In this document: positions 1 through 64,000 of the stretch, piece after piece
Layout of the letters: each line of letters starts with the position of its first letter
How positions within the stretch are numbered: position 1 is the stretch's first letter
Assembly: GCA_964636295.1 (NCBI GenBank)
Contig: CAZWQY010000005.1
Location: 47,496 to 111,495 of the forward strand
Direction of reading: 5' to 3'
Source of the DNA: an uncultured Lentisphaeraceae bacterium
Lineage (GTDB): Bacteria > Verrucomicrobiota > Kiritimatiellia > RFP12 > UBA1067
DNA: 64,000 bases
Made by a program: the position numbers and the translations under genes
Notes under the pieces: generated by a model
What the model saw: the letters and a program-made list of their open reading frames with translations, nothing else
What the model was told of the DNA's origin: nothing
Database searches by the model: none

Positions 1-273
1 GCAGGGACACCGCCCGCCGCGCGCCGGGAGGCGGTAGCCCTCGTACGAGAAGAAGCCCGTGGCGACGCAGCCGCCGCACGCGCACCCGCCGTCGCACGAG
101 AACGAGAAGACGAGGCCTTCCCCCGAAACGCGGCAGCAGGCGTTCGTCCAGACGAACGTCCCGACGACGCCCGGCGGGGAGAGTGACATCGTGAAGGAGG
201 ACGAGGCGGCCGCGCAAGCCGCCGCCGCGAGGAGGCCCGTGGGCAGGAGGAGAAACGCCGCAAGGGGATTCAT
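1..273 (-). CDS. Cys-rich exported protein, N-terminal part (runs off the window start)
   Basis: ATG at 273 opens a frame with no stop to base 1: MNPLAAFLLLPTGLLAAAACAAASSSF..., a hydrophobic signal-like start with 9 Cys in 91 aa. TGGTATAAT lies 7 nt upstream. Not in the ORF track because it is partial. Confidence 0.6.
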   Translation of the reverse strand, partial: MNPLAAFLLLPTGLLAAAACAAASSSFTMSLSPPGVVGTFVWTNACCRVSGEGLVFSFSCDGGCACGGCVATGFFSYEGYRLPARGGRCPC

Positions 274-311
274 GCGGAAGATTATACCATCTTTTGCGGC
301 AACCGCCGCAT

Positions 312-448
312 GGGGACAGGCCCCATCGAATCTCGATCCGTGCCAATCCGTGAAATCCGTGGCCAAAAATGGGGGTCTGTCCCCGGAGTTGGGAGATGGG
401 TTGGCCACGAATCTCACGAATGAAGGTGCAATCGTGGGGACAGGCCCC
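312..448. repeat. Mosaic of short palindromic/tandem repeats (REP/BIME-like)
   Basis: GGGGACAGGCCCC at 312-324 and 436-448, with an inverted variant at 371-384. ATCCGTG at 336, 346 and 355. Inverted counterpart TTGGCCACGAATCTCACGAAT at 401-421. Confidence 0.7.
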
Positions 449-604
449 TGGGTAGAATCGTTACGAGAAGGAAATCACTCAACGGAGAGACCGCATATGC
501 CTACGACTCACGTCTGGCCTAGACACCTTAAAGAGGTTTTGCTGCCCCACCCCCTTTACAAGTCACCCTTGTGTGACGATGCCGCGTTATGCTATACTGC
601 GGCC

Positions 605-1738
605 ATGAAAAGGGCATTTCTCTTCTGCGCCGCGACGCTGATGGGCAGCGCGGCGTTGGCCGCCAGCGAAATCCGTTCGGGCGAACTCTGGCGCGACACG
701 ACCGGACACGTGATCAACGCCCACGGCGGCGGCATGATGTACGACAACGGCACCTACTGGTGGTACGGCGAACACAAGGTCTACGGGCGAGCCGGCAACC
801 GGGCGCATGTGGGCGTTCACGCCTACTCGTCCGCGAATCTGATCGACTGGGACGATCGCGGCATCGCGCTTGCCGTGACGGACGCGCCGGGCGGCATTGA
901 GGACGGCTGCATTCTGGAACGTCCGAAAGTCGTCCGGAACGCAAAGACTGGCAAGTACGTGATGTTCTTCCATCTGGAACTCAAGGGGAAGGGCTACAGT
1001 GCGGCGCGGACGGGCATCGCCGTGGCCGACAGGCCGGAAGGGCCGTTTACGTTTCTGCGTTCCCTGCGGCCAAATGCCGGCGACTGGCCGACGGACGTCC
1101 GTCCTGACGAACAAACGCCCGAAGCATTGGCGAAATCTCACCAGCTCGGCGACGAATCCGGCGGGCCGAATGATCGCGTTCGCGCGAACATTCCGTATCT
1201 AGGCCATCTCGCGGACGGGCAAATGGCGCGCGACATGACGCTGTTCGTCGATGACGACGGCACGGCCTATCACGTGTTCGCGTCCGAATACAACTCGACG
1301 CTCCATGTCGCCGAACTTTCCGACGACTACCTGAGCTATTCGGGCCGTTGGTTCCGCGTGGCGGAGAAGGAGTGGACGGAAGCCCCTGCCCTCTGCAAAT
1401 GGGGCGGCTACTATTGGCTGATCGGGTCGGGCTGCACGGGCTGGAAGCCCAACGCGGCGCGCCTCTACCGCGCCGCGAAACTGGAAGGGCCGTGGACGAA
1501 TCTTGGCAATCCCTGCAAGGGCGTTAATCCGCAGAACGGCGACGGGCCCGAACGCACGTGGGGCGCGCAGTCCACGTACATCCAGCCGATTGCCGGCAAG
1601 CCGGGGCGTTTCATGGCGATGTTCGACATTTGGCGTCCCGAAAACCAGATCGACAGCCGTTATGTCTGGCTGCCGATCACGTTCACGGGCGACACGCTGG
1701 AAATCGTTTGGCGCGATGCCTGGACGCCCGGCGAATAA
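605..1738 (+). CDS. Glycoside hydrolase family 43 (galactanase/xylosidase-like subgroup), signal peptide
   Basis: Motifs INAHGGG, YWWYGE, LERPKV, ARDMTLFVDDDG, EAPA, SGCTGW, AQST, SRYVWLP. Start placed at ATG 605 (MKRAFLFCAA... signal peptide), 6 nt after TGCTATACT. Confidence 0.85.
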   Translation: MKRAFLFCAATLMGSAALAASEIRSGELWRDTTGHVINAHGGGMMYDNGTYWWYGEHKVYGRAGNRAHVGVHAYSSANLIDWDDRGIALAVTDAPGGIEDGCILERPKVVRNAKTGKYVMFFHLELKGKGYSAARTGIAVADRPEGPFTFLRSLRPNAGDWPTDVRPDEQTPEALAKSHQLGDESGGPNDRVRANIPYLGHLADGQMARDMTLFVDDDGTAYHVFASEYNSTLHVAELSDDYLSYSGRWFRVAEKEWTEAPALCKWGGYYWLIGSGCTGWKPNAARLYRAAKLEGPWTNLGNPCKGVNPQNGDGPERTWGAQSTYIQPIAGKPGRFMAMFDIWRPENQIDSRYVWLPITFTGDTLEIVWRDAWTPGE

Positions 1739-1746
1739 ACACGCGC

Positions 1747-1768
1747 GCACGGGGCGAACGCCCCGTGC
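1747..1768. terminator. GC-rich hairpin between convergent GH43 and pssA
   Basis: Perfect inverted repeat GCACGGGGCG-AA-CGCCCCGTGC. No U-tract. Confidence 0.5.
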
Positions 1769-1782
1769 ACATCACCCACCCT

Positions 1783-2649
1783 TCAGGCCTGTTCGCCGGA
1801 GGCGCGCTCGTAGCGTTCGCGGGCGCGCAGGAAAAGCCAGCCCGTCAGCGGAACCGTAAAGATGTAGAGGATACCGAGCGACCCGATCGCCAGCCAGAAG
1901 TTGGAGACGAGAAACGCCACGAGCATCAGAAGCCCCGCAAGGACAAACGGCAAATGCCGCCGGGAGACATGCAGATGCTTAAGCGAAATCGTCGGCAGCC
2001 GCGACGCCATGAGCGACCCGACGAAGAGAAGCATGAACACGCCCGTCCACGGATTCTGCAGCACCGTCGCGAACGCCGGGGACAGGCCCTTCGCGTCAAG
2101 CGCAAGCGAGAGAATCGCCGGCGAGAGAACCATCCAGCAACCGCCCGGCGCCGGCACGCCCGTAAAGAAGTGCGTCCAGTACGGCGCTGTCTTCTGCTCC
2201 AGCATCGTGTTGAAGCGCGCGAGCCGGAAGCAGTCGCACATCGCATAGTAGAGCGCGCAGCCAAGCACAATGCGGATGAATGGCCGCGCGACGATCGTGC
2301 CATCGGCCAGCGTATGGTTGGGCCCGCCCGTCATCCAAAAGTACATGAACATCGCCGGCGCGACGCCGAAGTTCACGAAGTCGGCGAGCGAATCAAGTTC
2401 GGCGCCTAGCTTGGAGCTCGCGTTCAGGAGCCGCGCAATCCGCCCGTCCATCCCATCGCAGACACACGCGACGAGGAGCGCCCACAGGGCCGGCAGAAAC
2501 CGGCCCTCGGACGACAGCGAGATGGACGTGATGCCCGCGCACGCCGCCAGCGACGTCACGAGATTCGGGACGATCGCGCGGAGCGGCACACGGTCGTGCC
2601 GCGCCTCGCGCGACCGACGTCGACGACCCCTGAAACGGAAACGGCTCAT
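1783..2649 (-). CDS. pssA: CDP-diacylglycerol--serine O-phosphatidyltransferase
   Basis: PNLVT start and CDP-alcohol phosphatidyltransferase motif DGMDGRIARLLN...GAELDSLAD, plus RLARFN and FTGVPAP. Start at ATG 2649. Confidence 0.85.
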   Translation of the reverse strand: MSRFRFRGRRRRSREARHDRVPLRAIVPNLVTSLAACAGITSISLSSEGRFLPALWALLVACVCDGMDGRIARLLNASSKLGAELDSLADFVNFGVAPAMFMYFWMTGGPNHTLADGTIVARPFIRIVLGCALYYAMCDCFRLARFNTMLEQKTAPYWTHFFTGVPAPGGCWMVLSPAILSLALDAKGLSPAFATVLQNPWTGVFMLLFVGSLMASRLPTISLKHLHVSRRHLPFVLAGLLMLVAFLVSNFWLAIGSLGILYIFTVPLTGWLFLRARERYERASGEQA

Positions 2650-2653
2650 GCGC

Positions 2654-3238
<585 letters not shown>

Positions 3239-3324
3239 AACCCACCTCTTTTGGTTGTTGATGATTTGTGTATTCTACCACATTCCGCAGACGGAAAGCA
3301 AGCCGCCGGGCGACCGGGCGCACC

Positions 3325-5136
3325 TCAATGCTCCTTGATCGTCCCCTTCAAGACGGCGATGAAGGCCGACTGCGGCACGTTCACGTGGCCGAACTCCTTC
3401 ATGCGCGCCTTGCCGCGCTTCTGCTTTTCGAGCACCTTCATCTTGCGCGTGACGTCGCCGCCGTAGAGCTTCGCGAGCACGTCCTTTCGGAACGGGCGAA
3501 TGTCCTCGCGCGCAATGATCTCCTTGCCGATCGCCGCCTGCACGGGAATCTTGAACTGGTGCGGCGGAATCGTCTCGGCGAGCGCCTTGCACATCTGAAG
3601 CCCGCGCGTGCGCGCCTTGTCGCGGTGAACCATCGTCGCGAACGCATCGACCGTTTCGCCGTTGAGGAGAATGTCCATGCGCACGATGTCCGAGACCTGG
3701 TAGCCGTTCGGCTCGTAGTCCATCGAGGCGTAGCCGTGCGAGACGGACTTCAGCGTGTCGTGGAAGTCGATCAGGATTTCGTTGAGCGGCAGCCGGCAGT
3801 GGAGCATCACGCGCTTCGCGTCGATCGTTTCCGTCCCCTCGACGAGTCCGCGCCGATCCATCACGATGCGCATGACGTCGCCGATCGACTCCGACGGCGT
3901 GATGATGCGCGCCGTCAGGACTGGCTCGGAAATCGTCTCCAGGGCCGACGGATCGGGCATCTGGAGCGGATTGTCGAGATCCTTCTCCTCGCCGTTCTTG
4001 TACTTCAGCTTGTAGACGACGCCCGGCGACGTCGAGATGATGTCGAGGCCGAACTCGCGCCGCAGGCGCTCCTGCACGATCTCCATGTGCAGGAGTCCGA
4101 GAAAGCCGCAGCGGAAGCCGAAGCCAAGCGCTAGCGACGACTCATGATGGAACGTGAAGGCCGCGTCGTTGAGGTGAAGCTTCTCCAGCCCCGCCGCGAC
4201 CTTCGGAAACTCGTCCGTCGACATCGGGTAGATGCCGCAGAACACGGTCGGGCGAATGTCCTGGAAGCCCGGCAGCGGCTCGGTCGCGCCGAGCTTCGCC
4301 GTCGTCACCGTGTCGCCGATCTTGATCTCGCTCGGATCCTTCACCGTGCCGACGATGTAGCCGACCTCGCCCGCCGAGAGGCGGTCGACGGGCTTCTTCG
4401 TCGGCGAGAAGATGCCGACCTCGTGCACGGTCGTCGAGACGCCCGAGCCAAGGAACTTCACGTTCTGCCCGGCGGCGAGCGCGCCGTCCATCACGCGCAC
4501 GTAGGTAATCACGCCCCGGAACTCGTCGAAGACCGAATCGAAGACGAGCGCGCGAAGCGGCGCCTCGACGCCGCGCGTCTCCGGCGGCGGAATGCGCGTC
4601 ACGATCGCCTCCAGCACGGCGGGGCAGCCGACGCCCGTCTTCGCCGAGACGAGCAGCGGCTCGTCCATCGGAATGGCGAGGATGTCCTCGATCTCGCGCG
4701 AGACCTCCTTCACGTCCGCGCCCGGCAGATCGACCTTGTTGAGGACGGGCACGATCTCAAGTTTCGCGTCCTGCGCAAAGTACGTGTTCGCGACCGTCTG
4801 CGCCTCCACGCCCTGCGCGGCATCGACGACGAGCAGCGCGCCCTCGCACGCGCCCATCGAGCGGCTGACCTCGTAGGCGAAGTCCACATGGCCAGGCGTG
4901 TCGAGGAGATTGAAGAGATACGTCTTTCCGTCCTTCGCCGTGTAGTGCATCGAGACGGGGTGCGACTTGATCGTGATGCCGCGCTCGCGCTCAAGATCCA
5001 TCGCGTCGAGCGTCTGCTCCTTGAGCTCGCGCGACGAGATCGCGTGCGTCAGTTCGAGGATGCGGTCGGAAAGCGTCGTCTTGCCGTGATCGACGTGGGC
5101 GATGATGCAGAAGTTGCGGATGTGTTCCAGTCTCAT
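3325..5136 (-). CDS. lepA: Elongation factor 4 (LepA)
   Basis: IRNFCIIAHVDHGKTTL, ERERGITIK, DTPGHVDF, GFRCGFLGLLH, LYGGDVTRKMK. Start at ATG 5136. Confidence 0.98.
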   Translation of the reverse strand: MRLEHIRNFCIIAHVDHGKTTLSDRILELTHAISSRELKEQTLDAMDLERERGITIKSHPVSMHYTAKDGKTYLFNLLDTPGHVDFAYEVSRSMGACEGALLVVDAAQGVEAQTVANTYFAQDAKLEIVPVLNKVDLPGADVKEVSREIEDILAIPMDEPLLVSAKTGVGCPAVLEAIVTRIPPPETRGVEAPLRALVFDSVFDEFRGVITYVRVMDGALAAGQNVKFLGSGVSTTVHEVGIFSPTKKPVDRLSAGEVGYIVGTVKDPSEIKIGDTVTTAKLGATEPLPGFQDIRPTVFCGIYPMSTDEFPKVAAGLEKLHLNDAAFTFHHESSLALGFGFRCGFLGLLHMEIVQERLRREFGLDIISTSPGVVYKLKYKNGEEKDLDNPLQMPDPSALETISEPVLTARIITPSESIGDVMRIVMDRRGLVEGTETIDAKRVMLHCRLPLNEILIDFHDTLKSVSHGYASMDYEPNGYQVSDIVRMDILLNGETVDAFATMVHRDKARTRGLQMCKALAETIPPHQFKIPVQAAIGKEIIAREDIRPFRKDVLAKLYGGDVTRKMKVLEKQKRGKARMKEFGHVNVPQSAFIAVLKGTIKEH

Positions 5137-5155
5137 GCTGCGCGGTTCCGTTCCC

Positions 5156-6367
5156 TTACCGGACAAAGGACTGCACGGCGCGCCGGAAGCCCTCGGCGCT
5201 GCGGGCGATGATCGCCTCGTCGACGCTGCAGCAGATGCGGACGTAGCCCGCGAAGCCGAAGCCGCTTCCCGGCACGACGAGGATGCGCTCCTTCACGAGC
5301 GCATCGACGAACGCGACGTCGTCGGCGACGGGGCTTTTCGCGAAGAAGTAGAACGCCCCCTTCGGCAGCGCGAACTCGACGCCCGCCTCCGTCAGCACCT
5401 TCGCCATCAGCTTGCGCCGACGGTCGTAGACGTCCAGGTCAACCGTCTCGTCCACAAGCGCGGCCGCCAGCCGCTGCCCGATGACGGGCGCGTTCACGTA
5501 GCCGAGCGTGCGGTTCGTGAGCGTGACGGCCTGCACGAGCGACGCCTGGCCAGGCATGTCGGGATTCGCGACGAAATAGCCGATGCGCTCGCCCGCGAGC
5601 GAGAGCGTCTTCGAGAACGAGCCGAGGACGCACGCCCACTTCGTGAGCGGCAGGATCGCCGGCACCGTCGCGCCGTCGAAGGCGAACGCGCGATACGGCT
5701 CGTCGGAGAGGAGGAAGAGCGGACGCGCCCCGTCCGTCGCCGCGCGCCGCGCGTTCTCGGAATCGACGAGCGCGGCGATCTGCGCCAGGACGTCGCGCGG
5801 ATAGATGCAGCCGGTCGGATTGTTCGGCGAGTTGACGATGATCGCGCGCGTCTTCGGCGTGATCGCCGCCGCAATCCCCGCCACGTCGGGCAGGAAGGCC
5901 GGCGGAAGGGACGGCACCGTCTTGAGGACGCCGCCGAAGTGTCCGCAATAGGAACCGTACTCGACGAAGTAGGGCGCGGGCGTGATGATCTCGTCGCCCG
6001 GCTCGACGACCGCGCGGAAGAAGCTCACCATCGCACCCGCCGCGCCGACGGTCATCACGACGTCCTTCGCCGCGACGGGCGTCTCCTGCTGACGCGAGAG
6101 GAAGCCGGCCATCGCCTCGCGGACGGACGGGATGCCGGCGTTCGGGCAGTAGCCGAGGCCGAGCGGCTTGACGGCCGCGTCCGCCAGCCGAATCAGCTCG
6201 TCGCGCGTCCGTGGCGGCGGCGGCACGTCGGGGTTGCCAAGCGAGAAGTCGCAGACGGCGTCCTCGCCGAACTGGCGCTTGAGCTCAAGGCCCCGCTCGA
6301 ACATCTTGCGAATGAAACTGGACCCCGCCATCGCGCGGGCAATCTCGCCTGTGACCGTCTGCATCAT
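5156..6367 (-). CDS. PLP-dependent aminotransferase class I/II (aspartate aminotransferase-like)
   Basis: SSFIRKMFE, FSLGNPD, NSPNNPTG, SDEPY, SFSKTLSLAGERIG (PLP lysine). Confidence 0.9.
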   Translation of the reverse strand: MMQTVTGEIARAMAGSSFIRKMFERGLELKRQFGEDAVCDFSLGNPDVPPPPRTRDELIRLADAAVKPLGLGYCPNAGIPSVREAMAGFLSRQQETPVAAKDVVMTVGAAGAMVSFFRAVVEPGDEIITPAPYFVEYGSYCGHFGGVLKTVPSLPPAFLPDVAGIAAAITPKTRAIIVNSPNNPTGCIYPRDVLAQIAALVDSENARRAATDGARPLFLLSDEPYRAFAFDGATVPAILPLTKWACVLGSFSKTLSLAGERIGYFVANPDMPGQASLVQAVTLTNRTLGYVNAPVIGQRLAAALVDETVDLDVYDRRRKLMAKVLTEAGVEFALPKGAFYFFAKSPVADDVAFVDALVKERILVVPGSGFGFAGYVRICCSVDEAIIARSAEGFRRAVQSFVR

Positions 6368-6382
6368 TTCTCCGCCTTTAAC

Positions 6383-8965
6383 TTACTCCGCCGTCTCGCC
6401 GAACTCGATCTCCGGGAAGATCTCCTTGGCCGTCTTCGTGTATTCCGGGAACTCCTCGACCGTCTTCTTGGCCAGTTCCTCGCCCTTCTCGACCGCGCCG
6501 TTCACATCCGCGCAGACGATCTGCAGCGTCAGCGCCGCGCCCGTCATCGCGTCCGCCCAGTCCTTCAGGTTGAGCTTCGGACGGGCATTGTCGCGGCCAC
6601 GGAGAACGAAGTGGTTGATCAGTTCGTTCAGGTTGCCGGGATAGTCCTTGTAGAACTTGTGCCACGGAATCCGCGCCTTCGACTTGCCCCGGTCGAGGTT
6701 CATCTCGCGCTCGTTCACGGACGCGACCTTCGCGCCCTTGAGCTTGCCCCGGAAGACGTAGCCCGAAAGATTCCGGATGAAGAGCGCCTGCATCTCCTTC
6801 ATGTCGTTGACCTTGCGGATCTGGATGTCCGCCGCGTGCTGCCCCTCCGGCGTCTTCAGGTCGGCCTTGAGGGCGTTGAGCTGACGGAGCGCGTTTTTCC
6901 AGTCGAGCTGCCGCAGCGAGCCTTGCGCGACAATCGTCTCGAACTTGTCCGCAACCGCCTTGACCTCCTCGTCGATCTTCGCCTGGCGTTCGGCGGCGAT
7001 CTTCTCCTGCCGCGCCTTCTCGGCGGCGGCGGCGGCCTCGGCCTTCGCCTTGCGGTCGGCTTCAAGCTTCTCGATGCGCAGCCGCTTCTCGGTCTGCTCG
7101 ACAAGCTTCTCGCCGCGCGTCTTGATGTAGCTGATGCCCTTGCGAACGTTCTCGACGTCCTTCGACGTCTTGATCTGGTCGAGCATCTCCGCAAGCGCGA
7201 CGGACAGCTTGCCGAGCGCGCGGGCGTTCTCCTCCGTCTGCGCGGCGAGCGCGTCGCCTTCCGCGCTCTTCGTGACGAGCCGGCGCACGGACTGGCGAAT
7301 GCGAATCGCACTCGCCTGACAGCTGTAGGCGCGCGCCCAAAGCTCGTGCATCGAATCGACGGCCGCCGGCCGTTCCTCGGCGGGCTTCGCCTCGGCGGCG
7401 GCCGGCTTCGCGTCCTTTCCGCCCTTCTTCGCGTCCGCTGGCTTCGCCTTTTCGTCCGTCTTCTTCGCGTCCTTCTTCGCCGCCGTCGCCACGGCATTCG
7501 TCGCGGCCGGAACCGCGTTCGTCGTCGCCGGGGCGGCCGGCGCCGGCGCGGCGGCCGTCGGCGTCTCGTTCGTCGAGGCAATCGCGTCCAGCAGTTCCTT
7601 CGTCGGGCCGGGCTTCAGCAGCTTCGCGTGCTCGGGCTTCAGCAGCTTCGCCAGTTCCTTCGTCGGCTCTTCGCAGGCCGCGACCGCCTTCTGCGCAAAC
7701 TCGTCGAACTCGTCCGCGAACTTGACGGCGTGGGACACGGTGTCCGCCACGGCCGTACGGGCCTTTTCATGGCCCTGCAAGACCTGGCGCTGTTCCTCGG
7801 CCGCCTTCGCCCTCTTGTCGGACACGACGAACCACCAGAGTCCGCCGCCGATGCCGGCGACCAGCAAGATGCCGACGATGACAAAGAGAATCACCTTGAC
7901 GAGCAGGTTGCCGCCCTGTTCATCCTCGTCCGCCGCCGCGCCGTCGGGCTTCGCCGCCTCGTCGCGCGCGCCCTCGTCGCCCGCCTCGCCGCTGTCGAGA
8001 TCCCGCTTGACCGTTCCCGGACGCTTCATCATCGTCGTGCGCCGTCCGCGCACCATCACCGTGCGCCGCCCCGTCCCGGCCGCCGGACGCTTCACGGGCG
8101 ACGCGGCGGACGTCGTCGTGGTCGCGCCCTTCAGGCCCGTCGTTAGGACTTCCTTGAACGCCTCCAGCAACGCCTCGAAGCTCGGATAGCGGTCTTCCTT
8201 GTCGAGCGCGAGCATCCGCATGACGAGATCGTCAATCGCGGGCGTAAGGTCGGCGCGGATTTCGCTCGGCTTCTTCGGCGCGCCCTCGAAGCGCTTCTTG
8301 ACGACGGCGATGGAATCCTCGCCCTCGAACGGCGCGACGCCCGTGAGCGCGTGGTACAGCGTGCCGCCGAGCGAGTACATGTCGGCCCGGAAGTCGATCG
8401 GCTCCTTCTTGACCTTCTCCGGCGAAATGTAGTAGGGCGTGCCCCAAATCTCGTCCGTGTCCTTCTGCATCGCCGCGAGGCCGAAATCGACGAGCTTCGC
8501 GTTGCCGTTCGCGTCCAGGAGAATGTTCTCGGGCTTCACGTCGCCATGGACGCACCCCTGGTCGTTCGCGCACTGGAGCGCCTGGGCGACCTGCTGGCAG
8601 ATCTTGATGACGCGCGCGACGTCCGTCTTGCCGGGGTTCGCCTGCATGATCGAGTAGAGCGAACCGCCGCACGCGAGTTCCATCGCGATGTAGGGCATGC
8701 CGTCGCAGATGCCGTAGGAGTAGACCTGCGCGATGTTCGGATGAATGAGGCGCGCGACGGACTGCGCCTCCTTCTTGAACTTCTCGACGAACTCGGCGTC
8801 GCTGCCGTACTCCTTCAGCATGACCTTGACGGCGACGGGGCGGTCGAGCATCTTGTCGCGCCCCATGTAGACGCCGCCCATGCCGCCCGTGCCGAGCTCG
8901 CGCTCAAGAAGGAAGTTGCCGTGTTCGCCGAAGGTTCCCGGCGTCTGGATCAGCTGTTCGCTCAT
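6383..8965 (-). CDS. Membrane-anchored Hanks-type Ser/Thr protein kinase with a long C-terminal helical region
   Basis: LGTGGMGGVY, VAVK, HGDVKPEN, DFG, GTPYYISPE, then one TM helix (NLLVKVILFVIVGILLVAG...). ATG 8965 overlaps the lepB stop (ATGA). Confidence 0.9.
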   Translation of the reverse strand: MSEQLIQTPGTFGEHGNFLLERELGTGGMGGVYMGRDKMLDRPVAVKVMLKEYGSDAEFVEKFKKEAQSVARLIHPNIAQVYSYGICDGMPYIAMELACGGSLYSIMQANPGKTDVARVIKICQQVAQALQCANDQGCVHGDVKPENILLDANGNAKLVDFGLAAMQKDTDEIWGTPYYISPEKVKKEPIDFRADMYSLGGTLYHALTGVAPFEGEDSIAVVKKRFEGAPKKPSEIRADLTPAIDDLVMRMLALDKEDRYPSFEALLEAFKEVLTTGLKGATTTTSAASPVKRPAAGTGRRTVMVRGRRTTMMKRPGTVKRDLDSGEAGDEGARDEAAKPDGAAADEDEQGGNLLVKVILFVIVGILLVAGIGGGLWWFVVSDKRAKAAEEQRQVLQGHEKARTAVADTVSHAVKFADEFDEFAQKAVAACEEPTKELAKLLKPEHAKLLKPGPTKELLDAIASTNETPTAAAPAPAAPATTNAVPAATNAVATAAKKDAKKTDEKAKPADAKKGGKDAKPAAAEAKPAEERPAAVDSMHELWARAYSCQASAIRIRQSVRRLVTKSAEGDALAAQTEENARALGKLSVALAEMLDQIKTSKDVENVRKGISYIKTRGEKLVEQTEKRLRIEKLEADRKAKAEAAAAAEKARQEKIAAERQAKIDEEVKAVADKFETIVAQGSLRQLDWKNALRQLNALKADLKTPEGQHAADIQIRKVNDMKEMQALFIRNLSGYVFRGKLKGAKVASVNEREMNLDRGKSKARIPWHKFYKDYPGNLNELINHFVLRGRDNARPKLNLKDWADAMTGAALTLQIVCADVNGAVEKGEELAKKTVEEFPEYTKTAKEIFPEIEFGETAE

Positions 8966-9714
8966 TTGATGATTCTCCATCCGGTAAAGGGCCAGAAAAC
9001 GAAAGACGCGCATCCGCGCAGGTTGCCGCGAGGGACTGTTCCCCAGTAGCGGCTGTCAAAGGAGTTGTTGAAGTTGTCGCCGCAGGCGAAGTACTCGTCC
9101 GCCCCCATCGTGACGACGTCCGGGCGGCCGGGCACGGGATGCTCCAGCGCGTAGGTCTCGCCCGGCCGCGCCTTCATCCGCTTGATGTAGTGCGTTCCCT
9201 GCGGCAGGTCGCGGATGCCCGTCGTCGAGAAGATCATGACCTCGTTGTCCTTCGGCTGGACGAAGTTCCACTTCCAGCGGTTGACGAAGATGAAGTCGCC
9301 CGTCGTAATCGCGCCCTTCCACAGCGTCTCGCCCGCGCGCACGTACTTGCCGTGCAGCGCGCGACAGGCATCCGTCGGCAGCGACCACGACTCGTCGGAC
9401 GTGCCGATCTTCACGGTCGCGAAGCCGTCCTGCCGGGGGATGCACCGCACCTGCCCGGAGACCGGTGCCGTCCACTCGACCGTGCGCGAACCCGTGGCGG
9501 CCCACTTGAGGACGGAGAGCGGAAAGGCGTCCCACACGCCCTTCTCGGCCGTCATGTCCGTATGGTAGCCCCAAAGCGTCTCCTGCATCGAGCCGGTCGG
9601 AATCTTGAACGGCGTGTAGAAGTAGGCGCGAAAGGCCATCGCGACCGAAATCGCGACGACCAGCGTGTCCAGCCACTCGCGGCCGTAGTCCTGCCAGGTC
9701 TTGCGCGCCGTCAC
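8962..9714 (-). CDS. lepB: Signal peptidase I
   Basis: N-terminal TM segment, FKIPTGSM (catalytic Ser), GDFIFVN, HYIKR (catalytic Lys), GDNFNNSFDSRYWG. Confidence 0.87.
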   Translation of the reverse strand: MTARKTWQDYGREWLDTLVVAISVAMAFRAYFYTPFKIPTGSMQETLWGYHTDMTAEKGVWDAFPLSVLKWAATGSRTVEWTAPVSGQVRCIPRQDGFATVKIGTSDESWSLPTDACRALHGKYVRAGETLWKGAITTGDFIFVNRWKWNFVQPKDNEVMIFSTTGIRDLPQGTHYIKRMKARPGETYALEHPVPGRPDVVTMGADEYFACGDNFNNSFDSRYWGTVPRGNLRGCASFVFWPFTGWRIIK

Positions 9715-10877
9715 TTCTGGGGGACCTTCGTCGGAATCGTCTCGATGAGCGCGTCGAGCTGCGCGGAGAAGAGCATCGCCTCGCCCTGGATCTGCGCGTT
9801 CGGACTCTCGGCCAGGCTCTCCAGGGTCTTCTTGTACTTCTGGAGTTCCGCCACGATCTTCTTCGCCTCGCCCGCGTTCCTGCAGACGAAATCGTCGCGG
9901 CTCCAGAGCATGAGCTTCTCGAAGATCTTGCCGAGCGAGCCGAGTTCCTTGTTCTGCTTGAACTTCTGGTCGATAGCCTGCATCTTCTTCTTTTCGGACG
10001 GGAAGAGCTTCACGAGCGTCTGGAGGTCGTAGTAGGCCCGCGCCGGCGCCGCGTGGTGCTCCAGCCCGATGCGGAGCTTGAGGCCCGTCGCGTACTGGTT
10101 GAGCGCGTCGTACATGACCTGCGCCTCCTTCGCCTGCTCGGCGTCCTTCGACTTGATTCCCGCCGCGAGAATCTTCAGGGTCGCCGACGCCGGCTTGCCC
10201 TTCGCGACCAGGACCGGGACTTGCTTGTAGTACTGCGGCTCGCGGATGCCCAGCGGCAGCGTCCAGTCCGCCGGCAACAGCTTCTTCGCCTTGTCAACGG
10301 CCGCGCGCACGGCCTTGAAGTCGCCGGCCGCATACTTCTCCTTCGTGTAGAGCGGGTCTGTCCCCGACGCGCCATAGACGGCGACGTAGGGCAGCTTGTC
10401 GGCCGTGAGTTCGTCCGCGCCGACCGGCGCCAGGTCTTTGTAGAACGGCACCATGTTCTGCCCATAGACCACGTACTGCCCCGCGACGGCCGCCTCGGCG
10501 TCCTTCGGCGGACGGAGGGTCTGCGCGAACGACTTGGCGTCCGTCCCCTTCGCGTTGCGGACGGAGAAGACGACGATGCCGTCATGCGGCAGCTCGGCCG
10601 TCTCCCACTGCGTCGCATGGCCCTGCGGAAGCGGCATCAGGCCGGCCAGCGGCGCGAGCATCCGCACCTGGCCGGCAAACGCCTCGGCGTCCACCACGAC
10701 ATAGACGACCGTCCACTGCCGGAGGTCGCTCGGCGTAATCGTCCGCCCGAAGAGGTAGCTCTTGGGCGAAATCCCCGACCAGTCGACGAACCCGTCTGCG
10801 ACGGGCACGGGCGCGGCAAACGCCGACAGCCCCAGAAGACCCGCGCAGAGGACAAGAGAGCTCTTCAGCATGTTCAT
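9711..10877 (-). CDS. Exported hypothetical protein
   Basis: Signal peptide MNMLKSSLVLCAGLLGLSAFA. Codon style matches its neighbours. Stop overlaps the lepB GTG start. Confidence 0.8.
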   Translation of the reverse strand: MNMLKSSLVLCAGLLGLSAFAAPVPVADGFVDWSGISPKSYLFGRTITPSDLRQWTVVYVVVDAEAFAGQVRMLAPLAGLMPLPQGHATQWETAELPHDGIVVFSVRNAKGTDAKSFAQTLRPPKDAEAAVAGQYVVYGQNMVPFYKDLAPVGADELTADKLPYVAVYGASGTDPLYTKEKYAAGDFKAVRAAVDKAKKLLPADWTLPLGIREPQYYKQVPVLVAKGKPASATLKILAAGIKSKDAEQAKEAQVMYDALNQYATGLKLRIGLEHHAAPARAYYDLQTLVKLFPSEKKKMQAIDQKFKQNKELGSLGKIFEKLMLWSRDDFVCRNAGEAKKIVAELQKYKKTLESLAESPNAQIQGEAMLFSAQLDALIETIPTKVPQK

Positions 10878-10901
10878 GTGCGACGCCTTTCCCGGACGGC
10901 C

Positions 10902-12404
10902 TTACGCCCGGTAGTTCGGGGCTTCCTTCGTGATCGTGATGTCGTGCGGACGCGCCTCGCGCTGGCCCGCCGCCGTGACGCGGTAGAACTTGCCCTTTTC
11001 CTGGAGCTCGGCGACCGTCCGCGCGCCGCAGTAGCCGAGGGACGCGCGAAGCCCGCCGCAGAACTGCGTCATGATCGACTTGACGTGGCCCGCATACGGG
11101 ACCATGCCCTCGATGCCCTGCGGCACGAGGCTGTCCTCGTCCTCGTTGTCCTGGAAGTAGCGCGCGCGCGAGCCCTTGCCGTTCTTCAACGCCGCCATCG
11201 AGCCCATGCCGCGATAGACGACGTACTTGCGCCCGTTCGCGTAGATCTTCTCGCCCGGCGACTCCTCCGTGCCGGCCAGGACCGAGCCGAGCATGACCGA
11301 GTCGGCGCCGGCCGCGAGGGCCTTCGGCACGTCGCCCGACAGCTTGATGCCGCCGTCGGCGATGACGGCGACGCCGCTGCCGCGCAGGGCCTTCGCCGCG
11401 TTGTAGACGGCCGTCAGCTGCGGAATGCCGACGCCGCAGACGACGCGCGTCGTGCAGATCGAGCCCGGCCCGATGCCGACCTTGACCGCGTGCGCGCCCG
11501 CCTTCGCGAGCGCCTTCGCCGCCTCGCCCGTCGCGATGTTGCCGGCGATGACGTCCACCTTCGGGAAGTTCTTGACGATGTACTTCGTCATGTCCATGAT
11601 GCCCTTGGTGTGGCCATGCGCCGAATCGACGACGACGCAGTCGACGCCGGCGGCCGCGAGCTTCTCCATGCGCGAGAGGTCGCCCTTGCCGCCCGAAACG
11701 GAGGCCGAGACGCGCAGGCGGAACTTGTCGTCGCAGTTGTAGCCCGCGTTCGAGTTCTCGATGATGCGCGCGACGTCGGTGAAGCTGTAGAGGCCAATGA
11801 CGCGCCCGGCCTTGTCCACGAGCGGCAGCTTGCCGATCTTCGCCTTGCGCATGAGGTCGTAGGCCTTCTTGAGCGACGTCTTCGCGTCGCCCGTGATCGG
11901 GCAGGGCTGCATGACGTCCTTGAGCTTCATCGCGTTCATCGGCGCGAAGCGCATGTCGGACGACGTGATCATGCCGACGAGCTTGTCGTCCGCATCCAGC
12001 ACCGGGAAGCCGTTGAACTTGAGGCCCATGCGCCGCTTCTCGCTGCGGAGGAAGCTGATGTCGTCGTTCGCGTGGAAGCAGACGGGATTCGCGATCAGGC
12101 CGTTCAGGTGGTTCTTCACCCGCGCGACCTGCGCGGCCTGCTCGTCTTCCTCCAGGTTCTTGTGGATGCAGCCAATGCCGCCGGCAAGGGCCATCGCAAT
12201 CGCCATCGGCGCCTCGGTCACGGTGTCCATCGCCGCCGACATGAAGGGAATCTTCATGGACGTGCGGGCGGTGAGCTTCGTCTCGAGCGAGGTGTCGTCG
12301 GGCAGGAAGTCGGCATACTGCGTCACCAGCGTGACGTCATCGTAGGTCAGCCCTTCGTACGGAAAGGTCTTCATGAAAGAGTCAAGGTACTTGTTCATCT
12401 GCAT
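10902..12404 (-). CDS. guaB: IMP dehydrogenase with CBS pair
   Basis: [68 protein letters not shown]. Confidence 0.96.
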
Positions 12405-12464
12405 CCCCTTCGGGCATCACACGCCCTTTTTAACATGGAATTATACACTTTCTGCGCCGTTGAA

Positions 12465-13400
12465 TCAATGGGGCGCGCGCCGCGCCGCAAGGACGCCGGA
12501 GAGGACGACGAACGCCGTGCCGAGCCACTGGAGCGGCGTCGCGACCTCGCCGAGGCAGGCCCACGCGAGCGCCACGGCGAAGACCGGCGTGAAATAGGCA
12601 CTCACGCCGAGAACGGACATCGGCAGGTACTTCTGCGCGGCGTTCCACGTCCAGAACGGCAGCAGCGTCGAGACGAGGCCCAGCGCGGCGACCAGCCCCC
12701 ACGCGCCCGGCGTCGCCGGCCAGGCGAGGGACAGGAACGGCAGGGCCGGCGCCAGCACCGCCGCGCCCGCGAGCATCGTGAGCATCGTGAAGAGCGACGC
12801 GCCCAGGCGTGCGATCGGCTCGCGGCCATACACCGTGTAGACGCCCCACGTCGCGGCCGCCAGCATCACGTAGACGTCGCCCGTCGAATAGGACTCAAGC
12901 GCCAGACCCTGCGCCGTCACGACCTGAATGACGAGCGCGGCCCCGACAAGTCCGCAGACGAGCGCGGCGAGCTCCCACGCCGACACGCCCTGCGCCGGGG
13001 CCTGTCCCCGCCGTCCGAGGGCCTGTCCCCAGCCCATTTTCGCGAGGGAGACGAGAAAAATCATGATTGGCGTGAGCGCGTCCGCCATCGATGCATTCGC
13101 CGCGCTCACGCGCGCGCACCCCATGAAGACGCACCACGCCATGACCGTCGTGCCGACCGGCCCGAGCCAGAGGACGTCCCGCCAATCCCGCCGCGTCATG
13201 TGCCGCAGACGGGCGCGGGCCGACGGCTGCGCCGCCGTCCACGCCGCCATCACGCCGCCCGCGATCAGGAAGCGCAGGACGGCCAGAACTTCCGGCGAGA
13301 CATGGCACGTCTTCGTCAAGGCCGCGCCCACGATGAACGTGGACGCGAAGCCGGCGACCGACAGCACGGCCAGGAAAAGCCCAAGGACGAACTGCGGCAT
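12465..13400 (-). CDS. EamA/DMT family transporter
   Basis: About 10 hydrophobic helices in two repeats. LRFLIAGG, LLAATWGVYTV, PVFAVALAWACLGE. Confidence 0.85.
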   Translation of the reverse strand: MPQFVLGLFLAVLSVAGFASTFIVGAALTKTCHVSPEVLAVLRFLIAGGVMAAWTAAQPSARARLRHMTRRDWRDVLWLGPVGTTVMAWCVFMGCARVSAANASMADALTPIMIFLVSLAKMGWGQALGRRGQAPAQGVSAWELAALVCGLVGAALVIQVVTAQGLALESYSTGDVYVMLAAATWGVYTVYGREPIARLGASLFTMLTMLAGAAVLAPALPFLSLAWPATPGAWGLVAALGLVSTLLPFWTWNAAQKYLPMSVLGVSAYFTPVFAVALAWACLGEVATPLQWLGTAFVVLSGVLAARRAPH

Positions 13401-13406
13401 CCGCGC

Positions 13407-13973
13407 CTAGCCGAGAATCGCCTTCGCCGCCGCGAGCGCGCGACCGCGATGCGAAATCGCGTTCTTCTCCGCCGCCGTCAGCGCGGCGAACGACACCGTG
13501 AAGCCGTCCGGCACGAAGAGCGGATCGTAGCCAAACCCGGCCGCGCCCGACGGCGACTCGGCGATCACGCCGAAGCACTTCCCCTCGACCGCGTGTTCCG
13601 TGCCGTCCGGCGCGACGAGCGCAATCGCGCACGTGAAGTTCGCGCGGCGGTCGGCGACGCCCGTGAGGTTCTTGAGGAGAAGCGCGTTGTTCGCGGGCGT
13701 GTTCGACGGCTCGCCCGCGTAGCGCGCGCTGCGGACGCCCGGCGCGCCGCCCAGCGCGGCGACCTCCAGCCCCGAATCGTCCGCCAGACACCAGTCGCCG
13801 CGATGGCGCGCGGCAATCGCCCGCACCTTGATGCGGGCGTTGCCGATGAAGTCGGGCGCGTTCTCCTCGACGCCGGCGGGATCGTCGGGGACGATTTCCC
13901 AATCCGGCAGAATCGCCGCGATCTCGCCGACCTTGTGCGCGTTGTGCGTCGCGACAAACAGTTTTCGCTTCAT
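13407..13973 (-). CDS. rdgB: Non-canonical purine NTP pyrophosphatase (RdgB/HAM1)
   Basis: VATHNAHK, LADDSGLEVAALGGAPGVRSARY, GFGYDPLF, KNAISHRGRA. Confidence 0.93.
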   Translation of the reverse strand: MKRKLFVATHNAHKVGEIAAILPDWEIVPDDPAGVEENAPDFIGNARIKVRAIAARHRGDWCLADDSGLEVAALGGAPGVRSARYAGEPSNTPANNALLLKNLTGVADRRANFTCAIALVAPDGTEHAVEGKCFGVIAESPSGAAGFGYDPLFVPDGFTVSFAALTAAEKNAISHRGRALAAAKAILG

Positions 13974-14014
13974 GGAGACGCTTCCCTTTCCTCTTTCTCT
14001 TTTGTTGGGCGAAC

Positions 14015-15322
14015 CTACTTCTTCTGCCCTTCCGCCAAGTCACGGATGCGGCGCGACGTGCGCACGGCGCAGAACTGCTTGCCGCACATCGAGCAATGGT
14101 CATCGCCATGGTCAACGTCCGAAAGCGCGCGCGTCTTCAGCCAACGCGCCCGCGCGCGTTCGGGATCGAGCGCCGCCGCGAACTGCTCGTCCCAGCAGAA
14201 GGCGCGACGCGCGTCCGCCATCGCGTCGTCCTGCGCGCGCGCGCCCTTCAGGCCGCGCGCGACGTCGCCCGCATGCGCGGCGATGCGCGAGGCAATGCAG
14301 CCGCGATGCACCTCGTCGGCATCGGGAAGCCCCAGATGCTCGGCGGGCGTGACGTAGCAGAGGAGCGAAGCCCCGTAGGTCGCCGCCGCCGTCGCGCCAA
14401 TCGCCGAAACGATGTGGTCATAGCCGGGCGCGACGTCCGTGACGACCGGCCCAAGCACGTAGAAGGGCGCGCCCTTGCAGACCTCCTGCTCGCGCTCCAT
14501 GTTCATCTGGATCTGGTCAAACGGAATGTGCCCCGGGCCTTCGACCATCACCTGCACGCCGCGCGCGCGGCACCGCTCGACCAGCTCGCCCAAGACGTCC
14601 AGCTCCGCGAACTGCGCCGCGTCCGAGGCGTCCGCAAGGCAGCCGGAACGCAACCCGTCGCCGAGGGAGACGGTGACGTCGTGCTCGACCAGAATGTCAA
14701 GAACCTCGTCCCACTTCTCGTACAGCGGATTCTCGCAGTCGTTGGCCATCATCCATTCGGCCATGATCGACCCGCCGCGGCTGACGATGCCCATCTTGCG
14801 CTTCATCGCGAGCGGAATGGCCGCGCGCAGAAGCCCGGCGTGAAGCGTCATGAAATCGACGCCCTGCTCGGCCTGGGCGCGAATGACGTCCAGCAGGAAA
14901 GTGGGATCCATGTGCGGGATGTCGCCTTCGAGGCGCGAAATTGTCTCGTAGACGGGCACCGTGCCGAGCGGACGGTCGCTTGCGTCGAGCATGCCCTGCC
15001 GAATCGCCTTGAGGTCGTCCGACCCGACCGAGAGATCCATGACGAAATCGGCCCCCGCCTTGAGCGCGATCGCGAGCTTCTCCAACTCGTCGCCCTTACC
15101 CGAATGCGTCACGCTCCGGCCGAGGTTCGCGTTGATCTTCGTGCGGAAAAGCCGCCCGACACCCACGGGGCGCGCATTCGTGTGGTGGATGTTCAGTGGA
15201 ATCACGGCCTCGCCGCTCGCGACGGCGGCACGCACGGCCTCCGCGTCAACTCCCTCGTCTGCCGCGACGATCTTCATCGCCTCGGTCACAAGGCCCTTGC
15301 GGGCCGCCTGCAACTGCGTCAT
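14015..15322 (-). CDS. thiC: Phosphomethylpyrimidine synthase
   Basis: TKINANLG, MDLS, GTVPVYE, GVDFMTLHAG, SRGGS, SLGDGLRSG, VEGPGH, YVTPAEHL, CSMCG...C Fe-S motif. Confidence 0.96.
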   Translation of the reverse strand: MTQLQAARKGLVTEAMKIVAADEGVDAEAVRAAVASGEAVIPLNIHHTNARPVGVGRLFRTKINANLGRSVTHSGKGDELEKLAIALKAGADFVMDLSVGSDDLKAIRQGMLDASDRPLGTVPVYETISRLEGDIPHMDPTFLLDVIRAQAEQGVDFMTLHAGLLRAAIPLAMKRKMGIVSRGGSIMAEWMMANDCENPLYEKWDEVLDILVEHDVTVSLGDGLRSGCLADASDAAQFAELDVLGELVERCRARGVQVMVEGPGHIPFDQIQMNMEREQEVCKGAPFYVLGPVVTDVAPGYDHIVSAIGATAAATYGASLLCYVTPAEHLGLPDADEVHRGCIASRIAAHAGDVARGLKGARAQDDAMADARRAFCWDEQFAAALDPERARARWLKTRALSDVDHGDDHCSMCGKQFCAVRTSRRIRDLAEGQKK

Positions 15323-15327
15323 GTGCT

Positions 15328-15415
15328 TTCCTTTCCTCCGCGGGCATTACCCCGTTCAGGTTACGTCGGTCTTTTCTCAGCCGAAGCGCCCCTCGCGCTC
15401 CAGCACCCGAAGATT
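15328..15415 (-). ncRNA. TPP (thiamine pyrophosphate) riboswitch
   Basis: The minus strand reads TCGGGTGC...GGCTGAGAAAAGACCG...AACCTGAACGGGGTAATGCCCGCGGAGGAAAG, matching the THI-box core. It lies directly upstream of thiC, with -10 TGGTACAAT at 15422-15430. Confidence 0.9.
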
Positions 15416-15440
15416 TCGCATATTGTACCAAAAAACCGCG

Positions 15441-15920
15441 TCAGACGGCGACGTACGGGTCGCCGCAGAGCGAACAGATCGCGCCGTCATGCACGGGCGC
15501 GCCGCAGTTCGGGCAACGCTTCTCAAGAACTTCGCCGCAAAAGGCGCAGAACGTGCCGCCGACCGGATCGGCCTTCGCCCGGTCCGGCAAAAGGAACGTG
15601 CGGCCCTCGACCTCATAAGGATGGTTCGACGGACAGTGCGGATTCGGACAGAAGCCGCGCACGGCCTCCAGCGGCAGACGATGCGCGGGAAGCGACGGCG
15701 AGACGGCCGTCGGCTCTTCCGGCGGCGTCAGTTCGACGCCAAACTTCTTCGCGAGCTTTTCGATGACCTCGTCGTTCAGCTTCGTGCCGTCGCCCTGCTC
15801 GAACATGGAGAGCGCCGACTGCTTGCAGCCGACCTCGGCGGCCACGACGCTCTGCGAAAGCTTCGCCGCGCGCCGTGCCTCCTTGATCTTCAGGCAAACA
15901 ACTGGATTGAGTTCTGTCAC
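15441..15920 (-). CDS. XRE-family HTH fused to double zinc-ribbon-like Cys clusters
   Basis: IKEARRAAKLSQSVVAAEVGCKQSALSMFEQG HTH, then CPNPHC, CAFC, CPNC, CSLC. Confidence 0.85.
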   Translation of the reverse strand: MTELNPVVCLKIKEARRAAKLSQSVVAAEVGCKQSALSMFEQGDGTKLNDEVIEKLAKKFGVELTPPEEPTAVSPSLPAHRLPLEAVRGFCPNPHCPSNHPYEVEGRTFLLPDRAKADPVGGTFCAFCGEVLEKRCPNCGAPVHDGAICSLCGDPYVAV

Positions 15921-15928
15921 GGGCGGAT

Positions 15929-15957
15929 ATTATGGACTTTATTTTCCCGCCTGACAA
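15929..15957 (-). promoter_or_regulatory. Sigma70-like promoter of the XRE/zinc-ribbon gene (leaderless)
   Basis: TTGTCA-17 bp-CATAAT on the minus strand, ending 8 nt before the GTG start. Confidence 0.65.
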
Positions 15958-15965
15958 GGGGGCTG

Positions 15966-16046
15966 TTATCAACACTATCAACAGATTTATCAACTTGTAA
16001 ACAAGATTATCAACTTGTGAACACGAATTTGTTGATATGTTGATTC
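15966..16046. repeat. Dense array of 8 DnaA-box-like 9-mers
   Basis: Forward: TTATCAACA 15966, CTATCAACA 15975, TTATCAACT 15987, TTGTAAACA 15995, TTATCAACT 16007, TTGTGAACA 16015. Inverted: ATATCAACA 16030-16038, GAATCAACA 16038-16046. Confidence 0.75.
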
Positions 16047-16050
16047 TCTT

Positions 16051-16105
16051 TATCACAAACCATTTAAAAACCGCTCATTCGATTCTAACACGGAAAGTCC
16101 ATACT
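16051..16105 (+). promoter_or_regulatory. Pho-box-like promoter 1 (porin)
   Basis: Hexamers at about 11-bp period (TATCAC, TTTAAA, GCTCAT, TCTAAC), a 10-nt spacer, then CATACT. The 42-bp block 16076-16117 is nearly identical to 17527-17567. Confidence 0.65.
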
Positions 16106-16154
16106 CTGCGCCAGACAAACAACAAGAGATAAAAGTAAACGAAGCAAGAAGAAA

Positions 16155-17486
16155 ATGAAACGAAACAGCATAAAACCACGCACGTTCCTCGCCGCGTTCG
16201 CGCTCGCCGCCGCGACGGCCGCCGTCGCGAGCGGCACGAACGACCTTTCCGTCACGGCCGGTGCCGAGGTGCGCCTCCGTTATGACGTGACGGATCACCT
16301 GCCCAACGCCAAGCGCGGCGAAGCGGACGACTCCAACTACGCCCGCATCCGCATTCGTCCGTGGATTCGCACGACCTACGCGGACTACGGCATTTTTCTT
16401 CGGCTCTCGGACGAGTTTCGCCACTACAACCGCCCGGAATCGAATTCGTCCAAGCAACGCTGGCCGGACGTTCTCTTCATCGACAACCTCTACTTCACGG
16501 CGAACAGCCTCTTCGACGGCGCGCTTGACCTGAATGTCGGGCGTCAGGACATGGCGTTCGGCGCGAAGCGCATTCTCTCGGACGGCGTCGGCGGCGATGG
16601 CTCGCGCGCGGCGTACTTTGACGCGCTACGGCTCACCTGGCACGCGGACGAGGCGCGGACGCTCGACGCCTTCGCCCTCTACCAGGCGAAGAAGGACTGG
16701 ATGCCGACGCTCGGAAAGGAGCACGAGAACGGCAAGGAACCGCACGCCTATGACACGACGGGCTACAGACAGGACGAGTTCGGCGCGGGCCTCTACTGGC
16801 AGGATCGCGCGCACAAGGACTTCGGCTATGACGCCTACTACGTGGCCAAGCGCGAAATCCGCAACCGTGACTCAAAATACCGGAGCGAGGGCGGGCACGC
16901 CGACACGCACACGTTCGGCGTCCGCTTGCTGCCGCGCTTCAGCGAAACGCTGAGCGGCGAAGTCGAATTCGCCGGACAGGCCGGTTCGCACAACCTCTTT
17001 GCGGGACAAGCCTACGGCGGACTCACCTACGCGCCCAAGGCCGACTGCAAGCCGACGTTCACCGGCGCGTGCTGGGTTCTCTCCGGCGATGACGAAGGCG
17101 GACGCGGCAAGCACGCCTGGCACGCGGTCTTCAACCGCGAGACGGGACTGGGCGAATCCATCGCCCCGATGTACGAGAAGTACAACTACACGAACCTCAT
17201 CTATCCGCACCTCGCCTTCGGCTGCAACGTCGCCTCGTTCTCGTCCGTCAAGTTCCAGGCCGGCCCGATGTACACGGCCGTTCAGGAAGACGACGCCGGC
17301 AGCTTTCGCGGTCTGTATGCGCAAGTCAAGTACACGGTCAGCCCCGCCAAGCTCCTCGGTATCGATCTCCTGCACGGCGGCAAGTTTTCCCTGCAGGGCG
17401 AATACTTCGGCAAGGGCGACTACTTCAAGGACGGTTCCGACCACGACGCGCTCTTCGCCCGCGCCGAACTGGCCTGGAACTTCTGA
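16155..17486 (+). CDS. Outer-membrane beta-barrel, alginate-export (AlgE-like) family
   Basis: Signal peptide, RIRIRPW, LFIDNLYF, VGRQDMAFGAKRILSDG, FDALRLTW, amphipathic strands and C-terminal ARAELAWNF. Confidence 0.75.
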   Translation: MKRNSIKPRTFLAAFALAAATAAVASGTNDLSVTAGAEVRLRYDVTDHLPNAKRGEADDSNYARIRIRPWIRTTYADYGIFLRLSDEFRHYNRPESNSSKQRWPDVLFIDNLYFTANSLFDGALDLNVGRQDMAFGAKRILSDGVGGDGSRAAYFDALRLTWHADEARTLDAFALYQAKKDWMPTLGKEHENGKEPHAYDTTGYRQDEFGAGLYWQDRAHKDFGYDAYYVAKREIRNRDSKYRSEGGHADTHTFGVRLLPRFSETLSGEVEFAGQAGSHNLFAGQAYGGLTYAPKADCKPTFTGACWVLSGDDEGGRGKHAWHAVFNRETGLGESIAPMYEKYNYTNLIYPHLAFGCNVASFSSVKFQAGPMYTAVQEDDAGSFRGLYAQVKYTVSPAKLLGIDLLHGGKFSLQGEYFGKGDYFKDGSDHDALFARAELAWNF

Positions 17487-17501
17487 CGTCTGCCCGAATG
17501 G

Positions 17502-17556
17502 TTTAACGAACGTCTAACCCAAATGACATTCGATTCCAACACGGAAAGTCCATACT
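17502..17556 (+). promoter_or_regulatory. Pho-box-like promoter 2 (pstS)
   Basis: TTTAAC 17502, TCTAAC 17513, TGACAT 17524, TCCAAC 17535 (exact 11-bp period), a 10-nt spacer, CATACT 17551. Confidence 0.75.
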
Positions 17557-17590
17557 GTGCGCAGACACATAAGGAAAGGATGAACAAAAG

Positions 17591-18481
17591 ATGAACGCAA
17601 CAGCAAAGTCAATTCTCCTCGCACTCGGCGCGGCCGTGGCAACCCTGGCCGCCACGGCGGCAGAACGTCTGGAACTCAATGGCGCAGGCGGCAGCTTCCC
17701 GGCCCCACTCTACCAGAAGTGGGCCTACGCCTACACGCAGTCGGGACTCGGCGCAAAGGTCAACTACCAGTCCGTCGGATCCTCCGCCGGCATCAGCCAG
17801 ATCAAGGCCAGCACGGTGGATTTCGCGGGCACGGACGCGCCGCTTTCGGACGCCGCGTGCCAGGAAGCGGGACTTGAGCAGTTCCACATGGTCTCCGGCG
17901 CCGTCGTCCCAGCCGTCAACCTGCCGAGCGTACCGAACGGAAAGCTGACGCTCGACGGCGCGACGCTTGCGGACATCTACCTCGGCAAGATCACGCGCTG
18001 GAACGACGCGCGAATCGCGGCGCTCAATCCGTCGCTGACGCTTCCCGACCTGAAGATTACGGTCGTGCATCGCGGCGACGGTTCGGGCACAACGCACATC
18101 TTCACGACCTACCTCTCGTCCGTCTCGTCCGAGTGGAAGGCGCGCTTCGGCGCATCGACGCAGCTGAAGTGGCCCTGCGGAATGGCCGGGCAAAAGAATC
18201 CCGGCGTGTGCAACGCCGTCCGCCGCGTCAAGGGCGCGATTGGCTACACGGAATACACCTTCGCGCTGGAGTCAAGGCTGAATGTCGCTCGCCTCGCCGT
18301 GAACGGCAAGGTCGAGGAGCCGACGGCGGACGAATGGCCCATTCTCGGCAAGACCTACATCCTGACGCGCAAGGACACGCCCGCCGAGAAGAAGGCCGCG
18401 CTCAAGGGCTACTTCGACTGGTGCTTCGCCCACGGCGGCCCGACGGCCCAGCAACTCCACTACATTCCCGTCACGCGCTGA
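17591..18481 (+). CDS. pstS: Phosphate ABC transporter substrate-binding protein (shortened)
   Basis: GAGGSFPAPLYQKW, NYQSVGSSAGI, VDFAGTDAPL, VVHRGDGSGTT, GAIGYTE, WPI. Confidence 0.9.
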   Translation: MNATAKSILLALGAAVATLAATAAERLELNGAGGSFPAPLYQKWAYAYTQSGLGAKVNYQSVGSSAGISQIKASTVDFAGTDAPLSDAACQEAGLEQFHMVSGAVVPAVNLPSVPNGKLTLDGATLADIYLGKITRWNDARIAALNPSLTLPDLKITVVHRGDGSGTTHIFTTYLSSVSSEWKARFGASTQLKWPCGMAGQKNPGVCNAVRRVKGAIGYTEYTFALESRLNVARLAVNGKVEEPTADEWPILGKTYILTRKDTPAEKKAALKGYFDWCFAHGGPTAQQLHYIPVTR

Positions 18482-18517
18482 TTCACCGCGCGAGCAAGAC
18501 GGGTCAAATGGCCCTGC

Positions 18518-18554
18518 AAATTTCAGCCCTGCTGAAACAGCAGGGCTGAAATTT
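18518..18554. terminator. 17-bp perfect stem-loop after pstS
   Basis: AAATTTCAGCCCTGCTG-AAA-CAGCAGGGCTGAAATTT, with T/A-rich flanks on both sides. Confidence 0.7.
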
Positions 18555-18588
18555 TGAAAATAAAAAAGAAATGTTCTCATGCATCCCC

Positions 18589-18617
18589 TTGTATTTTCAC
18601 ATGATTTCAACTATACT
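18589..18617 (+). promoter_or_regulatory. Sigma70-like promoter of the dinJ-yafQ-type operon
   Basis: TTGTAT-17 bp-TATACT. SD GAAAGGA precedes ATG 18648. Confidence 0.6.
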
Positions 18618-18647
18618 ACACCAGTTTTCACGAAAGGACACTTGATT

Positions 18648-18917
18648 ATGGCAAATCTCACTATTTCCATGCCGGCAGCTGACAAGGCCGCCATTTCCGC
18701 TTTCTGCGATGCGACGGGCTTCACCATTTCCTCGCTCTTCAACGTCTTCACGAAGGCCGTCTTGCGCGAACGCCGCCTTCCCTTTCAAATCATCCTGCCG
18801 GAAGTTCCGAATGCCGAGACCCGTGCCGCGATGGAAGAAGGCGACCGCATCTCCCATGATCCAACTGCGAAGGGGTATACCGACCTGAATGAATTCTGGA
18901 AGGATCTCGACAAATGA
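18648..18917 (+). CDS. RelB/DinJ-family antitoxin
   Basis: MANLTISM...LFNVFTKAVLRERRLPF...PNAETRAAMEE...GYTDLNEFWKDL. Overlaps the toxin start (ATGA). Confidence 0.85.
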   Translation: MANLTISMPAADKAAISAFCDATGFTISSLFNVFTKAVLRERRLPFQIILPEVPNAETRAAMEEGDRISHDPTAKGYTDLNEFWKDLDK

Positions 18918-19192
18918 AATACACGGTTAAGAATACTTCTACATTCAAGAAGGACTACAAGCGCGCCAAAAAGCGAGGTCTTGATCTCGAAAAACTTCGA
19001 CGCACCGTTGAACTTCTCGCGGACGGCAAGCCTCTCCCCGCGTCCCTGCGCGACCACGCTCTGACGGGCAATTGGGCACAGCATCGCGAATGTCATCTTG
19101 CACCTGACTGGCTTCTCATCTACCAGATTTACGAAAACGTCCTTGTCCTTGAATTGACGCGCACAGGTTCACACGCCGACCTTCTCGAATAA
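18914..19192 (+). CDS. YafQ-family (RelE superfamily) mRNA interferase toxin
   Basis: FKKDYKRAKKRG, DHALTGNW, RECHLAPDWLLIY, RTGSHADL. Confidence 0.9.
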   Translation: MKYTVKNTSTFKKDYKRAKKRGLDLEKLRRTVELLADGKPLPASLRDHALTGNWAQHRECHLAPDWLLIYQIYENVLVLELTRTGSHADLLE

Positions 19193-19197
19193 ATTGA

Positions 19198-20424
19198 TTA
19201 GACCCTTAGAGCATCATGCAATTCATGCAGGATGGACTTGGCTGTTCCAATGCCGTACCGATCCGCGACAGTCAACAGGTCTGCATCAGAAATGTTTTTC
19301 TGCTTCCCATTGACGGACAATTGGTGAACCCCGGCCTGCGCACTCCACGGATCTTCACTCGGAAAATCAGACCCCATTAAGTCGTAGGCGGGTGCAAGTT
19401 CCCACATTTCGCTTTCTACCGTATCATTTCCTTTATTGGCCAAAGAACGAAGGCGGAACGAGAAGTTCTTCGTGTGATCGTCAAACTCACCCGTCAGGAT
19501 ATTGAACGCCATACGGCGAAACAGTTGCTCCTGCGCCTCATATCCAAGACCCAGTTCGTCGGCTACCGTGAACAGTTGTTCGTAACGCCTGTATTCCTGC
19601 GGCGTCTCAGCCGGTAAATGAGCCATCGCCGACAGCGTCGCCAAATGGTGGCGGACACCTCCCTCTCGATCAAACCGCTTCGTCATAAAGTGCTTGAGTC
19701 CATCGAGTTCATAAAGACACGATTCGCTCATCTCAATGCCAGATGCCAACGCTTGACAATAATGAGCATATTCAGTTTCTCCGCGCCATGGATATTCCTT
19801 CCGCGTAAACTTGATGATCCAATGCTCGTAGCCTTCTGGCAACTCACAATCTCCTAAGAGGAACGTATTTTCAATTCGATTCCAGCCAATGACCGCTTTT
19901 GCCTGCGCACCACCAGCGGACGATCCGAGGCGGATGATTTCACGCAAAGCATCCTCGCCATGCACCGTCGCCAATTCGCCGTTTAAGACCCGACGAGCGG
20001 ACTCGACAAGTTTGCGCATATCTACAACTGTCGGATATCCGCCTGGACTACGATCAGGTTCGTAAGTCAAGGCTCCTAACGTCCGCTTTCCCAAATACGC
20101 CAATCGGTCAAGCGGCGTAATTTCATCTCGTCTCAATCCATGCTCAATGAGCCAATGGTCTATTAATCCCGTGCCAAATGTATCTGGAAGCGAATCCGCA
20201 AAAATCGGCGGCAACCCATTATAAGCCGCATATGGCAAATCACCAAAGACATACGGTTCGGAGCGAAGCGGCATCATCAGCGGCGCAATCTCAATGCCAG
20301 ACCTGAGAAACGCCTTGTCGTAGCGAAAGGCATAAACGCCCCGCCGAGGAGATTCGACAAGCGTCCCCACGCGCCATCCCCACAGCGAGACATTAAGACG
20401 CGCAACATGTCGAAACACCGTCAT
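19198..20424 (-). CDS. HipA-family toxin kinase with N-terminal couple domain
   Basis: FADSLPD.FG, LAYLGKRTLGAL, SSAGGAQAKA, WIIKF, TKRFDR, DDHTKNFSF, APAYDL. More AT-rich than the flanks. Confidence 0.9.
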   Translation of the reverse strand: MTVFRHVARLNVSLWGWRVGTLVESPRRGVYAFRYDKAFLRSGIEIAPLMMPLRSEPYVFGDLPYAAYNGLPPIFADSLPDTFGTGLIDHWLIEHGLRRDEITPLDRLAYLGKRTLGALTYEPDRSPGGYPTVVDMRKLVESARRVLNGELATVHGEDALREIIRLGSSAGGAQAKAVIGWNRIENTFLLGDCELPEGYEHWIIKFTRKEYPWRGETEYAHYCQALASGIEMSESCLYELDGLKHFMTKRFDREGGVRHHLATLSAMAHLPAETPQEYRRYEQLFTVADELGLGYEAQEQLFRRMAFNILTGEFDDHTKNFSFRLRSLANKGNDTVESEMWELAPAYDLMGSDFPSEDPWSAQAGVHQLSVNGKQKNISDADLLTVADRYGIGTAKSILHELHDALRV

Positions 20425-20759
20425 ACTCTTTCCGCTCCCTTCGGCTGCCGCACCAGTGCCAGATGACGCCTCTGCGGCGAGGCTCGCTGGCGTTTCTTCG
20501 GTTCAACGCGATCAAACAAGGCATCGTCTATTTCCGGCGGAGCAATTCCCAAAATCCAGTCTGTTCGGCGAAGTGATCGGCAGACCTCGAGAAGCGTGAC
20601 CGTCGAGGCGTTTTTTCCTCCTTCAAGATTTCGAAGCGCCGTCAGGGAAATCCCGCTGCGCGCCGCCAAGGTTTCCAACGACAAGTTTGCCGCCAACCGT
20701 GCCGCACGTACGCTTTCACCCAAAGCCGCCAACATTTCGCTCCGTGTCTGATAAATCAT
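20421..20759 (-). CDS. HTH (XRE/HipB-like) antitoxin
   Basis: LGESVRAARLAANLSLETLAARSGISLTALRNLEGG. Stop overlaps the hipA-type start. TGCTATAAT at 20791-20799. Confidence 0.82.
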   Translation of the reverse strand: MIYQTRSEMLAALGESVRAARLAANLSLETLAARSGISLTALRNLEGGKNASTVTLLEVCRSLRRTDWILGIAPPEIDDALFDRVEPKKRQRASPQRRHLALVRQPKGAERV

Positions 20760-20892
20760 AACAGCCTTTATAAAAACAGTAATTTCCAATATTATAGCAT
20801 AACTGTTTTCTTAAAAGCAATCATCTATCTGATATTTTCCATGAACTCAGAATAAATGAATCCTTTTTATTTCCCTGTACGCGCCGCACACC

Positions 20893-20947
20893 TTTAACGC
20901 GATTTTCATCGGGCGCTGATTTGGCTCTAACAGGAAAAGCGCATACT
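20893..20947 (+). promoter_or_regulatory. Pho-box-like promoter 3 (pstB, leaderless)
   Basis: TTTAAC 20893, TTTCAT 20904, GCTGAT 20915, TCTAAC 20926 (11-bp period), a 10-nt spacer, CATACT 20942, ATG 8 nt later. Confidence 0.75.
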
Positions 20948-20955
20948 GTGCGGCG

Positions 20956-21717
20956 ATGAACCGGAACTACAAGATTGTCACGCGAAACCTGAATTTCTTC
21001 TACGGCGAGCATCAGGCGCTGTTCGACAATGGTCTCGCCATCGAGGCCAACAAGATTACGGCCGTCATCGGCCCTTCCGGATGCGGCAAGTCAACCCATC
21101 TGCGCATCTACAACCGCATCTACGAACTCCATCGCGGCCAGCGCGCAACAGGCGAAGTCTTGCTCGACGGACAGAACATCCTCGCACCCGACGTCGATCT
21201 TCTCGACTTGCGCCGCCGCGTCGGCATGATCTTCCAGAAGCCGACGCCCTTTCCGATGAGCGTCTTCGACAATGTCGCCTATCCGCTCCGCCTCCACTTC
21301 AAGATGAGCCGAACCGAACTCGCACACCGTGTCGAGGAAGCGCTTAAAGGCGCGGCACTCTGGGACGAGGTCAAGGACAAGCTCAACGAACCCGGCACGG
21401 CCCTTTCGGGCGGACAGCAACAACGCCTCTGCATCGCCCGCGCAATCGCAGCCGAACCCGAAGTCTTGCTGATGGACGAACCCACGAGCGCAATCGATCC
21501 CGTCGGCACGCTGAAAATCGAAGAACTGATGGCGCGTCTCCGCACACGCTTCACGATTGTCATCGTCACGCACAACATGCAACAGGCCTCGCGCATCTCC
21601 GACGTGACGGCATTTTTCTACAAGGGCCACATCGTCGAGGTCGGCCCGACAAAGGAAATCTTCACCCACCCCAAAAACAAGCAAACGGAAGACTACGTCT
21701 CCGGGAGATTCGGCTGA
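20956..21717 (+). CDS. pstB: Phosphate ABC transporter ATP-binding protein
   Basis: [62 protein letters not shown]. Confidence 0.95.
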
Positions 21718-21718
21718 C

Positions 21719-22087
21719 ATGACAATGAAAATTCATTTTGAGGAGGCCCTCGCGGCCGTCGAGAAAGACCTTCACGAAAACGCGGAACGCGCCGAAACGG
21801 CCGTTCGGACAGCCCTGCGTGCCCTCGCGAACGAAGACGCGGCACTCGCCGATTCCGTCATCGAAGGAGACACGGCAATCGATCTCGCCGAAAACGCGAT
21901 CGAGGAAAAGTGCCTCGACATCTTCGCGCTCTATCAGCCCGTGGCGACTGATCTCCGCCGCATCGTCACAATTCTCAAGACGAACGGACAGATCGAACGT
22001 CTTGGCGACCTTGCGACGAACATCGCCGAAGACGTCATTTACCTGAAACGCGCGTCAATCGTCCGCCATGACGTCCTGAAAAAGTAA
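21719..22087 (+). CDS. phoU: PhoU-like protein, single repeat (122 aa)
   Basis: D.AID..E..IEEKC, QPVATDLRRI, IERLGDLATNIAEDVIYL. About half the usual length. Confidence 0.8.
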   Translation: MTMKIHFEEALAAVEKDLHENAERAETAVRTALRALANEDAALADSVIEGDTAIDLAENAIEEKCLDIFALYQPVATDLRRIVTILKTNGQIERLGDLATNIAEDVIYLKRASIVRHDVLKK

Positions 22088-22108
22088 CGCGCGACCTGCG
22101 CGGAACAA

Positions 22109-22777
22109 TCAGTAGTTCCGCGCGAGAATTTCAGACGGAAGAAGGTAGTCTTCGCCGTTCTTGTGCGAAAGGCCACGCTTCTTGAGTTCCTCGATCACCA
22201 CGCCCGAAACAATGTTCGCGTTGTCCGCAAACAGCTTTTCGAGCAAGGCTCGCCGCCGCGCCAGTTCGCCGTTCGCCTCATTCGCAACGAGGACGCTCTC
22301 AAGAACCTGCGCACGACGAAAGCGTCCGTTCTTCTCGGCCGCGTCACGCCCTTCGCGCAGAACCTCAAGGACGTGATCGCGCGTCTCTCCCTCAAAGCGG
22401 TCGTCCAGTTCCGCATTGCGGTCAATGAGCGCGATTTTATTGGACGCTTCGCCTTCCGCATTCTTCGCCAGAAGTTCGCCGACCTTCGCAAGTTCGTCGC
22501 CCGCGTCCTGAAACTTCTTCCGCAGCACCGCAACTTCATTCTGCAACGCGACATTGGCGGCACGAAGGGACGCGATTTCCTTTTCAAGTTCATCCTTGGC
22601 CTGGCGCAAAGACGAAATCATCTCGTCCTGCTCGGCCTTGTCCGCCGCCAACGACTCGACGACGGCCTTCTGGACATCGATCTCCTCAGGCTCTTCGAAC
22701 ACGGCCGCCTCTTCGACCTTTTCCTCTTCTTCGGAGTGGGTCGGTCGATTCAGAAACTCACTGATGTCCATTGACAT
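22109..22777 (-). CDS. Hypothetical acidic coiled-coil protein
   Basis: Start MSMDISEF after SD GAAGGGAG, overlapping the methylase 3' end. E/K/L heptad-rich. The ORF-track extension to 23149 overlaps the methylase and is not used. Confidence 0.75.
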   Translation of the reverse strand: MSMDISEFLNRPTHSEEEEKVEEAAVFEEPEEIDVQKAVVESLAADKAEQDEMISSLRQAKDELEKEIASLRAANVALQNEVAVLRKKFQDAGDELAKVGELLAKNAEGEASNKIALIDRNAELDDRFEGETRDHVLEVLREGRDAAEKNGRFRRAQVLESVLVANEANGELARRRALLEKLFADNANIVSGVVIEELKKRGLSHKNGEDYLLPSEILARNY

Positions 22778-23999
22778 GCTCTCCCTTCCGTTCACACCCT
22801 TCGTAGATGAAGAGGCGACAGTCAATCGGCCCGTTGAAGAACGGAACGCGCGTGCGGTAATAGAGGTTGACGAGATGCGAAAGCTCCGGATTGCCCGTGA
22901 TGAGTCCGCCCGTGTAGCCACGGCACTTTTCACACATGAACGTGCCGATGCGCTCGTAGACGGGCGCGAGTTCCTTCGGATCGCCAAGACGAATGCCGTA
23001 TTCGGGATTGAAGAAGATGCAGCCCTTCTGCTCTGGAACGGGCGTCTCGGCAAAGTCACACGCCTTGAACGTGATGTAGGGCGCGACACCGGCCGCAATC
23101 GCGTTCGAGTGCGCGTTCTCGACCGCCTCTGGCGAAATGTCCGTCGCAATGACCTGCGGCAATCCGTTCGTCCGTTCCTTCGCCTTGGCGTCGAGAATCA
23201 TCTCCTTCCAGATCTGCTCCGGCGTCGCGCCCATGCGCTGGCGCGGCGCGACGACAGGCGCCGTTTCACCGGGAATGATGCGCGTGTAGCCCTTGATCGA
23301 CTGAAAGGCGAAGTGCCCCTTCAAGGCGCCAGGCGCCTTGTTCATCGCCATCATGACGGCTTCAATGGCGGGCGTGCCGCTCCCGCACATCGGCGAAAGA
23401 AACGGCGTCTGCCCCTTCCAGCCGAGCGCCATGACGCACGCGGCAGCCAATGTTTCCTGCATCGGGGCGGAACCCGGAATCTTGCGGTAGCCACGCTTCG
23501 AAAGCGGCTCGCCCGACGTGTCGAGATAGATGATGGCCTCGTCGTCCTCCCAGTAGACGAAGACGGCAGCACCAATGTTCTCGCCGCCCGAATCGGGACG
23601 ACGCTGGCACTTCTCGCGCATGCGATCGACAATCGCGTCCTTCGTGTAGAGCGAAGGAATGCGCGTGTCGCGAATCGTGAAGTTGTGCACGATCGACGAG
23701 ACGGAAAAATAGCCGTCCGCCTCCAGCAGGTTCTCCCAGTCAATGGACGACACCGCCTGATAGAGATCCTTGATGTTTCGGCACGTCGTCCGAAGAAGCG
23801 GCACGAGCACGCGATGCGCCGTCCGCAGCCAGAGGTTGAGGCGCATGACGTCACGCATCGCGCCGCGCACGACAACCGTGTTCTCCGTCACCTCAATGGG
23901 CTTGTAGCCCATGTCCCGAACCTCGATCTCCGTCCAGCACGAAAGCCCCTTCGCGCACGAGATGATGATCGGATAGTCCTTGTCCGTCCAGATTTTCAT
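22758..23999 (-). CDS. THUMP-domain class I SAM-dependent RNA methyltransferase (RlmL/YpsC-like)
   Basis: NLWLRTAHRVL, KDAIVDR, LDTSGEPLSKRGYR, APMQETLAAA, SPMCGSGT, NPEYG.RLG. Confidence 0.88.
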   Translation of the reverse strand: MKIWTDKDYPIIISCAKGLSCWTEIEVRDMGYKPIEVTENTVVVRGAMRDVMRLNLWLRTAHRVLVPLLRTTCRNIKDLYQAVSSIDWENLLEADGYFSVSSIVHNFTIRDTRIPSLYTKDAIVDRMREKCQRRPDSGGENIGAAVFVYWEDDEAIIYLDTSGEPLSKRGYRKIPGSAPMQETLAAACVMALGWKGQTPFLSPMCGSGTPAIEAVMMAMNKAPGALKGHFAFQSIKGYTRIIPGETAPVVAPRQRMGATPEQIWKEMILDAKAKERTNGLPQVIATDISPEAVENAHSNAIAAGVAPYITFKACDFAETPVPEQKGCIFFNPEYGIRLGDPKELAPVYERIGTFMCEKCRGYTGGLITGNPELSHLVNLYYRTRVPFFNGPIDCRLFIYEGCERKGEHVNGHQ

Positions 24000-24075
24000 G
24001 TTGGCTTACCTTTTGACCTTGAAGACATTCAACTGCGGGGCGCGGCGAATTGCGCCGCGTCCCGTTCTCGGCTCC

Positions 24076-25170
24076 TCAGTTGATCCGAAGCGGCATCAGC
24101 ACGTAGAGGAACGGAATCGAGCACTTGATCACGGCCGGCGAATGTCCGTCCGTCAAGTTCATGGTCACCTCATCGTCGTCAATCGACTTGAGGCAGTCCA
24201 TCACGTAGGACGGGTTGAACAGAATCTCGATCTTCTCGCCGGCGTACTTGATCGGCACTTCGTCCTTCGCCTCGCCGATGTCGGACGCGGCCGACGTGAC
24301 GGTGAGCTTTCCTTCCGAGAAGATGAGCTTCGTCGAATGCGCCTCGTCCATCGTCATGACGCTCGCGCGATCCAGCGCATCCAGCAACAGCTGGCGATCG
24401 ACCTCGATGCGCTCCTTCGGCTCGACGGGAATGACCTGACGGTAGTTCGGGTAGGCGTCGTCCATCAGCTTCGAGTAGATCAGCACGCTTTCGAGCTTGA
24501 AGCAGATCTGCGACTTCTGAACCATCATCGAGAGGTCGCCCTCGCCGTTCAGCGAACGCTGAAGTTCGCCCACGGCCTTCGACGGCAGGATGATGTCCTT
24601 CTCCGCGTCCTTCGGAAACTCGATCTCCTGCTCGACGAGAGCCAGACGGCGACCGTCCGTCGCGACCATCGTCAGCTTCGAGTCCTTGAAGCTCAGGAGA
24701 ACACCCTTGAGCGTCCGGCGCGTGTCGTCCTGGCTCGCCGCGTAGGAGACCTTGCGCAGCATGTCGCGGAACGTCGCCTGCTGAATCGTGTAGACGAACG
24801 CCTCCTCGTCCTGCGGCAGCTTCGGAAACTCGGATTCGGGAAGGCCCGCGACCTTGAACTTCGCATGCCCCGCGCAGATCGTCGCGCGATCCTTCGCGTC
24901 CGTCTCGAACTCGACCTCGCCCTCGGCCACTTTCGAGATCGCGTTGAAGAGAAGCTTCACGGGAATCGTCGTGCTGCCTTCCTCAAGAGCCTCGCACGGA
25001 CAGACGGCCTTGATCGAGATGTCGAGGTCGGTTGTCGTCATGACGAGTTCCTGACCCTTGACTTCCAGGAGAACGTTCTGGAGAATCGCGAGCGAAGCCT
25101 TTCCGCCAACGATGTTCTGGACGGACTTCAGCCCTTCGAGGAACTTGGAGCGAACGATCTTGAATTTCAT
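24076..25170 (-). CDS. dnaN: DNA polymerase III beta sliding clamp
   Basis: MKFKIVR, ILQNVLL, TTDLDISI, TRRTLKGV, VATDGRRLA, YPNYRQVIP, FNPSYVMD, YVLMPLR. Start at ATG 25170. Confidence 0.97.
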   Translation of the reverse strand: MKFKIVRSKFLEGLKSVQNIVGGKASLAILQNVLLEVKGQELVMTTTDLDISIKAVCPCEALEEGSTTIPVKLLFNAISKVAEGEVEFETDAKDRATICAGHAKFKVAGLPESEFPKLPQDEEAFVYTIQQATFRDMLRKVSYAASQDDTRRTLKGVLLSFKDSKLTMVATDGRRLALVEQEIEFPKDAEKDIILPSKAVGELQRSLNGEGDLSMMVQKSQICFKLESVLIYSKLMDDAYPNYRQVIPVEPKERIEVDRQLLLDALDRASVMTMDEAHSTKLIFSEGKLTVTSAASDIGEAKDEVPIKYAGEKIEILFNPSYVMDCLKSIDDDEVTMNLTDGHSPAVIKCSIPFLYVLMPLRIN

Positions 25171-25200
25171 TGTCTTTTCCTTCTGATGCGTCGTGTCGTT

Positions 25201-25437
25201 GAATTGTATCAAATACTACTAATTAAAGATAGAGTGATTTTTATTAGTATTAGGTTTGTTAATTGTGTTGACAAGTCGCGCACACCCCTTTAAAAACAGG
25301 CGGAACATCGCCTTCGCCCTGTTGACGGCACATTCGACATCCTAATGACGGACGTTGACGAATCGTCGTGCGCTGTTCATTCCTGTTCATAACTTGCCAA
25401 GTTGTCTTCACCCTGTTGTCAGTTCGTCTGCCAGTTG
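25201..25437. other. Candidate oriC unwinding region between dnaA and dnaN
   Basis: AT-rich 25201-25265. On the minus strand, box TTGTCAACA (25266-25274) is followed by trio-like TAATACTAATAA (25241-25252). Further box-like 9-mers at 25320 (CCGTCAACA), 25374 (GAATGAACA) and 25384 (TTATGAACA). Confidence 0.7.
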
Positions 25438-26856
25438 TCAATCGAGGTTGTCCTTGAGCGAACAGCCGAATTCGGCCAGAACTTCCTTGAGTATCGACTT
25501 GAGATCTGGTTCGACGTCGAGCCGTTTTTCGATGTTCTTGACGCCATGGAGAATCGTCGCGTGCGTCTTGCCGAAGGAACTGGCGATTTCCGGAAGGCTT
25601 CGCGTCGTGTACTTGCGTGAGATGTACATGGCCATCTGGCGCGGCGTGACGAGGGACTGCGTTCGCTCGGCGGAGAGAATCTGGTCGATCGAGACGTCGA
25701 ACCGCTTTGCGACGGACTGCTGAATCTCTTCGACGGTCAGCTTGCGCAGGGACTTCTCCTTCTCGATGTAGTCGCGCAGCATATGTGTCAGCACGTCGTT
25801 CGTGAGCGTCGTCGTCGATTCGACCATGCGGAAGATGCGGACGCGGTTCAAGGCCCCTTCCATCGCACGCACATGGCTCTTGATCGTGTCGGCGATGAAT
25901 TCGAGCGCGCTGTCGGGAATGGACGGCACCATCGTCTCTGACTTCTTCTTCAGAATCGCGAGGCGCGTCTCGTAGTTGGGCGACTCGATTTCCTGCACCA
26001 TGCCGCCCTCGAAGCGCGAGATGAGGCGCGTCTCGATGGACGGCAGATTCTTCGGCGCGACGTCGGATGTCATGACAATCTGGCGTTGCGCTTGCTGAAG
26101 GGCGTTGAAGGTGTTGAAGAACTCTTCCTGAAACTGCTTGCCCTTCTGAAGGAACTGCACGTCATCGACCATCAGGAGATCCATCTGTCGATAACGCTTG
26201 CGGAAACTCTCGAGGTTGTTGTTTTGAAGGGCGTTCACGTATTCGTTCAGGAACGTCTCGGCCGTGAGGTAGCAGATGTTCAGCGCGGGATTCTTCTTCT
26301 TGAGCGCATTGCCGATCGCCTGCATGAGGTGCGTCTTGCCAAGGCCCGTGCCGCCGTGGATGAAAAGCGGATTGTAGCCACTCTTGCCGGGCGTCGCGAC
26401 GACGCCTTGTGCGGCGGCAAGCGCCCAGCTGTTCGACTTGCCGCTCACGAAATTTTCGAACGTGTACTCCTCGTTCAGCGGCATGGTCGAGGCAAGCGTC
26501 GAGGCCCTGGCCGATGTGCGCGGCGGATTCGGCGGCGGAGCGGGAATTTCCACTGGAACGACGACCGGCGGCTTGGCCCGTTCGCTTGTGCGAAACTCAA
26601 TGTCGATCGATCCTTCCGACGAAACGAGCTCAAGGCACTTCTTCAGCTTGTCCGAATACTTGTCGCGCAGGAAGTCTGCCGTGTAGGCATTCGTGAGAAA
26701 AATGACGAAGCGACCGTTTTCGCGCGTGACGGACGTGATCGTCGAGAAATAGCGCTCGACCTGACCGCGTTCTTCGGCGGACGACAGTGTGGAAAGGTAG
26801 ATTTGCATCGCCCTTTCCCACGTTTCCTTTGATTTGATGTCGATGGTTTCGCTCAT
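25438..26856 (-). CDS. dnaA: Chromosomal replication initiator DnaA
   Basis: YTFENFVSG.SN, YNPLFIHGGTGLGKTHL, LMVDDVQFL, EEFFNTFN, RLISRF, VRAMEGAL, PRQMAMY. Start at ATG 26856. Confidence 0.98.
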   Translation of the reverse strand: MSETIDIKSKETWERAMQIYLSTLSSAEERGQVERYFSTITSVTRENGRFVIFLTNAYTADFLRDKYSDKLKKCLELVSSEGSIDIEFRTSERAKPPVVVPVEIPAPPPNPPRTSARASTLASTMPLNEEYTFENFVSGKSNSWALAAAQGVVATPGKSGYNPLFIHGGTGLGKTHLMQAIGNALKKKNPALNICYLTAETFLNEYVNALQNNNLESFRKRYRQMDLLMVDDVQFLQKGKQFQEEFFNTFNALQQAQRQIVMTSDVAPKNLPSIETRLISRFEGGMVQEIESPNYETRLAILKKKSETMVPSIPDSALEFIADTIKSHVRAMEGALNRVRIFRMVESTTTLTNDVLTHMLRDYIEKEKSLRKLTVEEIQQSVAKRFDVSIDQILSAERTQSLVTPRQMAMYISRKYTTRSLPEIASSFGKTHATILHGVKNIEKRLDVEPDLKSILKEVLAEFGCSLKDNLD

Positions 26857-26883
26857 TTTTCTCTGACACTCGTGAATCCTAAC

Positions 26884-26979
26884 ATAATACCATAAATTTG
26901 ACGCACGTGGCAAAAGGAGAAATCAACGCCTGTCTTCAAGTTATCAACATGAGATGTTTATAACTTGAGAGTATCCACG
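26884..26979 (-). promoter_or_regulatory. dnaA promoter with upstream DnaA-box-like sites
   Basis: TTGCCA-18 bp-TATTAT with extended TGG. TTATCAACA at 26941, inverted TTATAAACA at 26955-26963, GTATCCACG at 26971. Confidence 0.6.
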
Positions 26980-27001
26980 AATGAACACGAATTTCATGAA
27001 T
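26976..27001. repeat. Short CACGAAT tandem repeat right after the mnmG stop
   Basis: CACGAAT 26976 and 26986, CATGAAT 26995. Same motif family as 401-421. Confidence 0.55.
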
Positions 27002-27002
27002 T

Positions 27003-28898
27003 TTAGACATGCCCGCGCTTGATGAGGACGGCGAGCACGGCGATGTCGGCCGGATTGACGCCTGGAATGCGGCTTGCCTGGGCGAGGGTTTCCGGGCGAT
27101 GCTTCTTCAGTTTTTCGCGGCTCTCATAGCGAACGGCTGTGCATTTGTCATAGTCCAGCCACTGTGGCAGAACGAGGGCTTCGTCCTTCTTGGCTTGTGC
27201 GGCGGCCTTTTCCTCTTGCGCGATGTACGGGGCATACTGATGCATAATCAACGCTTCTTGATTTATCCGCCCTTCGCGTGTGATTTGGTCGCACGAGCGC
27301 GTGTCAAGTTCCGTTTGACTCTTTCTCCCTCGTTGTGCGAGATCAGCGACTTTGGCTTGAATGGTTGTCCATTCGTCTTCAATGGCGGCAAGGGTTGCCT
27401 TTGGTAAAATGTCCACGCGCTTGGCGGCGGCGAGCAGACGATAACAGGCGTTGTCCTGGCGAAGAATCAAACGTCGCTCAGCGCGGCTTGTAAACATGCG
27501 ATAGGGTTCATCCGTACCCTTCGTGACGAGATCGTCGATCATCACGCCGAGATAGGCATCCTGTCGGCTTAAGATGAATGGAGATTCTTTTCGGACGGCG
27601 AACACGGCATTGATCCCTGCGAGAATGCCCTGTCCTGCCGCTTCTTCATAGCCGGTTGTCCCGTTGATCTGTCCCGCAAAGTAAAGTCCAGCAATTCGCT
27701 TCGATTCAAGGGTATGGCGAAGTTCACGCGCATCAATGCTGTCGTATTCGATGGCATAGGCGTACGCCAAGAACTCCGCTTCTTCAAGTCCTTCAACGGA
27801 ATGAACCATGTCACGCTGAACCGTTTCAGGAAGCGAGCAACTCAATCCATTCGGATAGATGATGTCCCCACGGCTGTCTTCAGGTTCAAGAATGACATGG
27901 TGATGAGGTGCATCCGAAAATCGGACGATCTTATCTTCGATGCTGGGACAGTAGCGAACGCCCGTTCCACTGATTTGACCACCATAAAGAGATGACTTGT
28001 CGAGGTTCGAGCGGATGATTTCGTGCGTTCGGCTATTCGTCCGCGTCATCCAGCAAGGAAGAATGGGCAGATTGTTCCATGTGGAACACAGGTGGAGGCG
28101 GTCAGATGTGGCTGTTCCACGTGGAACACAGGTGGAGGCGGTCAGATGCGGTTGTTCCACGTGGAACACAGGCGGATGAGAACCCGTGTTGGAAAAATCC
28201 GTATGTTCCACGTGGAACAGCGGGCGTGGTGTGTCTCCATCTTGCCGAATACAGCGCGAAAAGTCGCAGGTCGAGGCCTTGAGACGCGGAGGTGTACCTG
28301 TTTTTAGACGAATCAACGCGAATCCGAGATCTTCAAGATTGCGCGAGAGCAGATTGACGGCGGGACGGCCATCGCCGCCGCTTTCTTGGCTTTTGTCACC
28401 GATCCAGATCCGTCCACGGAGAGTTGTCCCGGTCGTCAGAATGACGGTTTTCGATGAAATGATTCCGTTGTTTTCGGTCTGAACACCCGTGATGCGTTGC
28501 GCGGCATCCGTCCGAATGCCAATGACGGCATCTTCAAGAACTGTCAGATTCTCCTGTGCCGCGATGACAGTCTGCATTCGTTCGGCGTATTCCTTCTTCG
28601 CACACTGGCAACGTGTCGCCCAGACGGCCGGCCCACGACTTCTGTTGAGCGTTTTCGCCTGAAGGGCGGTTTGGTCGGCGTTCACGCCCATTTCGCCGCC
28701 AAGGGCATCCAGTTCCGAAACAAGGTGGCTCTTGGCAAGACCGCCGATTGACGGGTTGCAAGGCATTCTGGCAATTGCGTCACGCTGTGTGGTGACGAGC
28801 AAAGTGCGTGCCTTCATGCGCGCGGCGGCGAGAGCCGCCTCGACGCCGGCGTGTCCACCGCCCACGACAAGAACCTCAAAGGCATCCATCAGTTTCAT
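27003..28898 (-). CDS. mnmG: tRNA uridine-5-carboxymethylaminomethyl modification enzyme MnmG (GidA) with an internal parS-derived insertion
   Basis: [73 protein letters not shown]. Start at ATG 28898, 6 nt after TGCTATAAT. Confidence 0.96.
28073..28219. repeat. Cluster of four parS sites (16-bp palindromes) inside mnmG
   Basis: TGTTCCATGTGGAACA 28073-28088. Perfect TGTTCCACGTGGAACA at 28113, 28153 and 28204. The first three sit in a 40-bp tandem unit. Confidence 0.92.
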
Positions 28899-28904
28899 GA
28901 CCGA

Positions 28905-29120
28905 ATTATAGCACATTCTCAACAGGATTGTGAACAAAAAAGATACAGAGATTATGCAACAGATAAAAGGCTATTTCTTCATAAATAATGCGGAATATTT
29001 ATGTTTTTGTCATTTTTAATTTTTGTCAAGGGAAAAGATGTCAAATCATGTCTACACTTATTGAAAAGTTATCAACAACGCCTCTCCAACTTGCTCTTTT
29101 TAGCCGAATTATGCTATACT
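28905..29120. promoter_or_regulatory. AT-rich divergent promoter region with DnaA-box-like sites at the gene-strand switch
   Basis: -10 TGCTATAAT (minus, 28905-28913) and TGCTATACT (plus, 29112-29120). TTCTCAACA 28916, TTGTGAACA 28928, TTATCAACA 29069. Very AT-rich at about 28965-29030. Confidence 0.65.
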
Positions 29121-29129
29121 TCTTGACAC

Positions 29130-29987
29130 TTGAAAGTCATCTTCCTATTCATTGACGGGGTCGGCATCGGGCAGTCCTCTTCGGAGAATCCCCTGAATGC
29201 GGAGGTCTGTCCGACGTTGTGGCGTCTCTTGGCGCGGCACGCGAAGCCGATTGACGCCTGCTTGGGCGTCGCGGGCGTCCCGCAGTCCGCGACCGGGCAG
29301 GCGACGATGTTCACGGGCATCAACTGCGCCGAGGCGGTTGGCCGTCATTGCGAGGGTTTCCCCGGCCAGGAACTTCGGCAGATCGTCACGCGCGACAACC
29401 TCTTCCTTGAACTGAAGAAGCGCGGGCGGCGCGTGAAGTTCGCCGACGCCTATCTCGTTGAGTCGGCGGACGAACTGGCGGATCGGCGGTTCAAGTCCGT
29501 GACGACGGTGATGGCCCTGACGGCGCCGGAGACCGTCTCGACAATTGCAGACCTTGAGGACGACAAGGCCCTCTTGCAGGATCTCACGCGCGAGACGATT
29601 CAGGATCGCTATCCCGACATTCCCGTCATTTCGCCGTCGCGCGCGGCCGAGCACCTGTTTCGCCTCGCGCGCGCGAACGATCTGACGCTCTACGAGTTTT
29701 TCCAGACGGACGTCTCCGGGCATTCGATGGACTACGCGCGCGCCTGCGCCGTGCTGCGCACGTACGACCGTTTTCTGTCCGCGCTTGTCCGCTACACGGA
29801 GGCGGCGGACATCACGCTCGTCATGACGTCCGACCACGGCAACATCGAGGCGCTGGGCGAACGCGGTCACACGCGCAACCCCGTGCCGTTCATCGCCTAT
29901 GGCCCGAAGGAGAGGTTCTTGCGCGACCGGGTCGCGTCGCTCGTCGACGTGACGCCGGCCTTGCTTGCGGCTTTCGATGCCGTGTGA
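29130..29987 (+). CDS. Alkaline-phosphatase-superfamily metalloenzyme (iPGM-like)
   Basis: IFLFIDGVGIG, PQSATGQ, TD.SGH, TSDHGNIE, HTRNPVP. TTG start. Confidence 0.8.
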   Translation: MKVIFLFIDGVGIGQSSSENPLNAEVCPTLWRLLARHAKPIDACLGVAGVPQSATGQATMFTGINCAEAVGRHCEGFPGQELRQIVTRDNLFLELKKRGRRVKFADAYLVESADELADRRFKSVTTVMALTAPETVSTIADLEDDKALLQDLTRETIQDRYPDIPVISPSRAAEHLFRLARANDLTLYEFFQTDVSGHSMDYARACAVLRTYDRFLSALVRYTEAADITLVMTSDHGNIEALGERGHTRNPVPFIAYGPKERFLRDRVASLVDVTPALLAAFDAV

Positions 29988-30054
29988 TACAATTCACCTG
30001 TTTCATCGTCTTATCATCCGAAACACAAACGACAACACGAGAGGAAATCTGACA

Positions 30055-31503
30055 ATGGCCTGTTCCTGCGGAAAGAAGCATTGCGGCACGGGGAGCTGCT
30101 CGTGCCACAGCCACGCCGAGTTCGTCGCGCCGATGAGCGCGCTCTGGCAAATCTACGACGGCATCGACACGAAGGCGAACGCCCAGGTCGTCGCGATCGC
30201 CTGGGAGCGCGAGAACGGGCAGGTCTTCCGCTATGACCTGCCGATTCCGAAGCGGCTTGACCCGCAGGCGACGAAGTTCGTCTCGCTCGTCGTCGAGCGC
30301 ATCGCGAAGTTCATCGTCTGGTCGGCGGGCGGCTGGAAGCTCTACCTGGCGGGTCCGGACGCGATCGTCAAGCCTGTCGCGAAGGCCTACACGAAGAAGG
30401 GCGCGCGCGCGTTCGACTACGACTTCTTCACGTCGATCTACGGCCGGCCCGTCGAGGCCGTCGTCGTGCCGCTCGCGAAAATGCCGGAGGCCTGCGAAAA
30501 GGCGGCGCTCGTCAAGACGGTGGCGGACGGCTGCCGCCTCGGCTTCGACCTCGGCGCGTCGGACTTCAAGATCTCGGCCCTCAACAAGGGGAAGGTCGTC
30601 TTCTCGAAGGAGTTCCCGTGGGACCCGCGCAACAACGCCGACCCCGAATACCACTACACGATGCTGACGAACGGGCTCAAGGAGGCGGCCGCGTCGCTGC
30701 CGCGCGTCGATGCGATCGGCGGTTCGACGGCGGGCGTCCTCGTCGGTCAGAAGTTCGGCCTCGCCTCGCTCCTGCGCGCGGTGAAGGAGAAGAATCCGGA
30801 GAAGTTCCCGGAGGCGCAGAACCTCTTCAACCGCATCGAGAAGGACTGGGGCGTGCCGTTCGCGGTCTACAACGACGGCGACGTGACCGCGCTCGCGGGC
30901 ATGATCACGATGGGGCGCAAGGGCATCCTCGGCGTCGCGATGGGATCGTCCGAGGCCGTCGGCTACGTCGATCCGAAGGGACGCATGACGGGGCGCATTT
31001 CGGAACTCGCGTTCGCGCCGGTTGACTTCAATCCCTGTGCGCCGAAGGACGAGTGGTCGGGCGACGCGGGCGTCGGCGCGATGGCGTTCTCGCAGCAGGC
31101 CGTCAACTGGCTGGCCGAGGACTACGGCTTCAAGTTCCCGAAGGCGATGAAGCTGCCGGAGCGCCTGAAGGTCGTGCAGGCCGCGATGGAGAAGGGCGAT
31201 GCGAAGGCCCTCAAGGTCTACGTCCAGATCGGCCGCTTCCTCGCGCACGCGATTCCGTGGTACAACGAGTTCTACGACTACGAGAACCTGATGGTTCTTG
31301 GGCGCGTGACGTCGGGCCTGGGCGGCGAGGTGATCGTCGAGACGGCGAAGACGCTTCTGGCGGACGTCTATCCCGAATGGGCCGAGAAGATCGACGTCTT
31401 CATGCCCGACGAGAAGGCGCGTCGCCTGGGGCAATCCGTCGCGGCCGCGCAGATTCCCGTCATCCGCGCGGGTGCGAAGGCACGCGGAAAGGCGCGCGGA
31501 TAA
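30055..31503 (+). CDS. ROK-family protein with a Cys/His-rich N-terminus
   Basis: LGFDLGASDFK, AIGGSTAG, VYNDGDVTALAG, LGVAMGSSEAVGY. ATG 30055 follows SD GAGAGGA. Confidence 0.75.
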   Translation: MACSCGKKHCGTGSCSCHSHAEFVAPMSALWQIYDGIDTKANAQVVAIAWERENGQVFRYDLPIPKRLDPQATKFVSLVVERIAKFIVWSAGGWKLYLAGPDAIVKPVAKAYTKKGARAFDYDFFTSIYGRPVEAVVVPLAKMPEACEKAALVKTVADGCRLGFDLGASDFKISALNKGKVVFSKEFPWDPRNNADPEYHYTMLTNGLKEAAASLPRVDAIGGSTAGVLVGQKFGLASLLRAVKEKNPEKFPEAQNLFNRIEKDWGVPFAVYNDGDVTALAGMITMGRKGILGVAMGSSEAVGYVDPKGRMTGRISELAFAPVDFNPCAPKDEWSGDAGVGAMAFSQQAVNWLAEDYGFKFPKAMKLPERLKVVQAAMEKGDAKALKVYVQIGRFLAHAIPWYNEFYDYENLMVLGRVTSGLGGEVIVETAKTLLADVYPEWAEKIDVFMPDEKARRLGQSVAAAQIPVIRAGAKARGKARG

Positions 31504-31523
31504 GCCGCTGGAGAGAATCGCGC

Positions 31524-32039
31524 ATGGAGCTCATTGCCAGCTTTCAGGTTGACCACACGAAGATCCGTCCCGGCATCTACGTCTCGCGCGTCGATGCCGT
31601 CGGCGGCGACTTCGTGACGACGTTTGACGTCCGCATGAAGCGGCCGAACGCGGAACCCGCCGTCCATCCGAATGCGCTCCACACGATCGAGCACATCGTC
31701 GCGACGTATCTGCGCAACGATCCCGCGTGGAAGGATCGCATCGTCTACTGGGGGCCGATGGGCTGCCTCACGGGCAACTACCTGCTCGTGAAGGGGCGGC
31801 CCACACCGCAGGAGATCTGTCCGCTCGTCCTCGCCGCGTTTCGCCACTGCCGCGACTACGAGGGCGACGTGCCGGGCACGACGGCCGAGACGTGCGGAAA
31901 CTTCCGCCTGCACGATCTCGCGATGGCGAAGTGGGAGGCCGCGCAGTTCGTTGCGCGCGTGGAGGCGGAGCCGTCGTTCGACTATCCGGCGGCGACGCGC
32001 GTCGTCACGGAGAAGGGGATGCTCTTCCACGATTCGTGA
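31524..32039 (+). CDS. luxS: S-ribosylhomocysteine lyase
   Basis: MELIASFQVDH, LHTIEH, GPMGCLTG, CGNFRLHDL. This is the C-terminal part of track ORF 31053..32039. Confidence 0.92.
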   Translation: MELIASFQVDHTKIRPGIYVSRVDAVGGDFVTTFDVRMKRPNAEPAVHPNALHTIEHIVATYLRNDPAWKDRIVYWGPMGCLTGNYLLVKGRPTPQEICPLVLAAFRHCRDYEGDVPGTTAETCGNFRLHDLAMAKWEAAQFVARVEAEPSFDYPAATRVVTEKGMLFHDS

Positions 32040-32070
32040 CAAGGGCTTGAGGAACAGTAAGGAAATCGAC

Positions 32071-32343
32071 ATGAAGAAAGTCATCATCACCGTCGTCGGC
32101 AAGGACACCGTCGGCATCATCGCGAAGACGAGCGCGTATCTCGCCAAGAACGGAATCAACATTCTCGACATCTCGCAGACGGTCGTCGGCGGCTACTTCA
32201 ACATGATGATGATCGTCGACGGCGCGGCGTGCCGGAAGCCGTTCGACAAGGTCGGCGCGGAACTCGCGCAGCTCGGCGTCGAGCTGGGCCTGCGCATCCG
32301 CTGCCAGAAGTCCGAGATCTTCGAGAAAATGCACCGGGTGTAA
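32071..32343 (+). CDS. ACT-domain protein (UPF0237)
   Basis: [35 protein letters not shown]. Confidence 0.9.
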
Positions 32344-32347
32344 GGCC

Positions 32348-33715
32348 ATGATCAACCTTGCTGAAGTCCTCGAGACGAACAAGATGATTCTCGAGGAGAA
32401 CCTCGACGTCCGGACCATCACGCTGGGGCTGTCGCTGCTCGACTGCATCGACGCCTCGCTTGCGAAGACGTGCGACAACGTCTCCGCGAAGCTCCTGCGC
32501 TATGCGAAAGACCTCGTGAAGACGGGCGACGAGATCGGGCGCGAGTTCGGCGTGCCGATCGTCAACAAGCGCATCTCCATCACGCCGATTTCGCTGGTCG
32601 GCGCGGCGTGCTGCAAGCGTCCGAAGGACTTCGTGCGCCTTGCGAAGACGCTCGACCGCGCGGCGAAGCGGCTGGGCGTCAACTTCATCGGCGGCTACTC
32701 GGCCGTCGTCTCGAAGGGCATGACGCGGGCGGACGAGCTGCTCATTCGCTCGATTCCCGAGGCGATGGCGACGACGGAGCATCTTTGCGCGTCGGTGAAC
32801 GTCGGCTCGACGAAGACGGGCCTCGACATGGACGCCGTGCGGCTCATGGGCGAGATCGTCAAGGAGACGGCGGCGAAGACGGCCGACCGGGACTCGATTG
32901 GCTGCGCGAAGCTCGTCGTCCTCTGCAACGCGCCGGACGACAATCCGTTCATGGCGGGCGCCTTCCACGGCGTGACGGAGGGTGACGCGGTCGTCAACGT
33001 CGGCGTCTCCGGGCCGGGCGTCGTGAACCACGTCCTCCGGCATTCCTGTCGCGGCGAATCGTTCGAGGTTCTGTGCGAGACGGTCAAGAAGACGGCGTTC
33101 AAGATCACGCGCGTCGGGCAGCTCGTCGCGCAGGAGGCGTCGCGTCGCCTGGGCGTGCCGTTCGGCATCATCGACCTTTCGCTCGCGCCGACGCCGGCCA
33201 TCGGCGATTCGGTTGCGGACATCCTGAAGGAGATCGGGCTTGAGCATCCGGGCGCGCCGGGAACGACGGCCGCGCTCGCGCTCCTGAACGACCAGGTCAA
33301 GAAGGGTGGCGTCATGGCGAGTTCCTACGTCGGCGGACTCTCCGGCGCGTTCATCCCCGTCTCGGAAGACCAGGGCATGATCGACGCGGTGAACGCGGGC
33401 GCGCTCACGATCGAGAAGCTTGAGGCGATGACGTGCGTCTGCTCGGTCGGGCTCGACATGATCGCGATTCCGGGCGACACGCCCGCGAGCTCGATCGCCG
33501 GCATCATCGCGGACGAGGCGGCCATTGGCATGGTCAACCAGAAGACGACGGCCGTGCGCGTCATTCCCGTCGCGGGCAAGAAGGTCGGCGACACGGTCGA
33601 GTTCGGCGGCCTTCTCGGTCATGCGCCCGTGATGCGCGTCTCGCCGTTCTCGTGCGAGGCGTTCATCGCCCGTACGGGCCGCATCCCCGCGCCGATTCAT
33701 TCGTTCAAGAACTGA
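32348..33715 (+). CDS. UPF0210/DUF711 (PFL-like) protein
   Basis: [65 protein letters not shown]. The usual partner of UPF0237. Confidence 0.92.
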
Positions 33716-33801
33716 CGGCGGCTGCGGAACGCGGCTAGAACAGGCGGCAGAAGTCTTCGGGGGAGATGGCGGCGCGCCGCATCTGGCCTTGTGGGCGTCC
33801 G

Positions 33802-33831
33802 TTTGCCGACAGTCGGCAAAAGTGCTATACT
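33802..33831 (+). promoter_or_regulatory. argG promoter with a 19-bp palindrome over the -35
   Basis: TTGCCG-17 bp-TATACT. Perfect inverted repeat TTTGCCGAC-A-GTCGGCAAA at 33802-33820. Confidence 0.6.
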
Positions 33832-33866
33832 ATGCGCTCAATTTTGACTAATAGGGAGGAATCCAC

Positions 33867-35099
33867 ATGAAACTCGAAGACCTCAAGGGCAAGACCGTTG
33901 GCGTGTGCGTCTCGGGCGGCCTCGACTCGAAGACCATCTGCTGCGTTCTGAAGGATGCGGGCGTGAAGGTGAAGGCGTTCTCGGCGAACGTCGGCCAGCC
34001 GGACGAGAAGGACATCAACGACATCAAGGCGAAGATGGCCCCCACGGGTGTCGAGACGACGATCGTCGACGTCACGAAGGAGATGGCCGACATCTGCTTC
34101 GAGACGGTGAAGTGCCAGGCGATGTACGACGGCGGCTACTGGAACTCGACGGGCATCGCCCGCGCGGTGACCGTCCAGAAGCTCCTCCCGGCGATGAAGA
34201 AGGCCGGCTGCTCGGTGCTCGTCCACGGCGCGACGGGGCGCGGCAACGACCAGATGCGCTTCGAGCGCTACACGAACGTGATGGACCCGAAGTTCGGCGT
34301 CTACGCCCCCTGGCGCGACTCCGACCTGCTGAAGAAGTTCCCGGGCCGCACGGAGATGGTCGCGTTCCTCGCGAAGCGCGGCATCACGGCGTTCGTCGGC
34401 ACGAAGAAGAAGTATTCGACCGACGCGAACCTCGCGGGCCTCTCGCACGAGGCGGAGGATCTTGAGTCGATGGAGACGTCGATGCGCATCGTGAAGCCCA
34501 CGATGGGCGTGTGGCCCGAAAAGGCCCCGAACAAGGTCGAGAAGGTCACGCTCAAGTTCGAGAAGGGCCGCTGCGTCGCGGTGAACGGCAAGAAGATGAC
34601 GCCGTACGAGACCATGCTCGAGCTGAACGCGGTCGGCGGCCGCAACGGCATCGGCATGAAGCACGCGCTGGAGAACCGCATCATCGGCACGAAGAGCCGT
34701 GGCGTCTACGAGGCGCCGGGCATGGAAGTGCTGAGCTGGGGCCTCAAGTACATCTACGAGGGCCTGATGGATCGTCGCTCGACGCTCCTCTTCCAGCAGC
34801 TCTCGAAGTTCGTCGCCGACCAGATCTACGATGGCCGCTGGTTCGACCCCGCGACCCAGGCGGCGCGCGCGGCGATTCAGGTCTGGGCGGACAAGGCGAC
34901 GGCCGAAGTCACGCTGGGGCTTTACAAGGGCAACATCTTCTTCGAGAGCCTCAAGGGGCTCAAGGCCACGATCTACAACGAGGCCGACAGCTCGATGGAG
35001 GCGTCGAACGGGCTCAATCCGCACAGCTCGCAGGGCTTTGCCGAGATTCAGTCCGTCGAGGCGAAGATGCTGGCGAAGGCGGGTCAGATCAAGGCGTAA
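33867..35099 (+). CDS. argG: Argininosuccinate synthase
   Basis: SGGLDS, HGATGRGNDQMRFE, YSTDANLAG, ENRIIGTKSRGVYEAPG. Confidence 0.93.
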   Translation: MKLEDLKGKTVGVCVSGGLDSKTICCVLKDAGVKVKAFSANVGQPDEKDINDIKAKMAPTGVETTIVDVTKEMADICFETVKCQAMYDGGYWNSTGIARAVTVQKLLPAMKKAGCSVLVHGATGRGNDQMRFERYTNVMDPKFGVYAPWRDSDLLKKFPGRTEMVAFLAKRGITAFVGTKKKYSTDANLAGLSHEAEDLESMETSMRIVKPTMGVWPEKAPNKVEKVTLKFEKGRCVAVNGKKMTPYETMLELNAVGGRNGIGMKHALENRIIGTKSRGVYEAPGMEVLSWGLKYIYEGLMDRRSTLLFQQLSKFVADQIYDGRWFDPATQAARAAIQVWADKATAEVTLGLYKGNIFFESLKGLKATIYNEADSSMEASNGLNPHSSQGFAEIQSVEAKMLAKAGQIKA

Positions 35100-35111
35100 G
35101 CGAAGTTGGAC

Positions 35112-35714
35112 ATGAGCGAAGAGAAGAAGGAAGACGTGGCCGAGACGGCGGCGGAGGCGAAGGCTTCCGACGCCGCGTCGGCAGAGGCGAAGGCGGCTGC
35201 GGGCGAGAGTTCGACCCCGGAATCCAAGGGCGAGGCGTCGCCTGCCGCCGAAAAGGAGTCCGCCGCGCCGGAGAAGCCCGCCGAGCCGGACTGGAAAACG
35301 CTCTACGCCCTCACGCTCGCCGACTTCGACAACTACAAGAAGCGGGCGGCGCGCGACCGCGAGGACACGTACCGCTATGCCGAGGCGGACATCCTGAAGG
35401 ACGTCCTGCCGGCGGTGGACAACCTGCAGCTGGCGCTCGCGAACGCGAAGGAAAGGGCCGACGACCCGTTCGTGAAGGGCGTCCAGCTCGTCCATGACAC
35501 GCTGCTGAAGTCGCTCAAGGAACACGGCGCCGAGCCGTTCGATTCCATCGGGCTTGACCTCGACACCGAGAAGATGGAGGCGATCGCGACGCTGCCGCAC
35601 GCGGAGATTCCCGAAGGCAAGGTCTCGATCGAGTCGAAGAAGGGCTGGATGCTGAAGGACAAGGTGTTGCGCGCCGCGCAGGTCGTCGTGTCGTCCGGCA
35701 AGGGCGCGGAATAA
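35112..35714 (+). CDS. grpE: Nucleotide exchange factor GrpE
   Basis: ADFDNYKKRAARD, LPAVDNL, GWMLKDKVLRAAQVVV. Confidence 0.92.
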   Translation: MSEEKKEDVAETAAEAKASDAASAEAKAAAGESSTPESKGEASPAAEKESAAPEKPAEPDWKTLYALTLADFDNYKKRAARDREDTYRYAEADILKDVLPAVDNLQLALANAKERADDPFVKGVQLVHDTLLKSLKEHGAEPFDSIGLDLDTEKMEAIATLPHAEIPEGKVSIESKKGWMLKDKVLRAAQVVVSSGKGAE

Positions 35715-36926
<1,212 letters not shown>

Positions 36927-36933
36927 GTCCGAC

Positions 36934-38262
36934 ATGAAGCCCAGAGGCCTTGCGCTCGTCCCGTTCCTCGTCTTTGCCGCGTTTTACGTGGGGCTTTCCC
37001 TCTGGGCGGGGCAGCTGGGCTTCGAGATGCCGTGGTACAAGGTCTCGATGCCGGTCGCGTTCCTCGTCGCGTCGGCCGTCTCGCTTCTGATCGGGCGGGC
37101 GACGCTCGACGAGAAGGTCGAGACGTACGCGCGCGGGATGGGCGAACCGAACATCATGATCATGTGCCTCATCTTCATCCTCGCCGGGGCGTTCGCGACG
37201 ATTGCGAAAGGCTCTGGCGCGGTGGATGCGGCCGTGACGATCGCTCAGGCGCTCGTGCCGGCGCGTCTCATGGTCGCGGGCGTCTTTCTCGTCTCGTGCC
37301 TCATCTCGCTCGCGATCGGGACGTCGTGCGGCACGATTGCGGCCGTCACGCCGATTGCGCTTGGCTTTGCCGCGCCGCTGGGGCTGAACCCCGCGCTGCT
37401 CATGGGCGCCGTGATCGGCGGTTCGATGTTCGGCGACAACCTCTCGATGATCTCCGACACGACGATTGCCGCGACGCGGACGCAGGGCGTGCGCATGAAG
37501 GACAAGTTCTTGGCGAACGGACTCATCGCCGCGCCGGCTGCGCTCGTCGCGCTCTTCCTCTACGCGGTCTCCGGCTTTTCGGCGGGGACGGTCGCCGCGC
37601 CGGCCGTGACGTGGCAGCACCTTGTCCTCGTCCTGCCGTATGTCTTTGTCCTTGCGCTGGCGCTGGCCGGCTTCAACGTGATGATGCTTCTCTTTTCGGG
37701 CACGGTGCTGTCGGCCGTGATCGGCGGCGTCCTCGGCAAGTTCGCGTTCTTCGACGCGATGGACTTGCTGGGCAAGGGGACGCTTGGCATGGGCGAGACG
37801 CTGATTGTCGCGCTGCTCGCGGGTGGGCTTTTCAAGTCTGTCCAGGCGAACGGCGGCGTCCTTTGGCTGACGGAGAAGATCGCCAAGGTGATTCGCGGGC
37901 CGCGCACGTGCGAGCTGGGCGTCTTTGGCCTCGTGGCGGCGGTCAACTGCTTTACGGCGAACAACACGGTCGCGATTGTCATCGCCGGCCCGATCGCGAA
38001 GGAATGCGCGGCGAAGTTCGGGGCGAACCCCGTGCGGATCGCGTCCGTGCTCGACACGGCCTCATGCGTTGTTCAGGGCCTCATTCCCTACGGCGCGCAG
38101 ATCCTGATTGCGATTGGCGTCGCGCGTGGGCTGGATCTCACGGTCGATTCGTTTTCGCTTTTGAAGTGCCTTTACTATCAGCCGCTTCTCGCGCTCGCGG
38201 TCTTTTGCTCGCTGTGCTTCTCCGGCCGGCGCACGAAGTCCCCGATTCCGGGCGTGGCCTGA
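36934..38262 (+). CDS. NhaC-family (Na+/H+ antiporter / amino-acid transporter) membrane protein
   Basis: SLAIGTSCGTI, GGSMFGDNLSMISDTTIAAT, QGLIPYGAQ. Many TM helices. Confidence 0.82.
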   Translation: MKPRGLALVPFLVFAAFYVGLSLWAGQLGFEMPWYKVSMPVAFLVASAVSLLIGRATLDEKVETYARGMGEPNIMIMCLIFILAGAFATIAKGSGAVDAAVTIAQALVPARLMVAGVFLVSCLISLAIGTSCGTIAAVTPIALGFAAPLGLNPALLMGAVIGGSMFGDNLSMISDTTIAATRTQGVRMKDKFLANGLIAAPAALVALFLYAVSGFSAGTVAAPAVTWQHLVLVLPYVFVLALALAGFNVMMLLFSGTVLSAVIGGVLGKFAFFDAMDLLGKGTLGMGETLIVALLAGGLFKSVQANGGVLWLTEKIAKVIRGPRTCELGVFGLVAAVNCFTANNTVAIVIAGPIAKECAAKFGANPVRIASVLDTASCVVQGLIPYGAQILIAIGVARGLDLTVDSFSLLKCLYYQPLLALAVFCSLCFSGRRTKSPIPGVA

Positions 38263-38276
38263 CGGCGTTTTCTTTT

Positions 38277-38355
38277 GCACCTGTGGTGGAATGGCAGACA
38301 CGGTGGATTTAGGTTCCACTGCGCAAGCGTGGGGGTTCGAGTCCCTCCAGGTGCA
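38277..38355 (+). tRNA. tRNA-Leu (anticodon TAG), CCA not encoded
   Basis: Acceptor stem GCACCTG/CAGGTGC, D-loop TGGAATGGCAGAC, anticodon arm GTGGA-TTTAGGT-TCCAC, long variable arm, GGTTCGAGTCC. Confidence 0.95.
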
Positions 38356-38411
38356 CCCGCCAGACGAGAGCTCTGCATCGACGGTATCTGATTTGCTATA
38401 ATGCCCACGAT

Positions 38412-39866
38412 ATGAACGCGAATCTAATACGCTTGGTAGATGAATTGCGGAAGCAGTTGCGCGAGACGTCGTGGATTGAGTTTAAGCATGAGAATTACAG
38501 GCCCGACATGATTGGTGAGGATATCAGCGCGCTTGCGAACGCGGCGGCATATGTCGGGCGGTCATGCGCGTACATGGTTTGGGGGATTCATGATGAGACG
38601 CATGAGGTCTGTGGCACGAAAGAGGATTTTCGATTATTGCGTGTTGGGAATGAGGAACTTGAAAATTGGCTTCGGCATAATCTCTCTGATAACGCCGACT
38701 TTGATTTTGCGTGTGTTGACTATACGTCAGATGTGCGCGTAAATGTATTGAAGATTCGGCCCGCAATGAGTTTTCCAGTTGCCTTTAAGAAGGAGTCCTT
38801 TATTCGTGTCGGGAATTACACGAAGAAGTTGCGCGATTATAGGGAAGTTGAGGCACGGCTATGGGACAGATTGCGTGATGCCAATTTTGAGAATCAGCAG
38901 GCCTTGTCCGATTTGACATTGCAGGAGGCCCTTGGCAAACTCGACCTTGATGTCTATTTTGAGAAGACAAAAACGCCAATGCCGTCAACAATAGAGGAAC
39001 TGGGGCGGCTCATGTGCGCCGAAAAGATTCTGTATCGACAGGACGACGGTCTTTATGCGATCACGAACCTGGGCGGTACGCTGTTTGCTCGGGCTATTTC
39101 CGAGTTTCCGCGAATCGCGCGCAAGGCCGTTCGCGTTATCCAGTACAAGGGTGAGAATCGCATGCACATGATGCGTGAGTATACTGGAACGAAAGGGTAT
39201 GCTGTTGGGCTAGATGGCTTGATTAACTATTTGCAGGCGATGACGCCTGCGGATGCCTCGATTGTCGGCGCCTTTAGAGATGCCAAGTACGCCTATCCGG
39301 AGGTTGCCCTACGCGAACTTGTTGCCAACGCACTTATCCATCAGGACTTTTCGATTAGGGGTTCAGGCCCCCTCATAGAAGTGTTTTCCAATCGGGTGGA
39401 AATCACCAATCCAGGTGAGTGCAAGATTGAACTAGACCGTATCATCGACAGTCCGCCTTGGTCGCGCAACGAGGATCTTGCGGCCTTGATGCGACGAATG
39501 CGGATGTGCGAAGAGGCGGGTGGCGGCTGGGACAAGGCCATCCTTTCGTGTGAAGAGCAGTTCTTGCCGGCGCCTCGGATCGAGAACTACAAAACGGCGA
39601 CCAAGGTGTCGTTGCATGTGGCCGAGTGTTTTGCGGACATGACTCTCGAAGACCGGCTTTGGGCGTGCTACACGCATGCGTGCATTCTTTTCCTTGACAG
39701 AAAACATCTGACGAGTTCGTCCGTCAAGAAGCGATTCGGGTCAGCAACCATTGCCGCATCAACGGTTTCCAAGTTGCTGAAGAAAGCGGTTGAGCGAGGC
39801 TACATTCGGGTTTTTGACCCGGATGTCGGAGATCGCGCCGTCAGTTATGTGCCGTATTGGGCGTGA
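38412..39866 (+). CDS. AlbA_2/Schlafen-like N-domain + HATPase_c_4 (RecG C-terminal-like) + winged-helix protein
   Basis: ETSWIEFKHEN, ISALANAA, YMVWGIHDE, ALRELVANALIHQDF, RVEITNPG, RNEDLAALMRRMRMCEEAGGG. Visibly lower GC than the flanks. Confidence 0.8.
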   Translation: MNANLIRLVDELRKQLRETSWIEFKHENYRPDMIGEDISALANAAAYVGRSCAYMVWGIHDETHEVCGTKEDFRLLRVGNEELENWLRHNLSDNADFDFACVDYTSDVRVNVLKIRPAMSFPVAFKKESFIRVGNYTKKLRDYREVEARLWDRLRDANFENQQALSDLTLQEALGKLDLDVYFEKTKTPMPSTIEELGRLMCAEKILYRQDDGLYAITNLGGTLFARAISEFPRIARKAVRVIQYKGENRMHMMREYTGTKGYAVGLDGLINYLQAMTPADASIVGAFRDAKYAYPEVALRELVANALIHQDFSIRGSGPLIEVFSNRVEITNPGECKIELDRIIDSPPWSRNEDLAALMRRMRMCEEAGGGWDKAILSCEEQFLPAPRIENYKTATKVSLHVAECFADMTLEDRLWACYTHACILFLDRKHLTSSSVKKRFGSATIAASTVSKLLKKAVERGYIRVFDPDVGDRAVSYVPYWA

Positions 39867-40073
39867 GATTGCTTTCCTTTGCTTGCCATTTGTGGCATCG
39901 TTAGCGTCGAATGTTGCGCAAAATCAGATTTATTCGCCTTTTGGGTTTGATTTAGGCGACGGATTTGCTTTCCATTGCTTTCCCGCCAACGCATTCTCCC
40001 CCTTTATCTCCAGTTTCCACAGGAACGACAGTTTTTGGTATAATTCGGCTAGTTTGATCAAGAGGAGAGATTC

Positions 40074-43000
40074 ATGAAGCGACAGGCCATTTTCATGGCG
40101 CTGCTTGCGCTTGCTTTTCAGGCGCAGGCCGTCCCTGTTTCGGTCAGTGAGGCCGCGCGCGCGGCACGCGCGTGGGTGTCCCGTGGCGGAACGCTGGGCG
40201 CGCGCCTGGGCGACGTCGTGGCGCGTGCGACGACGCAGACGCTGCCCGGCGGCGCGCAAGTCCACGCCGTCCAGATGCGCGGCGGCGGCGCGGTCTTCCT
40301 GTCGGCGGATACAGATTTCAAGCCCGTCATCGCGTTTACGTCCGATGAGGCGGACTATTCGCAGATTGATCCGAAGAGTCCGCTTTGGGCGCTTCTCTGC
40401 CGCGACGCCGTGGCGCGTGGCGCGACGGCGAAACAGGCGGCGACAGCGTCCGCATCGGGTTTCGCGGCTGCGACGGCCGCCGACTCGTCCGCGTCGCGTC
40501 AATGGGCGGCCCTGCTTGCCGAGGGCGCGGCGCTCGACGACCCGACCGTCCGTCAGCCCGCCCGTGCGCACGTCACCACGCCCGGCGACCTGCGCGCGGG
40601 TCCGTTCGTGCGGACGGCGTGGAATCAGGGCGCCGTCGGCGGCAAGGATTGCTACAACCGGTTCACGCCGATTCTTTCGGACGGCACGCGCGCCGTCTGC
40701 GGATGCGTCGCGACGGCGATGGCGCAGGTCATGCGCTACCACGAATACCCGACGGCCGCGCGCGCGCCCGTGACGCGCCGTTGCTTCGTCGAGGCCGTGA
40801 CGCGCGGCAAGACGGCGGGCGTGACGAACCTGACGACGCAGGCGGGCGTCTACGACTGGGCGAACATGCCGCTCAAGCCGAATGCCGCCGTCACGGACGC
40901 GCAGTGCGACGCAATCGGCAAGCTGACGTCCGACGCCGGCATTTCCGTTTACATGGGCTATGACCGTGTCACGAATGGCGGCAGCGGCGCGTTCCTGTTC
41001 AATGTCGCGAAGGCCCTCATGGACGTCTTCGGCTACGCGAACGCGGCATACTACACGGCGGACGAGGTGTCCGCGAATGTCGGCATCCTGCGGCGGGCGA
41101 TGCTCTCGAACTTCGACGCGGGCTGTCCGGTGCTGATGGGCATCAGCGGCGACGGCGGGCACGCGATCATCGGCGATGGCTACGGCTACAACAGCGGCGC
41201 GGTCTATGTCCACCTCAACATGGGCTGGTCGGGGGCGTGTGACCTCTGGTACAATCTGCCGGACATCGATTCGGACTATGGCCACTACACTGTCTTTAGC
41301 GATCTCGTCTTCAATGTCTTTCCGACGGATGCGGATCGGGATGCGACGCTGTCCGGGCGCGTGACGGACGTGGCGACGAATGCCGTCGCGGACGCAGTCG
41401 TCCAGATTCGTGCGGCGGCGGGCGGCGCGGAGGTCGCGCACATGACGACGGACGCGAACGGCATGTGGGGCGTGCGTCTGCCGGCTGGGACGTATGAGGT
41501 CGCTGTCACGGCGTCGGGCTTCCCGGTCGAGACGCGGACAGTGACTGTCGCGGCGACGCGCGCGACGACGAAGAGCCTGTCCGGCTGGATCGTCAACGAC
41601 TCTTGGTACGAGACGTACACGAACGTGCCGCAGGTCAGTTCGGTCGGCAATGCCTGGGGCGCGGACGTGCAGCTGGTCGCGCCGCGCGCGCGCATTGTCC
41701 AGGGTTCGGTCACGAACGTCTACGCGACGCTGGATCAGGCGGTTCTGGGGGCGAGGGGCTGTGCGGCTCAGCCAGGCGTCTCCAGCGTGACGATCGAACT
41801 CTTGGATGCGATTGACTTGAATGCGGTGGCCGTCATCGATTTCCCCTGCGTGCTCACGGCGGGCGATGCGGACGCGGCGACGCGGCCGATTCGGCGGAAC
41901 GGCGACGCCGATCTGGGCGTGCTGGATACGCTCACGCTCTCCAATGTGACGTTTGCGGCGAAGAACGCGACCGCTGTGCGCGTCAACCCCGACGCGCGGC
42001 TTATTGTCGCGTCCGACGTTGATTTCGGCGTGCCCTCGTCAACGTCCGCCGTCTCCGTCGCGGATGTGAACGGCTTTGTTCTGGCGGGCGAGTTGTCGCA
42101 CGGGTTCAATCTGAGCAGCGCGGCGGCATCGTCCGTCGGCGCGGTCTTCGGAACGGCCCTGTGCGATTTCCTCACGGCCTCGAACAGCGCGGCGCTGATT
42201 GCCAACGCCCACGACACGCGCGGCGAGACGCGCGGCGTGGCCGTCGAGCGGGACGGCGAAATTCTTCTGACGTGGGACGTGATGCCCGTGCCGTTCAGCG
42301 AGGCGGCGGCCTATTTCGTGGATGCGTCCGGCGCGACGAATACGGCGGCGCGACTGGAGTCTGCCCTTGAGAGGTACAGAACGTCGTATGCGGCGGGCGA
42401 GATTGGCGCGGCGGGCGAGATCGTCGTGCGCGACGTCGCGGGACAGACGCTGATCGTCCGGCATGGAATCCCTGGGAATTTGACGTTGCGCGGCGAGAGG
42501 GCCGGGGTGCGGATTGACAGGTTCTTCGAGTCCGCCGGCTTCGACATTGGCGCGGGCGCGTCGCTGACGGTGAAGGATCTCGTGTTCGATGGCTATGTGG
42601 GCAAGTCTCTGTTTGAGGTCAAGGGCGGCGCGCTGGCGCTGAAGGGCGGCACGGAACTGCGCAACATTTCGGGGACGGCGACGCAGTCGGGCGCGTTGAC
42701 GGTTCTTTCCGGCACGGCGACGATCGGCTCGCCAGACGGCGAGGTCGTCTTTGCCGGGTGCACCAACGATACGGCAAATTCGTGTGGCGGCGCCATTCAC
42801 CTGGCGGGCAACGGCTGCGAACTCGTCCTGCAGAATCACGTGTGCATCACGAACAGCCATGCGCGGAAGAGGGGCGGTGGCGTGTACGTGGGCGCGGGCG
42901 CGAACGTGCGCCTGTCGGGCCATCTGACGATTCAAGATAATGTGCTGAAGCAGCAGCAGAACAAGACGTCCATGGACAACCTCTACTTCGCGTCGACCGC

Positions 43001-44909
43001 AGATCGGTTCGTCCTCGCCGGGCCGCTGGAGGCGGGCAGCTCGGTCGGCCTTTGGTGTGCGTCGTCGCTGGGAGATGTCGGGCGCGCGTTTCTGACGGTC
43101 GATGCGAACGTCCGCGACCACGCGCAGATTTTGCGGTCGTGCGCCGCGCTTGTGTCTGACAAGAACGCGGCATTGACGGCCGCGCCGAATGCGGACGATT
43201 CGGCGATTGTCTGGGAAGAGGACGACGGCAGCATCCGTCCGGTCGATCCGTCGGTTGCCGTGGCGCGCGTCACGTCGAATGGCTCGTCCGCCTACTACGG
43301 TTTGCTGGAAGACGCCTTTGGCGTGCTGACGGGCGATGCGACGGTCGAGATTCTTCAGGACGTCGATTTCGTGAACGACATCCGCGTGACGAACGTCGTC
43401 ACGTTCGCGGGTGGACAGCACATCGTGTCGCGCAGCGGATTGGCGCGGTTCGTCGTGTCGGCAGGAGGTGCGCTGACGCTCGACGACGTGACGGTCATGG
43501 GCGGTGCAGGCCCGGCTTTTGAGGTGTCGACGGATGGTGCGCTGACGCTGGCGGCCGGCGCGTGCATTCGTGACATCGCGAGCGGCGCGACGCGCGTCGG
43601 CGGCGCAATCACGGTCGACGGCGGCGAACTGACGATGTTGCCGGGTTCGGCAATCCGCAATTGTCGGAGCACGAGCGACAACTATGCCTGCGGCGGCGCG
43701 GTGGCAGCGGACAGTCAAAGCCGCCTTCGCCTGCTGGGCGGCGAGATTGCGGACTGCGTGTCCAACTATGGCAACATTTACATCGGCAACGGGTCGACGG
43801 CCGAAATCGGCGGCGATTTCACGGCGACGAATAACGTGTCGGAGACGGGCGCGCCGAAGAACCTGTATGTCGCGGCCAACTGCCGGCTTGTGCTCGTCCT
43901 GCCGCTGACGGGGCATGTCGGCTACACGCCGGGCGGGACGATGCAGTCGGCGAAAGTCTTTGGTTCGGTCGCGGCGGACTTCGTCGGCACGACGGCGCAG
44001 GTCGCCGACTCGGCGCATGGCTTCACGCATGACGTGACGGGCGACGTTGGCTTGGCCGTCATGGGAAGCGACGCGCGGCTGCTCGTCTGGAGCGATGCGC
44101 TTCAGGCGGACGGAAAGGTGACGGTCGATGATGCCGACTATGAACTGGTTCCGGGCGGCGCGACGCTTACGGCCGCCGTCGTGCTTGCGGAGTCCAATTT
44201 GTCGTTCGTCTATGACGGGACGCCGAAGACCTGCGCCCTGGCGGGGCATGGCTTTGTCGTGGACTGCACGCCGCAGACTCGGGCGGGGTCTTATGTGGCG
44301 ACGGCGCGCGTGAAAGCGGGCTTCACCTGGGCGGACGGAACGACGACGCCCCAGACGTATGCGTGGGCGATTGCGAAAGCCGTCTATGACATGAGCGGCG
44401 TCACGTTCTCGGACAAGACGGTCACGTACAATGGCCAGTCGTGGTCGCTGGCGATTGCGGGCGCGTTGCCGGTTGGCGTGACGGTGTCGTATGTGGGCAA
44501 CGAGCAGACGGATCCGGGCGTCTACACGGTGACGGCGCACTTCACGGGCGATGCCGTGAACTACGAGCCGATTCCCGACCGGACGGCGACGCTGACGATT
44601 CTTGAGGAGAGCGAGACCCCCGATCCGCCGTCGCCAAGCGTGACGACGAATGTCCCGACGCCGATCGCGTTCCAGTTGATTGCGCGCGTGTCCGAGACGG
44701 AGTGGACGCTCACGGTCACGAATCGCGTGCCGTGGTGCTGGTATCGTCTCCTCGCGACGGACGACCTGACGAGGGGCTTCGTCACGACGGGCGCGTGGGA
44801 GCGGGCCACGACCGAGGGCGCGTGGACGACGAACATCACGACGACCAGCGGCGCGCGCTTCTGGAAAGCCGAGGCCAAGGAAGGCGTGGTCGGAGAAATA
44901 ATCGAATAA
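40074..44909 (+). CDS. Large exported C10-family (streptopain-like) cysteine protease with beta-rich repeats
   Basis: Signal peptide and propeptide-like region. GCVATAMAQVMRYH (Cys), GGHAIIGDGY (His), HLNMGW (Asn). Then GGAI-type repeats, MBG-like segments and a Pro/Thr linker. Confidence 0.85.
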   Translation: MKRQAIFMALLALAFQAQAVPVSVSEAARAARAWVSRGGTLGARLGDVVARATTQTLPGGAQVHAVQMRGGGAVFLSADTDFKPVIAFTSDEADYSQIDPKSPLWALLCRDAVARGATAKQAATASASGFAAATAADSSASRQWAALLAEGAALDDPTVRQPARAHVTTPGDLRAGPFVRTAWNQGAVGGKDCYNRFTPILSDGTRAVCGCVATAMAQVMRYHEYPTAARAPVTRRCFVEAVTRGKTAGVTNLTTQAGVYDWANMPLKPNAAVTDAQCDAIGKLTSDAGISVYMGYDRVTNGGSGAFLFNVAKALMDVFGYANAAYYTADEVSANVGILRRAMLSNFDAGCPVLMGISGDGGHAIIGDGYGYNSGAVYVHLNMGWSGACDLWYNLPDIDSDYGHYTVFSDLVFNVFPTDADRDATLSGRVTDVATNAVADAVVQIRAAAGGAEVAHMTTDANGMWGVRLPAGTYEVAVTASGFPVETRTVTVAATRATTKSLSGWIVNDSWYETYTNVPQVSSVGNAWGADVQLVAPRARIVQGSVTNVYATLDQAVLGARGCAAQPGVSSVTIELLDAIDLNAVAVIDFPCVLTAGDADAATRPIRRNGDADLGVLDTLTLSNVTFAAKNATAVRVNPDARLIVASDVDFGVPSSTSAVSVADVNGFVLAGELSHGFNLSSAAASSVGAVFGTALCDFLTASNSAALIANAHDTRGETRGVAVERDGEILLTWDVMPVPFSEAAAYFVDASGATNTAARLESALERYRTSYAAGEIGAAGEIVVRDVAGQTLIVRHGIPGNLTLRGERAGVRIDRFFESAGFDIGAGASLTVKDLVFDGYVGKSLFEVKGGALALKGGTELRNISGTATQSGALTVLSGTATIGSPDGEVVFAGCTNDTANSCGGAIHLAGNGCELVLQNHVCITNSHARKRGGGVYVGAGANVRLSGHLTIQDNVLKQQQNKTSMDNLYFASTADRFVLAGPLEAGSSVGLWCASSLGDVGRAFLTVDANVRDHAQILRSCAALVSDKNAALTAAPNADDSAIVWEEDDGSIRPVDPSVAVARVTSNGSSAYYGLLEDAFGVLTGDATVEILQDVDFVNDIRVTNVVTFAGGQHIVSRSGLARFVVSAGGALTLDDVTVMGGAGPAFEVSTDGALTLAAGACIRDIASGATRVGGAITVDGGELTMLPGSAIRNCRSTSDNYACGGAVAADSQSRLRLLGGEIADCVSNYGNIYIGNGSTAEIGGDFTATNNVSETGAPKNLYVAANCRLVLVLPLTGHVGYTPGGTMQSAKVFGSVAADFVGTTAQVADSAHGFTHDVTGDVGLAVMGSDARLLVWSDALQADGKVTVDDADYELVPGGATLTAAVVLAESNLSFVYDGTPKTCALAGHGFVVDCTPQTRAGSYVATARVKAGFTWADGTTTPQTYAWAIAKAVYDMSGVTFSDKTVTYNGQSWSLAIAGALPVGVTVSYVGNEQTDPGVYTVTAHFTGDAVNYEPIPDRTATLTILEESETPDPPSPSVTTNVPTPIAFQLIARVSETEWTLTVTNRVPWCWYRLLATDDLTRGFVTTGAWERATTEGAWTTNITTTSGARFWKAEAKEGVVGEIIE

Positions 44910-44931
44910 TCGAATGGTCGAATGGTCGAAT
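44900..44931 (+). repeat. 4 x 8-bp tandem repeat upstream of recA
   Basis: AATCGAAT AATCGAAT GGTCGAAT GGTCGAAT. Confidence 0.75.
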
Positions 44932-44961
44932 GAGAATTAAATAATTTGAAAGGGTTCTGAC

Positions 44962-45993
44962 ATGGCAGAGAAGAAGGCAGATACGAAGAAGACGACTGGC
45001 AACACCGCGCTGGATGCGGTGATGAGCCAAATTCGCAAGGAGTTCGGCGAGATGTCGATCATGCGTCTCGGCGACCGCGAGATCGAGGAGATTCCCGTCA
45101 TCCCGACAGGCGCGCTCTCGCTCGACCTGGCGCTGGGCGTCGGCGGGCTTCCGCGCGGGCGCATCGTCGAATGCTACGGACAGGAGTCGTCCGGCAAGAC
45201 GACGCTGACGCTGCACGTCGTCGCGAACGCGCAGAAGGCGGGCGGCACGGCGGCGTTCATCGACGCGGAGCACGCGCTCGATCCGACGTACGCGAAGAAG
45301 ATCGGCGTTGACCTCGACAACCTCATCGTCGCCCAGCCGAACTCCGGCGAGGAGGCCCTGACGATTTGCGAGCAGCTTGCGAAGTCGGGCGCGCTCGACG
45401 TGATCGTCGTCGATTCGGTCGCCGCGCTCACGCCGCAGGCGGAGATCGACGGCAACATGGGCGATAGCCACATGGGCCTTCAGGCGCGCCTCATGTCGCA
45501 GGCGATGCGCAAGCTCACGGCCGTTGTCGCGCAGACGAAGACGCTCATCATCTTCACGAACCAGGTGCGCGAGAAGATCGGCGTCATGTTCGGCAACCCC
45601 GAGACGACGCCCGGCGGCAAGGCGCTCAAGTTCTACGCCTCGTGCCGTCTGCAGGTTCAGCGCATCGGCGCGATCAAGAACACGGCGGGGCAGGTCGTCG
45701 GCAACCGCACGCGCGTGAAGGTCGTCAAGAACAAGGTCGCGCCGCCGTTCACCGAGGCCGAGTTCGACATCCTCTACACCTGCGGCATCTCCTACGAGGG
45801 GAGCGTTCTGGACGCGGCGCTTGTGCGGGGCATCGTCGAGAAGCGCGGCAGCTGGCTTTCCTTCGGCGACACGCAGCTCGCGCAGGGTTCGCTCGCGACG
45901 ATCGACTATCTCAAGTCCAACCCGGAGGTCACGCAGAAGATCGTCGAGCTGGTGAAGACGACGCCCGTCAATCCGGCGCTGAAGAAGAAATAA
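44962..45993 (+). CDS. recA: Recombinase RecA
   Basis: [68 protein letters not shown]. Confidence 0.99.
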
Positions 45994-46009
45994 GCGGACG
46001 GGGTCTGAC

Positions 46010-46768
46010 ATGAAGCTTGTCGTCAAAGTCGGAACACACGCCATTGCCGCGCGGAGCGGCCGTCCGGACTATGCGGCCCTGCGTCGTCTCGTGGCGCAGC
46101 TCTGCCGTCTCCGCAAGGCGGGGGACGAGGTCTTCTTCGTCTCGTCCGGCGCCGTCGCCGCCGGGGTCGAGTCCCTGGGCCTGAAGGCGCGCCCCACGGA
46201 CGTCAACGACGTGCAGATGTGCGCGGCGGTCGGCCAGGCGCGGTTCATCGGCGAGTACGAGCGTCTTTTCGGCGAGGCGGGCGTGAAGATCGGACAGGTT
46301 CTCCTCACGCACTACGACTTCGAGGATCGCCGCCGCAGCCAGAACGTGAAGAAGTCGCTTGACCATCTCGTCAAGGCCGGAATCGTGCCGATCATCAACG
46401 AGAACGACGTCGTGGCGGACGAGGAGCTGAAAGGGCAGACCTTTGGCGACAACGACTGGCTGTCGTTCCTCATCGCGAAGCTGATGAAGGCGGACGCGCT
46501 CGTCCTGCTGACGACGGTGGACGGCCTTCTGGACGCGACGGGACGCCGCATCCCGGAGGTGGACAGCTTCCGCAATGTGCGGCGGCTTGTGCACGCGGGC
46601 GAGAAGGGCAAGCTCTCGAAGGGCGGCATGGACTCGAAGCTCAAGGCGGTGAAGGCGGCGGTCGCCGCCGGCATCGACACGTACATCGCGAACGGCCGCA
46701 AGACGGTGCTTCCCGCGCTCTTCGAGGGGCGGACGACCGGCACGTTCTTTCCCGGTTCCGCGCTCTGA
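46010..46768 (+). CDS. proB: Glutamate 5-kinase (short form, no PUA domain)
   Basis: VVKVGT, VSSGAVAAG, AAVGQ, PIINENDVV, FGDND.LS, GGMDSKL. Confidence 0.92.
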   Translation: MKLVVKVGTHAIAARSGRPDYAALRRLVAQLCRLRKAGDEVFFVSSGAVAAGVESLGLKARPTDVNDVQMCAAVGQARFIGEYERLFGEAGVKIGQVLLTHYDFEDRRRSQNVKKSLDHLVKAGIVPIINENDVVADEELKGQTFGDNDWLSFLIAKLMKADALVLLTTVDGLLDATGRRIPEVDSFRNVRRLVHAGEKGKLSKGGMDSKLKAVKAAVAAGIDTYIANGRKTVLPALFEGRTTGTFFPGSAL

Positions 46769-46820
46769 GCGGGCCAGTGCATTTTGGTATAATAGACGGA
46801 AATTTTTTTGAGGAGAAGAC

Positions 46821-47840
46821 ATGACTCTTGCGGATCTCGAGGCGGCGAAGGCTGAGAGCCTGAAGGAAATCGCGGCGGCGGCCGATGCGGCGGCGGTCGA
46901 GGCCCTGCGCGTGAAGTACGTGGGCCGGAACGGCTCCATCCCCGCGCTCATCAAGGCGATGAAGGACGTTCCGAAGGAGGAGCGGCCCGCGTTCGGAAAG
47001 GCCATTCAGGCGTGGAAGGCCGAGGTCGAGGCCGCGTTGCAGAAAGGCGGTGCGGGCGCGGCGAACGAGAAGGCCGTCGCGGCCGACCTCACGCTCCCCG
47101 GCCGCTGGTTCGGCCTCGGCGTCAAGCATCCGCTTTCGCGCGTCATCGAGGAGACGGCGCGCATTTTCGGCCGGCTCGGCTTCACGGTCGCCGACGGCCC
47201 GGAGCTGGAGAACCGCTTCAACAACTTCACGGCGCTCAACACGCCGCCGCACCACCCGTCGCAGGATCGGACGGACACGTTCTGGTTCAACGACGACTGC
47301 CTGCTGCGGACGCAGACCTCGCCCGTGCAGATCCGCACGATGTTGGCGAACAAGCCGCCCGTGCGCGTCATCTGCCCCGGCCGCACGTTCCGCCGCGACA
47401 CGACGGACGCGACGCATTCGGCGAACTTCCACCAGATCGAGGGCCTGTACGTGGACGAGACCGCGACGAAGCCCGTCTCGCTCGCCGACCTCAAGAGCGT
47501 GCTCGCCTACTTCGCGAAGGAGATGATGGGCGACAGCGTGACCGTCCGCTTCCGTCCGCACTTCTTCCCGTTCACCGAGCCGTCCGTCGAGGTCGATTTC
47601 TCCTGCCACGTCTGCAAGGGCAAGGGCTGCAACGTCTGCAAGCAGTCGGGCTGGATCGAGGTCGCCGGCGCGGGCATGGTCGATCCGCGCGTCTTCCAGC
47701 ACGTCGGCTGGGATCCCGAACAGGTTTCGGGCTACGCCTTTGGCTTTGGCGTCGAGCGCATCGCGATGATCAAGTACGGCATCCCCGACATCCGCTGGCT
47801 CTACGAGAATGACGTCCGCTTCCTCGACCAGCTTGGCTGA
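46821..47840 (+). CDS. pheS: Phenylalanine--tRNA ligase alpha subunit
   Basis: DLTLPGR, HPLS, NNFTALN, LLRTQTSPVQ, DATHSANFHQIEG, FFPFTEPS, GFAFGFGVER-type motif. TGGTATAAT upstream. Confidence 0.97.
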   Translation: MTLADLEAAKAESLKEIAAAADAAAVEALRVKYVGRNGSIPALIKAMKDVPKEERPAFGKAIQAWKAEVEAALQKGGAGAANEKAVAADLTLPGRWFGLGVKHPLSRVIEETARIFGRLGFTVADGPELENRFNNFTALNTPPHHPSQDRTDTFWFNDDCLLRTQTSPVQIRTMLANKPPVRVICPGRTFRRDTTDATHSANFHQIEGLYVDETATKPVSLADLKSVLAYFAKEMMGDSVTVRFRPHFFPFTEPSVEVDFSCHVCKGKGCNVCKQSGWIEVAGAGMVDPRVFQHVGWDPEQVSGYAFGFGVERIAMIKYGIPDIRWLYENDVRFLDQLG

Positions 47841-47844
47841 CGCG

Positions 47845-48702
47845 ATGCGCGCGGACGGCGTTCCGTTGCGGCTGGCGCTCTTCGCCGCGTCCGTCGTGTC
47901 GATGCTGTGGGGCTATCGCCTCCTCCTGCTCGAACATGCGCCGGGCGTCTTCTCGTCGCCGCAGGAAGACCTTTCCTACGGCTGGTACGTGCCGCTTTTC
48001 TCGCTTTACGTCCTCTGGCGCGAGCGGCGGGAGATTGTCGCGTCGTTCGGCGCGCCGTCCGCATGGGGGCTTCTGCTTGCCGTGCCGTTCCTGCTCCTCG
48101 GCTACGTCGGCGCGCGCGGCCTGCAGGTGCGCTTCGAGATTGTCGGCTTCGCGGGGCTGCTCGTCGCGCTGACGCTCGCGTTCTTCGGCGCGAAGACGAT
48201 GAAGCGAACGCTCTTCCCGTTTCTCTTTCTTCTCTTCTGCATTCCGCTTCACACGTTTCTGGACGTCGTCACGATTCATCTGCGGCTCTTCGCGGTGTCG
48301 GCCGCATACGTCGTCCTGCAGGGCTTGGGCGTCGACGTCGTTCGGCAGGGGACGATGCTCGCGTCCTCGACCGGCTCGTTCGCGATCGACGTCGCCGCGC
48401 CGTGCAGCGGCATGCGCTCGCTCTTCGCGATGATGGCCCTCACGGCGGGCTACGCCTACTTCACGCAGCCGACGTGGCTGCGGCGCGGGCTGCTCTTCGC
48501 GCTGTCGATTCCGCTCGCGATTCTCGGCAACGTCCTGCGCGTCTTCACCATCGTCGGCGTCGCGGCGGCGTGTTCGCCCGACTTTGCGACGGGCTTCTAC
48601 CACGACTATTCCGGCTACGTCGTCTTCCTGAGCGCGATTTTCCTCATGGTCGCCTGCGGCGGGCTGATTACGAAAGGGTTCGAGCGATGCGCGCGTACGT
48701 GA
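47845..48702 (+). CDS. Exosortase/archaeosortase-family transpeptidase
   Basis: Multi-TM protein with catalytic triad candidates: PCSGMRS (Cys), GNVLR (Arg), FYHD (His). Confidence 0.85.
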   Translation: MRADGVPLRLALFAASVVSMLWGYRLLLLEHAPGVFSSPQEDLSYGWYVPLFSLYVLWRERREIVASFGAPSAWGLLLAVPFLLLGYVGARGLQVRFEIVGFAGLLVALTLAFFGAKTMKRTLFPFLFLLFCIPLHTFLDVVTIHLRLFAVSAAYVVLQGLGVDVVRQGTMLASSTGSFAIDVAAPCSGMRSLFAMMALTAGYAYFTQPTWLRRGLLFALSIPLAILGNVLRVFTIVGVAAACSPDFATGFYHDYSGYVVFLSAIFLMVACGGLITKGFERCART

Positions 48703-49274
48703 TTCCCGTTCTCGCGACGGCGCTCGTCGTCGCCGCGATGGCGTGGCAGGGGCTGGGCGTCGATCCCGTCCTCTGCGCGGTGCCGTCGGCGCGGCTCGGC
48801 GAAATCGCGGGCTTCACGTCCGAGCCGCTGGAGCCGTCCGAGGCGGAGCGGACGACGCTGCCGGCCGACACGCAGTTCGACAAGCGGCTCTACACGGCGG
48901 CGGACGGCACGTGGTACCAGGTCTCGCTCGTGATCGGCGGCAGGTCGAAAAGCTCGATCCACCGTCCCGAACTGTGTCTGCCGTCGCAGGGCTTCCAGAT
49001 GATGAATCCGCGCGAACTGGACGCGGGCGGCATCGCCTGGCACGCCGTCACGCTCGCGCGCGGCACGCTGCCGCCGCTTGGCTTTGCCTACACGTTCTTC
49101 AACCAGGACGGCTTTCGCACGTCGTCGCACGTCCGGCGCATTCTCCGCGACGTCTTCGACCGCAGCTTCCGCGCGCGCATCGACCGCTGGGCGATGCTGA
49201 CGGTGAACGCCGCGCGGGCGGACGACGCTTCGCTTGCGGCGTTCCTCCTTCACTTGAAGGACGTTGTGGAGTGA
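48687..49274 (+). CDS. Exosortase-associated EpsI-family protein
   Basis: N-terminal anchor, LPADT.F.KRLY, SIHRPELCLPSQG. C-terminal part of track ORF 47907..49274. Confidence 0.78.
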   Translation: MRAYVIPVLATALVVAAMAWQGLGVDPVLCAVPSARLGEIAGFTSEPLEPSEAERTTLPADTQFDKRLYTAADGTWYQVSLVIGGRSKSSIHRPELCLPSQGFQMMNPRELDAGGIAWHAVTLARGTLPPLGFAYTFFNQDGFRTSSHVRRILRDVFDRSFRARIDRWAMLTVNAARADDASLAAFLLHLKDVVE

Positions 49275-49319
49275 CCGAAAGACGACTCCTGCTCCCCGAA
49301 AGGGATATGGTATAATCTC

Positions 49320-51401
49320 ATGAATATGACGGACACCGACCTCACGAACTACGGTGCGGACGTCTTCTCCGAGAAGGCGATCCGCCGCCATTTGCCCAAG
49401 CCTGTCGCGGCGAAGCTCCTGGCGACGATGCGCGACGCGAAGCCCCTCGACCCGACGATTGCGGACGCGGTCGCCGACGGCATGAAGAACTGGGCGCTCG
49501 TCCATGGCGCGACGCACTTCACGCACTGGTTCCAGCCGCTCACCGGCGGCACGGCCGAGAAGCACGACGCCTTTCTGGAGCCGACCGGGCCGGCGCAGGC
49601 CGTGCTCAAGTTCTCCGGCAAGAACCTGATCGGCGGCGAGGCGGACGCCTCGTCCTTCCCGTCGGGCGGCCTGCGCTCGACGTTCGAGGCGCGCGGCTAC
49701 ACGGCGTGGGACCCGACGTCGCCGGCGTTCCTCAAGCGGCACGCGCACGGCGCGACGCTCTGCATCCCGACGGCGTTCTGCTCGTTCACGGGCGACACGC
49801 TCGACATGAAGACGCCGCTCCTGCGCTCGATCCAGGCCTTGTCGCATTCGGTCGAGCGGCTGATGAAGGCGTTCGGGCAGAAGAAGGCGCACGTCTCCGT
49901 CACGCTTGGCGCGGAGCAGGAGTACTTCCTCATCGACCGCCGCTTCTACCTGAAGCGTCCCGACCTCCTGCAGACGGGGCGCACGGTCTTCGGCGCGCCG
50001 CCCGCGAAGCACCAGCAGCTTGACGACCACTACTTCGGCGCCATTCGTCCGCGCGTCCTCAAGTTTATGGCCGAGGTCGAGGAGCGGCTTTGGCAGCTCG
50101 GCATTCCGGCGAAGACGCGCCACAACGAGGTCGCGCCCGCGCAGTTCGAGCTCGCGCCGACGTTTGAGGAGCAGAACCTCGCCGTTGACCACAACATGAT
50201 GATCATGGAGGTGCTGCGCCAGACGGCGGAGAAGAACGATCTCGTCTGCCTCCTGCACGAGAAGCCCTTCGCGGGCGTCAACGGGTCGGGCAAGCACTGC
50301 AACTGGTCGGTCGCCTACGGCGGGCGCAACCTCCTCACGCCGGGCGACGACCCGCGCGAGAACGCGATCTTCCTCGCCGTCCTCGTCGCCGTCATCCGCG
50401 CGATCGACCGGCATGCGGACATCCTGCGCACGACGACGGCTGGTGCGGGGAACGACCACCGCCTCGGCGCGAACGAGGCGCCGCCGGCGATCATCTCGGT
50501 CTTCCTCGGCGACGAGCTCAACGCCGTCCTCGACGCGATCGAGCGCGGCACGAAGTCGGCCGCGCGCGGCACGCCCAAGTCCAGCCTGCGCATCGGCGTC
50601 GACACGCTGCCGCCGCTGCCGCGCGACACGACCGACCGCAACCGCACGTCGCCCTTCGCCTTCACGGGCAACAAGTTCGAGTTCCGCGCGCCGGGTTCGT
50701 CGCAGAACTGCGCGTACAGCCAGACCGTCCTCAACACGATCGTCGCCGAGTCGATTGACGCGCTCTGCGACAAGCTCGCGGCGATAACGGGCGGCGACTT
50801 CCACGCGAACCTGCAGAAGCTCCTCCAGCGGCTCGTCAAGGCGCATCGCCGCGTCGTCTTCTCGGGCGACGGCTATTCGGCGGACTGGCCGAAGGAGGCC
50901 GCCGCGCGCGGGCTTCCGAATCTCCGGGACACGCCGGCGGCCCTGGCGCCGCTCGCCGACCGCGCCAACGTCGCGCTGTTCGAGAAGTACGGCGTCCTCT
51001 CCGCGACGGAGATGCGCGCGCGCCTGGAGATCGGGCGCGAGGACTACGCGCGGCGCATCCGCATCGAGGCGGGCGTCGCGCTCGAGATCGCGCGGTCGAT
51101 GGTGCGGCCCGTCGTGGCGGACGAGTTTTCGCGGCTCGCGACGGCGCTGGGGCAGGCGAAGGCGGACGGACTCAAGACGGGCATCCGGGGCCTGACGGCC
51201 CTTTCGCTCAAGCTCGGCGCAGGCCTCGACGACCTGCACGTCAAGTGCGACCGTCTGGAAAAGGCGCTCGCCGGCGACGATCCAGCCGCGCAGGCGGCGG
51301 CGATGGACGACCTCCGCAAGACGGTCGATCGCCAGGAGGGCCTGGTCGATGACGCGCGCTGGCCGCTGCCGAAGTATCGCGAGATGCTGTTCGTCTACTG
51401 A
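49320..51401 (+). CDS. glnA: Glutamine synthetase type III
   Basis: GATHFTHWFQPLTG, GEADASSFPSGGLR, LGAEQEYF, HNEVAPAQFE, HEKPFAGVNGSGKH, RLGANEAPP, DRNRTSPFAFTGNKFEFRA. The true start may be ATG 49326. Confidence 0.95.
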   Translation: MNMTDTDLTNYGADVFSEKAIRRHLPKPVAAKLLATMRDAKPLDPTIADAVADGMKNWALVHGATHFTHWFQPLTGGTAEKHDAFLEPTGPAQAVLKFSGKNLIGGEADASSFPSGGLRSTFEARGYTAWDPTSPAFLKRHAHGATLCIPTAFCSFTGDTLDMKTPLLRSIQALSHSVERLMKAFGQKKAHVSVTLGAEQEYFLIDRRFYLKRPDLLQTGRTVFGAPPAKHQQLDDHYFGAIRPRVLKFMAEVEERLWQLGIPAKTRHNEVAPAQFELAPTFEEQNLAVDHNMMIMEVLRQTAEKNDLVCLLHEKPFAGVNGSGKHCNWSVAYGGRNLLTPGDDPRENAIFLAVLVAVIRAIDRHADILRTTTAGAGNDHRLGANEAPPAIISVFLGDELNAVLDAIERGTKSAARGTPKSSLRIGVDTLPPLPRDTTDRNRTSPFAFTGNKFEFRAPGSSQNCAYSQTVLNTIVAESIDALCDKLAAITGGDFHANLQKLLQRLVKAHRRVVFSGDGYSADWPKEAAARGLPNLRDTPAALAPLADRANVALFEKYGVLSATEMRARLEIGREDYARRIRIEAGVALEIARSMVRPVVADEFSRLATALGQAKADGLKTGIRGLTALSLKLGAGLDDLHVKCDRLEKALAGDDPAAQAAAMDDLRKTVDRQEGLVDDARWPLPKYREMLFVY

Positions 51402-51436
51402 TGTTGTCGTGTTCCCGAAGAGAAAGGAAGTCCAAA

Positions 51437-52876
51437 ATGAAAAAGGAAATGCCGGCCCTGTTTCGTCTGTGCGCCGTTGTCTGCTGTCTGCTGTCCGCCG
51501 CCGTCGCGTCGGCCGCCGCCTCGGCTGCCGGGGCGCGTCCGAAGTACGTCTTTCTCTTCATCGGCGACGGGATGTCCACGCCGCAGCGGATGACCGCGAA
51601 CGAGTTCTCGCTCAAGAGCGGGCGCGGCAACCTCGCGATGAACGCGCTGCCGTTCCAGGCGACGACGCGCACCTGCTCGGCGGACTCGCTCGTCACGGAT
51701 TCGGCGGCGGCGGCGACGGCCATCGCCTGCGGCACGAAGACCTTGAACGGCGCGGTGGGCGTCGATGCGAAGGGCGCGCCGCTTGAATCGGTCGCGTCCG
51801 TCGCGCACCGTGGCGGAAAGGCCGTCGGCATCGTGACGACCGTCACGATCAATCACGCGACGCCGGCGGGCTTCTACGGACACCGCAAGGGGCGCGGCGA
51901 GGGCTATGGCCTTGGCCTCGACCTGCTTGCGTCTGGCTTCGACTACTTCGCGGGCGGCGGACTCTCGCAGCACGACGACCGGGAAGCGGCGGGCTATCGC
52001 GGCGACGTCTATGCGCTCGCGAAGGACGCGGGCTACACGTTCGTGTGCGGCGACCGCGCGGCATTCGATGCGCTCAAGCCGGGCGGCGGCAAGGTCTGGT
52101 ATGTCGCGTGCGAGGGCGCGATGCCGTACGCGATTGACGCGGATGCCTGGGCGGGCGTGCCGACGCTGGCGGAACTGACCGCGAAGGGGATTGAGCTCCT
52201 CTCGCCCGATCCCGACGGATTCTTCCTGATGGTCGAGGGCGGGCGGATCGACTGGGCCGGACACGCGAACGACGCGGCGACCAACTTGCGGGACGTCCTC
52301 GCGCTCGACGACGCGGTGAAGGTCGCGCTCGCGTTTCAGGAAAAGTACCCGGAGGAGACGCTGGTCGTCGTCACGGGCGACCACGAGACGGGCGGCATGA
52401 CGATGGGCTTCGCGGCGACGGGCTATGCGTTCTACATGGATCGCCTCGTGAACCAGAAGTGCTCGGCGGATTCGCTCGTCGCGCACATCCGCGCGACGCG
52501 CCCCGCCGACTTCGCGGCGCTCCAGCCGTTCCTCGCGGCGAACTTCGGCTTCGACTTCACGACGACGGACGTGACGCGCAACCCGATGGCGGTGACGGCG
52601 GACGAGCGGAAGGATCTGGAGGCGGCCTTTGCCCACGACCTTCGGCTGGCGCGCGCGGGCAAGAAGGAGAACGAGGCGTATGACGCGCAGAAAGTCTCGC
52701 GCCTGCCGACGGCGGTGAAGGCGCTCTTCTCCCACAAGTGCGGCATTGGCTGGACGAGCGGCGCGCACACGGCGCTCCCCGTCCTCACGACGGCGCAGGG
52801 ACGCGGGGCGGAACGGTTCGTCGGCTTCATCGACAACACGGATCTCGCGAAGACGCTCAAAGACCTCGTGAAGTGA
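51437..52876 (+). CDS. phoA: Alkaline phosphatase, exported
   Basis: FLFIGDGM, VTDSAAAATA (catalytic Ser), HATPAGF, LMVEGGRIDWAGHAND, TGDHETGG, HT. Start at ATG 51437. Confidence 0.9.
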   Translation: MKKEMPALFRLCAVVCCLLSAAVASAAASAAGARPKYVFLFIGDGMSTPQRMTANEFSLKSGRGNLAMNALPFQATTRTCSADSLVTDSAAAATAIACGTKTLNGAVGVDAKGAPLESVASVAHRGGKAVGIVTTVTINHATPAGFYGHRKGRGEGYGLGLDLLASGFDYFAGGGLSQHDDREAAGYRGDVYALAKDAGYTFVCGDRAAFDALKPGGGKVWYVACEGAMPYAIDADAWAGVPTLAELTAKGIELLSPDPDGFFLMVEGGRIDWAGHANDAATNLRDVLALDDAVKVALAFQEKYPEETLVVVTGDHETGGMTMGFAATGYAFYMDRLVNQKCSADSLVAHIRATRPADFAALQPFLAANFGFDFTTTDVTRNPMAVTADERKDLEAAFAHDLRLARAGKKENEAYDAQKVSRLPTAVKALFSHKCGIGWTSGAHTALPVLTTAQGRGAERFVGFIDNTDLAKTLKDLVK

Positions 52877-53967
52877 AGCGGGCGCTGCCGATCGCCGTCC
52901 TTGCGCTCGTCTGCGTCGTCCTCGCGTGTCTGCCGGGGGCGCGTCGGCTCGCGACGCCGGCCGGCGAGACGGCGCGTGCCACGGTCGTCGAGACGGACGA
53001 TTCCGACGTCCAGCTTCATGGGCTCATCGAGTTCGGCACGCAGCGGCTCAAGGTGCGTCTGCCGGACGGCTCGGTGAAGCGCGCGCACAACGAGTTGCGC
53101 GCGCAGCTGGAGCTGGACAAGAAGTTTGCGGTCGGCGACACGGCGCTCGTCGTCCTCGGCGACGAGCCGCTGGTCGCGCGCGACCACTGGCGGCTCGGCT
53201 GGGGCGCGGTTCTCTTCGGCGGCTTTGCCGCGTTCCTGTGCGTCTTTGGCGGCTGGACGGGCGCGAAGGCCCTGTTCAGCTTTGTCTTCAGCTGCCTCGC
53301 CGTCTGGAAGCTGCTCGTGCCGTTGTGTCTCGCGGGGTGGAACGCCGCCGCCACGTCCTTCGTGGTCGTCGCGCTCCTGACGGCCGTCATCATGTATCTC
53401 GTCGCCGGCTGGACGCGCACGGGGCTGGCCGCGCTCTTGGGCGCGCTGTTGGGCGTCGGGGCTTCGCTCCTTCTTGCGGGACTCGTCACGTCGCTCATGC
53501 ACGTCAACGGCGCGACACTGCCGTTCGCCCAGACGCTGCTCTATTCGGGCTATACGGATCTCGACTTGGCGGACGTCTTCGTCGGCGCGGTGATTCTCGC
53601 CTCGTCGGGCGCGGTGATGGACTTGGCGATGGACATTGCCGCCGGACTCGCCGAACTCGCGCGCCATCGCCCGGACCTGCCGTGCGGCGAACTGTTCCGC
53701 AGTGGCGTGCGCATCGGGCGTAGCGTGGTCGGGACGATGACGACGACGCTTCTGCTCGCCTATTCGGGCGGCTATCTCACGCTTCTCATGGTCTTTGCGG
53801 CGCAGGGGACGGATCCGCTGGATTTCCTCAACTCGACGCTCGTCTCGGCGGAGCTCGTCAAGACGCTCGTCGGCAGTTTCGGACTGGTGCTCGTCGCGCC
53901 GTTCACGGCCCTCGTCGGGGCGTTTGTCTTTTCGCGTCATGCGGCACGTCACGGTTCACGGAATTGA
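52873..53967 (+). CDS. YibE/F-family membrane protein
   Basis: GTG overlaps the phoA stop. SSGAVMDLAMDIAAG, SGVRIGRSVVGTMTTTLLLAYSGG. Confidence 0.85.
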   Translation: MKRALPIAVLALVCVVLACLPGARRLATPAGETARATVVETDDSDVQLHGLIEFGTQRLKVRLPDGSVKRAHNELRAQLELDKKFAVGDTALVVLGDEPLVARDHWRLGWGAVLFGGFAAFLCVFGGWTGAKALFSFVFSCLAVWKLLVPLCLAGWNAAATSFVVVALLTAVIMYLVAGWTRTGLAALLGALLGVGASLLLAGLVTSLMHVNGATLPFAQTLLYSGYTDLDLADVFVGAVILASSGAVMDLAMDIAAGLAELARHRPDLPCGELFRSGVRIGRSVVGTMTTTLLLAYSGGYLTLLMVFAAQGTDPLDFLNSTLVSAELVKTLVGSFGLVLVAPFTALVGAFVFSRHAARHGSRN

Positions 53968-54280
53968 CGCGGAGGTCGCGGAGACCTTGGCGGCGCGTCT
54001 GCGCGGACTCATCGGGCGGCGGAGCCTGCCGCCGGGGCGCGGGCTGCTCATTCCGCGCTGCAACGCAATTCACACGCTCTTCATGCGCTTTGCGATTGAC
54101 GCGACGTTCCTGGATCGGCAGGGGCGCGTCGTGAAGGTCGTGCGCGACATTCGTCCGGGGCGTCTCTGGGTCTGGGGCGGCTGGCGCGCCGCGAGCGTGC
54201 TGGAAACGGCGGCGAACGCCCGGCGTGGCGGCACCGCTTGCGGGGATTTGGGGGGATGTGGTATAATGCGCGGAGAATGA
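53939..54280 (+). CDS. DUF192-family protein
   Basis: AETLAARLRGLIGR, GLLIPRCNAIHTLFMRFAIDATFLD, VLE. Confidence 0.82.
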   Translation: MRHVTVHGIDAEVAETLAARLRGLIGRRSLPPGRGLLIPRCNAIHTLFMRFAIDATFLDRQGRVVKVVRDIRPGRLWVWGGWRAASVLETAANARRGGTACGDLGGCGIMRGE

Positions 54281-55470
54281 AAAAAGGCTTTACACTTGTC
54301 GAGCTTCTGATTGTCGTCGTCGTGCTTGTCACGCTCATGACGATTTCGTTTCGGATCACGGGTGCGGGGGGCGAGGCTTCGGCGCGGAACCGGACGGTCA
54401 ATCGGATGCAACGTCTTGAAAACTGCCTGTCGGGCTATTATGCGGCCTATGGATGCTACCCGCCCGTTCGTCTCCACGGTAGCCGCGACTATACGCTTGA
54501 TGTCGATGCGCATGGCATTCAGCAGGTTGGTTCAGCCAATTCGGGGCTCAAGGGGAGCAGTTCGTCGTCGAGTGGCGGGTCTCGGGCTTCGGAACTGAAC
54601 TGGGAGCGTGTGCGGGCGGCTTGTCGGTCTCAGCCAATCGGCATGAGTTATCCGTTCACGAAGTCGGGCATCCAGAACTATATCAATAAAGTCTCGGATA
54701 TGCTGATCAAGCGTTCGCAGTCGAACGATTCGAAGGATGCCGCGTATCGGGCTAATTCGACTATCCTTTCCAAGGGGTTTCGGGCGATTACGGACGAAGG
54801 CATGCTCTCTTCAAAGCGCAACGACGAAGAGTGGACGGATGTTCAGATTTTCAAGTTCGGCGTTCTCAGTTACTTGCTGCCGCGCTACCTCATCATGCTG
54901 GGTGGCGAATCCAACATGGATCAGATCTATCAAAACCAGAAGTCCTGGACGGCCAACAATCGGTTGCCGTGTCGGTTTGAGGACGGCGTGCCGTATTCGA
55001 GTTGGGGCGCCGTGAACGAAGATGTGCGCAGATACAAGTGGAAGGTCTCAGTTCTTTCGTCGCAGGCGACGTGTGCGCGCTGGTTGCCGAATCTTGAGCG
55101 GACCGTCCGCACCCAGTACGATTTTGAGGCGTATGGCATCCAGTTGCGCGACGCGGCGGATTCCTATGCGAACGTCTCTGCCAGCAATCCGGAACCCGAA
55201 CTGTATTCGACCGAGTCGCAGGGCGGGGCCGGGAGTTCCAGCGGCGACCAGTATGTCTTGGACGGCATGACGGTCGTGGACGGTTGGGCGGAGGAATTCT
55301 ACTACTACTCGCCGCCGCCGTACCAGAGTTACATTCTCTGGAGCGCGGGCAAGAACAAGAAGACGTTTCCGCAATGGGTGTCGGACGAGGAGATTCGGAA
55401 ACTCCCGGTCAGCGAACAGTCGACTGTTCTGGAGTGGAAGGGCGACGATATCGTGAAAATGAGCCATTGA
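54277..55470 (+). CDS. Prepilin-type N-methylation domain protein (GspG-like C-terminus)
   Basis: MKKG/FTLVELLIVV class III signal. C-terminal DGWAEEFYY...LWSAG. TGGTATAAT 9 nt upstream. Confidence 0.85.
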   Translation: MKKGFTLVELLIVVVVLVTLMTISFRITGAGGEASARNRTVNRMQRLENCLSGYYAAYGCYPPVRLHGSRDYTLDVDAHGIQQVGSANSGLKGSSSSSSGGSRASELNWERVRAACRSQPIGMSYPFTKSGIQNYINKVSDMLIKRSQSNDSKDAAYRANSTILSKGFRAITDEGMLSSKRNDEEWTDVQIFKFGVLSYLLPRYLIMLGGESNMDQIYQNQKSWTANNRLPCRFEDGVPYSSWGAVNEDVRRYKWKVSVLSSQATCARWLPNLERTVRTQYDFEAYGIQLRDAADSYANVSASNPEPELYSTESQGGAGSSSGDQYVLDGMTVVDGWAEEFYYYSPPPYQSYILWSAGKNKKTFPQWVSDEEIRKLPVSEQSTVLEWKGDDIVKMSH

Positions 55471-55490
55471 GAATCACAAGGAGTGCGGAA

Positions 55491-56126
55491 ATGTGTGAAA
55501 AATCGAATCATTTGGGCGCGAAGCCTGGTTTCACCTTGGTCGAGATGCTGGTCGTGGTCGGCATCCTTGCGGTGTTGATCGGCGCGAGTCTTTCGGCCTT
55601 CACCTCGACGACGAAGAAGGCCCAGAAGGCAAAGGGCCAGGAACTCGTGCACAACGTGGCCACGGCCTTGGAGAAGATCTACCAGGAGGAGGGGGCATGG
55701 CCGCGTCGCATTCTGAACGGCAGCAATAGCGAGAACGGCATCGACGAGAAGGTGGCTTATGCGTTGGCCAAGCGCAATGCCCTGTCCCTTTCGTACGACG
55801 ACAGTTCGAAGAAGACCACGGCTCTTGACCAGTGCGGTGTCGTCTCGCCGTGGGCACAGGACGTGATTCGCCGGAAGAAGGGCCAGGGCGTGAGCGAATC
55901 CATGAAAGTTCCCTCTGGCGGAACGATCAAGACGCATCGTCTGCGCTATGCCGTCGATACGGATGGGCGCGGCTTCGTGACGGCGAACGTCGAAGGCCAG
56001 TCCGTGATTATTCGCGGTTCGGTTGCCGTCTGGTGCGCGGGTTACGACGGCAAGTTCGAGAAGTACAAGGACGGTCTCCGCAAGGACGACATCTACAGCT
56101 GGGGTCGTGATCAGGTGAAGGAGTAA
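55491..56126 (+). CDS. Prepilin-type N-methylation domain protein
   Basis: KPG/FTLVEMLVVVGILAVL, SPW, VWCAGYDGK...DDIYSW. Confidence 0.85.
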   Translation: MCEKSNHLGAKPGFTLVEMLVVVGILAVLIGASLSAFTSTTKKAQKAKGQELVHNVATALEKIYQEEGAWPRRILNGSNSENGIDEKVAYALAKRNALSLSYDDSSKKTTALDQCGVVSPWAQDVIRRKKGQGVSESMKVPSGGTIKTHRLRYAVDTDGRGFVTANVEGQSVIIRGSVAVWCAGYDGKFEKYKDGLRKDDIYSWGRDQVKE

Positions 56127-56130
56127 AGAA

Positions 56131-56760
56131 ATGAAGAAGGGTTTTACAATTGTCGAATTGCTGGTGGTCGTCGCGATTATCGGCATTCTTCTCGGCATCG
56201 TTTCAACGGCAACGATCGGTTCGATTCGCAATGGACGGGCAAAGCGCGCCGAGGCCATGTGCAGCGTCCTCAGCCAGGCGATTTCCTCCTACTACGCGCA
56301 GAAGGGGGAATGGCCGACGGCAATCGAGAACTACGCCAAGAACATGGGCGACAGGGAGACGGTCACGTTGTCGGCCAATGACGCGGACAGCGTTTTCCGC
56401 GAGATCGTCAAGAAGTCGGTTGGTTCGGGCGCGACGATGCATCTTCTGGATGCGCAGGCGCTCTTTGTCGCGGAGGCGAGCAAGATCAAGAACAACAGCG
56501 AGGGCTGCTACGATAACCACGACGACAAGACGTATGACTCCTACTGTGGCGACAAGCACTGTGTCAATGGGCGTGATTTCTCGAACGCGACGCAAAAGGG
56601 CGGGAGGAATCGTCTCTCGGTCGATAACATGGCGTTTGGCTATCAGGGCACGCGGGCGGGCAAGTTCTGCCGCTTCTGGATCACCTACAACGGCCGTACC
56701 GATTCGGTGAACGTGTCGCGGAAGAATCCGGGCAAGGAGTATCCCGAAGATTGGGAATGA
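56131..56760 (+). CDS. Prepilin-type N-methylation domain protein
   Basis: MKKG/FTIVELLVVVAIIGIL, YYAQKGEWP. Confidence 0.85.
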   Translation: MKKGFTIVELLVVVAIIGILLGIVSTATIGSIRNGRAKRAEAMCSVLSQAISSYYAQKGEWPTAIENYAKNMGDRETVTLSANDADSVFREIVKKSVGSGATMHLLDAQALFVAEASKIKNNSEGCYDNHDDKTYDSYCGDKHCVNGRDFSNATQKGGRNRLSVDNMAFGYQGTRAGKFCRFWITYNGRTDSVNVSRKNPGKEYPEDWE

Positions 56761-57686
56761 CGATGAGAAAAGCCTTCACCTTGATGGAGCTGATGGTCGT
56801 CGTGGGAATCATGTCATTCCTCGGCGTCGCGGCGGTCGGCGGCTACAATGCACTTCAGCGCGGCATGGCAGAGCGTGGTGCCACGGCGGTTGCGACGTCG
56901 CTTCTCCAGGCGGCGAAGGAGCGGGCGATGATCGATCGCGTGCCGACCGTCGTCTATTGCTATAACCGGCTGGTGCGTGCGGCGACGGACGACGAGAACG
57001 CGATTGTCGTCGGCGAAGCGGTCGCGGTGCGGCGCGCCGGGCGCGTGACGTGGGCGCGCGGCGACCTGATTGCCGACGAGTTTGCCGATCTCGCCAGCAG
57101 CTATGATGTCGTGCCCGACGAGAGCGATGCCAAGGAGCGGAAGGGCATGAAGCTTTGGCGTTTTGACGACGACAGGATCAGCGACATGCGCTATTCGGTT
57201 GTTGCCGATGCCGTGGTGATGCTGGATGGTGACGTTGGCGGAACGACCTATCGTGGGTGGGCGCTTGACCCGACGGCGGACGAGAGTAGCACGCTGGTGA
57301 ATGGGCAGACCGTTTCGGGGGACGGGGACATGACGGACTTTAGGTTCAAGAATACGGGATCGGGCGAGGGCGAGTTGCACATTCAGGCCTATGCATTTGC
57401 CAACTTGAAGTCAAGCAAGTATGAGCCGAGCGCGTGGACAGTTGGCGATGGCTACGGCTTCGAGTTTGCGAACGTTCAGTTGCCGAACGACTTTGTCTTT
57501 GGTGGCGGGAATGTGCCGAGTCAGGTCGGGGACGTTAGCTTTGTCAAGGCACTCTACTTCGACCCCGATCAGTCGGGAAGTGACGATTCGGTCGATATCT
57601 ACTTCTGTCGCCCCGATTCTGGCGGCAATCCGAAGCCAGACCACAAGGCCGGTACGGCGACAAGCCAGGAGGATGCGAAGATATGA
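56757..57686 (+). CDS. Prepilin-type protein (GspH/FimT-like)
   Basis: RKA/FTLMELMVVVGIM, AKERAMIDRVPT. ATGA overlap with the previous gene. Confidence 0.82.
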   Translation: MTMRKAFTLMELMVVVGIMSFLGVAAVGGYNALQRGMAERGATAVATSLLQAAKERAMIDRVPTVVYCYNRLVRAATDDENAIVVGEAVAVRRAGRVTWARGDLIADEFADLASSYDVVPDESDAKERKGMKLWRFDDDRISDMRYSVVADAVVMLDGDVGGTTYRGWALDPTADESSTLVNGQTVSGDGDMTDFRFKNTGSGEGELHIQAYAFANLKSSKYEPSAWTVGDGYGFEFANVQLPNDFVFGGGNVPSQVGDVSFVKALYFDPDQSGSDDSVDIYFCRPDSGGNPKPDHKAGTATSQEDAKI

Positions 57687-58270
57687 GGGCGATGAGAAGG
57701 GGTTTCACGCTCGTCGAGGTCAACCTTGCCATTTTCATCATGGCAGCAGGTGTCCTTGCGATGGTTTCGCTGTATTCACTTGGCATGCGCGAGAGCCGTC
57801 AGTCGGTTGAGGATGTGGCGGTCGCGGGCTATGCAGATGCCGTCTTTGCGCCGCTTGTCGCGAAGCTGTCGGCAACGAACATGACATGGAGGGGGTGGAC
57901 GTCGATCGGCTCGACGCCACAGGGAGAGGGCGACAAAGTCTGCGATGGCGTGACGCAGGGCGGAAAAGGCTGGTCGGACTATGTCCAGAAGGTTGGATCG
58001 GATTCTTCGGGGCTGTATCGGGTTGATTCCGGCTGCACGGCCAAGGCACAGCAGGCGTTTCAGGAGATTGCGAGCGCCTCGTTGAAGGGAAGTCCGAGCC
58101 TTGCGATTTCGTGGCCGACCTTGCCAAGTGACTACTTCTACGGACTTGTGGCAACGCGCACGGGGGCGACCATTTCGCTCGCATTTCGTGCGTCGCGGCG
58201 GCGGGATGCCTTGATGAGCCAGCCGGTCTACTACACGGAGGTCCACTATCAGGGGAGGGATGACGAATGA
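57683..58270 (+). CDS. Prepilin-type protein (GspI/PilV-like)
   Basis: RRG/FTLVEVNLAIFIMAAGVLAMVSL. Confidence 0.82.
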   Translation: MRAMRRGFTLVEVNLAIFIMAAGVLAMVSLYSLGMRESRQSVEDVAVAGYADAVFAPLVAKLSATNMTWRGWTSIGSTPQGEGDKVCDGVTQGGKGWSDYVQKVGSDSSGLYRVDSGCTAKAQQAFQEIASASLKGSPSLAISWPTLPSDYFYGLVATRTGATISLAFRASRRRDALMSQPVYYTEVHYQGRDDE

Positions 58271-58779
58271 GGCGCGGCTTTACCATTTTGGAACTCCTGG
58301 TCGCCTCGTTGCTGCTGTCGATGCTGGTCACGATTCTGACGATGCTTTTCAACCAGTCGTCCGTTGCCTGGACGGCCGGGCTGTCGAGCGTTTCCGACTT
58401 GAGCGAGGAGCGGATGTCGCTCGGCATCTATCATGATGTGGAGGATGACTTGTTGCCGGGCATCACGGAACAAGGTGTTCGGGGCGGGGATTCCGATAAT
58501 CGTCGTCTTGACTATCGCACGGTTTCACTGTGGCAGAAGGGTTCCAAGAATAAGTTGCGTAGTGGGCAACGGGCCTTTGACCGCGCAGACTGGGGGTCGG
58601 CTTCTGTGTGGGTGACGGACATCAAGAACGCGGCGAAAGGGACTTTACAGAATTCGGGATCGAGCGTCCAGCAGCGAAATCGCGAGGGCGGAGTCGTCGT
58701 TGGTGTCTGGAGTGCGGGACCCGACGGGAAGTGGGATACGGCGGATGACATCAATACCTTCCCGGAGGAGGTGGACTGA
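58267..58779 (+). CDS. Prepilin-type protein (GspJ/PilW-like)
   Basis: RRG/FTILELLVASLLLSML. C-terminal VWSAGPDGKWDTADDI. Confidence 0.82.
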   Translation: MRRGFTILELLVASLLLSMLVTILTMLFNQSSVAWTAGLSSVSDLSEERMSLGIYHDVEDDLLPGITEQGVRGGDSDNRRLDYRTVSLWQKGSKNKLRSGQRAFDRADWGSASVWVTDIKNAAKGTLQNSGSSVQQRNREGGVVVGVWSAGPDGKWDTADDINTFPEEVD

Positions 58780-59237
58780 TGAAGCGGGCGTTTACGTTGC
58801 TGGAACTGCTTGTCGTGATCGCGATGATCGCGATTCTCGTTGGCGCGGTTGGTTCGGGCATGAATCAGGCGCGTCGCCGTGCGAAAATCGCCAAGGCGAC
58901 GCAGGATGCGAAGGAAATCACGAATGCGATTCTCGGCTTCCGCAACTATGCGAAGGATCGTTCGCTTGTCAATTATGACACGGGCGGCTGGAAGGAAACG
59001 ACCGAGGGCAACCTCAGCTTGATTCTCGGTGGCGTGAAGTCCGAGAGCGGTGCCGATGTGCCTGTCCTCTACAATGCCCAGTTGCGTGGCGGAAAAGTCG
59101 TCGATCCGTGGGGGCGGACATACCGATACAGGATTCAGAAACTGACAGGGGAAAGCGATGATTCGGGGAAGCCCACGTTTGTGCGCGCCCCCAACTTGCC
59201 TAACTTCTACCGGCTGACGGACGAGGAGCGTCAATGA
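58779..59237 (+). CDS. Prepilin-type protein (GspG-like)
   Basis: KRA/FTLLELLVVIAMIAIL, VDPWGRTYRY. Confidence 0.85.
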   Translation: MKRAFTLLELLVVIAMIAILVGAVGSGMNQARRRAKIAKATQDAKEITNAILGFRNYAKDRSLVNYDTGGWKETTEGNLSLILGGVKSESGADVPVLYNAQLRGGKVVDPWGRTYRYRIQKLTGESDDSGKPTFVRAPNLPNFYRLTDEERQ

Positions 59238-62200
59238 AAAAAGGTTCTGCCCTGCTGATTGTCTTGGGACTGCTGTCGTTCATGGTGGTCTCCGCCGTGA
59301 GCTTTTCGATCTACATGCGTCAAAGCCGATTGCCGTCAAGTTACCTTCGGCGCAATTTGGCGGCGCGCCATCTGGTGCGGGCGGCGTTGGCGCGCGCGAT
59401 TGACGAACTGGAGGGGGCGTATAACGATGACGCGAACTGGGGCAAGTACGAGTTGTCCGAGACGGATGTTCGTAGGGCGTTCTACGGCATTTATGACGAC
59501 CCCTATCCGGGGTGTGGTTACAAAGTAAACAACAACAGCCAAGATGACGGTGATTTTTGGTTCCGGCGCGTGTTCATGCCGTTCGGGCCGACGAGGTTCG
59601 CCGAGGCGACGGTGCCGACGCTGACGCTGGAAGCACTCGCCTACCTGCCGCCTGCGATTGTTGACGACGTGCGAAAGTTTTCGCGCTACACGCGCACGGC
59701 GGCGTGGCGCTCGTTGCCGTACGATGCGGGCCGCTATGCCTACACGGCCGTTAACGTTTCAGACCTTTTCGACATCAATCGTTTGCGCGCGGCAGACCCG
59801 CGTGACTCCGGCCCGAATCGCGTTTCTCTTGCGGCGCTCTGCTCGCAGACGGTGGGTGATCCGTTTGACATTGACATGTCGCGGGCAACGAGGCTGGACA
59901 CGCTGCTGCAGAAGTGGTCGGGGAGTGGCTACAACACACCCTTCGTGTCGCTGGCGGATTTCAACCTGTTGTCTGGGACGTCCGATTTTACGCCGTTCAT
60001 GGATTACATTGGCAAGACTTCGACGAAGCTGCTGAAGAATGGCGCGGCTGCGGCGGCAAATGGGCTGTTTGTTACCGACACGTGGTTCCCGGCCGCGACG
60101 TCAATTTATGAGCCAGCGTCTGGCAAGTGGGTTCCTGCGTCCAACGGGACGGGCGTGATCTATGACTTGGCCGGCGCGCATCAGCCGTTCCGAAACTTTG
60201 ACGCGCAGCAATTCTCGCAGGTTCTGACAAGTCGCAACACACAGGACAATGTCGGTGAAATCTTCGAGAAAAACCTTGGACTTGGGTTGGTGGCACTTTA
60301 TGACTACCTTGACAGCGACTCGAAGCCGATTTCGTTGGCGCTGCCAACGGTGGAGGCCGTGCCGATGGTTACGGGCGTCAGCTGTCCGGCGATGCTGAAG
60401 CCTGAAATTGAGTCGCGCGAGAAAGACGAGGTCACTTTTGAGATTCCGAACGAAAACTATGACCCGGACGATCCTGCGCAGCCGGAGAAGTGGAAGATCA
60501 AACGGTCGTGGTCGAAAATGACCTTCACGGGATTTGGCAATCGGGTGCAGACGAAGGTCTTGATGACCTATCCCTTTAAGCGCATGAAGACGACGCAGCG
60601 TTTCAACTCGAATGTCTCCTTGCGAGGCGTCTTGCGCGTCTTTGCCGCGCCGACGGGCATGGGCTGTCGTCCGAGCGACGATTCGGGTTTCCTTTATCCG
60701 GCACAGAACGTTTGGACGAGCGGCGGTCGCGCGCAGAATGGCGTGGCGTCGTTCTACTGCAATGCGGCTTCGCCGAGTCCGGGGGCGGTCTTCAACAAGG
60801 ACATTGAGAAGACGGCGGACGCCATTGACGATTCAGTTAGCTTGACGTTCGATTGCACGGGCATTGACATGCCAATCATGTATGTCGTCAAAGAAGAGTG
60901 CACGAACGGACAGGGGCCTGATGGCTTTGAGGCGAAGACCTATCTGTCGCTGGACGGTCTCAAGAACAGCGATGCGACGTTCCGACCGCTGACTGTCAAT
61001 GGCACGGTTGACGAGGCCTGGAACAATTTGCAGGCGAGGCCCGCGCATGCGTTCAAGGAGGAGCAGCTCGGCGTCGTGACCGATTCGCTGTCTGGGTTTG
61101 CGTCGTCTTACAAGCTTTATGCGGCGGTTTGGCTACAGGTTTGGGATGGTAATGATGTGGTCGACATGGCGCCGGCCTCGATCAAGGACGACATCGAGTG
61201 GCTCGGTGCAAGTACGACGGCACAGGCGGTCAATGCGCGCAAGTGTGGTGACGGGACGCCGCTCCTCAGCTTCTGTGCCGACTATGACGTGAAATGGGCG
61301 GAATCGATGGCGGAGGATCTTAAGAACCCTGCGGAGTTTAGCCAGTGGAAGACGCTCTATGCGGTTGATCCGCGTTACAACTTTGCGCCAGAAGACTGGT
61401 TCTCGAAAAATTCCAGCACGACGGTTTCGACGGGCGAATGGTCAAATGAGATTGGATTGGGTTCGTCGTCGGTCTTGCTGGGGCAGGGTGGTCGTGACCG
61501 CGACATCTTCATGTTCGTCTCCGACCAGGAGTATCTGCAGGCGATTGGTGAACTCCAGTTCCTGCCGGTCATGGGAGTCATGGACGGAAGCGAGAATTTC
61601 CTGAGCGGCGCTTATTCGCCAGATTTCAATGGAAACGCCTTTTCCTTGCGCACAGGCGCGACAAGCGGTGCTTTTGCGAACGGCGGCCGTTTCTGGCGGA
61701 CATATACGGCCTATGACAACGGCGATGGGACGGATTCGATCTATGCCCTCGCGTACAACGGTCAGGAGATTCGTTTCCAGTCGGGTGTCGGCGGCTTCAA
61801 GGTGAACCCGTATTCGGACGACAACCGCGTTCTTGCGGCGGCTTTGGTCGGCACGCCGTTTGACTATTATGTCGCTTCGACGAACGATAACCAGCGACAG
61901 GTTGGAGGAAAGCGAAACGATCTCATCGGGCAGATTAATCTGGACAGCAGCTTGAGTCGTTATTCCTTTGGCGAGGCCGATCTCGCGAAGATGAGTCCGG
62001 ACGATTTGCTGGCTGTGATGGATTCGTTTAAGGCGACCTTTGGCAGTCGGGCGAAGGATTCGAATCTGGCGAATGCCGCCGACTGGGCGGGGGGCTTTGA
62101 TGACTTGGTCTGGCAGGAGTTGAATGCGAGCAAGATCAACGATGTCAACGACCGTTTTATGGGGGTTGAACTTAACGCGGACACGAAACCTCTTCACCAG

Positions 62201-62524
62201 GTTGACCGAAAGTTCCTCTATTCGTTTTGGCGCGAGTGCTTCGAGAATCGTCAGCAGCTCTTCCTCGTGTTCGTGCGCGCGGAGCCGATGTCAACGTCGG
62301 GTGGAAGCGTTGGCAAGGCGATGCCGCCGTCGCAGTTGGGCGGGCGGGCCGTCGCGCTTGTTTGGCGTGATCCGGCTGTGCCGAGTTATCCGTCGGGAAC
62401 GACGCGCAAGACGCGGCAGGAACTTGCGGGGCAGGGCGACGCCGTCCGCGAGGATGTCCGGGACGCACGAAAAGACCTGGCGCCCCATCGCACGCGTGTG
62501 CTGTTCTACCATCAGTTCGAGTGA
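59234..62524 (+). CDS. Large PilX/GspK-like protein (1096 aa)
   Basis: KKG/SALLIVLGLLSF, lacking the Glu5, as is typical of PilX/GspK. GRYAYTAVNVS, FDIN. Confidence 0.78.
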   Translation: MKKGSALLIVLGLLSFMVVSAVSFSIYMRQSRLPSSYLRRNLAARHLVRAALARAIDELEGAYNDDANWGKYELSETDVRRAFYGIYDDPYPGCGYKVNNNSQDDGDFWFRRVFMPFGPTRFAEATVPTLTLEALAYLPPAIVDDVRKFSRYTRTAAWRSLPYDAGRYAYTAVNVSDLFDINRLRAADPRDSGPNRVSLAALCSQTVGDPFDIDMSRATRLDTLLQKWSGSGYNTPFVSLADFNLLSGTSDFTPFMDYIGKTSTKLLKNGAAAAANGLFVTDTWFPAATSIYEPASGKWVPASNGTGVIYDLAGAHQPFRNFDAQQFSQVLTSRNTQDNVGEIFEKNLGLGLVALYDYLDSDSKPISLALPTVEAVPMVTGVSCPAMLKPEIESREKDEVTFEIPNENYDPDDPAQPEKWKIKRSWSKMTFTGFGNRVQTKVLMTYPFKRMKTTQRFNSNVSLRGVLRVFAAPTGMGCRPSDDSGFLYPAQNVWTSGGRAQNGVASFYCNAASPSPGAVFNKDIEKTADAIDDSVSLTFDCTGIDMPIMYVVKEECTNGQGPDGFEAKTYLSLDGLKNSDATFRPLTVNGTVDEAWNNLQARPAHAFKEEQLGVVTDSLSGFASSYKLYAAVWLQVWDGNDVVDMAPASIKDDIEWLGASTTAQAVNARKCGDGTPLLSFCADYDVKWAESMAEDLKNPAEFSQWKTLYAVDPRYNFAPEDWFSKNSSTTVSTGEWSNEIGLGSSSVLLGQGGRDRDIFMFVSDQEYLQAIGELQFLPVMGVMDGSENFLSGAYSPDFNGNAFSLRTGATSGAFANGGRFWRTYTAYDNGDGTDSIYALAYNGQEIRFQSGVGGFKVNPYSDDNRVLAAALVGTPFDYYVASTNDNQRQVGGKRNDLIGQINLDSSLSRYSFGEADLAKMSPDDLLAVMDSFKATFGSRAKDSNLANAADWAGGFDDLVWQELNASKINDVNDRFMGVELNADTKPLHQVDRKFLYSFWRECFENRQQLFLVFVRAEPMSTSGGSVGKAMPPSQLGGRAVALVWRDPAVPSYPSGTTRKTRQELAGQGDAVREDVRDARKDLAPHRTRVLFYHQFE

Positions 62525-62569
62525 GCGTGAGCGGCAGAACCGATTTTCATTCAAAGACGGCTTAATCTT

Positions 62570-63601
62570 ATGCAGAACAATCAAACATCCAAACCTCTTG
62601 ATGCCTCGGCCTTTTCACCAGCCTTTACGCTGATTGAACTGCTTATTGTCATCGCCATCATCGGCGTCTTGTCGGGTGTGCTGCTGACGAGCTTTTCGGG
62701 GGGGACTGAGGCCGCGCGTGCGGCGAAGTGCCTTTCCAACATGCGGAATCTTGCGCAGGGTGCCATCAGCGTCGCGTCGCGGACGTCGTGGTATCCGTAT
62801 GCGGGAAGCCATGCCGTTGTCGGGGCGAATGGTGAGGGAAAGACGATTTATTCCGAGCGGGTGGGCTGGATCAGCTGGCTGTCGAAGAACGATGAATACG
62901 GCACGCGGACGAAAGGCAAGTCCAAGCCGACGAGTTTTCAGTCCTGCGAGAGCCTAGGGGCCTACTGCAGTCAAAGCGGGCAGGACGAGGACGGGGATTT
63001 CGCGCTCTCGAATGGCAAGCTTTGGACGGCCGTCGGAAAGGAGCGCGCCGTCTACACGTGTCCGGCGCATGTCTTGCGCGCCGGCAAGAAGAAGACGCGC
63101 GTGCGCTGGAGTTATGTGATGAATGCGTATTTTGGCTATGACTCGACGAAGGGGAGCGATGCCGTGGGTACGGCGGACGGAAGCGAGGGCGTCTATTTCA
63201 GCGGTTCGCGGTTGGATCGGCGGCTGCTGTTCGCCGAGCTGCCGATTAGTGGCCAGCCTGTTCCCTCGACGGAGATGAGCGCGAAGCAGGCGGACAGCTA
63301 TCCGACGGGCGATGGGAATCCGCTGACGGACTGCGTGCTTCAGTACAAGGCGAATATTAACGGCAAGGGCTATAACACGGACTGGGACGGGGAGGCTGAG
63401 GCCATCGCATTCAATCACAAGAGCGGCAAACGCTGGTGCGCGCATGTCGTTTTTGCCGACGGTCACACGGAGAAGCTGCTGGCGCCGCGTTCAAGCGGCG
63501 GACTTTCCGACGAGCAGCTGACGGCGCTTCTCTGCGCGGGCGTTGACGTCGGGTTTGATGGCTCGAACTATTCGCTGATTGACAAGGGCGATGAGAATTG
63601 A
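62570..63601 (+). CDS. Prepilin-type protein with an H-X9-DG-like C-terminal motif
   Basis: PA/FTLIELLIVIAIIGVL, KCLSNMRNL, SYVMN, FNH...HVVFADGH. Confidence 0.85.
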   Translation: MQNNQTSKPLDASAFSPAFTLIELLIVIAIIGVLSGVLLTSFSGGTEAARAAKCLSNMRNLAQGAISVASRTSWYPYAGSHAVVGANGEGKTIYSERVGWISWLSKNDEYGTRTKGKSKPTSFQSCESLGAYCSQSGQDEDGDFALSNGKLWTAVGKERAVYTCPAHVLRAGKKKTRVRWSYVMNAYFGYDSTKGSDAVGTADGSEGVYFSGSRLDRRLLFAELPISGQPVPSTEMSAKQADSYPTGDGNPLTDCVLQYKANINGKGYNTDWDGEAEAIAFNHKSGKRWCAHVVFADGHTEKLLAPRSSGGLSDEQLTALLCAGVDVGFDGSNYSLIDKGDEN

Positions 63602-63610
63602 TTGGCGCGC

Positions 63611-63640
63611 TTGACACCCAAATGGGTAATATGGTATAGT
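63611..63640 (+). promoter_or_regulatory. Near-consensus sigma70 promoter
   Basis: TTGACA-18 bp-TATAGT with extended TGG. Confidence 0.7.
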
Positions 63641-63711
63641 TCGCAGTGCTGGTTGGAAAAGACGCCCGAATGGGTAACAATTTGGAACAACACAAACGAA
63701 GGAAAACACGC

Positions 63712-64000
63712 ATGAAAAAACTGATGACAATGCTCTCGGCGGTTGCCGTGGCCTTTGGCCTTCAGGCGGCGTCGCCGTATCCAAGTGGTTCTCACTTCAA
63801 TGATGAGAACTGGATGGGAAAAGAGTCGGAGACAAATCTGTGGACTTCACTTGAAGGCCTCAGCATCTCGACGAATTCGGCCTCTCTTCCTGCTGGTGTC
63901 GATGCTCCTGCACAGTTTTCCAAAACTGATTTTAAAAACAACCTTAAATTCCAGCGTGGGCTAATGGATCCGACGTATCGCGCGATTCTGTTGGATGACT
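63712..64000 (+). CDS. Exported protein, N-terminal part (runs off the window end)
   Basis: SD GAAGGA, then MKKLMTMLSAVAVAFGLQAASP..., a signal peptide. The frame stays open to the last base. Confidence 0.7.
   Translation, partial: MKKLMTMLSAVAVAFGLQAASPYPSGSHFNDENWMGKESETNLWTSLEGLSISTNSASLPAGVDAPAQFSKTDFKNNLKFQRGLMDPTYRAILLDD

Follow-up and report, generated by a model that had tools for sequence, protein, structure and literature searches.

The intergenic array at positions 15966–16046 of the window, by which we mean the whole 64-kb (64,000-nucleotide) stretch of DNA analyzed here, is a real and deeply conserved, origin-linked cluster of putative lineage-specific DnaA boxes at the promoter of a regulator gene. 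The regulator combines an XRE-type helix-turn-helix (HTH) with a double zinc ribbon (XRE-DZR), and in about 90 related species-level genomes the orthologous gene is preceded by an array of 3–8 boxes. The explanation that we consider probable is that the array is an origin-proximal DnaA-box cluster that couples XRE-DZR transcription to the status of DnaA, and titrates DnaA as a side effect.

The window is a chromosomal segment of high GC content (about 63%), and its closest relatives are gut and rumen Kiritimatiellia MAGs, some of which are mislabelled as Lentisphaerae or Verrucomicrobia. The array is contained in an intergenic region of 37% GC (15921–16154). To the left are the XRE-DZR gene (15441–15920, minus strand) and thiC (14015–15322, minus strand), the latter sitting behind its own TPP riboswitch. 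To the right are a porin-like gene (16155–17486, plus strand) and pstS (17591–18481, plus strand), and, as regards the Pho boxes noted earlier for the porin, what is seen beside the array is an element of about 37 nt common to the promoters of these two genes. A toxin-antitoxin pair and hipA follow to the right of pstS, and beyond them lie a conserved gene that we call X (about 22112–22681, minus strand) with rlmL next to it, dnaN (24076–25212, minus strand), dnaA (25438–26913 as the longest open reading frame, minus strand, with the true start probably an ATG at about 26856), and mnmG (27003–28937, minus strand). Gene X, which lies between rlmL and the array in the ancestral gene order, matches no Pfam or NCBIfam family.

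From the window sequence, pattern matches and shuffles, the cluster consists of eight 9-mers in 81 bp, placed as an earlier note on this DNA had described them. Six are arranged head to tail on the plus strand and fit the pattern YTRTVAACW, namely TTATCAACA at 15966, CTATCAACA at 15975, TTATCAACT at both 15987 and 16007, TTGTAAACA at 15995, and TTGTGAACA at 16015. The two copies on the minus strand, ATATCAACA (16030–16038) and GAATCAACA (16038–16046), had been counted under the same pattern, but they are looser and fail it at positions 1–2. In the orientation of the XRE-DZR gene, the order is two 'forward' boxes and then six 'reverse' ones, which are aimed at the promoter. The 20-bp tandem duplication noted previously (15980–15999 and 16000–16019, plus strand) is present, although it is imperfect, with 80% ungapped identity and one indel, and receives no score from TRF. 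Each unit contains one TTATCAACT and one TTGT(A/G)AACA box, and the duplication provides one box pair more than in most relatives, which carry four reverse boxes. A weak candidate for a ninth, degenerate box, TTTATCACA (16050–16058, plus strand), can be seen by eye, and TTATCAC(C/A) variants akin to it are found in the arrays of the most divergent relatives.

A scan for clustering, as had been proposed, finds TTATCAACA-like sites to be concentrated in the array and around dnaA and mnmG when compared with shuffled sequences. The YTRTVAACW pattern has 15 matches in the 64-kb window versus 2.7 expected, and none of 100 shuffles reaches 15; with up to one mismatch to TTATCAACA there are 13 matches versus 3.2 expected (0/100 shuffles reach 13), twelve of which fall either in the array or between 25266 and 29077. 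The recurrences reported at 25266, 25384, 26941, 28928 and 29069 are all seen, and there is an additional site at 26955. When the 234-bp AT-rich spacer is shuffled alone, its five sites with up to one mismatch compare with 0.14 expected, and its nine sites with up to two mismatches with 1.4 expected; 0/5000 shuffles reach either number. TTATCAACA agrees with the universal DnaA box TTATCCACA at 8/9 positions, and the canonical TTATCCACA and TTATNCACA do not occur anywhere in the 64-kb window.

Several readings of the array as another kind of element were rejected. The only Rfam match is at chance level (mir-90, E = 0.52), which gives no reason to see an RNA or riboswitch, and a predicted DNA hairpin (z = −3.8) simply follows from the presence of inverted boxes. 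A plasmid or phage iteron, or a tandem-repeat element, is not indicated, as TRF reports nothing, there is no rep gene, and the array is chromosomal beside dnaA-dnaN in relatives. Nor does it resemble parS or another palindromic centromere site, the boxes being asymmetric and unlike TGTTNCACGTGAAACA.

The XRE-DZR gene encodes a protein of 159 amino acids with matches to Pfam HTH_3 (1.3e-11) and DZR (1.7e-5), in which an N-terminal XRE-type HTH (residues ∼6–60) is connected by a disordered linker to a double zinc ribbon at the C-terminus. In the family alignment the HTH is almost invariant and eight cysteines are invariant. No specific NCBIfam family is matched, with the aMBF1, HipB and MqsA-like models scoring far under their cut-offs, and all 992 homologues are unnamed. 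The quality of the AlphaFold model is moderate (pLDDT 71), and in Foldseek searches the HTH alone finds matches, to Mbf1, HipB, SinR and 434 Cro. An alignment-based scan for homologues returned 108 relatives, all belonging to one Kiritimatiellia clade and none coming from lineages with a canonical DnaA.

A predicted sigma-70-type promoter (15929–15957, minus strand) precedes the gene, with TTGTCA (15957–15952) and CATAAT separated by a 17-nt spacer (10/12 matches to consensus). There are 8 nt between TTGTCA and the first box, in agreement with the earlier description of an array starting 9 bp from the −35 element. The −10 element ends 8 nt ahead of the GTG start codon, so that the XRE-DZR mRNA is predicted to be leaderless. 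This promoter is kept in the relatives as TTGNNA, a 17-nt spacer and CATAAT (the latter in 52/68 loci), and the distance from the −10 element to the start is 7–9 nt in 59/68 loci. Because the downstream neighbors vary (thiC here, and a DUF711 or metalloenzyme gene in other genomes), the gene is probably monocistronic.

The position of the array relative to the replication origin is best appreciated from the region around dnaA. The cumulative GC skew turns at about 25 kb of the window, where it has its minimum, and the dnaA-dnaN spacer contains a likely unwinding module of oriC at 25238–25274 (minus strand), which bears out the claim that the origin is about 9 kb from the array. In the basal unwinding system (BUS), DnaA on a box pair oligomerizes onto DnaA-trios, and the layout has at least three DnaA-trios (3′-NAN-5′, consensus 3′-GAT-5′) at ≤16 bp after a single box or a pair of boxes, and then AT-rich DNA (PMC8287927). 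Read on the minus strand, the module in the window consists of TTGTCAACA, cAATTAACA, an AACC spacer, the trio-like repeats TAA TAC TAA TAA AAA, and an AT-rich stretch, and more degenerate boxes in the same orientation are present at 25320–25392. The dnaA-dnaN spacers of about 50 relatives are similarly organized, with two abutting TT(A/G)TCNACA boxes, a 3–4-nt spacer, TAA/TAC/TAG repeats and AT-rich DNA. Because this spacer has the BUS layout, DnaA would have to recognize the TT(A/G)TCNACA-type family of motifs, and the segment 25238–25274 is likely to be the unwinding site of oriC.

Two further groups of boxes are found in the origin region. Upstream of dnaA there is a convergent pair at 26941–26963 (TTATCAACA, 5 nt, TGTTTATAA) that belongs to a conserved AAGTTATCNACA-N5-TGTNGATAACTT element, and upstream of mnmG, between 28916 and 29077, there are TTCTCAACA (28916), TTGTGAACA (28928) and TTATCAACA (29069), with box clusters at the same place in four related loci (L153, L182, L191 and L213). 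The commonest 8-mers upstream of dnaA are TATCAACA/TTATCAAC, seen 75 times among 51 loci. In 1.18 Mb of sequence from 66 related loci, clusters of at least three boxes are found only upstream of the XRE-DZR gene and in the metalloenzyme-mnmG, mnmG-dnaA and dnaA-dnaN spacers. Measured by the lineage consensus, which comes from the spacers beside dnaA in more than 50 relatives, the array has, at the level of predicted sites, the box density of a B. subtilis-type DnaA-box cluster outside oriC, for which several consensus sites in about 100–200 bp of intergenic DNA are expected.

The array itself does not have the layout of a BUS, and we reject it as the origin. The boxes proximal to the promoter read TGTTGATAA towards the AT-rich promoter, opposite to the arrangement in the dnaA-dnaN module, and the forward boxes lead into reverse boxes rather than into trios. 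We have also considered that the array could be a third sub-region of a multipartite oriC, where DnaA oligomerizes and from which it loops to the dnaA-dnaN module, and which is needed for initiation. No larger box cluster exists in the origin region, the boxes fall into two opposed sets as they do in DnaA-oligomerization regions, and synteny of the array with dnaA-dnaN is seen in more than 75 loci; moreover, bipartite origins split by dnaA are known from B. subtilis and H. pylori (PMC3479198). However, it has no DnaA-trios or AT-rich unwinding element of its own, its promoter-proximal boxes are wrongly oriented for a BUS, its distance to the unwinding module ranges from ∼0.3 to >10 kb among the relatives with flips in orientation, and it is wholly absent from six species. 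We therefore regard a role as an essential part of oriC as highly improbable, and the array is separate from the likely unwinding module at 25238–25274.

The protein expected to read these boxes has changed in a corresponding way. The window dnaA product is by its sequence a bacterial DnaA, scoring 466 bits against TIGR00362 (cut-off 344) and matching Pfam Bac_DnaA and Bac_DnaA_C, with the AAA+ domain III and the domain IV HTH. The recognition helix of domain IV reads G-K-T-H-A-T-I-L-H where the canonical helix has GG-R-D-H-T-T-V-L-H. Base-specific contacts of E. coli DnaA are reported to be made by R399, P423, D433, H434, T435 and H439 (PMC2533591, PMC7561715). In an alignment to E. coli domain IV (1J1V), D433 is replaced by T and T435 by A, R399, P423, H434 and H439 are kept, and one residue is deleted in the turn before the recognition helix. 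The altered GK-THAT helix is present in all 68 loci with a Kiritimatiellia-type (K-type) DnaA, and the canonical helix in 66 outgroup loci. Beside K-type dnaA genes, position 6 of the boxes is A in 169, T in 77, G in 58 and C in 18 cases, as compared to C in 78, A in 39, G in 7 and T in 3 beside canonical dnaA genes. At the level of the lineage, position 6 has gone from C to A>T>G, D433 to T/S/K/N, and T435 to A, along with the one-residue deletion, so that the alteration of the helix tracks, among the sequences compared, with loss of the usual C at position 6 of the box. The Pontiellaceae have a similar DnaA helix, yet in one of their loci (L079) there is a TTATCCACA near dnaA, which suggests that the helix change relaxes specificity and is not a strict re-specification.

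Taken together with the rank of the 8-mer upstream of dnaA and the composition of the unwinding module, the helix change makes it very probable that the TTATCAACA-type 9-mer is the DnaA box of this lineage. Lineage-specific changes of the box accompanied by changes in DnaA domain IV have parallels in the 12-mer of T. maritima (PMC10316083) and in the Helicobacter and cyanobacterial box variants, although the change in Kiritimatiellia is small, amounting to a relaxation at position 6. Full-text literature searches gave nothing relevant for TTATCAACA, and found neither a paper on Kiritimatiellia origins nor a description of the position-6 and helix change. The variant box and its helix should be useful for predicting origins in Kiritimatiellia, where tools based on TTATCCACA will miss the boxes.

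The conservation of the array was examined in 70 loci with XRE-DZR relatives (49–96% identity) and in 23 more obtained from the alignment query. At least three boxes are present upstream of the XRE-DZR −35 element in 59 of the 68 loci that have enough upstream sequence, the typical array having two forward and four reverse boxes, and arrays are likewise kept in the 23 additional relatives, at identities down to 47%. The gap between the promoter-proximal box and the −35 element is exactly 8 bp in 49/62 loci, and in 24/68 loci there is an extra box inside the promoter spacer. The window genome is without an in-spacer box, which by this comparison it has lost. The rigid 8-bp phasing to the −35 element, together with the in-spacer box of many relatives, favors control of the promoter.

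The ancestral gene order is metalloenzyme/mnmG/dnaA/dnaN/rlmL/X/[array]/XRE-DZR, and the distance between array and dnaA is about 3.0–3.9 kb in 47/54 loci, which on this reconstruction puts the ancestral position of the array ∼3.4 kb downstream of the origin, past dnaA-dnaN-rlmL-X. In the window and its nearest relative, an insertion of about 7 kb and lower GC content (the porin, pstS, toxin-antitoxin and hipA genes) parts X from the array, accounting for its position 9 kb from the origin in the window genome. The distance to the unwinding module is thus ∼9 kb here, as compared to ∼3.4 kb in the typical locus, ∼0.3 kb in L212 and >10 kb in L216. The array has remained at the XRE-DZR promoter through inversions (L172, L185, L203, L206 and L212) and insertions (L174, L176 and L205), and its orientation is flipped in L172, L185, L203 and L206. 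The prediction that array and gene would be found together in relatives holds well, with the array lying beside dnaA-dnaN in every one of the 54 loci that show dnaA, and in the 23 further relatives. Six species retain the XRE-DZR gene and its promoter and have no array; no dnaA cluster is seen in these six loci, within 10 kb of upstream sequence in L171, L211 and L214, and within 0.2–1.1 kb in the other three. The array is retained away from dnaA in two relocated loci, L216 and L204. The link between loss of the array and relocation represents perhaps three independent events, as judged from the loci compared. That retention of the array is tied to proximity to the origin also favors an origin-related role.

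These patterns bear on the possibility that the array is purely a DnaA-management locus, acting by datA-like inactivation or titration or by DARS-like reactivation, with its position at the XRE-DZR promoter being incidental. In nearly all relatives it places 6–8 consensus boxes a few kb from oriC, on the side that is replicated early, it is missing only where the gene no longer adjoins the dnaA cluster, and an enrichment of DnaA boxes close to the origin is expected for titration (PMC12371093, PMC3245932). However, the 8-bp gap (49/62) and the in-spacer box (24/68) are hard to explain without a promoter function, the array follows the XRE-DZR gene and not the 3′ end of gene X after inversions and insertions, and it is kept away from dnaA in L216 and L204. 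We consider a locus of this kind unlikely. The hallmark of datA is an IHF-binding site among the boxes with IHF-dependent hydrolysis of DnaA-ATP, and that of DARS is a core of three DnaA boxes in a specific arrangement that promotes release of ADP. Opposed sets of boxes do occur in the array. E. coli datA and DARS1/2 are like the array in being non-coding DnaA-box clusters whose position relative to oriC matters (PMC5010248, PMC12371093). Unlike it, they require IHF/Fis, whether for hydrolysis or for exchange of the nucleotide, and do not act as promoters for a dedicated regulator, and the array is much nearer to oriC than they are.

A different concern is raised by the uniformity of the boxes. 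Those found in the array and ahead of dnaA vary far less than those of the unwinding module; array boxes have A at position 3 in 93% and at position 6 in 91%, whereas boxes of the unwinding modules have G at position 3 in 58% and about equal shares of A, G and T at position 6. As a pattern among predicted sites this fits a contrast between high-affinity sites, regulatory or titrating, and low-affinity origin sites that depend on cooperativity. A second protein with a preference for TTATCAACA would explain it equally well, the obvious candidate being XRE-DZR itself. In that case, the boxes would be the operator through which XRE-DZR regulates its own gene, as well as dnaA through the TTATCAACA pair, and their likeness to DnaA boxes would be either coincidental or reflect competition. 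In favor of this, array and gene always move as one and the phasing to the promoter is rigid, the HTH is near-invariant across the family, the array and dnaA-upstream boxes are uniformly TTATCAACA-like in contrast to the degenerate boxes of the unwinding module, and the AAGTTATCNACA-N5-TGTNGATAACTT element upstream of dnaA is an inverted repeat of fixed spacing, a type of site used by dimeric HTH proteins.

Autoregulatory operators of XRE proteins are two-fold symmetric with fixed spacing, and usually lie over the promoter of the regulator. The array is different in each respect, at least as predicted. It consists mostly of direct repeats of an asymmetric 9-mer that occurs in either orientation at intervals of 8–12 bp, the two boxes of a convergent pair are 2–6 bp apart in the arrays versus 5 bp at dnaA, and in the window genome the boxes are upstream of the −35 element and not over the promoter. 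Furthermore, the gene and its promoter occur without the array in six species, boxes with A at position 6 are also seen beside dnaA in K-type lineages lacking an XRE-DZR gene within 10 kb, and a match to the universal DnaA box at 8/9 positions in an origin region is unlikely to be a coincidence, particularly as DnaA's own helix is changed at base-contacting residues. An operator for XRE-DZR is accordingly less likely than a DnaA-box cluster, and we rate it as quite unlikely. The earlier view that DnaA-box-like sites are tied to both the origin and the XRE-DZR promoter is supported by the synteny in relatives, the 8-mer upstream of dnaA, the unwinding module and the altered helix.

We infer DnaA binding, the sign of regulation, the effect of titration and the role of the regulator from sequence patterns, and the following scheme for the DnaA-box cluster should be read in that light. 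The array would provide high-affinity DnaA sites in the Kiritimatiellia box dialect, with TTATCAACA in place of TTATCCACA. The closely packed boxes would be filled by DnaA monomers which then oligomerize, and we note that E. coli DnaA favors closely spaced pairs of sites (PMC11317965). With the last box fixed 8 bp before a strong sigma-70-type −35 element, occupancy by DnaA would set the level of XRE-DZR transcription, and in the approximately one third of relatives with an in-spacer box this would be expected to result in repression. The 6–8 boxes would also soak up free DnaA, as the locus is copied directly after initiation, following the same titration logic as the oriC-proximal DnaA-box clusters of B. 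subtilis. Closeness to oriC would be of importance should the cluster also act as a buffer for free DnaA right after initiation.

Clusters of this general type have precedents, and the earlier suggestion of an undescribed cell-cycle module is overstated, since origin-proximal DnaA-box clusters that regulate their neighbors are already known (PMC3245932). In B. subtilis, DnaA-box clusters regulate neighboring genes and restrain initiation (PMC3245932). Those outside oriC (for example at sda, ywlC, yydA and trmE-jag; PMC3245932, PMC4447404, PMC2533591) are intergenic and multi-box like the array, mostly origin-proximal and in promoter regions. DnaA acts there as a transcription factor on the adjacent gene and the clusters jointly restrain initiation, properties that for the array are predicted from sequence, and the gene under control at sda encodes a small checkpoint regulator. 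The Kiritimatiellia array departs from these in being written in the TTATCAACA dialect and presumably read by a DnaA with a changed helix, in being a single dominant cluster kept with one gene, encoding an XRE-HTH and double zinc ribbon protein, throughout the class, and in its phasing at a fixed 8 bp to the −35 element of a transcript predicted to be leaderless. In P. aeruginosa the gidA promoter is regulated by DnaA boxes ahead of it (PMC13438810), and this oriCII/gidA promoter and dnaA autoregulation resemble the array in having origin-region DnaA boxes directly upstream of a promoter. The promoters of this group serve a housekeeping or partition operon and their boxes belong to the origin, whereas the array has a lineage-specific regulator as its target and is separable from the origin.

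We speculate further, as a tentative possibility of rather low probability, that XRE-DZR is a class-wide regulator coupled to initiation in gut Kiritimatiellia, either an Sda-like checkpoint output or an origin antagonist, that is paired with the remodelled DnaA. In the Sda-like form, a leaderless mRNA switched by DnaA occupancy of the array could report initiation status to division or metabolism; in the antagonist form, XRE-DZR and DnaA could both use the TTATCAACA boxes, at the XRE-DZR promoter and at that of dnaA. In either form the remodelled DnaA (D433T, T435A and the one-residue deletion) would read the relaxed box.

The Kiritimatiellia are abundant in the gut and rumen and for the most part uncultured, and to our knowledge almost nothing is known of their replication control. 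The locus provides a probable oriC and unwinding module for the group, and points to one conserved gene, retained at the origin in about 90 species, as a candidate for control by DnaA acting as a transcription factor. A by-product is a variant DnaA box, as predicted here, with a matching change in the recognition helix. Should the regulator prove to connect initiation with some other process, it would represent a new output of the DnaA cycle; otherwise, the array would still be a clean natural example of an origin-proximal DnaA-box cluster beyond the model organisms.

The region between rlmL and the array of DnaA-box-like 9-mers contains a conserved gene, here called gene X (∼22112–22681, minus strand), encoding a protein of about 200 amino acids that has no Pfam or NCBIfam family and ends in ...GEEYLLPSEI..R.Y. 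Orthologues are present in most of the loci L152–L213 (L-numbers denote sequence loci of relatives), and gene X is absent from the most divergent clade (L215 and L287–L294). Only in the window genome and its closest relative, L151, is gene X separated from the array by an insertion of about 6–7 kb (∼16050–22100), which is of lower GC content (51–60%) and carries a porin-like gene, pstS, a RelE/ParE-type toxin-antitoxin pair (18579–19192), hipA (19198–20424) and another ORF. The promoters of the porin-like gene (16070–16115) and pstS (17520–17565) share an element of about 37 nt on the plus strand, CATTCGATTC(T/C)AACACGGAAAGTCCATACT(C/G)TGCGC. Exact copies of the 9-mer AAGTCCATA are confined, across the whole window, to these two promoters and that of the XRE-HTH/double-zinc-ribbon (XRE-DZR) gene; it could be a site for a common regulator or a lineage-specific extended −10. 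On the other side, an ordinary TPP riboswitch (RF00059; 15316–15420, minus strand) separates the stop codon of XRE-DZR from thiC. It is matched at 53.6 bits, slightly below the gathering score of 54.3, and shows that thiC has a control element to itself.

Several public bins named for unrelated taxa include Kiritimatiellia contigs with the array/XRE-DZR locus, and two bins each hold two different copies of it, a pattern that suggests contaminated bins or a mixture of strains. The loci concerned are L008/L019, L072/L178 and several titled Faecalibacterium, Muribaculaceae, Methanomethylophilaceae and others.

Boxes also lie on both sides of dnaA. Within the dnaA-dnaN spacer, a run of degenerate boxes in one orientation (25320–25392) precedes a probable oriC unwinding module (25238–25274) in which two abutting boxes are followed by the spacer AACC, TAA TAC TAA TAA AAA and AT-rich DNA, a layout kept in about 50 relatives. 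Upstream of dnaA is a convergent box pair at fixed spacing, AAGTTATCNACA-N5-TGTNGATAACTT (26939–26965), which is conserved across the clade and is probably a site of dnaA autoregulation. The adjacent mnmG gene (27003–28937) is transcribed in the same direction as dnaA in the window and most relatives and is divergent from it in a few (L167, L177, L194 and L209), indicating small inversions adjoining the origin.

DnaA itself (25438–26913) departs from its counterparts elsewhere in the recognition helix of domain IV (residues ∼445–455), where Kiritimatiellia proteins, in the window and among L071–L216, have G-K-(T/S/K/N)-H-A-T rather than GG-(R/K)-D-H-T-T. In E. coli numbering, D433 is replaced by T and T435 by A, and one residue is missing. 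We found no description of this remodelled helix in the literature searched. It is common to all 68 of the 68 Kiritimatiellia-type loci, and alongside it position 6 of the box is relaxed (A>T>G>>C).

Follow-up and report, generated by a model that had tools for sequence, protein, structure and literature searches.

A clade-wide variant of the DnaA recognition helix and a putative matching DnaA box in Kiritimatiellae

Few protein-DNA codes of bacteria are as conserved as the recognition of the DnaA box. To our knowledge, the known lineage variants of the box alter bases 3 or 5 or the length of the box, and the 9-bp variants keep the C at base 6 (C6). The 64-kb stretch of DNA analysed here (hereafter the window) encodes a DnaA in which two of the residues that contact box bases are replaced, which raises the question of whether this protein and its relatives read a box other than the near-universal TTATCCACA, and at which bases the box would have changed.

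The DnaA protein and its recognition helix

On the minus strand of the window, genes are ordered mnmG, dnaA, dnaN and rlmL, and the best homologues of the DnaA protein are annotated as Kiritimatiellae. The protein contains the AAA+ domain III and the C-terminal HTH domain IV of the DnaA initiators, scores 466 bits against TIGR00362 (i.e., above the curated cut-off of 344) and matches the Pfam families Bac_DnaA (E = 3e-63) and Bac_DnaA_C (E = 1e-23). The coding features are:

25438-26856, minus strand: dnaA coding sequence, 472 aa (TIGR00362, Bac_DnaA, Bac_DnaA_C)
25546-25569, minus strand: codons of KTHATILH, where the recognition helix begins (RDHTTVLH in E. coli, R432-H439), placed by 1J1V alignment and translation

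The last 60 residues, forming the DnaA C-terminus, are encoded at 25438-25620 on the minus strand (translation SRKYTTRSLPEIASSFGKTHATILHGVKNIEKRLDVEPDLKSILKEVLAEFGCSLKDNLD, then a stop codon), and SLPEIASSFGKTHATILHG lies within this C-terminal end. The reference for alignment with HMMER was 1J1V, the chain of the E. coli DnaA domain IV-DNA crystal (E = 3e-15). The aligned segment, slpeiassfg.kthatilhg, carries the substitutions R432K, D433T and T435A; the D-to-T and T-to-A changes had been proposed in an earlier note on this DNA, to which the alignment adds R432K. The turn is one residue shorter than in 1J1V, a length shared with M. tuberculosis 3PVP.

In E. coli, domain IV makes base-specific contacts through R399, P423, D433, H434, T435 and H439 (PMC2533591). 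TnCACA is read by the helix and TTA by R399 via the minor groove (PMC5742627), and D433, together with L438, is reported to contact base pair 7 (PMC8235120). In the 1J1V alignment, the equivalents of E. coli R399 (in AERTQS), P423, H434, L438 and H439 are kept in the window DnaA. Four of the six base-contacting residues are retained, while D433 is replaced by T and T435 by A. The loss of two readout residues leaves the identity of the protein as a DnaA intact.

Relatives were collected by exact-protein look-ups and by a scan of metagenome contigs with a query limited to domain IV, yielding 92 loci, or 66 once near-duplicates were dropped. A scan based on the full-length DnaA alignment had chosen universal patterns (GLGKTHLM, ISRFEGGM) and gave, among the matches listed, mostly unrelated phyla and few relatives; these matches were reused as controls. 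The helix [K/R]-[T/S/K]-H-[A/S]-T is found in all of the best 120 homologues (Kiritimatiellae, 68-100% identity) and in 92/92 related loci, residue 433 being T, S or K across the clade. Among the genome-scan matches listed, 55 of 80 loci have the helix G[G/N][R/K]DH[T/S]TV. Judging from these comparisons, the variant helix is clade-wide, with K-[T/S/K]-H-A-T-I replacing R-D-H-T-T-V, and no quirk of a single genome.

The origin region and the boxes of the clade

Cumulative GC skew forms a V-shaped minimum at 24934, hence the window spans a replication origin. It is probable that a Kiritimatiellae chromosome has its origin region in the window, which, jointly with a shift of the box to A or T at base 6 (W6), gives the best explanation of the data. 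No origin description was found in the literature searched on Kiritimatiellia, and a search of the spacers against Rfam returned no RNA family. The spacer between dnaA and dnaN contains the following features:

25196-25253, strand not set: AT-rich tract (22% GC), candidate unwinding element including the trios
25203-25211, minus strand: conserved extended -10 element TGATACAAT, likely the dnaN promoter
25242-25253, plus strand: DnaA-trios, 5'-TATTAGTATTAG-3', i.e., 3'-GAT TAT GAT TAT-5'
25254-25256: 3-nt gap between origin box 2 and the trios
25257-25265, minus strand: origin box 2, trio-proximal and degenerate, CAATTAACA, abutting box 1
25266-25274, minus strand: origin box 1, trio-distal, TTGTCAACA, with the top weight-matrix score of the window (16.2 bits)
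25298-25313, minus strand: terminator-like hairpin with a T run, upstream of the tandem boxes, likely the dnaA terminator
25320-25392, minus strand: four weaker boxes of the same orientation, TTATGAACA, GAATGAACA, TCGTCAACG and CCGTCAACA

This layout is conserved across relatives, in which the spacer measures 244-271 bp. It consists, in order, of weak same-orientation boxes, a terminator-like hairpin, two abutting 9-mers, a 3-nt gap ending in C, the trios, the AT-rich tract and the extended -10, followed by dnaN. The position of box 2 is usually occupied by TTRTCWACA in relatives, GTATTTGATACAAT is kept before dnaN in nearly all of them, the hairpin-flanking TGTTTTTAAAGGGG is kept among the closest, and the NNTCAACAG site among the weaker boxes is conserved in the alignment. 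On the dnaA-sense strand the triplets read CTA ATA CTA ATA (3'-GAT TAT GAT TAT-5' on the opposite strand), and Firmicute controls show, in the same register, TTATCCACA TATCCACAA GCC CTA CTA CTA TTA. The architecture of the unwinding module was recovered in 53 of the 66 non-redundant loci.

The basal unwinding system has been described as tandem boxes separated by a spacer (mode of about 13 bp) from at least three central-A trios, the first of which is mostly 3'-GAT-5' (PMC8287927, PMC6669920). In the window, the boxes lie no more than 16 bp from at least three NAN trios and are aimed at them, and the AT-rich tract lies near the switch in strand skew. As in the B. subtilis incC region, the putative module is located between dnaA and dnaN and combines a tandem pair facing the trios with an AT-rich tract (PMC6669920, PMC8287927); in both, 12-13 bp separate box 1 from the first trio (3'-GAT-5'), matching the published mode. 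The window differs from incC in the sequence of its boxes and in that the two boxes abut without a gap. Because the layout is that of the published system, the two 9-mers sit where Bacillus DnaA boxes 6 and 7 do. Kiritimatiellia genomes would also possess a box-plus-trio unwinding module.

Upstream of the dnaA and mnmG genes, further sites were identified:

26884-26913, minus strand: promoter-like TTGCCA-18-TG-TATTAT, likely the dnaA promoter
26941-26963: boxes converging as a pair, TTATCAACA-N5-TGTTTATAA, some 100 nt before the dnaA start; on the minus strand the right half-site reads TTATAAACA
26971-26979: near-canonical GTATCCACG
28916-29077, plus strand: boxes in the AT-rich spacer upstream of mnmG, TTCTCAACA, TTGTGAACA, ATGTCTACA and TTATCAACA

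The TGGTATTAT element of the likely dnaA promoter is conserved. Of 63 non-redundant loci, 57 carry a converging pair of the form TTAT[C/T/A][A/T]ACA-N5-inverse some 100-130 nt before dnaA begins, and in 52 of these 57 the spacer is exactly N5. This pair constitutes a second, independent class of putative boxes in the clade. In the mnmG spacer, one TATCAAC each was found at the matching place in four relatives (L081, L083, L084 and L087).

DnaA boxes were located by their place beside the trios and in the dnaA promoter, with bases 3, 5 and 6 left free. A clear run of trios marks 53 non-redundant loci, and in the 106 origin boxes of these loci base 6 is A in 61, T in 29, G in 10 and C in 6 (trio-distal box: A 28, T 18, C 6, G 1; trio-proximal box: A 33, T 11, G 9, C 0). 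The 114 half-sites of the promoter pair have A in 95 cases, T in 17, G in 2 and C in none. The clade thus departs from the R-type consensus TTWTNCACA at C6, while T1, T2, T4, A7, C8 and A9 are conserved at 85-100% over origin and promoter boxes (85-99% in origin boxes), as expected of R-type boxes. In origin boxes, base 3 is G (62%) or A (37%) and base 5 is C (83%). An open search pattern (TTNTNNACA, 9 nt, spacer, at least four trios; bases 3, 5 and 6 free) recovered C6 in 18 of 24 canonical-helix controls, among the scan matches listed, versus 2 of 29 clade loci (Fisher p = 3e-7, a value not corrected for shared ancestry). As the loci are related, base counts represent non-independent events. 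From the base-6 counts in origin boxes, the promoter pair and the controls, the putative clade box is therefore TTRTCWACA in about 60 related genomes, versus the near-universal TTATCCACA. The earlier note had proposed an A at position 6. The clade-wide loss of the canonical C6 is upheld, but base 6 is better described as W (A more often than T), with G and C rare, and base 3 as R.

Individual boxes vary around this consensus. Three KTHAT-helix relatives (L084, L089 and L091) have a perfect TTATCCACA as their trio-distal box, and TTGTCCACA occupies the distal position in five further relatives, hence C6 is tolerated. KTHAT relatives with canonical boxes were what the earlier note had named as evidence against a co-evolved box, and these three loci supply it in part, at one box each. 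In L084 and L089, the two of these loci that were compared, both promoter half-sites have A6 despite the TTATCCACA at the origin box. Conversely, TTTTCAACA stands at the equivalent position in the canonical-helix Clostridia L023 and L025, and TTATCTACA in the canonical-helix L009. Any lineage shows single-box variation, and the consensus alone differs. When distal boxes are sorted by residue 433, T6 is commonest with S433 (12/19) and C6 occurs only with T433 (6/19), a distribution confounded by ancestry.

Within the window, the four boxes listed in the earlier note were all recovered, namely TTATCAACA at 26941 (plus), TTGTCAACA at 25266 (minus), TTATGAACA at 25384 (minus) and TTGTGAACA at 28928 (plus). 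Its statement that no canonical box lies nearby, GTATCCACG being the closest, also extends further, as exact TTATCCACA is absent from the whole 64 kb. TTRTSAACA occurs 7 times versus 0.56 expected from shuffles, with 0/100 shuffles reaching 7, and TATCAAC occurs 7 times, each time in an intergenic region (7/7). A weight matrix trained on relatives only gave 21 matches of at least 9 bits in the window, 16 of which fall within four short intergenic regions. De novo clustering of 7-mers returned ATCCACA from controls and TATCAAC from the window, but no clear motif from the more distant PVC loci L003 and L030, which belong to Verrucomicrobiota and have an RDHGTV helix.

The box array at 16 kb, the residue linked to base 6 and rival explanations

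Sites of the same type also form an array past the dnaA stop:

15441-15920, minus strand: gene for a 159-aa protein with HTH_3 and double-zinc-ribbon domains (Pfam), adjoining the box array in all cases seen
15966-16046: dense array of 8-9 boxes, TTATCAACA, CTATCAACA, TTATCAACT (twice), TTGTAAACA, TTGTGAACA, ATATCAACA and GAATCAACA

This array, which is absent from the earlier note, is the strongest box cluster of the window. The 15.9-16.1 kb region contains 8 weight-matrix matches versus 0.23 expected, a number reached in 0/2000 simulations, and at least four boxes are grouped in one intergenic region near the origin. The units are asymmetric, in direct and inverted orientation, with irregular spacings of 9-23 nt. 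In relatives, 4-9 boxes are found 3.2-3.4 kb past the dnaA stop in nearly all loci that extend that far, flanked by a gene for a 216-aa coiled-coil-like protein and by the HTH_3 and double-zinc-ribbon gene. In the window, the array and the HTH gene lie 9.4 kb from dnaA, with an intervening stretch of about 6 kb, partly of lower GC, that carries hipBA, relB and genes for phosphate transport. The HTH/zinc-ribbon protein has no match to any characterised family. The array is read as a putative DnaA-box cluster that may control the HTH gene or titrate DnaA. It resembles the DBCs of B. subtilis (PMC3245932) and datA of E. coli, which are likewise dense intergenic arrays near the origin with possible roles in neighbour-gene control or titration, and differs from them in its invariable pairing with an HTH/zinc-ribbon gene. 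The array was also considered as the true origin and rejected, as it adjoins neither trios nor an AT-rich tract and the skew minimum is 9 kb off; moreover, the array of relatives lies 3.3 kb from dnaA, and it is invariably the dnaA-dnaN spacer that contains their trio module.

Base 7 is an invariant A in the clade, even though T, S and K are all found at residue 433. Acidobacteriota controls, which have H433 and T or S at 435, use the box TTTTCCACA with C6 kept, and also carry a converging pair upstream of dnaA. W6 boxes are found in further lineages with xHAT or xHAN helices, i.e., Pontiella sulfatireligans (RNHATI helix), where TTATCTACA-GACC-trios directly precede dnaN, L033 (KNHATV helix), with boxes TTATTAACA and TTATCAACA, and L015 (RTHANI helix), with box TTATTAACA. 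Because D433 has been assigned to base 7 and Acidobacteriota keep C6, T435A is a better candidate than D433T. These comparisons, drawn from few lineages, point to T435A rather than D433T as the substitution linked to base 6.

In the proposed mechanism, loss of the T435 hydroxyl, together with the absence of D433, would remove a C:G-specific contact at base 6, so that A:T or T:A would be preferred. DnaA would bind the two abutting boxes at 25257-25274, ATP-DnaA would extend along the plus-strand trios and open the 22%-GC tract that immediately precedes dnaN, as in basal unwinding of the Bacillus type. The converging pair at 26941-26963 may autoregulate dnaA, and the 8-9-box array before the HTH/zinc-ribbon gene may control that gene or titrate DnaA. 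The most far-reaching interpretation, in which Kiritimatiellia and some neighbouring xHAT lineages of the PVC group rewired DnaA readout (from C6 to A or T, via T435A and the loss of D433) and the HTH gene is a DnaA-controlled regulator, falls slightly short of being probable.

The specificity of DnaA could instead be unchanged, with TTATCCACA still the optimal site and sub-optimal boxes tuning initiation, in which case the helix changes would be neutral or affect affinity only. In its favour, box 1 is a perfect TTATCCACA in three KTHAT relatives, A or T occasionally occupies base 6 of the equivalent box in canonical-helix Clostridia, and weak-site origins have a precedent in Caulobacter, whose origin is reportedly built from weak sites (Taylor et al. 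2011, cited in PMC5043019). However, C is the rarest base or absent in the clade (6/106 and 0/114; binomial tails of 3e-5 and 9e-12 versus a frequency of 20%, independence being assumed), and if any weak base sufficed, G would be expected to equal A or T in frequency, whereas it is rarer. Boxes in autoregulatory promoters are, in addition, usually near consensus, and the clade has lost two of its six base-contacting residues throughout, all of which makes an unchanged specificity unlikely. Nor is it probable that the clade sites are mere products of AT-rich spacers abounding in TTATCAACA-like words. Single spacers of the window are modestly enriched when taken alone (2 matches versus about 0.2-0.3 expected, p = 0.02-0.03), but the array holds 8 where 0.23 would be expected, the register to the trios is fixed, and the conservation of box positions across DnaA proteins of 47-100% identity contradicts an origin by chance, which is very improbable.

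The TTATCAACA sites of the dnaA promoter pair and of the 16-kb array could also be operators of the HTH_3/zinc-ribbon protein, or be shared with it, leaving the trio-adjacent boxes as the only DnaA sites. The strict N5 inverted repeat of the promoter pair (52/57 loci) is typical of dimeric HTH repressors, the array of the window is still beside the HTH gene even though other genes, about 6 kb in all, now part it from dnaA, and the preference at base 3 differs, with A in the promoter pair versus G in origin boxes. Yet the 9-mer is the one found beside the trios and departs from the DnaA box at a single base of nine, the asymmetry, mixed orientation and irregular spacing of the array units recall DnaA-box clusters, and the pair upstream of dnaA has an analogue in Acidobacteriota, made of their own DnaA boxes. 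The HTH protein, for its part, matches no characterised family. Such an operator function is a shade less likely still than an unchanged specificity, and an origin region with a shifted DnaA box remains the preferred reading.

Relation to known boxes, origin annotation and meaning

The R-type box of E. coli and B. subtilis, TTATNCACA (RDHTTV helix, 1J1V), shares with the clade box an asymmetric 9 bp and T1, T2, T4, A7, C8 and A9. The differences lie in the change of C6 to A or T, in base 3 being R and in the replacement of D433 and T435. A lineage-wide change of the box that tracks variation of helix 5 has a precedent in Epsilonproteobacteria, in which the class-specific box TCATTCACN correlates with substitutions at the start of this helix (PMC5043019). 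However, in Epsilonproteobacteria base 5 is changed while C6 is kept and the D433-H434 dyad is conserved, whereas in Kiritimatiellae both C6 and D433 are lost. Lineage-specific boxes already used by origin finders include the cyanobacterial TTTTCCACA, the Thermotoga AAACCTACCACC (PMC10225481) and the actinobacterial TTGTCCACA; the 9-bp boxes TTTTCCACA and TTGTCCACA keep C6, unlike the clade box, and the G at base 3 of the clade resembles that of TTGTCCACA. Literature searches on TTATCAACA and DnaA, on Kiritimatiellae oriC and on PVC DnaA boxes found no W6 consensus.

Allowing at most one mismatch, the E. coli box has three intergenic matches in the window and none in the dnaA-dnaN spacer. A scan of this kind under-calls Kiritimatiellae boxes and could lead to the choice of the wrong spacer. 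The earlier note had suggested that standard oriC finders would miss such an origin, which is correct for the one-mismatch scan, as it leaves the unwinding spacer empty, but not for trio-based searches, which permit 2-4 box mismatches (PMC8287927) and would find TTGTCAACA. For origin annotation in Kiritimatiellae, which include gut, rumen and marine PVC bacteria, use of TTRTCWACA is advised.

As comparative genomics, the matched change of the DnaA helix and of the putative box is solid. The loss of C6 together with that of two of the six contact residues amounts to a natural experiment on the DnaA recognition code, and the matched change predicts the outcome of residue swaps between the clade DnaA and that of E. 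coli. If the most far-reaching interpretation is true, Kiritimatiellae would present a natural switch of specificity in the most conserved contact between a bacterial initiator and DNA, and the origin-linked HTH/zinc-ribbon gene would encode a previously unrecognised, DnaA-controlled regulator of replication or of the cell cycle.

DnaA helices and box-like sites in other phyla

In the Acidobacteriota controls, the DnaA recognition helix reads GGKHH[S/T]TV, with a histidine at E. coli position 433. The DnaA boxes that go with it read TTTTCCACA; they were seen in L038, L058, L061 and L068, some 100-230 nt ahead of the dnaA reading frame, and also in L053 and L021. A converging pair, TTTTCCACA-N2-TGTGGAAAA, is conserved upstream of dnaA among the Acidobacteriota loci, and L053 has a module of box plus DnaA-trio triplets. 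The Verrucomicrobiota helix is RDHGTV, with a glycine at position 435 (loci L016, L022, L035, L041, L048, L050, L054, L066 and L076). In these nine loci, the few box-like sites close to dnaA are TT[A/G]TTCACA or TTATTAACA, and a clear origin was not found.

Gene block, tRNA gene and other repeats

Two conserved neighbours, the HTH/zinc-ribbon gene and a gene of 216 aa, lie about 120 bp apart in most relatives, whereas in the window about 6 kb of genes stands between them:

16155-22087, gene block of about 6 kb between these two neighbours

The block encodes porin-like, PstS-like and PstB-like proteins and also contains phoU, relB and hipA, the last together with a hipB-like HTH gene; its GC content is partly lower (0.54-0.55 at 18-22 kb). 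The sole Rfam match across the window is a tRNA gene, located within another lower-GC stretch (0.53 at 38-40 kb):

38277-38355, plus strand, single tRNA gene

Repeats were also observed at two comparison loci. In L002, from a distant relative (UBA3783), around 15 tandem copies of a repeat containing GCTAGC/GCTAGAA (9008-9450) are located directly upstream of the dnaA promoter boxes. In L001, AGTTGGA/CTCCAAC occurs 12 times in a cluster at about 1590-2000.

A palindrome array inside mnmG

The mnmG gene of the window (27003-28898, minus strand) carries a palindrome array:

28073-28219, four copies of the palindrome TGTTCCACGTGGAACA, spaced 40-51 nt

One of the four copies has the variant form TGTTCCATGTGGAACA, and the palindromes are similar to a parS site. 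They sit within an in-frame insertion, encoding FHVEH, CSTWN and VPRGT repeats, which leaves the reading frame intact and breaks the GIDA domain match into two.

Among relatives, each mnmG contains 1-5 palindrome sites and the protein ranges from 592 to 860 aa. The mnmG of L084 (2878-5460) encodes 860 aa and gives two GIDA matches, while in L083 the gene call is a 350-aa fragment only, preceded by a 1.3-kb uncalled gap (7390-8689). These two loci suggest that the inserted repeat region expands, at times disrupting gene calling. The array in the window may be an origin-adjacent centromere array embedded in coding sequence.

Follow-up and report, generated by a model that had tools for sequence, protein, structure and literature searches.

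The locus analysed here raises the question whether a tRNA-modification gene, mnmG, can at the same time be the centromere of a bacterial chromosome. An earlier note on the window (the whole 64-kb stretch of DNA that was analysed) had described four 16-bp palindromes within the mnmG coding sequence, three perfect and one with a single mismatch, which follow one another along the coordinates at 40, 40 and 51 bp, and three of which sit in a 40-bp tandem unit. It had also stated that the mnmG frame stays open through these sites so that the motif is translated in all three frames, that roughly 40 amino acids are thereby added to the protein, that the palindrome matches the ParB-binding parS consensus, that the array lies about 2.6 kb from the dnaA-dnaN gap, and that parA and parB are missing from the window. 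All of these descriptions held up, the palindromes at their exact coordinates (Table 1) and the others in the analyses presented below. We consider it probable, with a good deal of confidence, that the four palindromes are genuine parS sites and make up the centromere close to the origin in this gut bacterium of the Kiritimatiellia. The binding of ParB is a conclusion that we infer from the identity of the sites and from their conservation, and the same applies to their function in segregation.

Table 1. Coordinates of the parS sites, the mnmG gene that carries them and the neighbouring origin-region features in the window.
Feature	Position	Strand	Description
parS site 1	28073..28088		TGTTCCATGTGGAACA, 1 mismatch (CATGTG core in place of CACGTG); read CSTWN
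parS site 2	28113..28128		perfect palindrome TGTTCCACGTGGAACA; read VPRGT
parS site 3	28153..28168		perfect palindrome TGTTCCACGTGGAACA; read (V)FHVEQ
parS site 4	28204..28219		perfect TGTTCCACGTGGAACA; read (L)FHVEH; first in mnmG reading direction
Tandem repeat	28073..28176		40-bp unit x 2.6 copies, 93% matches (TRF)
Variable-loop segment of mnmG	28062..28238	-	codes for the loop residues with low pLDDT or no counterpart in solved structures
mnmG (gidA)	27003..28916	-	637 aa, ATG at 28916; GIDA and SAM_GIDA_C domains, intact
dnaA	25438..26856	-	472 aa as called in public assemblies; directly downstream of mnmG
dnaA-dnaN spacer	25171..25437	.	about 41% GC; candidate oriC
dnaN	24076..25170	-	364 aa

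When compared with the consensus, the array fits a TGTTNCACGTGAAACA-type 16-bp palindrome, three of the sites being exact and one having 1 mismatch. The tandem-repeat analysis confirmed head-to-tail copies of one unit, each 40-bp unit being composed of one parS site and a 24-bp spacer, and the partial third copy begins with site 3. The palindrome can be read in every frame of both strands without meeting a stop codon, as is directly visible in the sequence, and its placement is therefore possible in any codon phase. The sites are also rare. With up to 3 mismatches allowed, the 64-kb window contained these 4 parS matches and no others, while dinucleotide-preserving shuffles gave a mean of 0.18 matches and reached 4 in none of 100 cases. 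Further parS sites were absent from flanking extensions of about 15 kb, which together with the window amount to about 79 kb.

The earlier note had raised the possibility that the repeat is an assembly artefact, and this can be ruled out. In the public collection, 40 blocks index the exact 637-aa MnmG; 24 contigs were read, and six contigs from separate, independent Logan and ENA assemblies carry the identical four sites with spacings of 51, 40 and 40 bp. The cluster of this protein at 90% identity has two members, both of 637 aa, with no length variants, and no repeat-length polymorphism was found in the public collection.

The identity of the palindrome provides the first argument that these sites are parS. 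The perfect copies are letter-for-letter the same as parS2 and parS3 of Pseudomonas aeruginosa, which were defined experimentally and have the highest affinity for ParB (PMC4368675). In P. aeruginosa, one origin-proximal site with a perfect palindrome suffices for proper segregation, and sites with a mismatch in the core bind ParB less well (PMC4368675). As a control, we searched contigs of public metagenomes for pairs of exact copies lying 10-40 bp apart, which yielded at least 120 loci. ParA and ParB are encoded at 58 of the 120 doublet loci listed, and in 57 of these 58 the doublet precedes parA by 14-1159 bp, with a median of 165 bp. Of the other contexts among the listed loci, 15 have the doublet beside but outside mnmG (just outside the gene or within a few hundred bp), 12 have it inside mnmG, and 35 have it elsewhere. 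Judged by these contexts, the parS doublet is the usual partner of parAB. Six of the 12 listed loci with intragenic doublets are not Kiritimatiellia-like.

No partner genes were detected near the array. Scanning the window for parA and parB motifs in six frames yielded nothing credible, and tblastn with Spo0J and Soj probes gave no match in the window, in L001-L011 or in L087. These probes were validated by their matches at the 58 control loci. The Pfam gene lists of the right-hand extension of the contig (about 6.7 kb) and of the left-hand one (about 8.2 kb) likewise contain no parA or parB. Nor did either gene show up within 10 kb on either side of mnmG on two other contigs, one of 361 kb from Verrucomicrobiae and one of 53 kb from Kiritimatiellia. 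Indeed, parA and parB were not found at any of the loci with intragenic sites. Tetranucleotide similarity did not discriminate verrucomicrobial parAB loci. ParABS homologues have been reported in the verrucomicrobium Akkermansia muciniphila (PMC10197239). We found no published work on ParABS in Kiritimatiellia, and the genome paper on Kiritimatiella glycovorans makes no mention of ParB.

The gene that carries the array is an intact mnmG. The open minus-strand frame at 27003-28937 spans all four sites, and the ATG listed in Table 1 was taken as the start because public assemblies contain exactly this 637-aa product. Both domains score above their curated thresholds (PF01134, 478 bits; PF13932, 82 bits), and the solved MnmG structure 2ZXH is matched with E = 2e-149. 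The motifs GGGHAG, PCNPSIGG and RYCPSIEDK are intact, align with E. coli and Aquifex MnmG, and are invariant among 67 relatives. We take them to have the roles of the dinucleotide-binding motif and of the two conserved cysteine motifs of E. coli MnmG. An AlphaFold2 model built on the 67 relatives predicts that the enzyme folds (pTM 0.78). Since the domains and motifs are intact and the motifs invariant, the enzyme looks functional, as judged from these motifs and the predicted fold. An Rfam search of positions 26800-29300 returned two sub-threshold eukaryotic families only (20 bits versus 40 and 90), so that a known structured RNA family at the locus was rejected for failing the gathering score.

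All four sites fall into one loop of this enzyme. The Pfam GIDA match (E = 2e-143) comes in two parts with the break at profile position 227/228, and the alignment to solved MnmG structures consists of two blocks, residues 7-236 and 286-513, which leaves residues 237-285 with no counterpart in those structures. These are 49 residues compared to about 10 in E. coli MnmG, or about 39 extra. In the AlphaFold2 model, residues 227-282 have pLDDT values below 50 and no secondary structure. The peptides encoded by the parS sites lie at positions 234, 251, 264 and 277, all within this segment, and are read in the order FHVEH, FHVEQ, VPRGT, CSTWN, for which all three codon phases are used. On the N side, site 4 overlaps the loop's conserved 'PRPLF' edge and forms the 'bookend' there, and site 1 adjoins 'NLPILPCW' and forms the C-side 'bookend'.

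To define how widely this arrangement is distributed, we compared the locus with its relatives at the level of both DNA and protein. A scan with one genome per species identified 11 Kiritimatiellia-type relatives, mostly gut and rumen metagenome-assembled genomes, with MnmG identities of 45-64%. Ten of these 11 have 2-4 sites (with up to 2 mismatches, nearly all exact), and in these ten every site lies within the same MnmG loop, the frame is open throughout, and the flanks of 6 kb on either side of mnmG contain no parS. The remaining relative, L011, has a long loop without sites and carries three sites in downstream non-coding DNA, which means that residence in mnmG is not obligatory. In a protein search that listed 120 MnmG clusters with 57-97% identity and 582-909 aa (121 when the second member of the own cluster is included), 1-6 parS-encoded pentapeptides were found in the loop of 119 of the 121 close clusters among the matches listed. 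This comparison of copy number, which bears on a point raised in the earlier note, thus gave 1-6 sites per loop in frames that are always open. A profile made from the six non-Kiritimatiellia-like intragenic loci then listed 120 clusters which, wherever NCBI gives a name, are called Verrucomicrobiae or Verrucomicrobia, apart from one. In this Verrucomicrobiae clade, every one of the 120 listed clusters has 1-3 copies of FHVE[HQ] in the same loop, and 102 have exactly two. On the 361-kb Verrucomicrobiae contig, two parS sites were found in 22 kb, both within mnmG, and the GC skew switches sign at mnmG. None of the three pentapeptides occurred in the 69 control MnmG proteins from other phyla, and the 69 control loci (760 kb) contained two parS in total, both well outside mnmG. 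The presence of parS in the MnmG loop is a lineage-wide trait that is common to two phyla. The comparative evidence, that is to say the identity of the sites and their conservation in the same loop across two phyla, strongly supports the view of the earlier note that mnmG doubles as a centromere.

A conserved peptide in a conserved protein might be kept for the sake of the protein, and FHVEH and CSTWN could in that case be functional motifs of a lineage-specific MnmG loop with an incidental likeness to parS. F234, H235 and E237 are indeed invariant in the 67-sequence alignment, and the peptides occupy fixed edges of the loop. The nucleotides, however, tell against this explanation. The window and ten species together provide 26 exact 16-mers, which begin at codon positions 1, 2 and 3 in 12, 9 and 5 cases, respectively, so that the same 16 nucleotides yield three unrelated peptides. 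By contrast to these 26 sites, which include the three of the window and show zero nucleotide differences, invariant amino acids elsewhere in mnmG are encoded by 2-6 codons per tested residue, which means that the synonymous sites are saturated. Moreover, the loop is predicted to be disordered, and the identical doublet stands in non-coding DNA upstream of parA at 57 other loci. The spacers between the sites cannot be aligned among relatives, and the sites are kept among related genomes beyond the neutral expectation. The lack of change in a 16-mer that is read in all three frames, against a background of saturated synonymous sites, indicates that selection at these sites is on the DNA and not on the protein. 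Selection on the loop peptides at the protein level was therefore rejected, being contradicted by the three-frame use and the zero synonymous change, and we regard it as extremely improbable. FHVEH, FHVEQ, VPRGT and CSTWN would then be passengers of a constraint that acts on the DNA rather than functional protein motifs.

The comparison of loops also bears on the history of the array. Many relatives share the two bookends, FHVE[HQ] at the PRPL-F edge and CSTWN against NLPELPC, with a filler of 4 to more than 200 residues between them. In the minimal relatives the loop reads FHVEQ-x4-CSTWN and holds two sites in about the normal length, from which it follows that no net insertion is required. 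Across these sequences, the order of events indicated is one in which the loop was overwritten by sites first and expanded second. Internal sites have been gained and lost, as is evident from the decayed copies VPCET, VLHGT and CSMWN, and these decayed copies are confined to internal positions while the bookends are mostly exact. Site 2 is a case in point: it is perfect in the window, decayed in 97%-identical sister proteins (VPCET, VLHGT) and absent in 89% relatives, with a nearly equal loop length (75-78 aa). This near-constancy of loop length where site 2 has decayed or is absent argues against simple stepwise growth by 40 bp. The earlier note had proposed a growing copy number with the constraint that the frame be kept, a lone gain or loss of 40 bp being a frameshift. 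The range of 1-6 sites in frames that remain open agrees with that proposal, but the nearest relatives show decay or absence of the middle site instead of 40-bp indels, and no length variants were found in the 90% cluster, so that such growth in steps of 40 bp is only weakly supported. Local duplication plus replacement or conversion fits the history of the sites better, as far as the aligned loops can tell. The filler would gain sites by local duplication, here of the 40-bp unit, and would lose them by decay.

The same repeats suggest another explanation, namely that the palindromes are repeats of a selfish or neutral kind (resembling REP or MITE elements, or arising by slippage) that accumulate in a permissive loop, or that they are bound by a protein other than ParB. 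A 40-bp tandem repeat does exist at this locus, the expanded loops of relatives consist of repetitive filler, and no ParB was found locally. TRF, applied to the long loops of L007 and L010, detected no tandem repeats. Against this, other copies are absent across about 79 kb, and the sequence is that of a proven ParB site in P. aeruginosa. The exact sequence has furthermore been kept at one position in two phyla while its surroundings turned over, and decay is restricted to internal positions, with exact copies predominating at the bookends. We therefore hold this explanation to be very improbable, and retain the reading of the palindromes as genuine parS sites.

The position of the array relative to the replication origin is in agreement with a centromere. 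The cumulative GC-skew minimum coincides with the AT-rich spacer between dnaA and dnaN, and the distance from the array to this spacer is 2.6 kb. The E. coli-type DnaA-box consensus was not enriched (4 found versus 3.1 expected), and the candidate oriC was for this reason placed by GC skew and AT-richness only. Among the 11 relatives, dnaA and/or dnaN adjoin mnmG in nine, the order mnmG-dnaA-dnaN being found again in five. Three of the relatives have dnaA and mnmG in divergent orientation, and Verrucomicrobiae have no dnaA near mnmG; the sites are nevertheless kept in both cases.

This neighbourhood allows for a further explanation, in which ParB does bind the sites but has a mainly regulatory or architectural role there, for example in the loading of SMC at the origin or as a roadblock or silencer of the mnmG-dnaA-dnaN unit. 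A roadblock or silencing would couple the assembly of the partition complex to the expression of the replication initiator. The three genes are co-oriented, the gap between mnmG and dnaA is only about 146 bp, the gene order recurs in the five relatives mentioned above, and parA was not found nearby. A precedent also exists in P. aeruginosa, where ParB-dependent repression beside a high-affinity parS has been described (PMC5521831). However, the sites persist where dnaA is divergent and where it is not nearby, and regulation and segregation are not mutually exclusive. A mainly regulatory or architectural role of the array appears unlikely to us, and we continue with the reading of an origin-proximal centromere.

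For such a centromere, a mechanism can be proposed on the basis of established knowledge of ParABS systems. Dimers of ParB, which would be encoded elsewhere in the genome, would recognise each 16-bp palindrome, close as a CTP-dependent clamp, and slide over the neighbouring few kb including dnaA and the likely oriC. ParA and/or SMC would then act on the complex and separate the sister origins. The surface loop, which is predicted to be disordered and is hypervariable in length, would permit the enzyme to tolerate any peptide at this place. With respect to its history, the ancestral layout may have been mnmG-(rsmG)-parS-parA-parB, which is widespread in the control loci, and these PVC lineages may no longer have an adjacent parAB while they retained the sites inside mnmG. 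A more far-reaching possibility, which we put forward with considerable doubt, is that the MnmG loop is the principal and perhaps only centromere in Kiritimatiellota and the Verrucomicrobiae clade, that it has been retained in a single transcription unit since before the phyla diverged because its position matters, and that the palindromes drive the expansion of the loop. As part of this possibility, ParB loading could be gated by transcription of mnmG(-dnaA), or the clamps could control the expression of the initiator, and the repeat-based growth of the loop to more than 200 residues would be driven by the ParB-bound palindromes.

The parS site, its mechanism and the occurrence of intragenic parS are established, and the present array shares features with several known systems. 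With the Spo0J sites of B. subtilis, parS1-4 of P. aeruginosa and the cluster of Caulobacter it has in common the same palindrome and a small number of near-perfect, origin-proximal sites; unlike in these systems, the whole cluster is located here in one protein loop, its placement is conserved across two phyla, and no parAB is found nearby. Intragenic sites as such are known; one parS lies inside spo0J of B. subtilis. In P. aeruginosa PAO1, 9 of the 10 parS sites are within coding sequences (PMC4368675). As in those two species, a reading frame can accommodate a parS without damage, and such sites are open to synonymous mutation. Their host genes, however, vary by species and hold one site each, whereas here the gene and the loop are fixed, and the 1-6 sites dictate conserved peptides and go with an expansion of the loop to more than 200 residues. 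In P. aeruginosa, the canonical gidAB-parAB origin operon has the order mnmG(gidA)-rsmG(gidB)-parA-parB with parS upstream of parA (PMC13438810). The present array resembles this layout in that parS is physically tied to mnmG near the origin, but in the gidAB-parAB layout the doublet is intergenic and adjoins parA, whereas the present sites lie within mnmG, with parAB presumably elsewhere. In repABC replicons, parS sites are found within or between the rep genes (PMC9040568), so that a centromere embedded in the coding region of a conserved operon is common to both. However, repABC systems belong to plasmids or chromids, differ in parS sequence, use RepB as partner and have the partition genes themselves as hosts, none of which is the case here. 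Searches of the literature on parS together with mnmG or gidA, Kiritimatiell* or Verrucomicrobi* did not find this arrangement, nor did full-text searches turn up a description of a centromere cluster that is fixed, throughout two phyla, in a single loop of a single housekeeping enzyme.

As natural examples of a cis-acting DNA element dictating protein sequence go, the locus is unusually clean. The invariance of FHVEH and CSTWN, which would arise without selection on the protein, is a warning for motif-based annotation of proteins. The disordered loop, with 0 to more than 200 extra residues, appears to be a safe harbour for regulatory DNA. In these bacteria, transcription, translation and probably also the loading of ParB clamps would share the same 150 bp, which makes conflicts between transcription and clamp sliding directly testable. 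For the wider group, mnmG would serve as a single-gene marker for the region of origin and centromere in metagenome bins from PVC bacteria, in which dnaA sometimes lies away from the origin.

The variable MnmG loop is expanded in the relative L214, in which the bookend sites, i.e. the ParB-type parS palindromes at the two edges of the loop, are both perfect and are separated by 653 bp. The filler between them contains two copies of a 132-bp tandem repeat, as well as short repeats, CTCCGTGC and CACGGATTGA, in mutually inverted orientation. Repeated modules of about 40 amino acids, like those of L214, were also observed in the MnmG loops of the related proteins P0023, P0033 and P0037. A third MnmG group (loci L091, L118 and L191), which shares 55% identity with the Verrucomicrobiae group, has two sites for the parS-encoded pentapeptide FHVE[HQ], located in the same loop as in the other groups. 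Among the Kiritimatiellia relatives, L011 is the most distant (47% identity); its MnmG loop is about 70 amino acids longer than normal and contains no parS. The three exact parS sites of this locus all lie downstream of the gene, where no convincing ORFs are present. In this lineage, parS may either have moved out of mnmG or never have entered it.

Coordinates of the features described here (in the window unless another locus is named)
Feature	Location	Remarks
parS pair inside mnmG	L210, 10704-10809	Verrucomicrobiae, 361-kb contig
mnmG locus	L011, 848-2860	exact parS at 2953, 4883 and 4947
mnmG loop region	L214, 10833-11501	product of 909 aa
dnaA-dnaN spacer	25171-25437	~41% GC, at GC-skew minimum
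Identical TTATCAACA boxes	26941-26949 and 29069-29077	one in each mnmG-flanking intergenic region
HipA-like kinase gene	19198-20424, minus strand	within ~18500-20500, with RelB/YafQ-type pair
SLFN/AlbA_2 gene	38412-39866	484 aa, with HATPase_c_4 domain
Prepilin-motif cluster	~54000-63600	continues into L087

Several TGTTGAC/GTCAACA-like repeats are present within the dnaA-dnaN spacer, and these, together with the boxes flanking mnmG, may represent lineage-specific DnaA boxes. The DnaA-box consensus of E. coli showed no statistical enrichment. About 5 kb from the origin, in a patch of lower GC content (0.49-0.55), the HipA-like gene adjoins a RelB/YafQ-type toxin-antitoxin pair (Pfam labels from public gene calls).

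Elsewhere in the window, the SLFN/AlbA_2-HATPase_c_4 gene coincides with a sharp dip in GC content (0.53 versus about 0.66 on both sides) and was probably gained horizontally. Small proteins that carry prepilin-type N-terminal methylation motifs form another cluster, after which come three unannotated proteins (1096, 343 and 1003 amino acids). The arrangement is reminiscent of a locus for type II secretion or a pilus-like structure that includes large uncharacterised components.

In the Verrucomicrobiae locus L210, both parS sites found in 22 kb fall within mnmG, where the GC skew changes sign, and dnaA is not nearby. In this clade, the origin may be better marked by mnmG and its parS sites than by dnaA.
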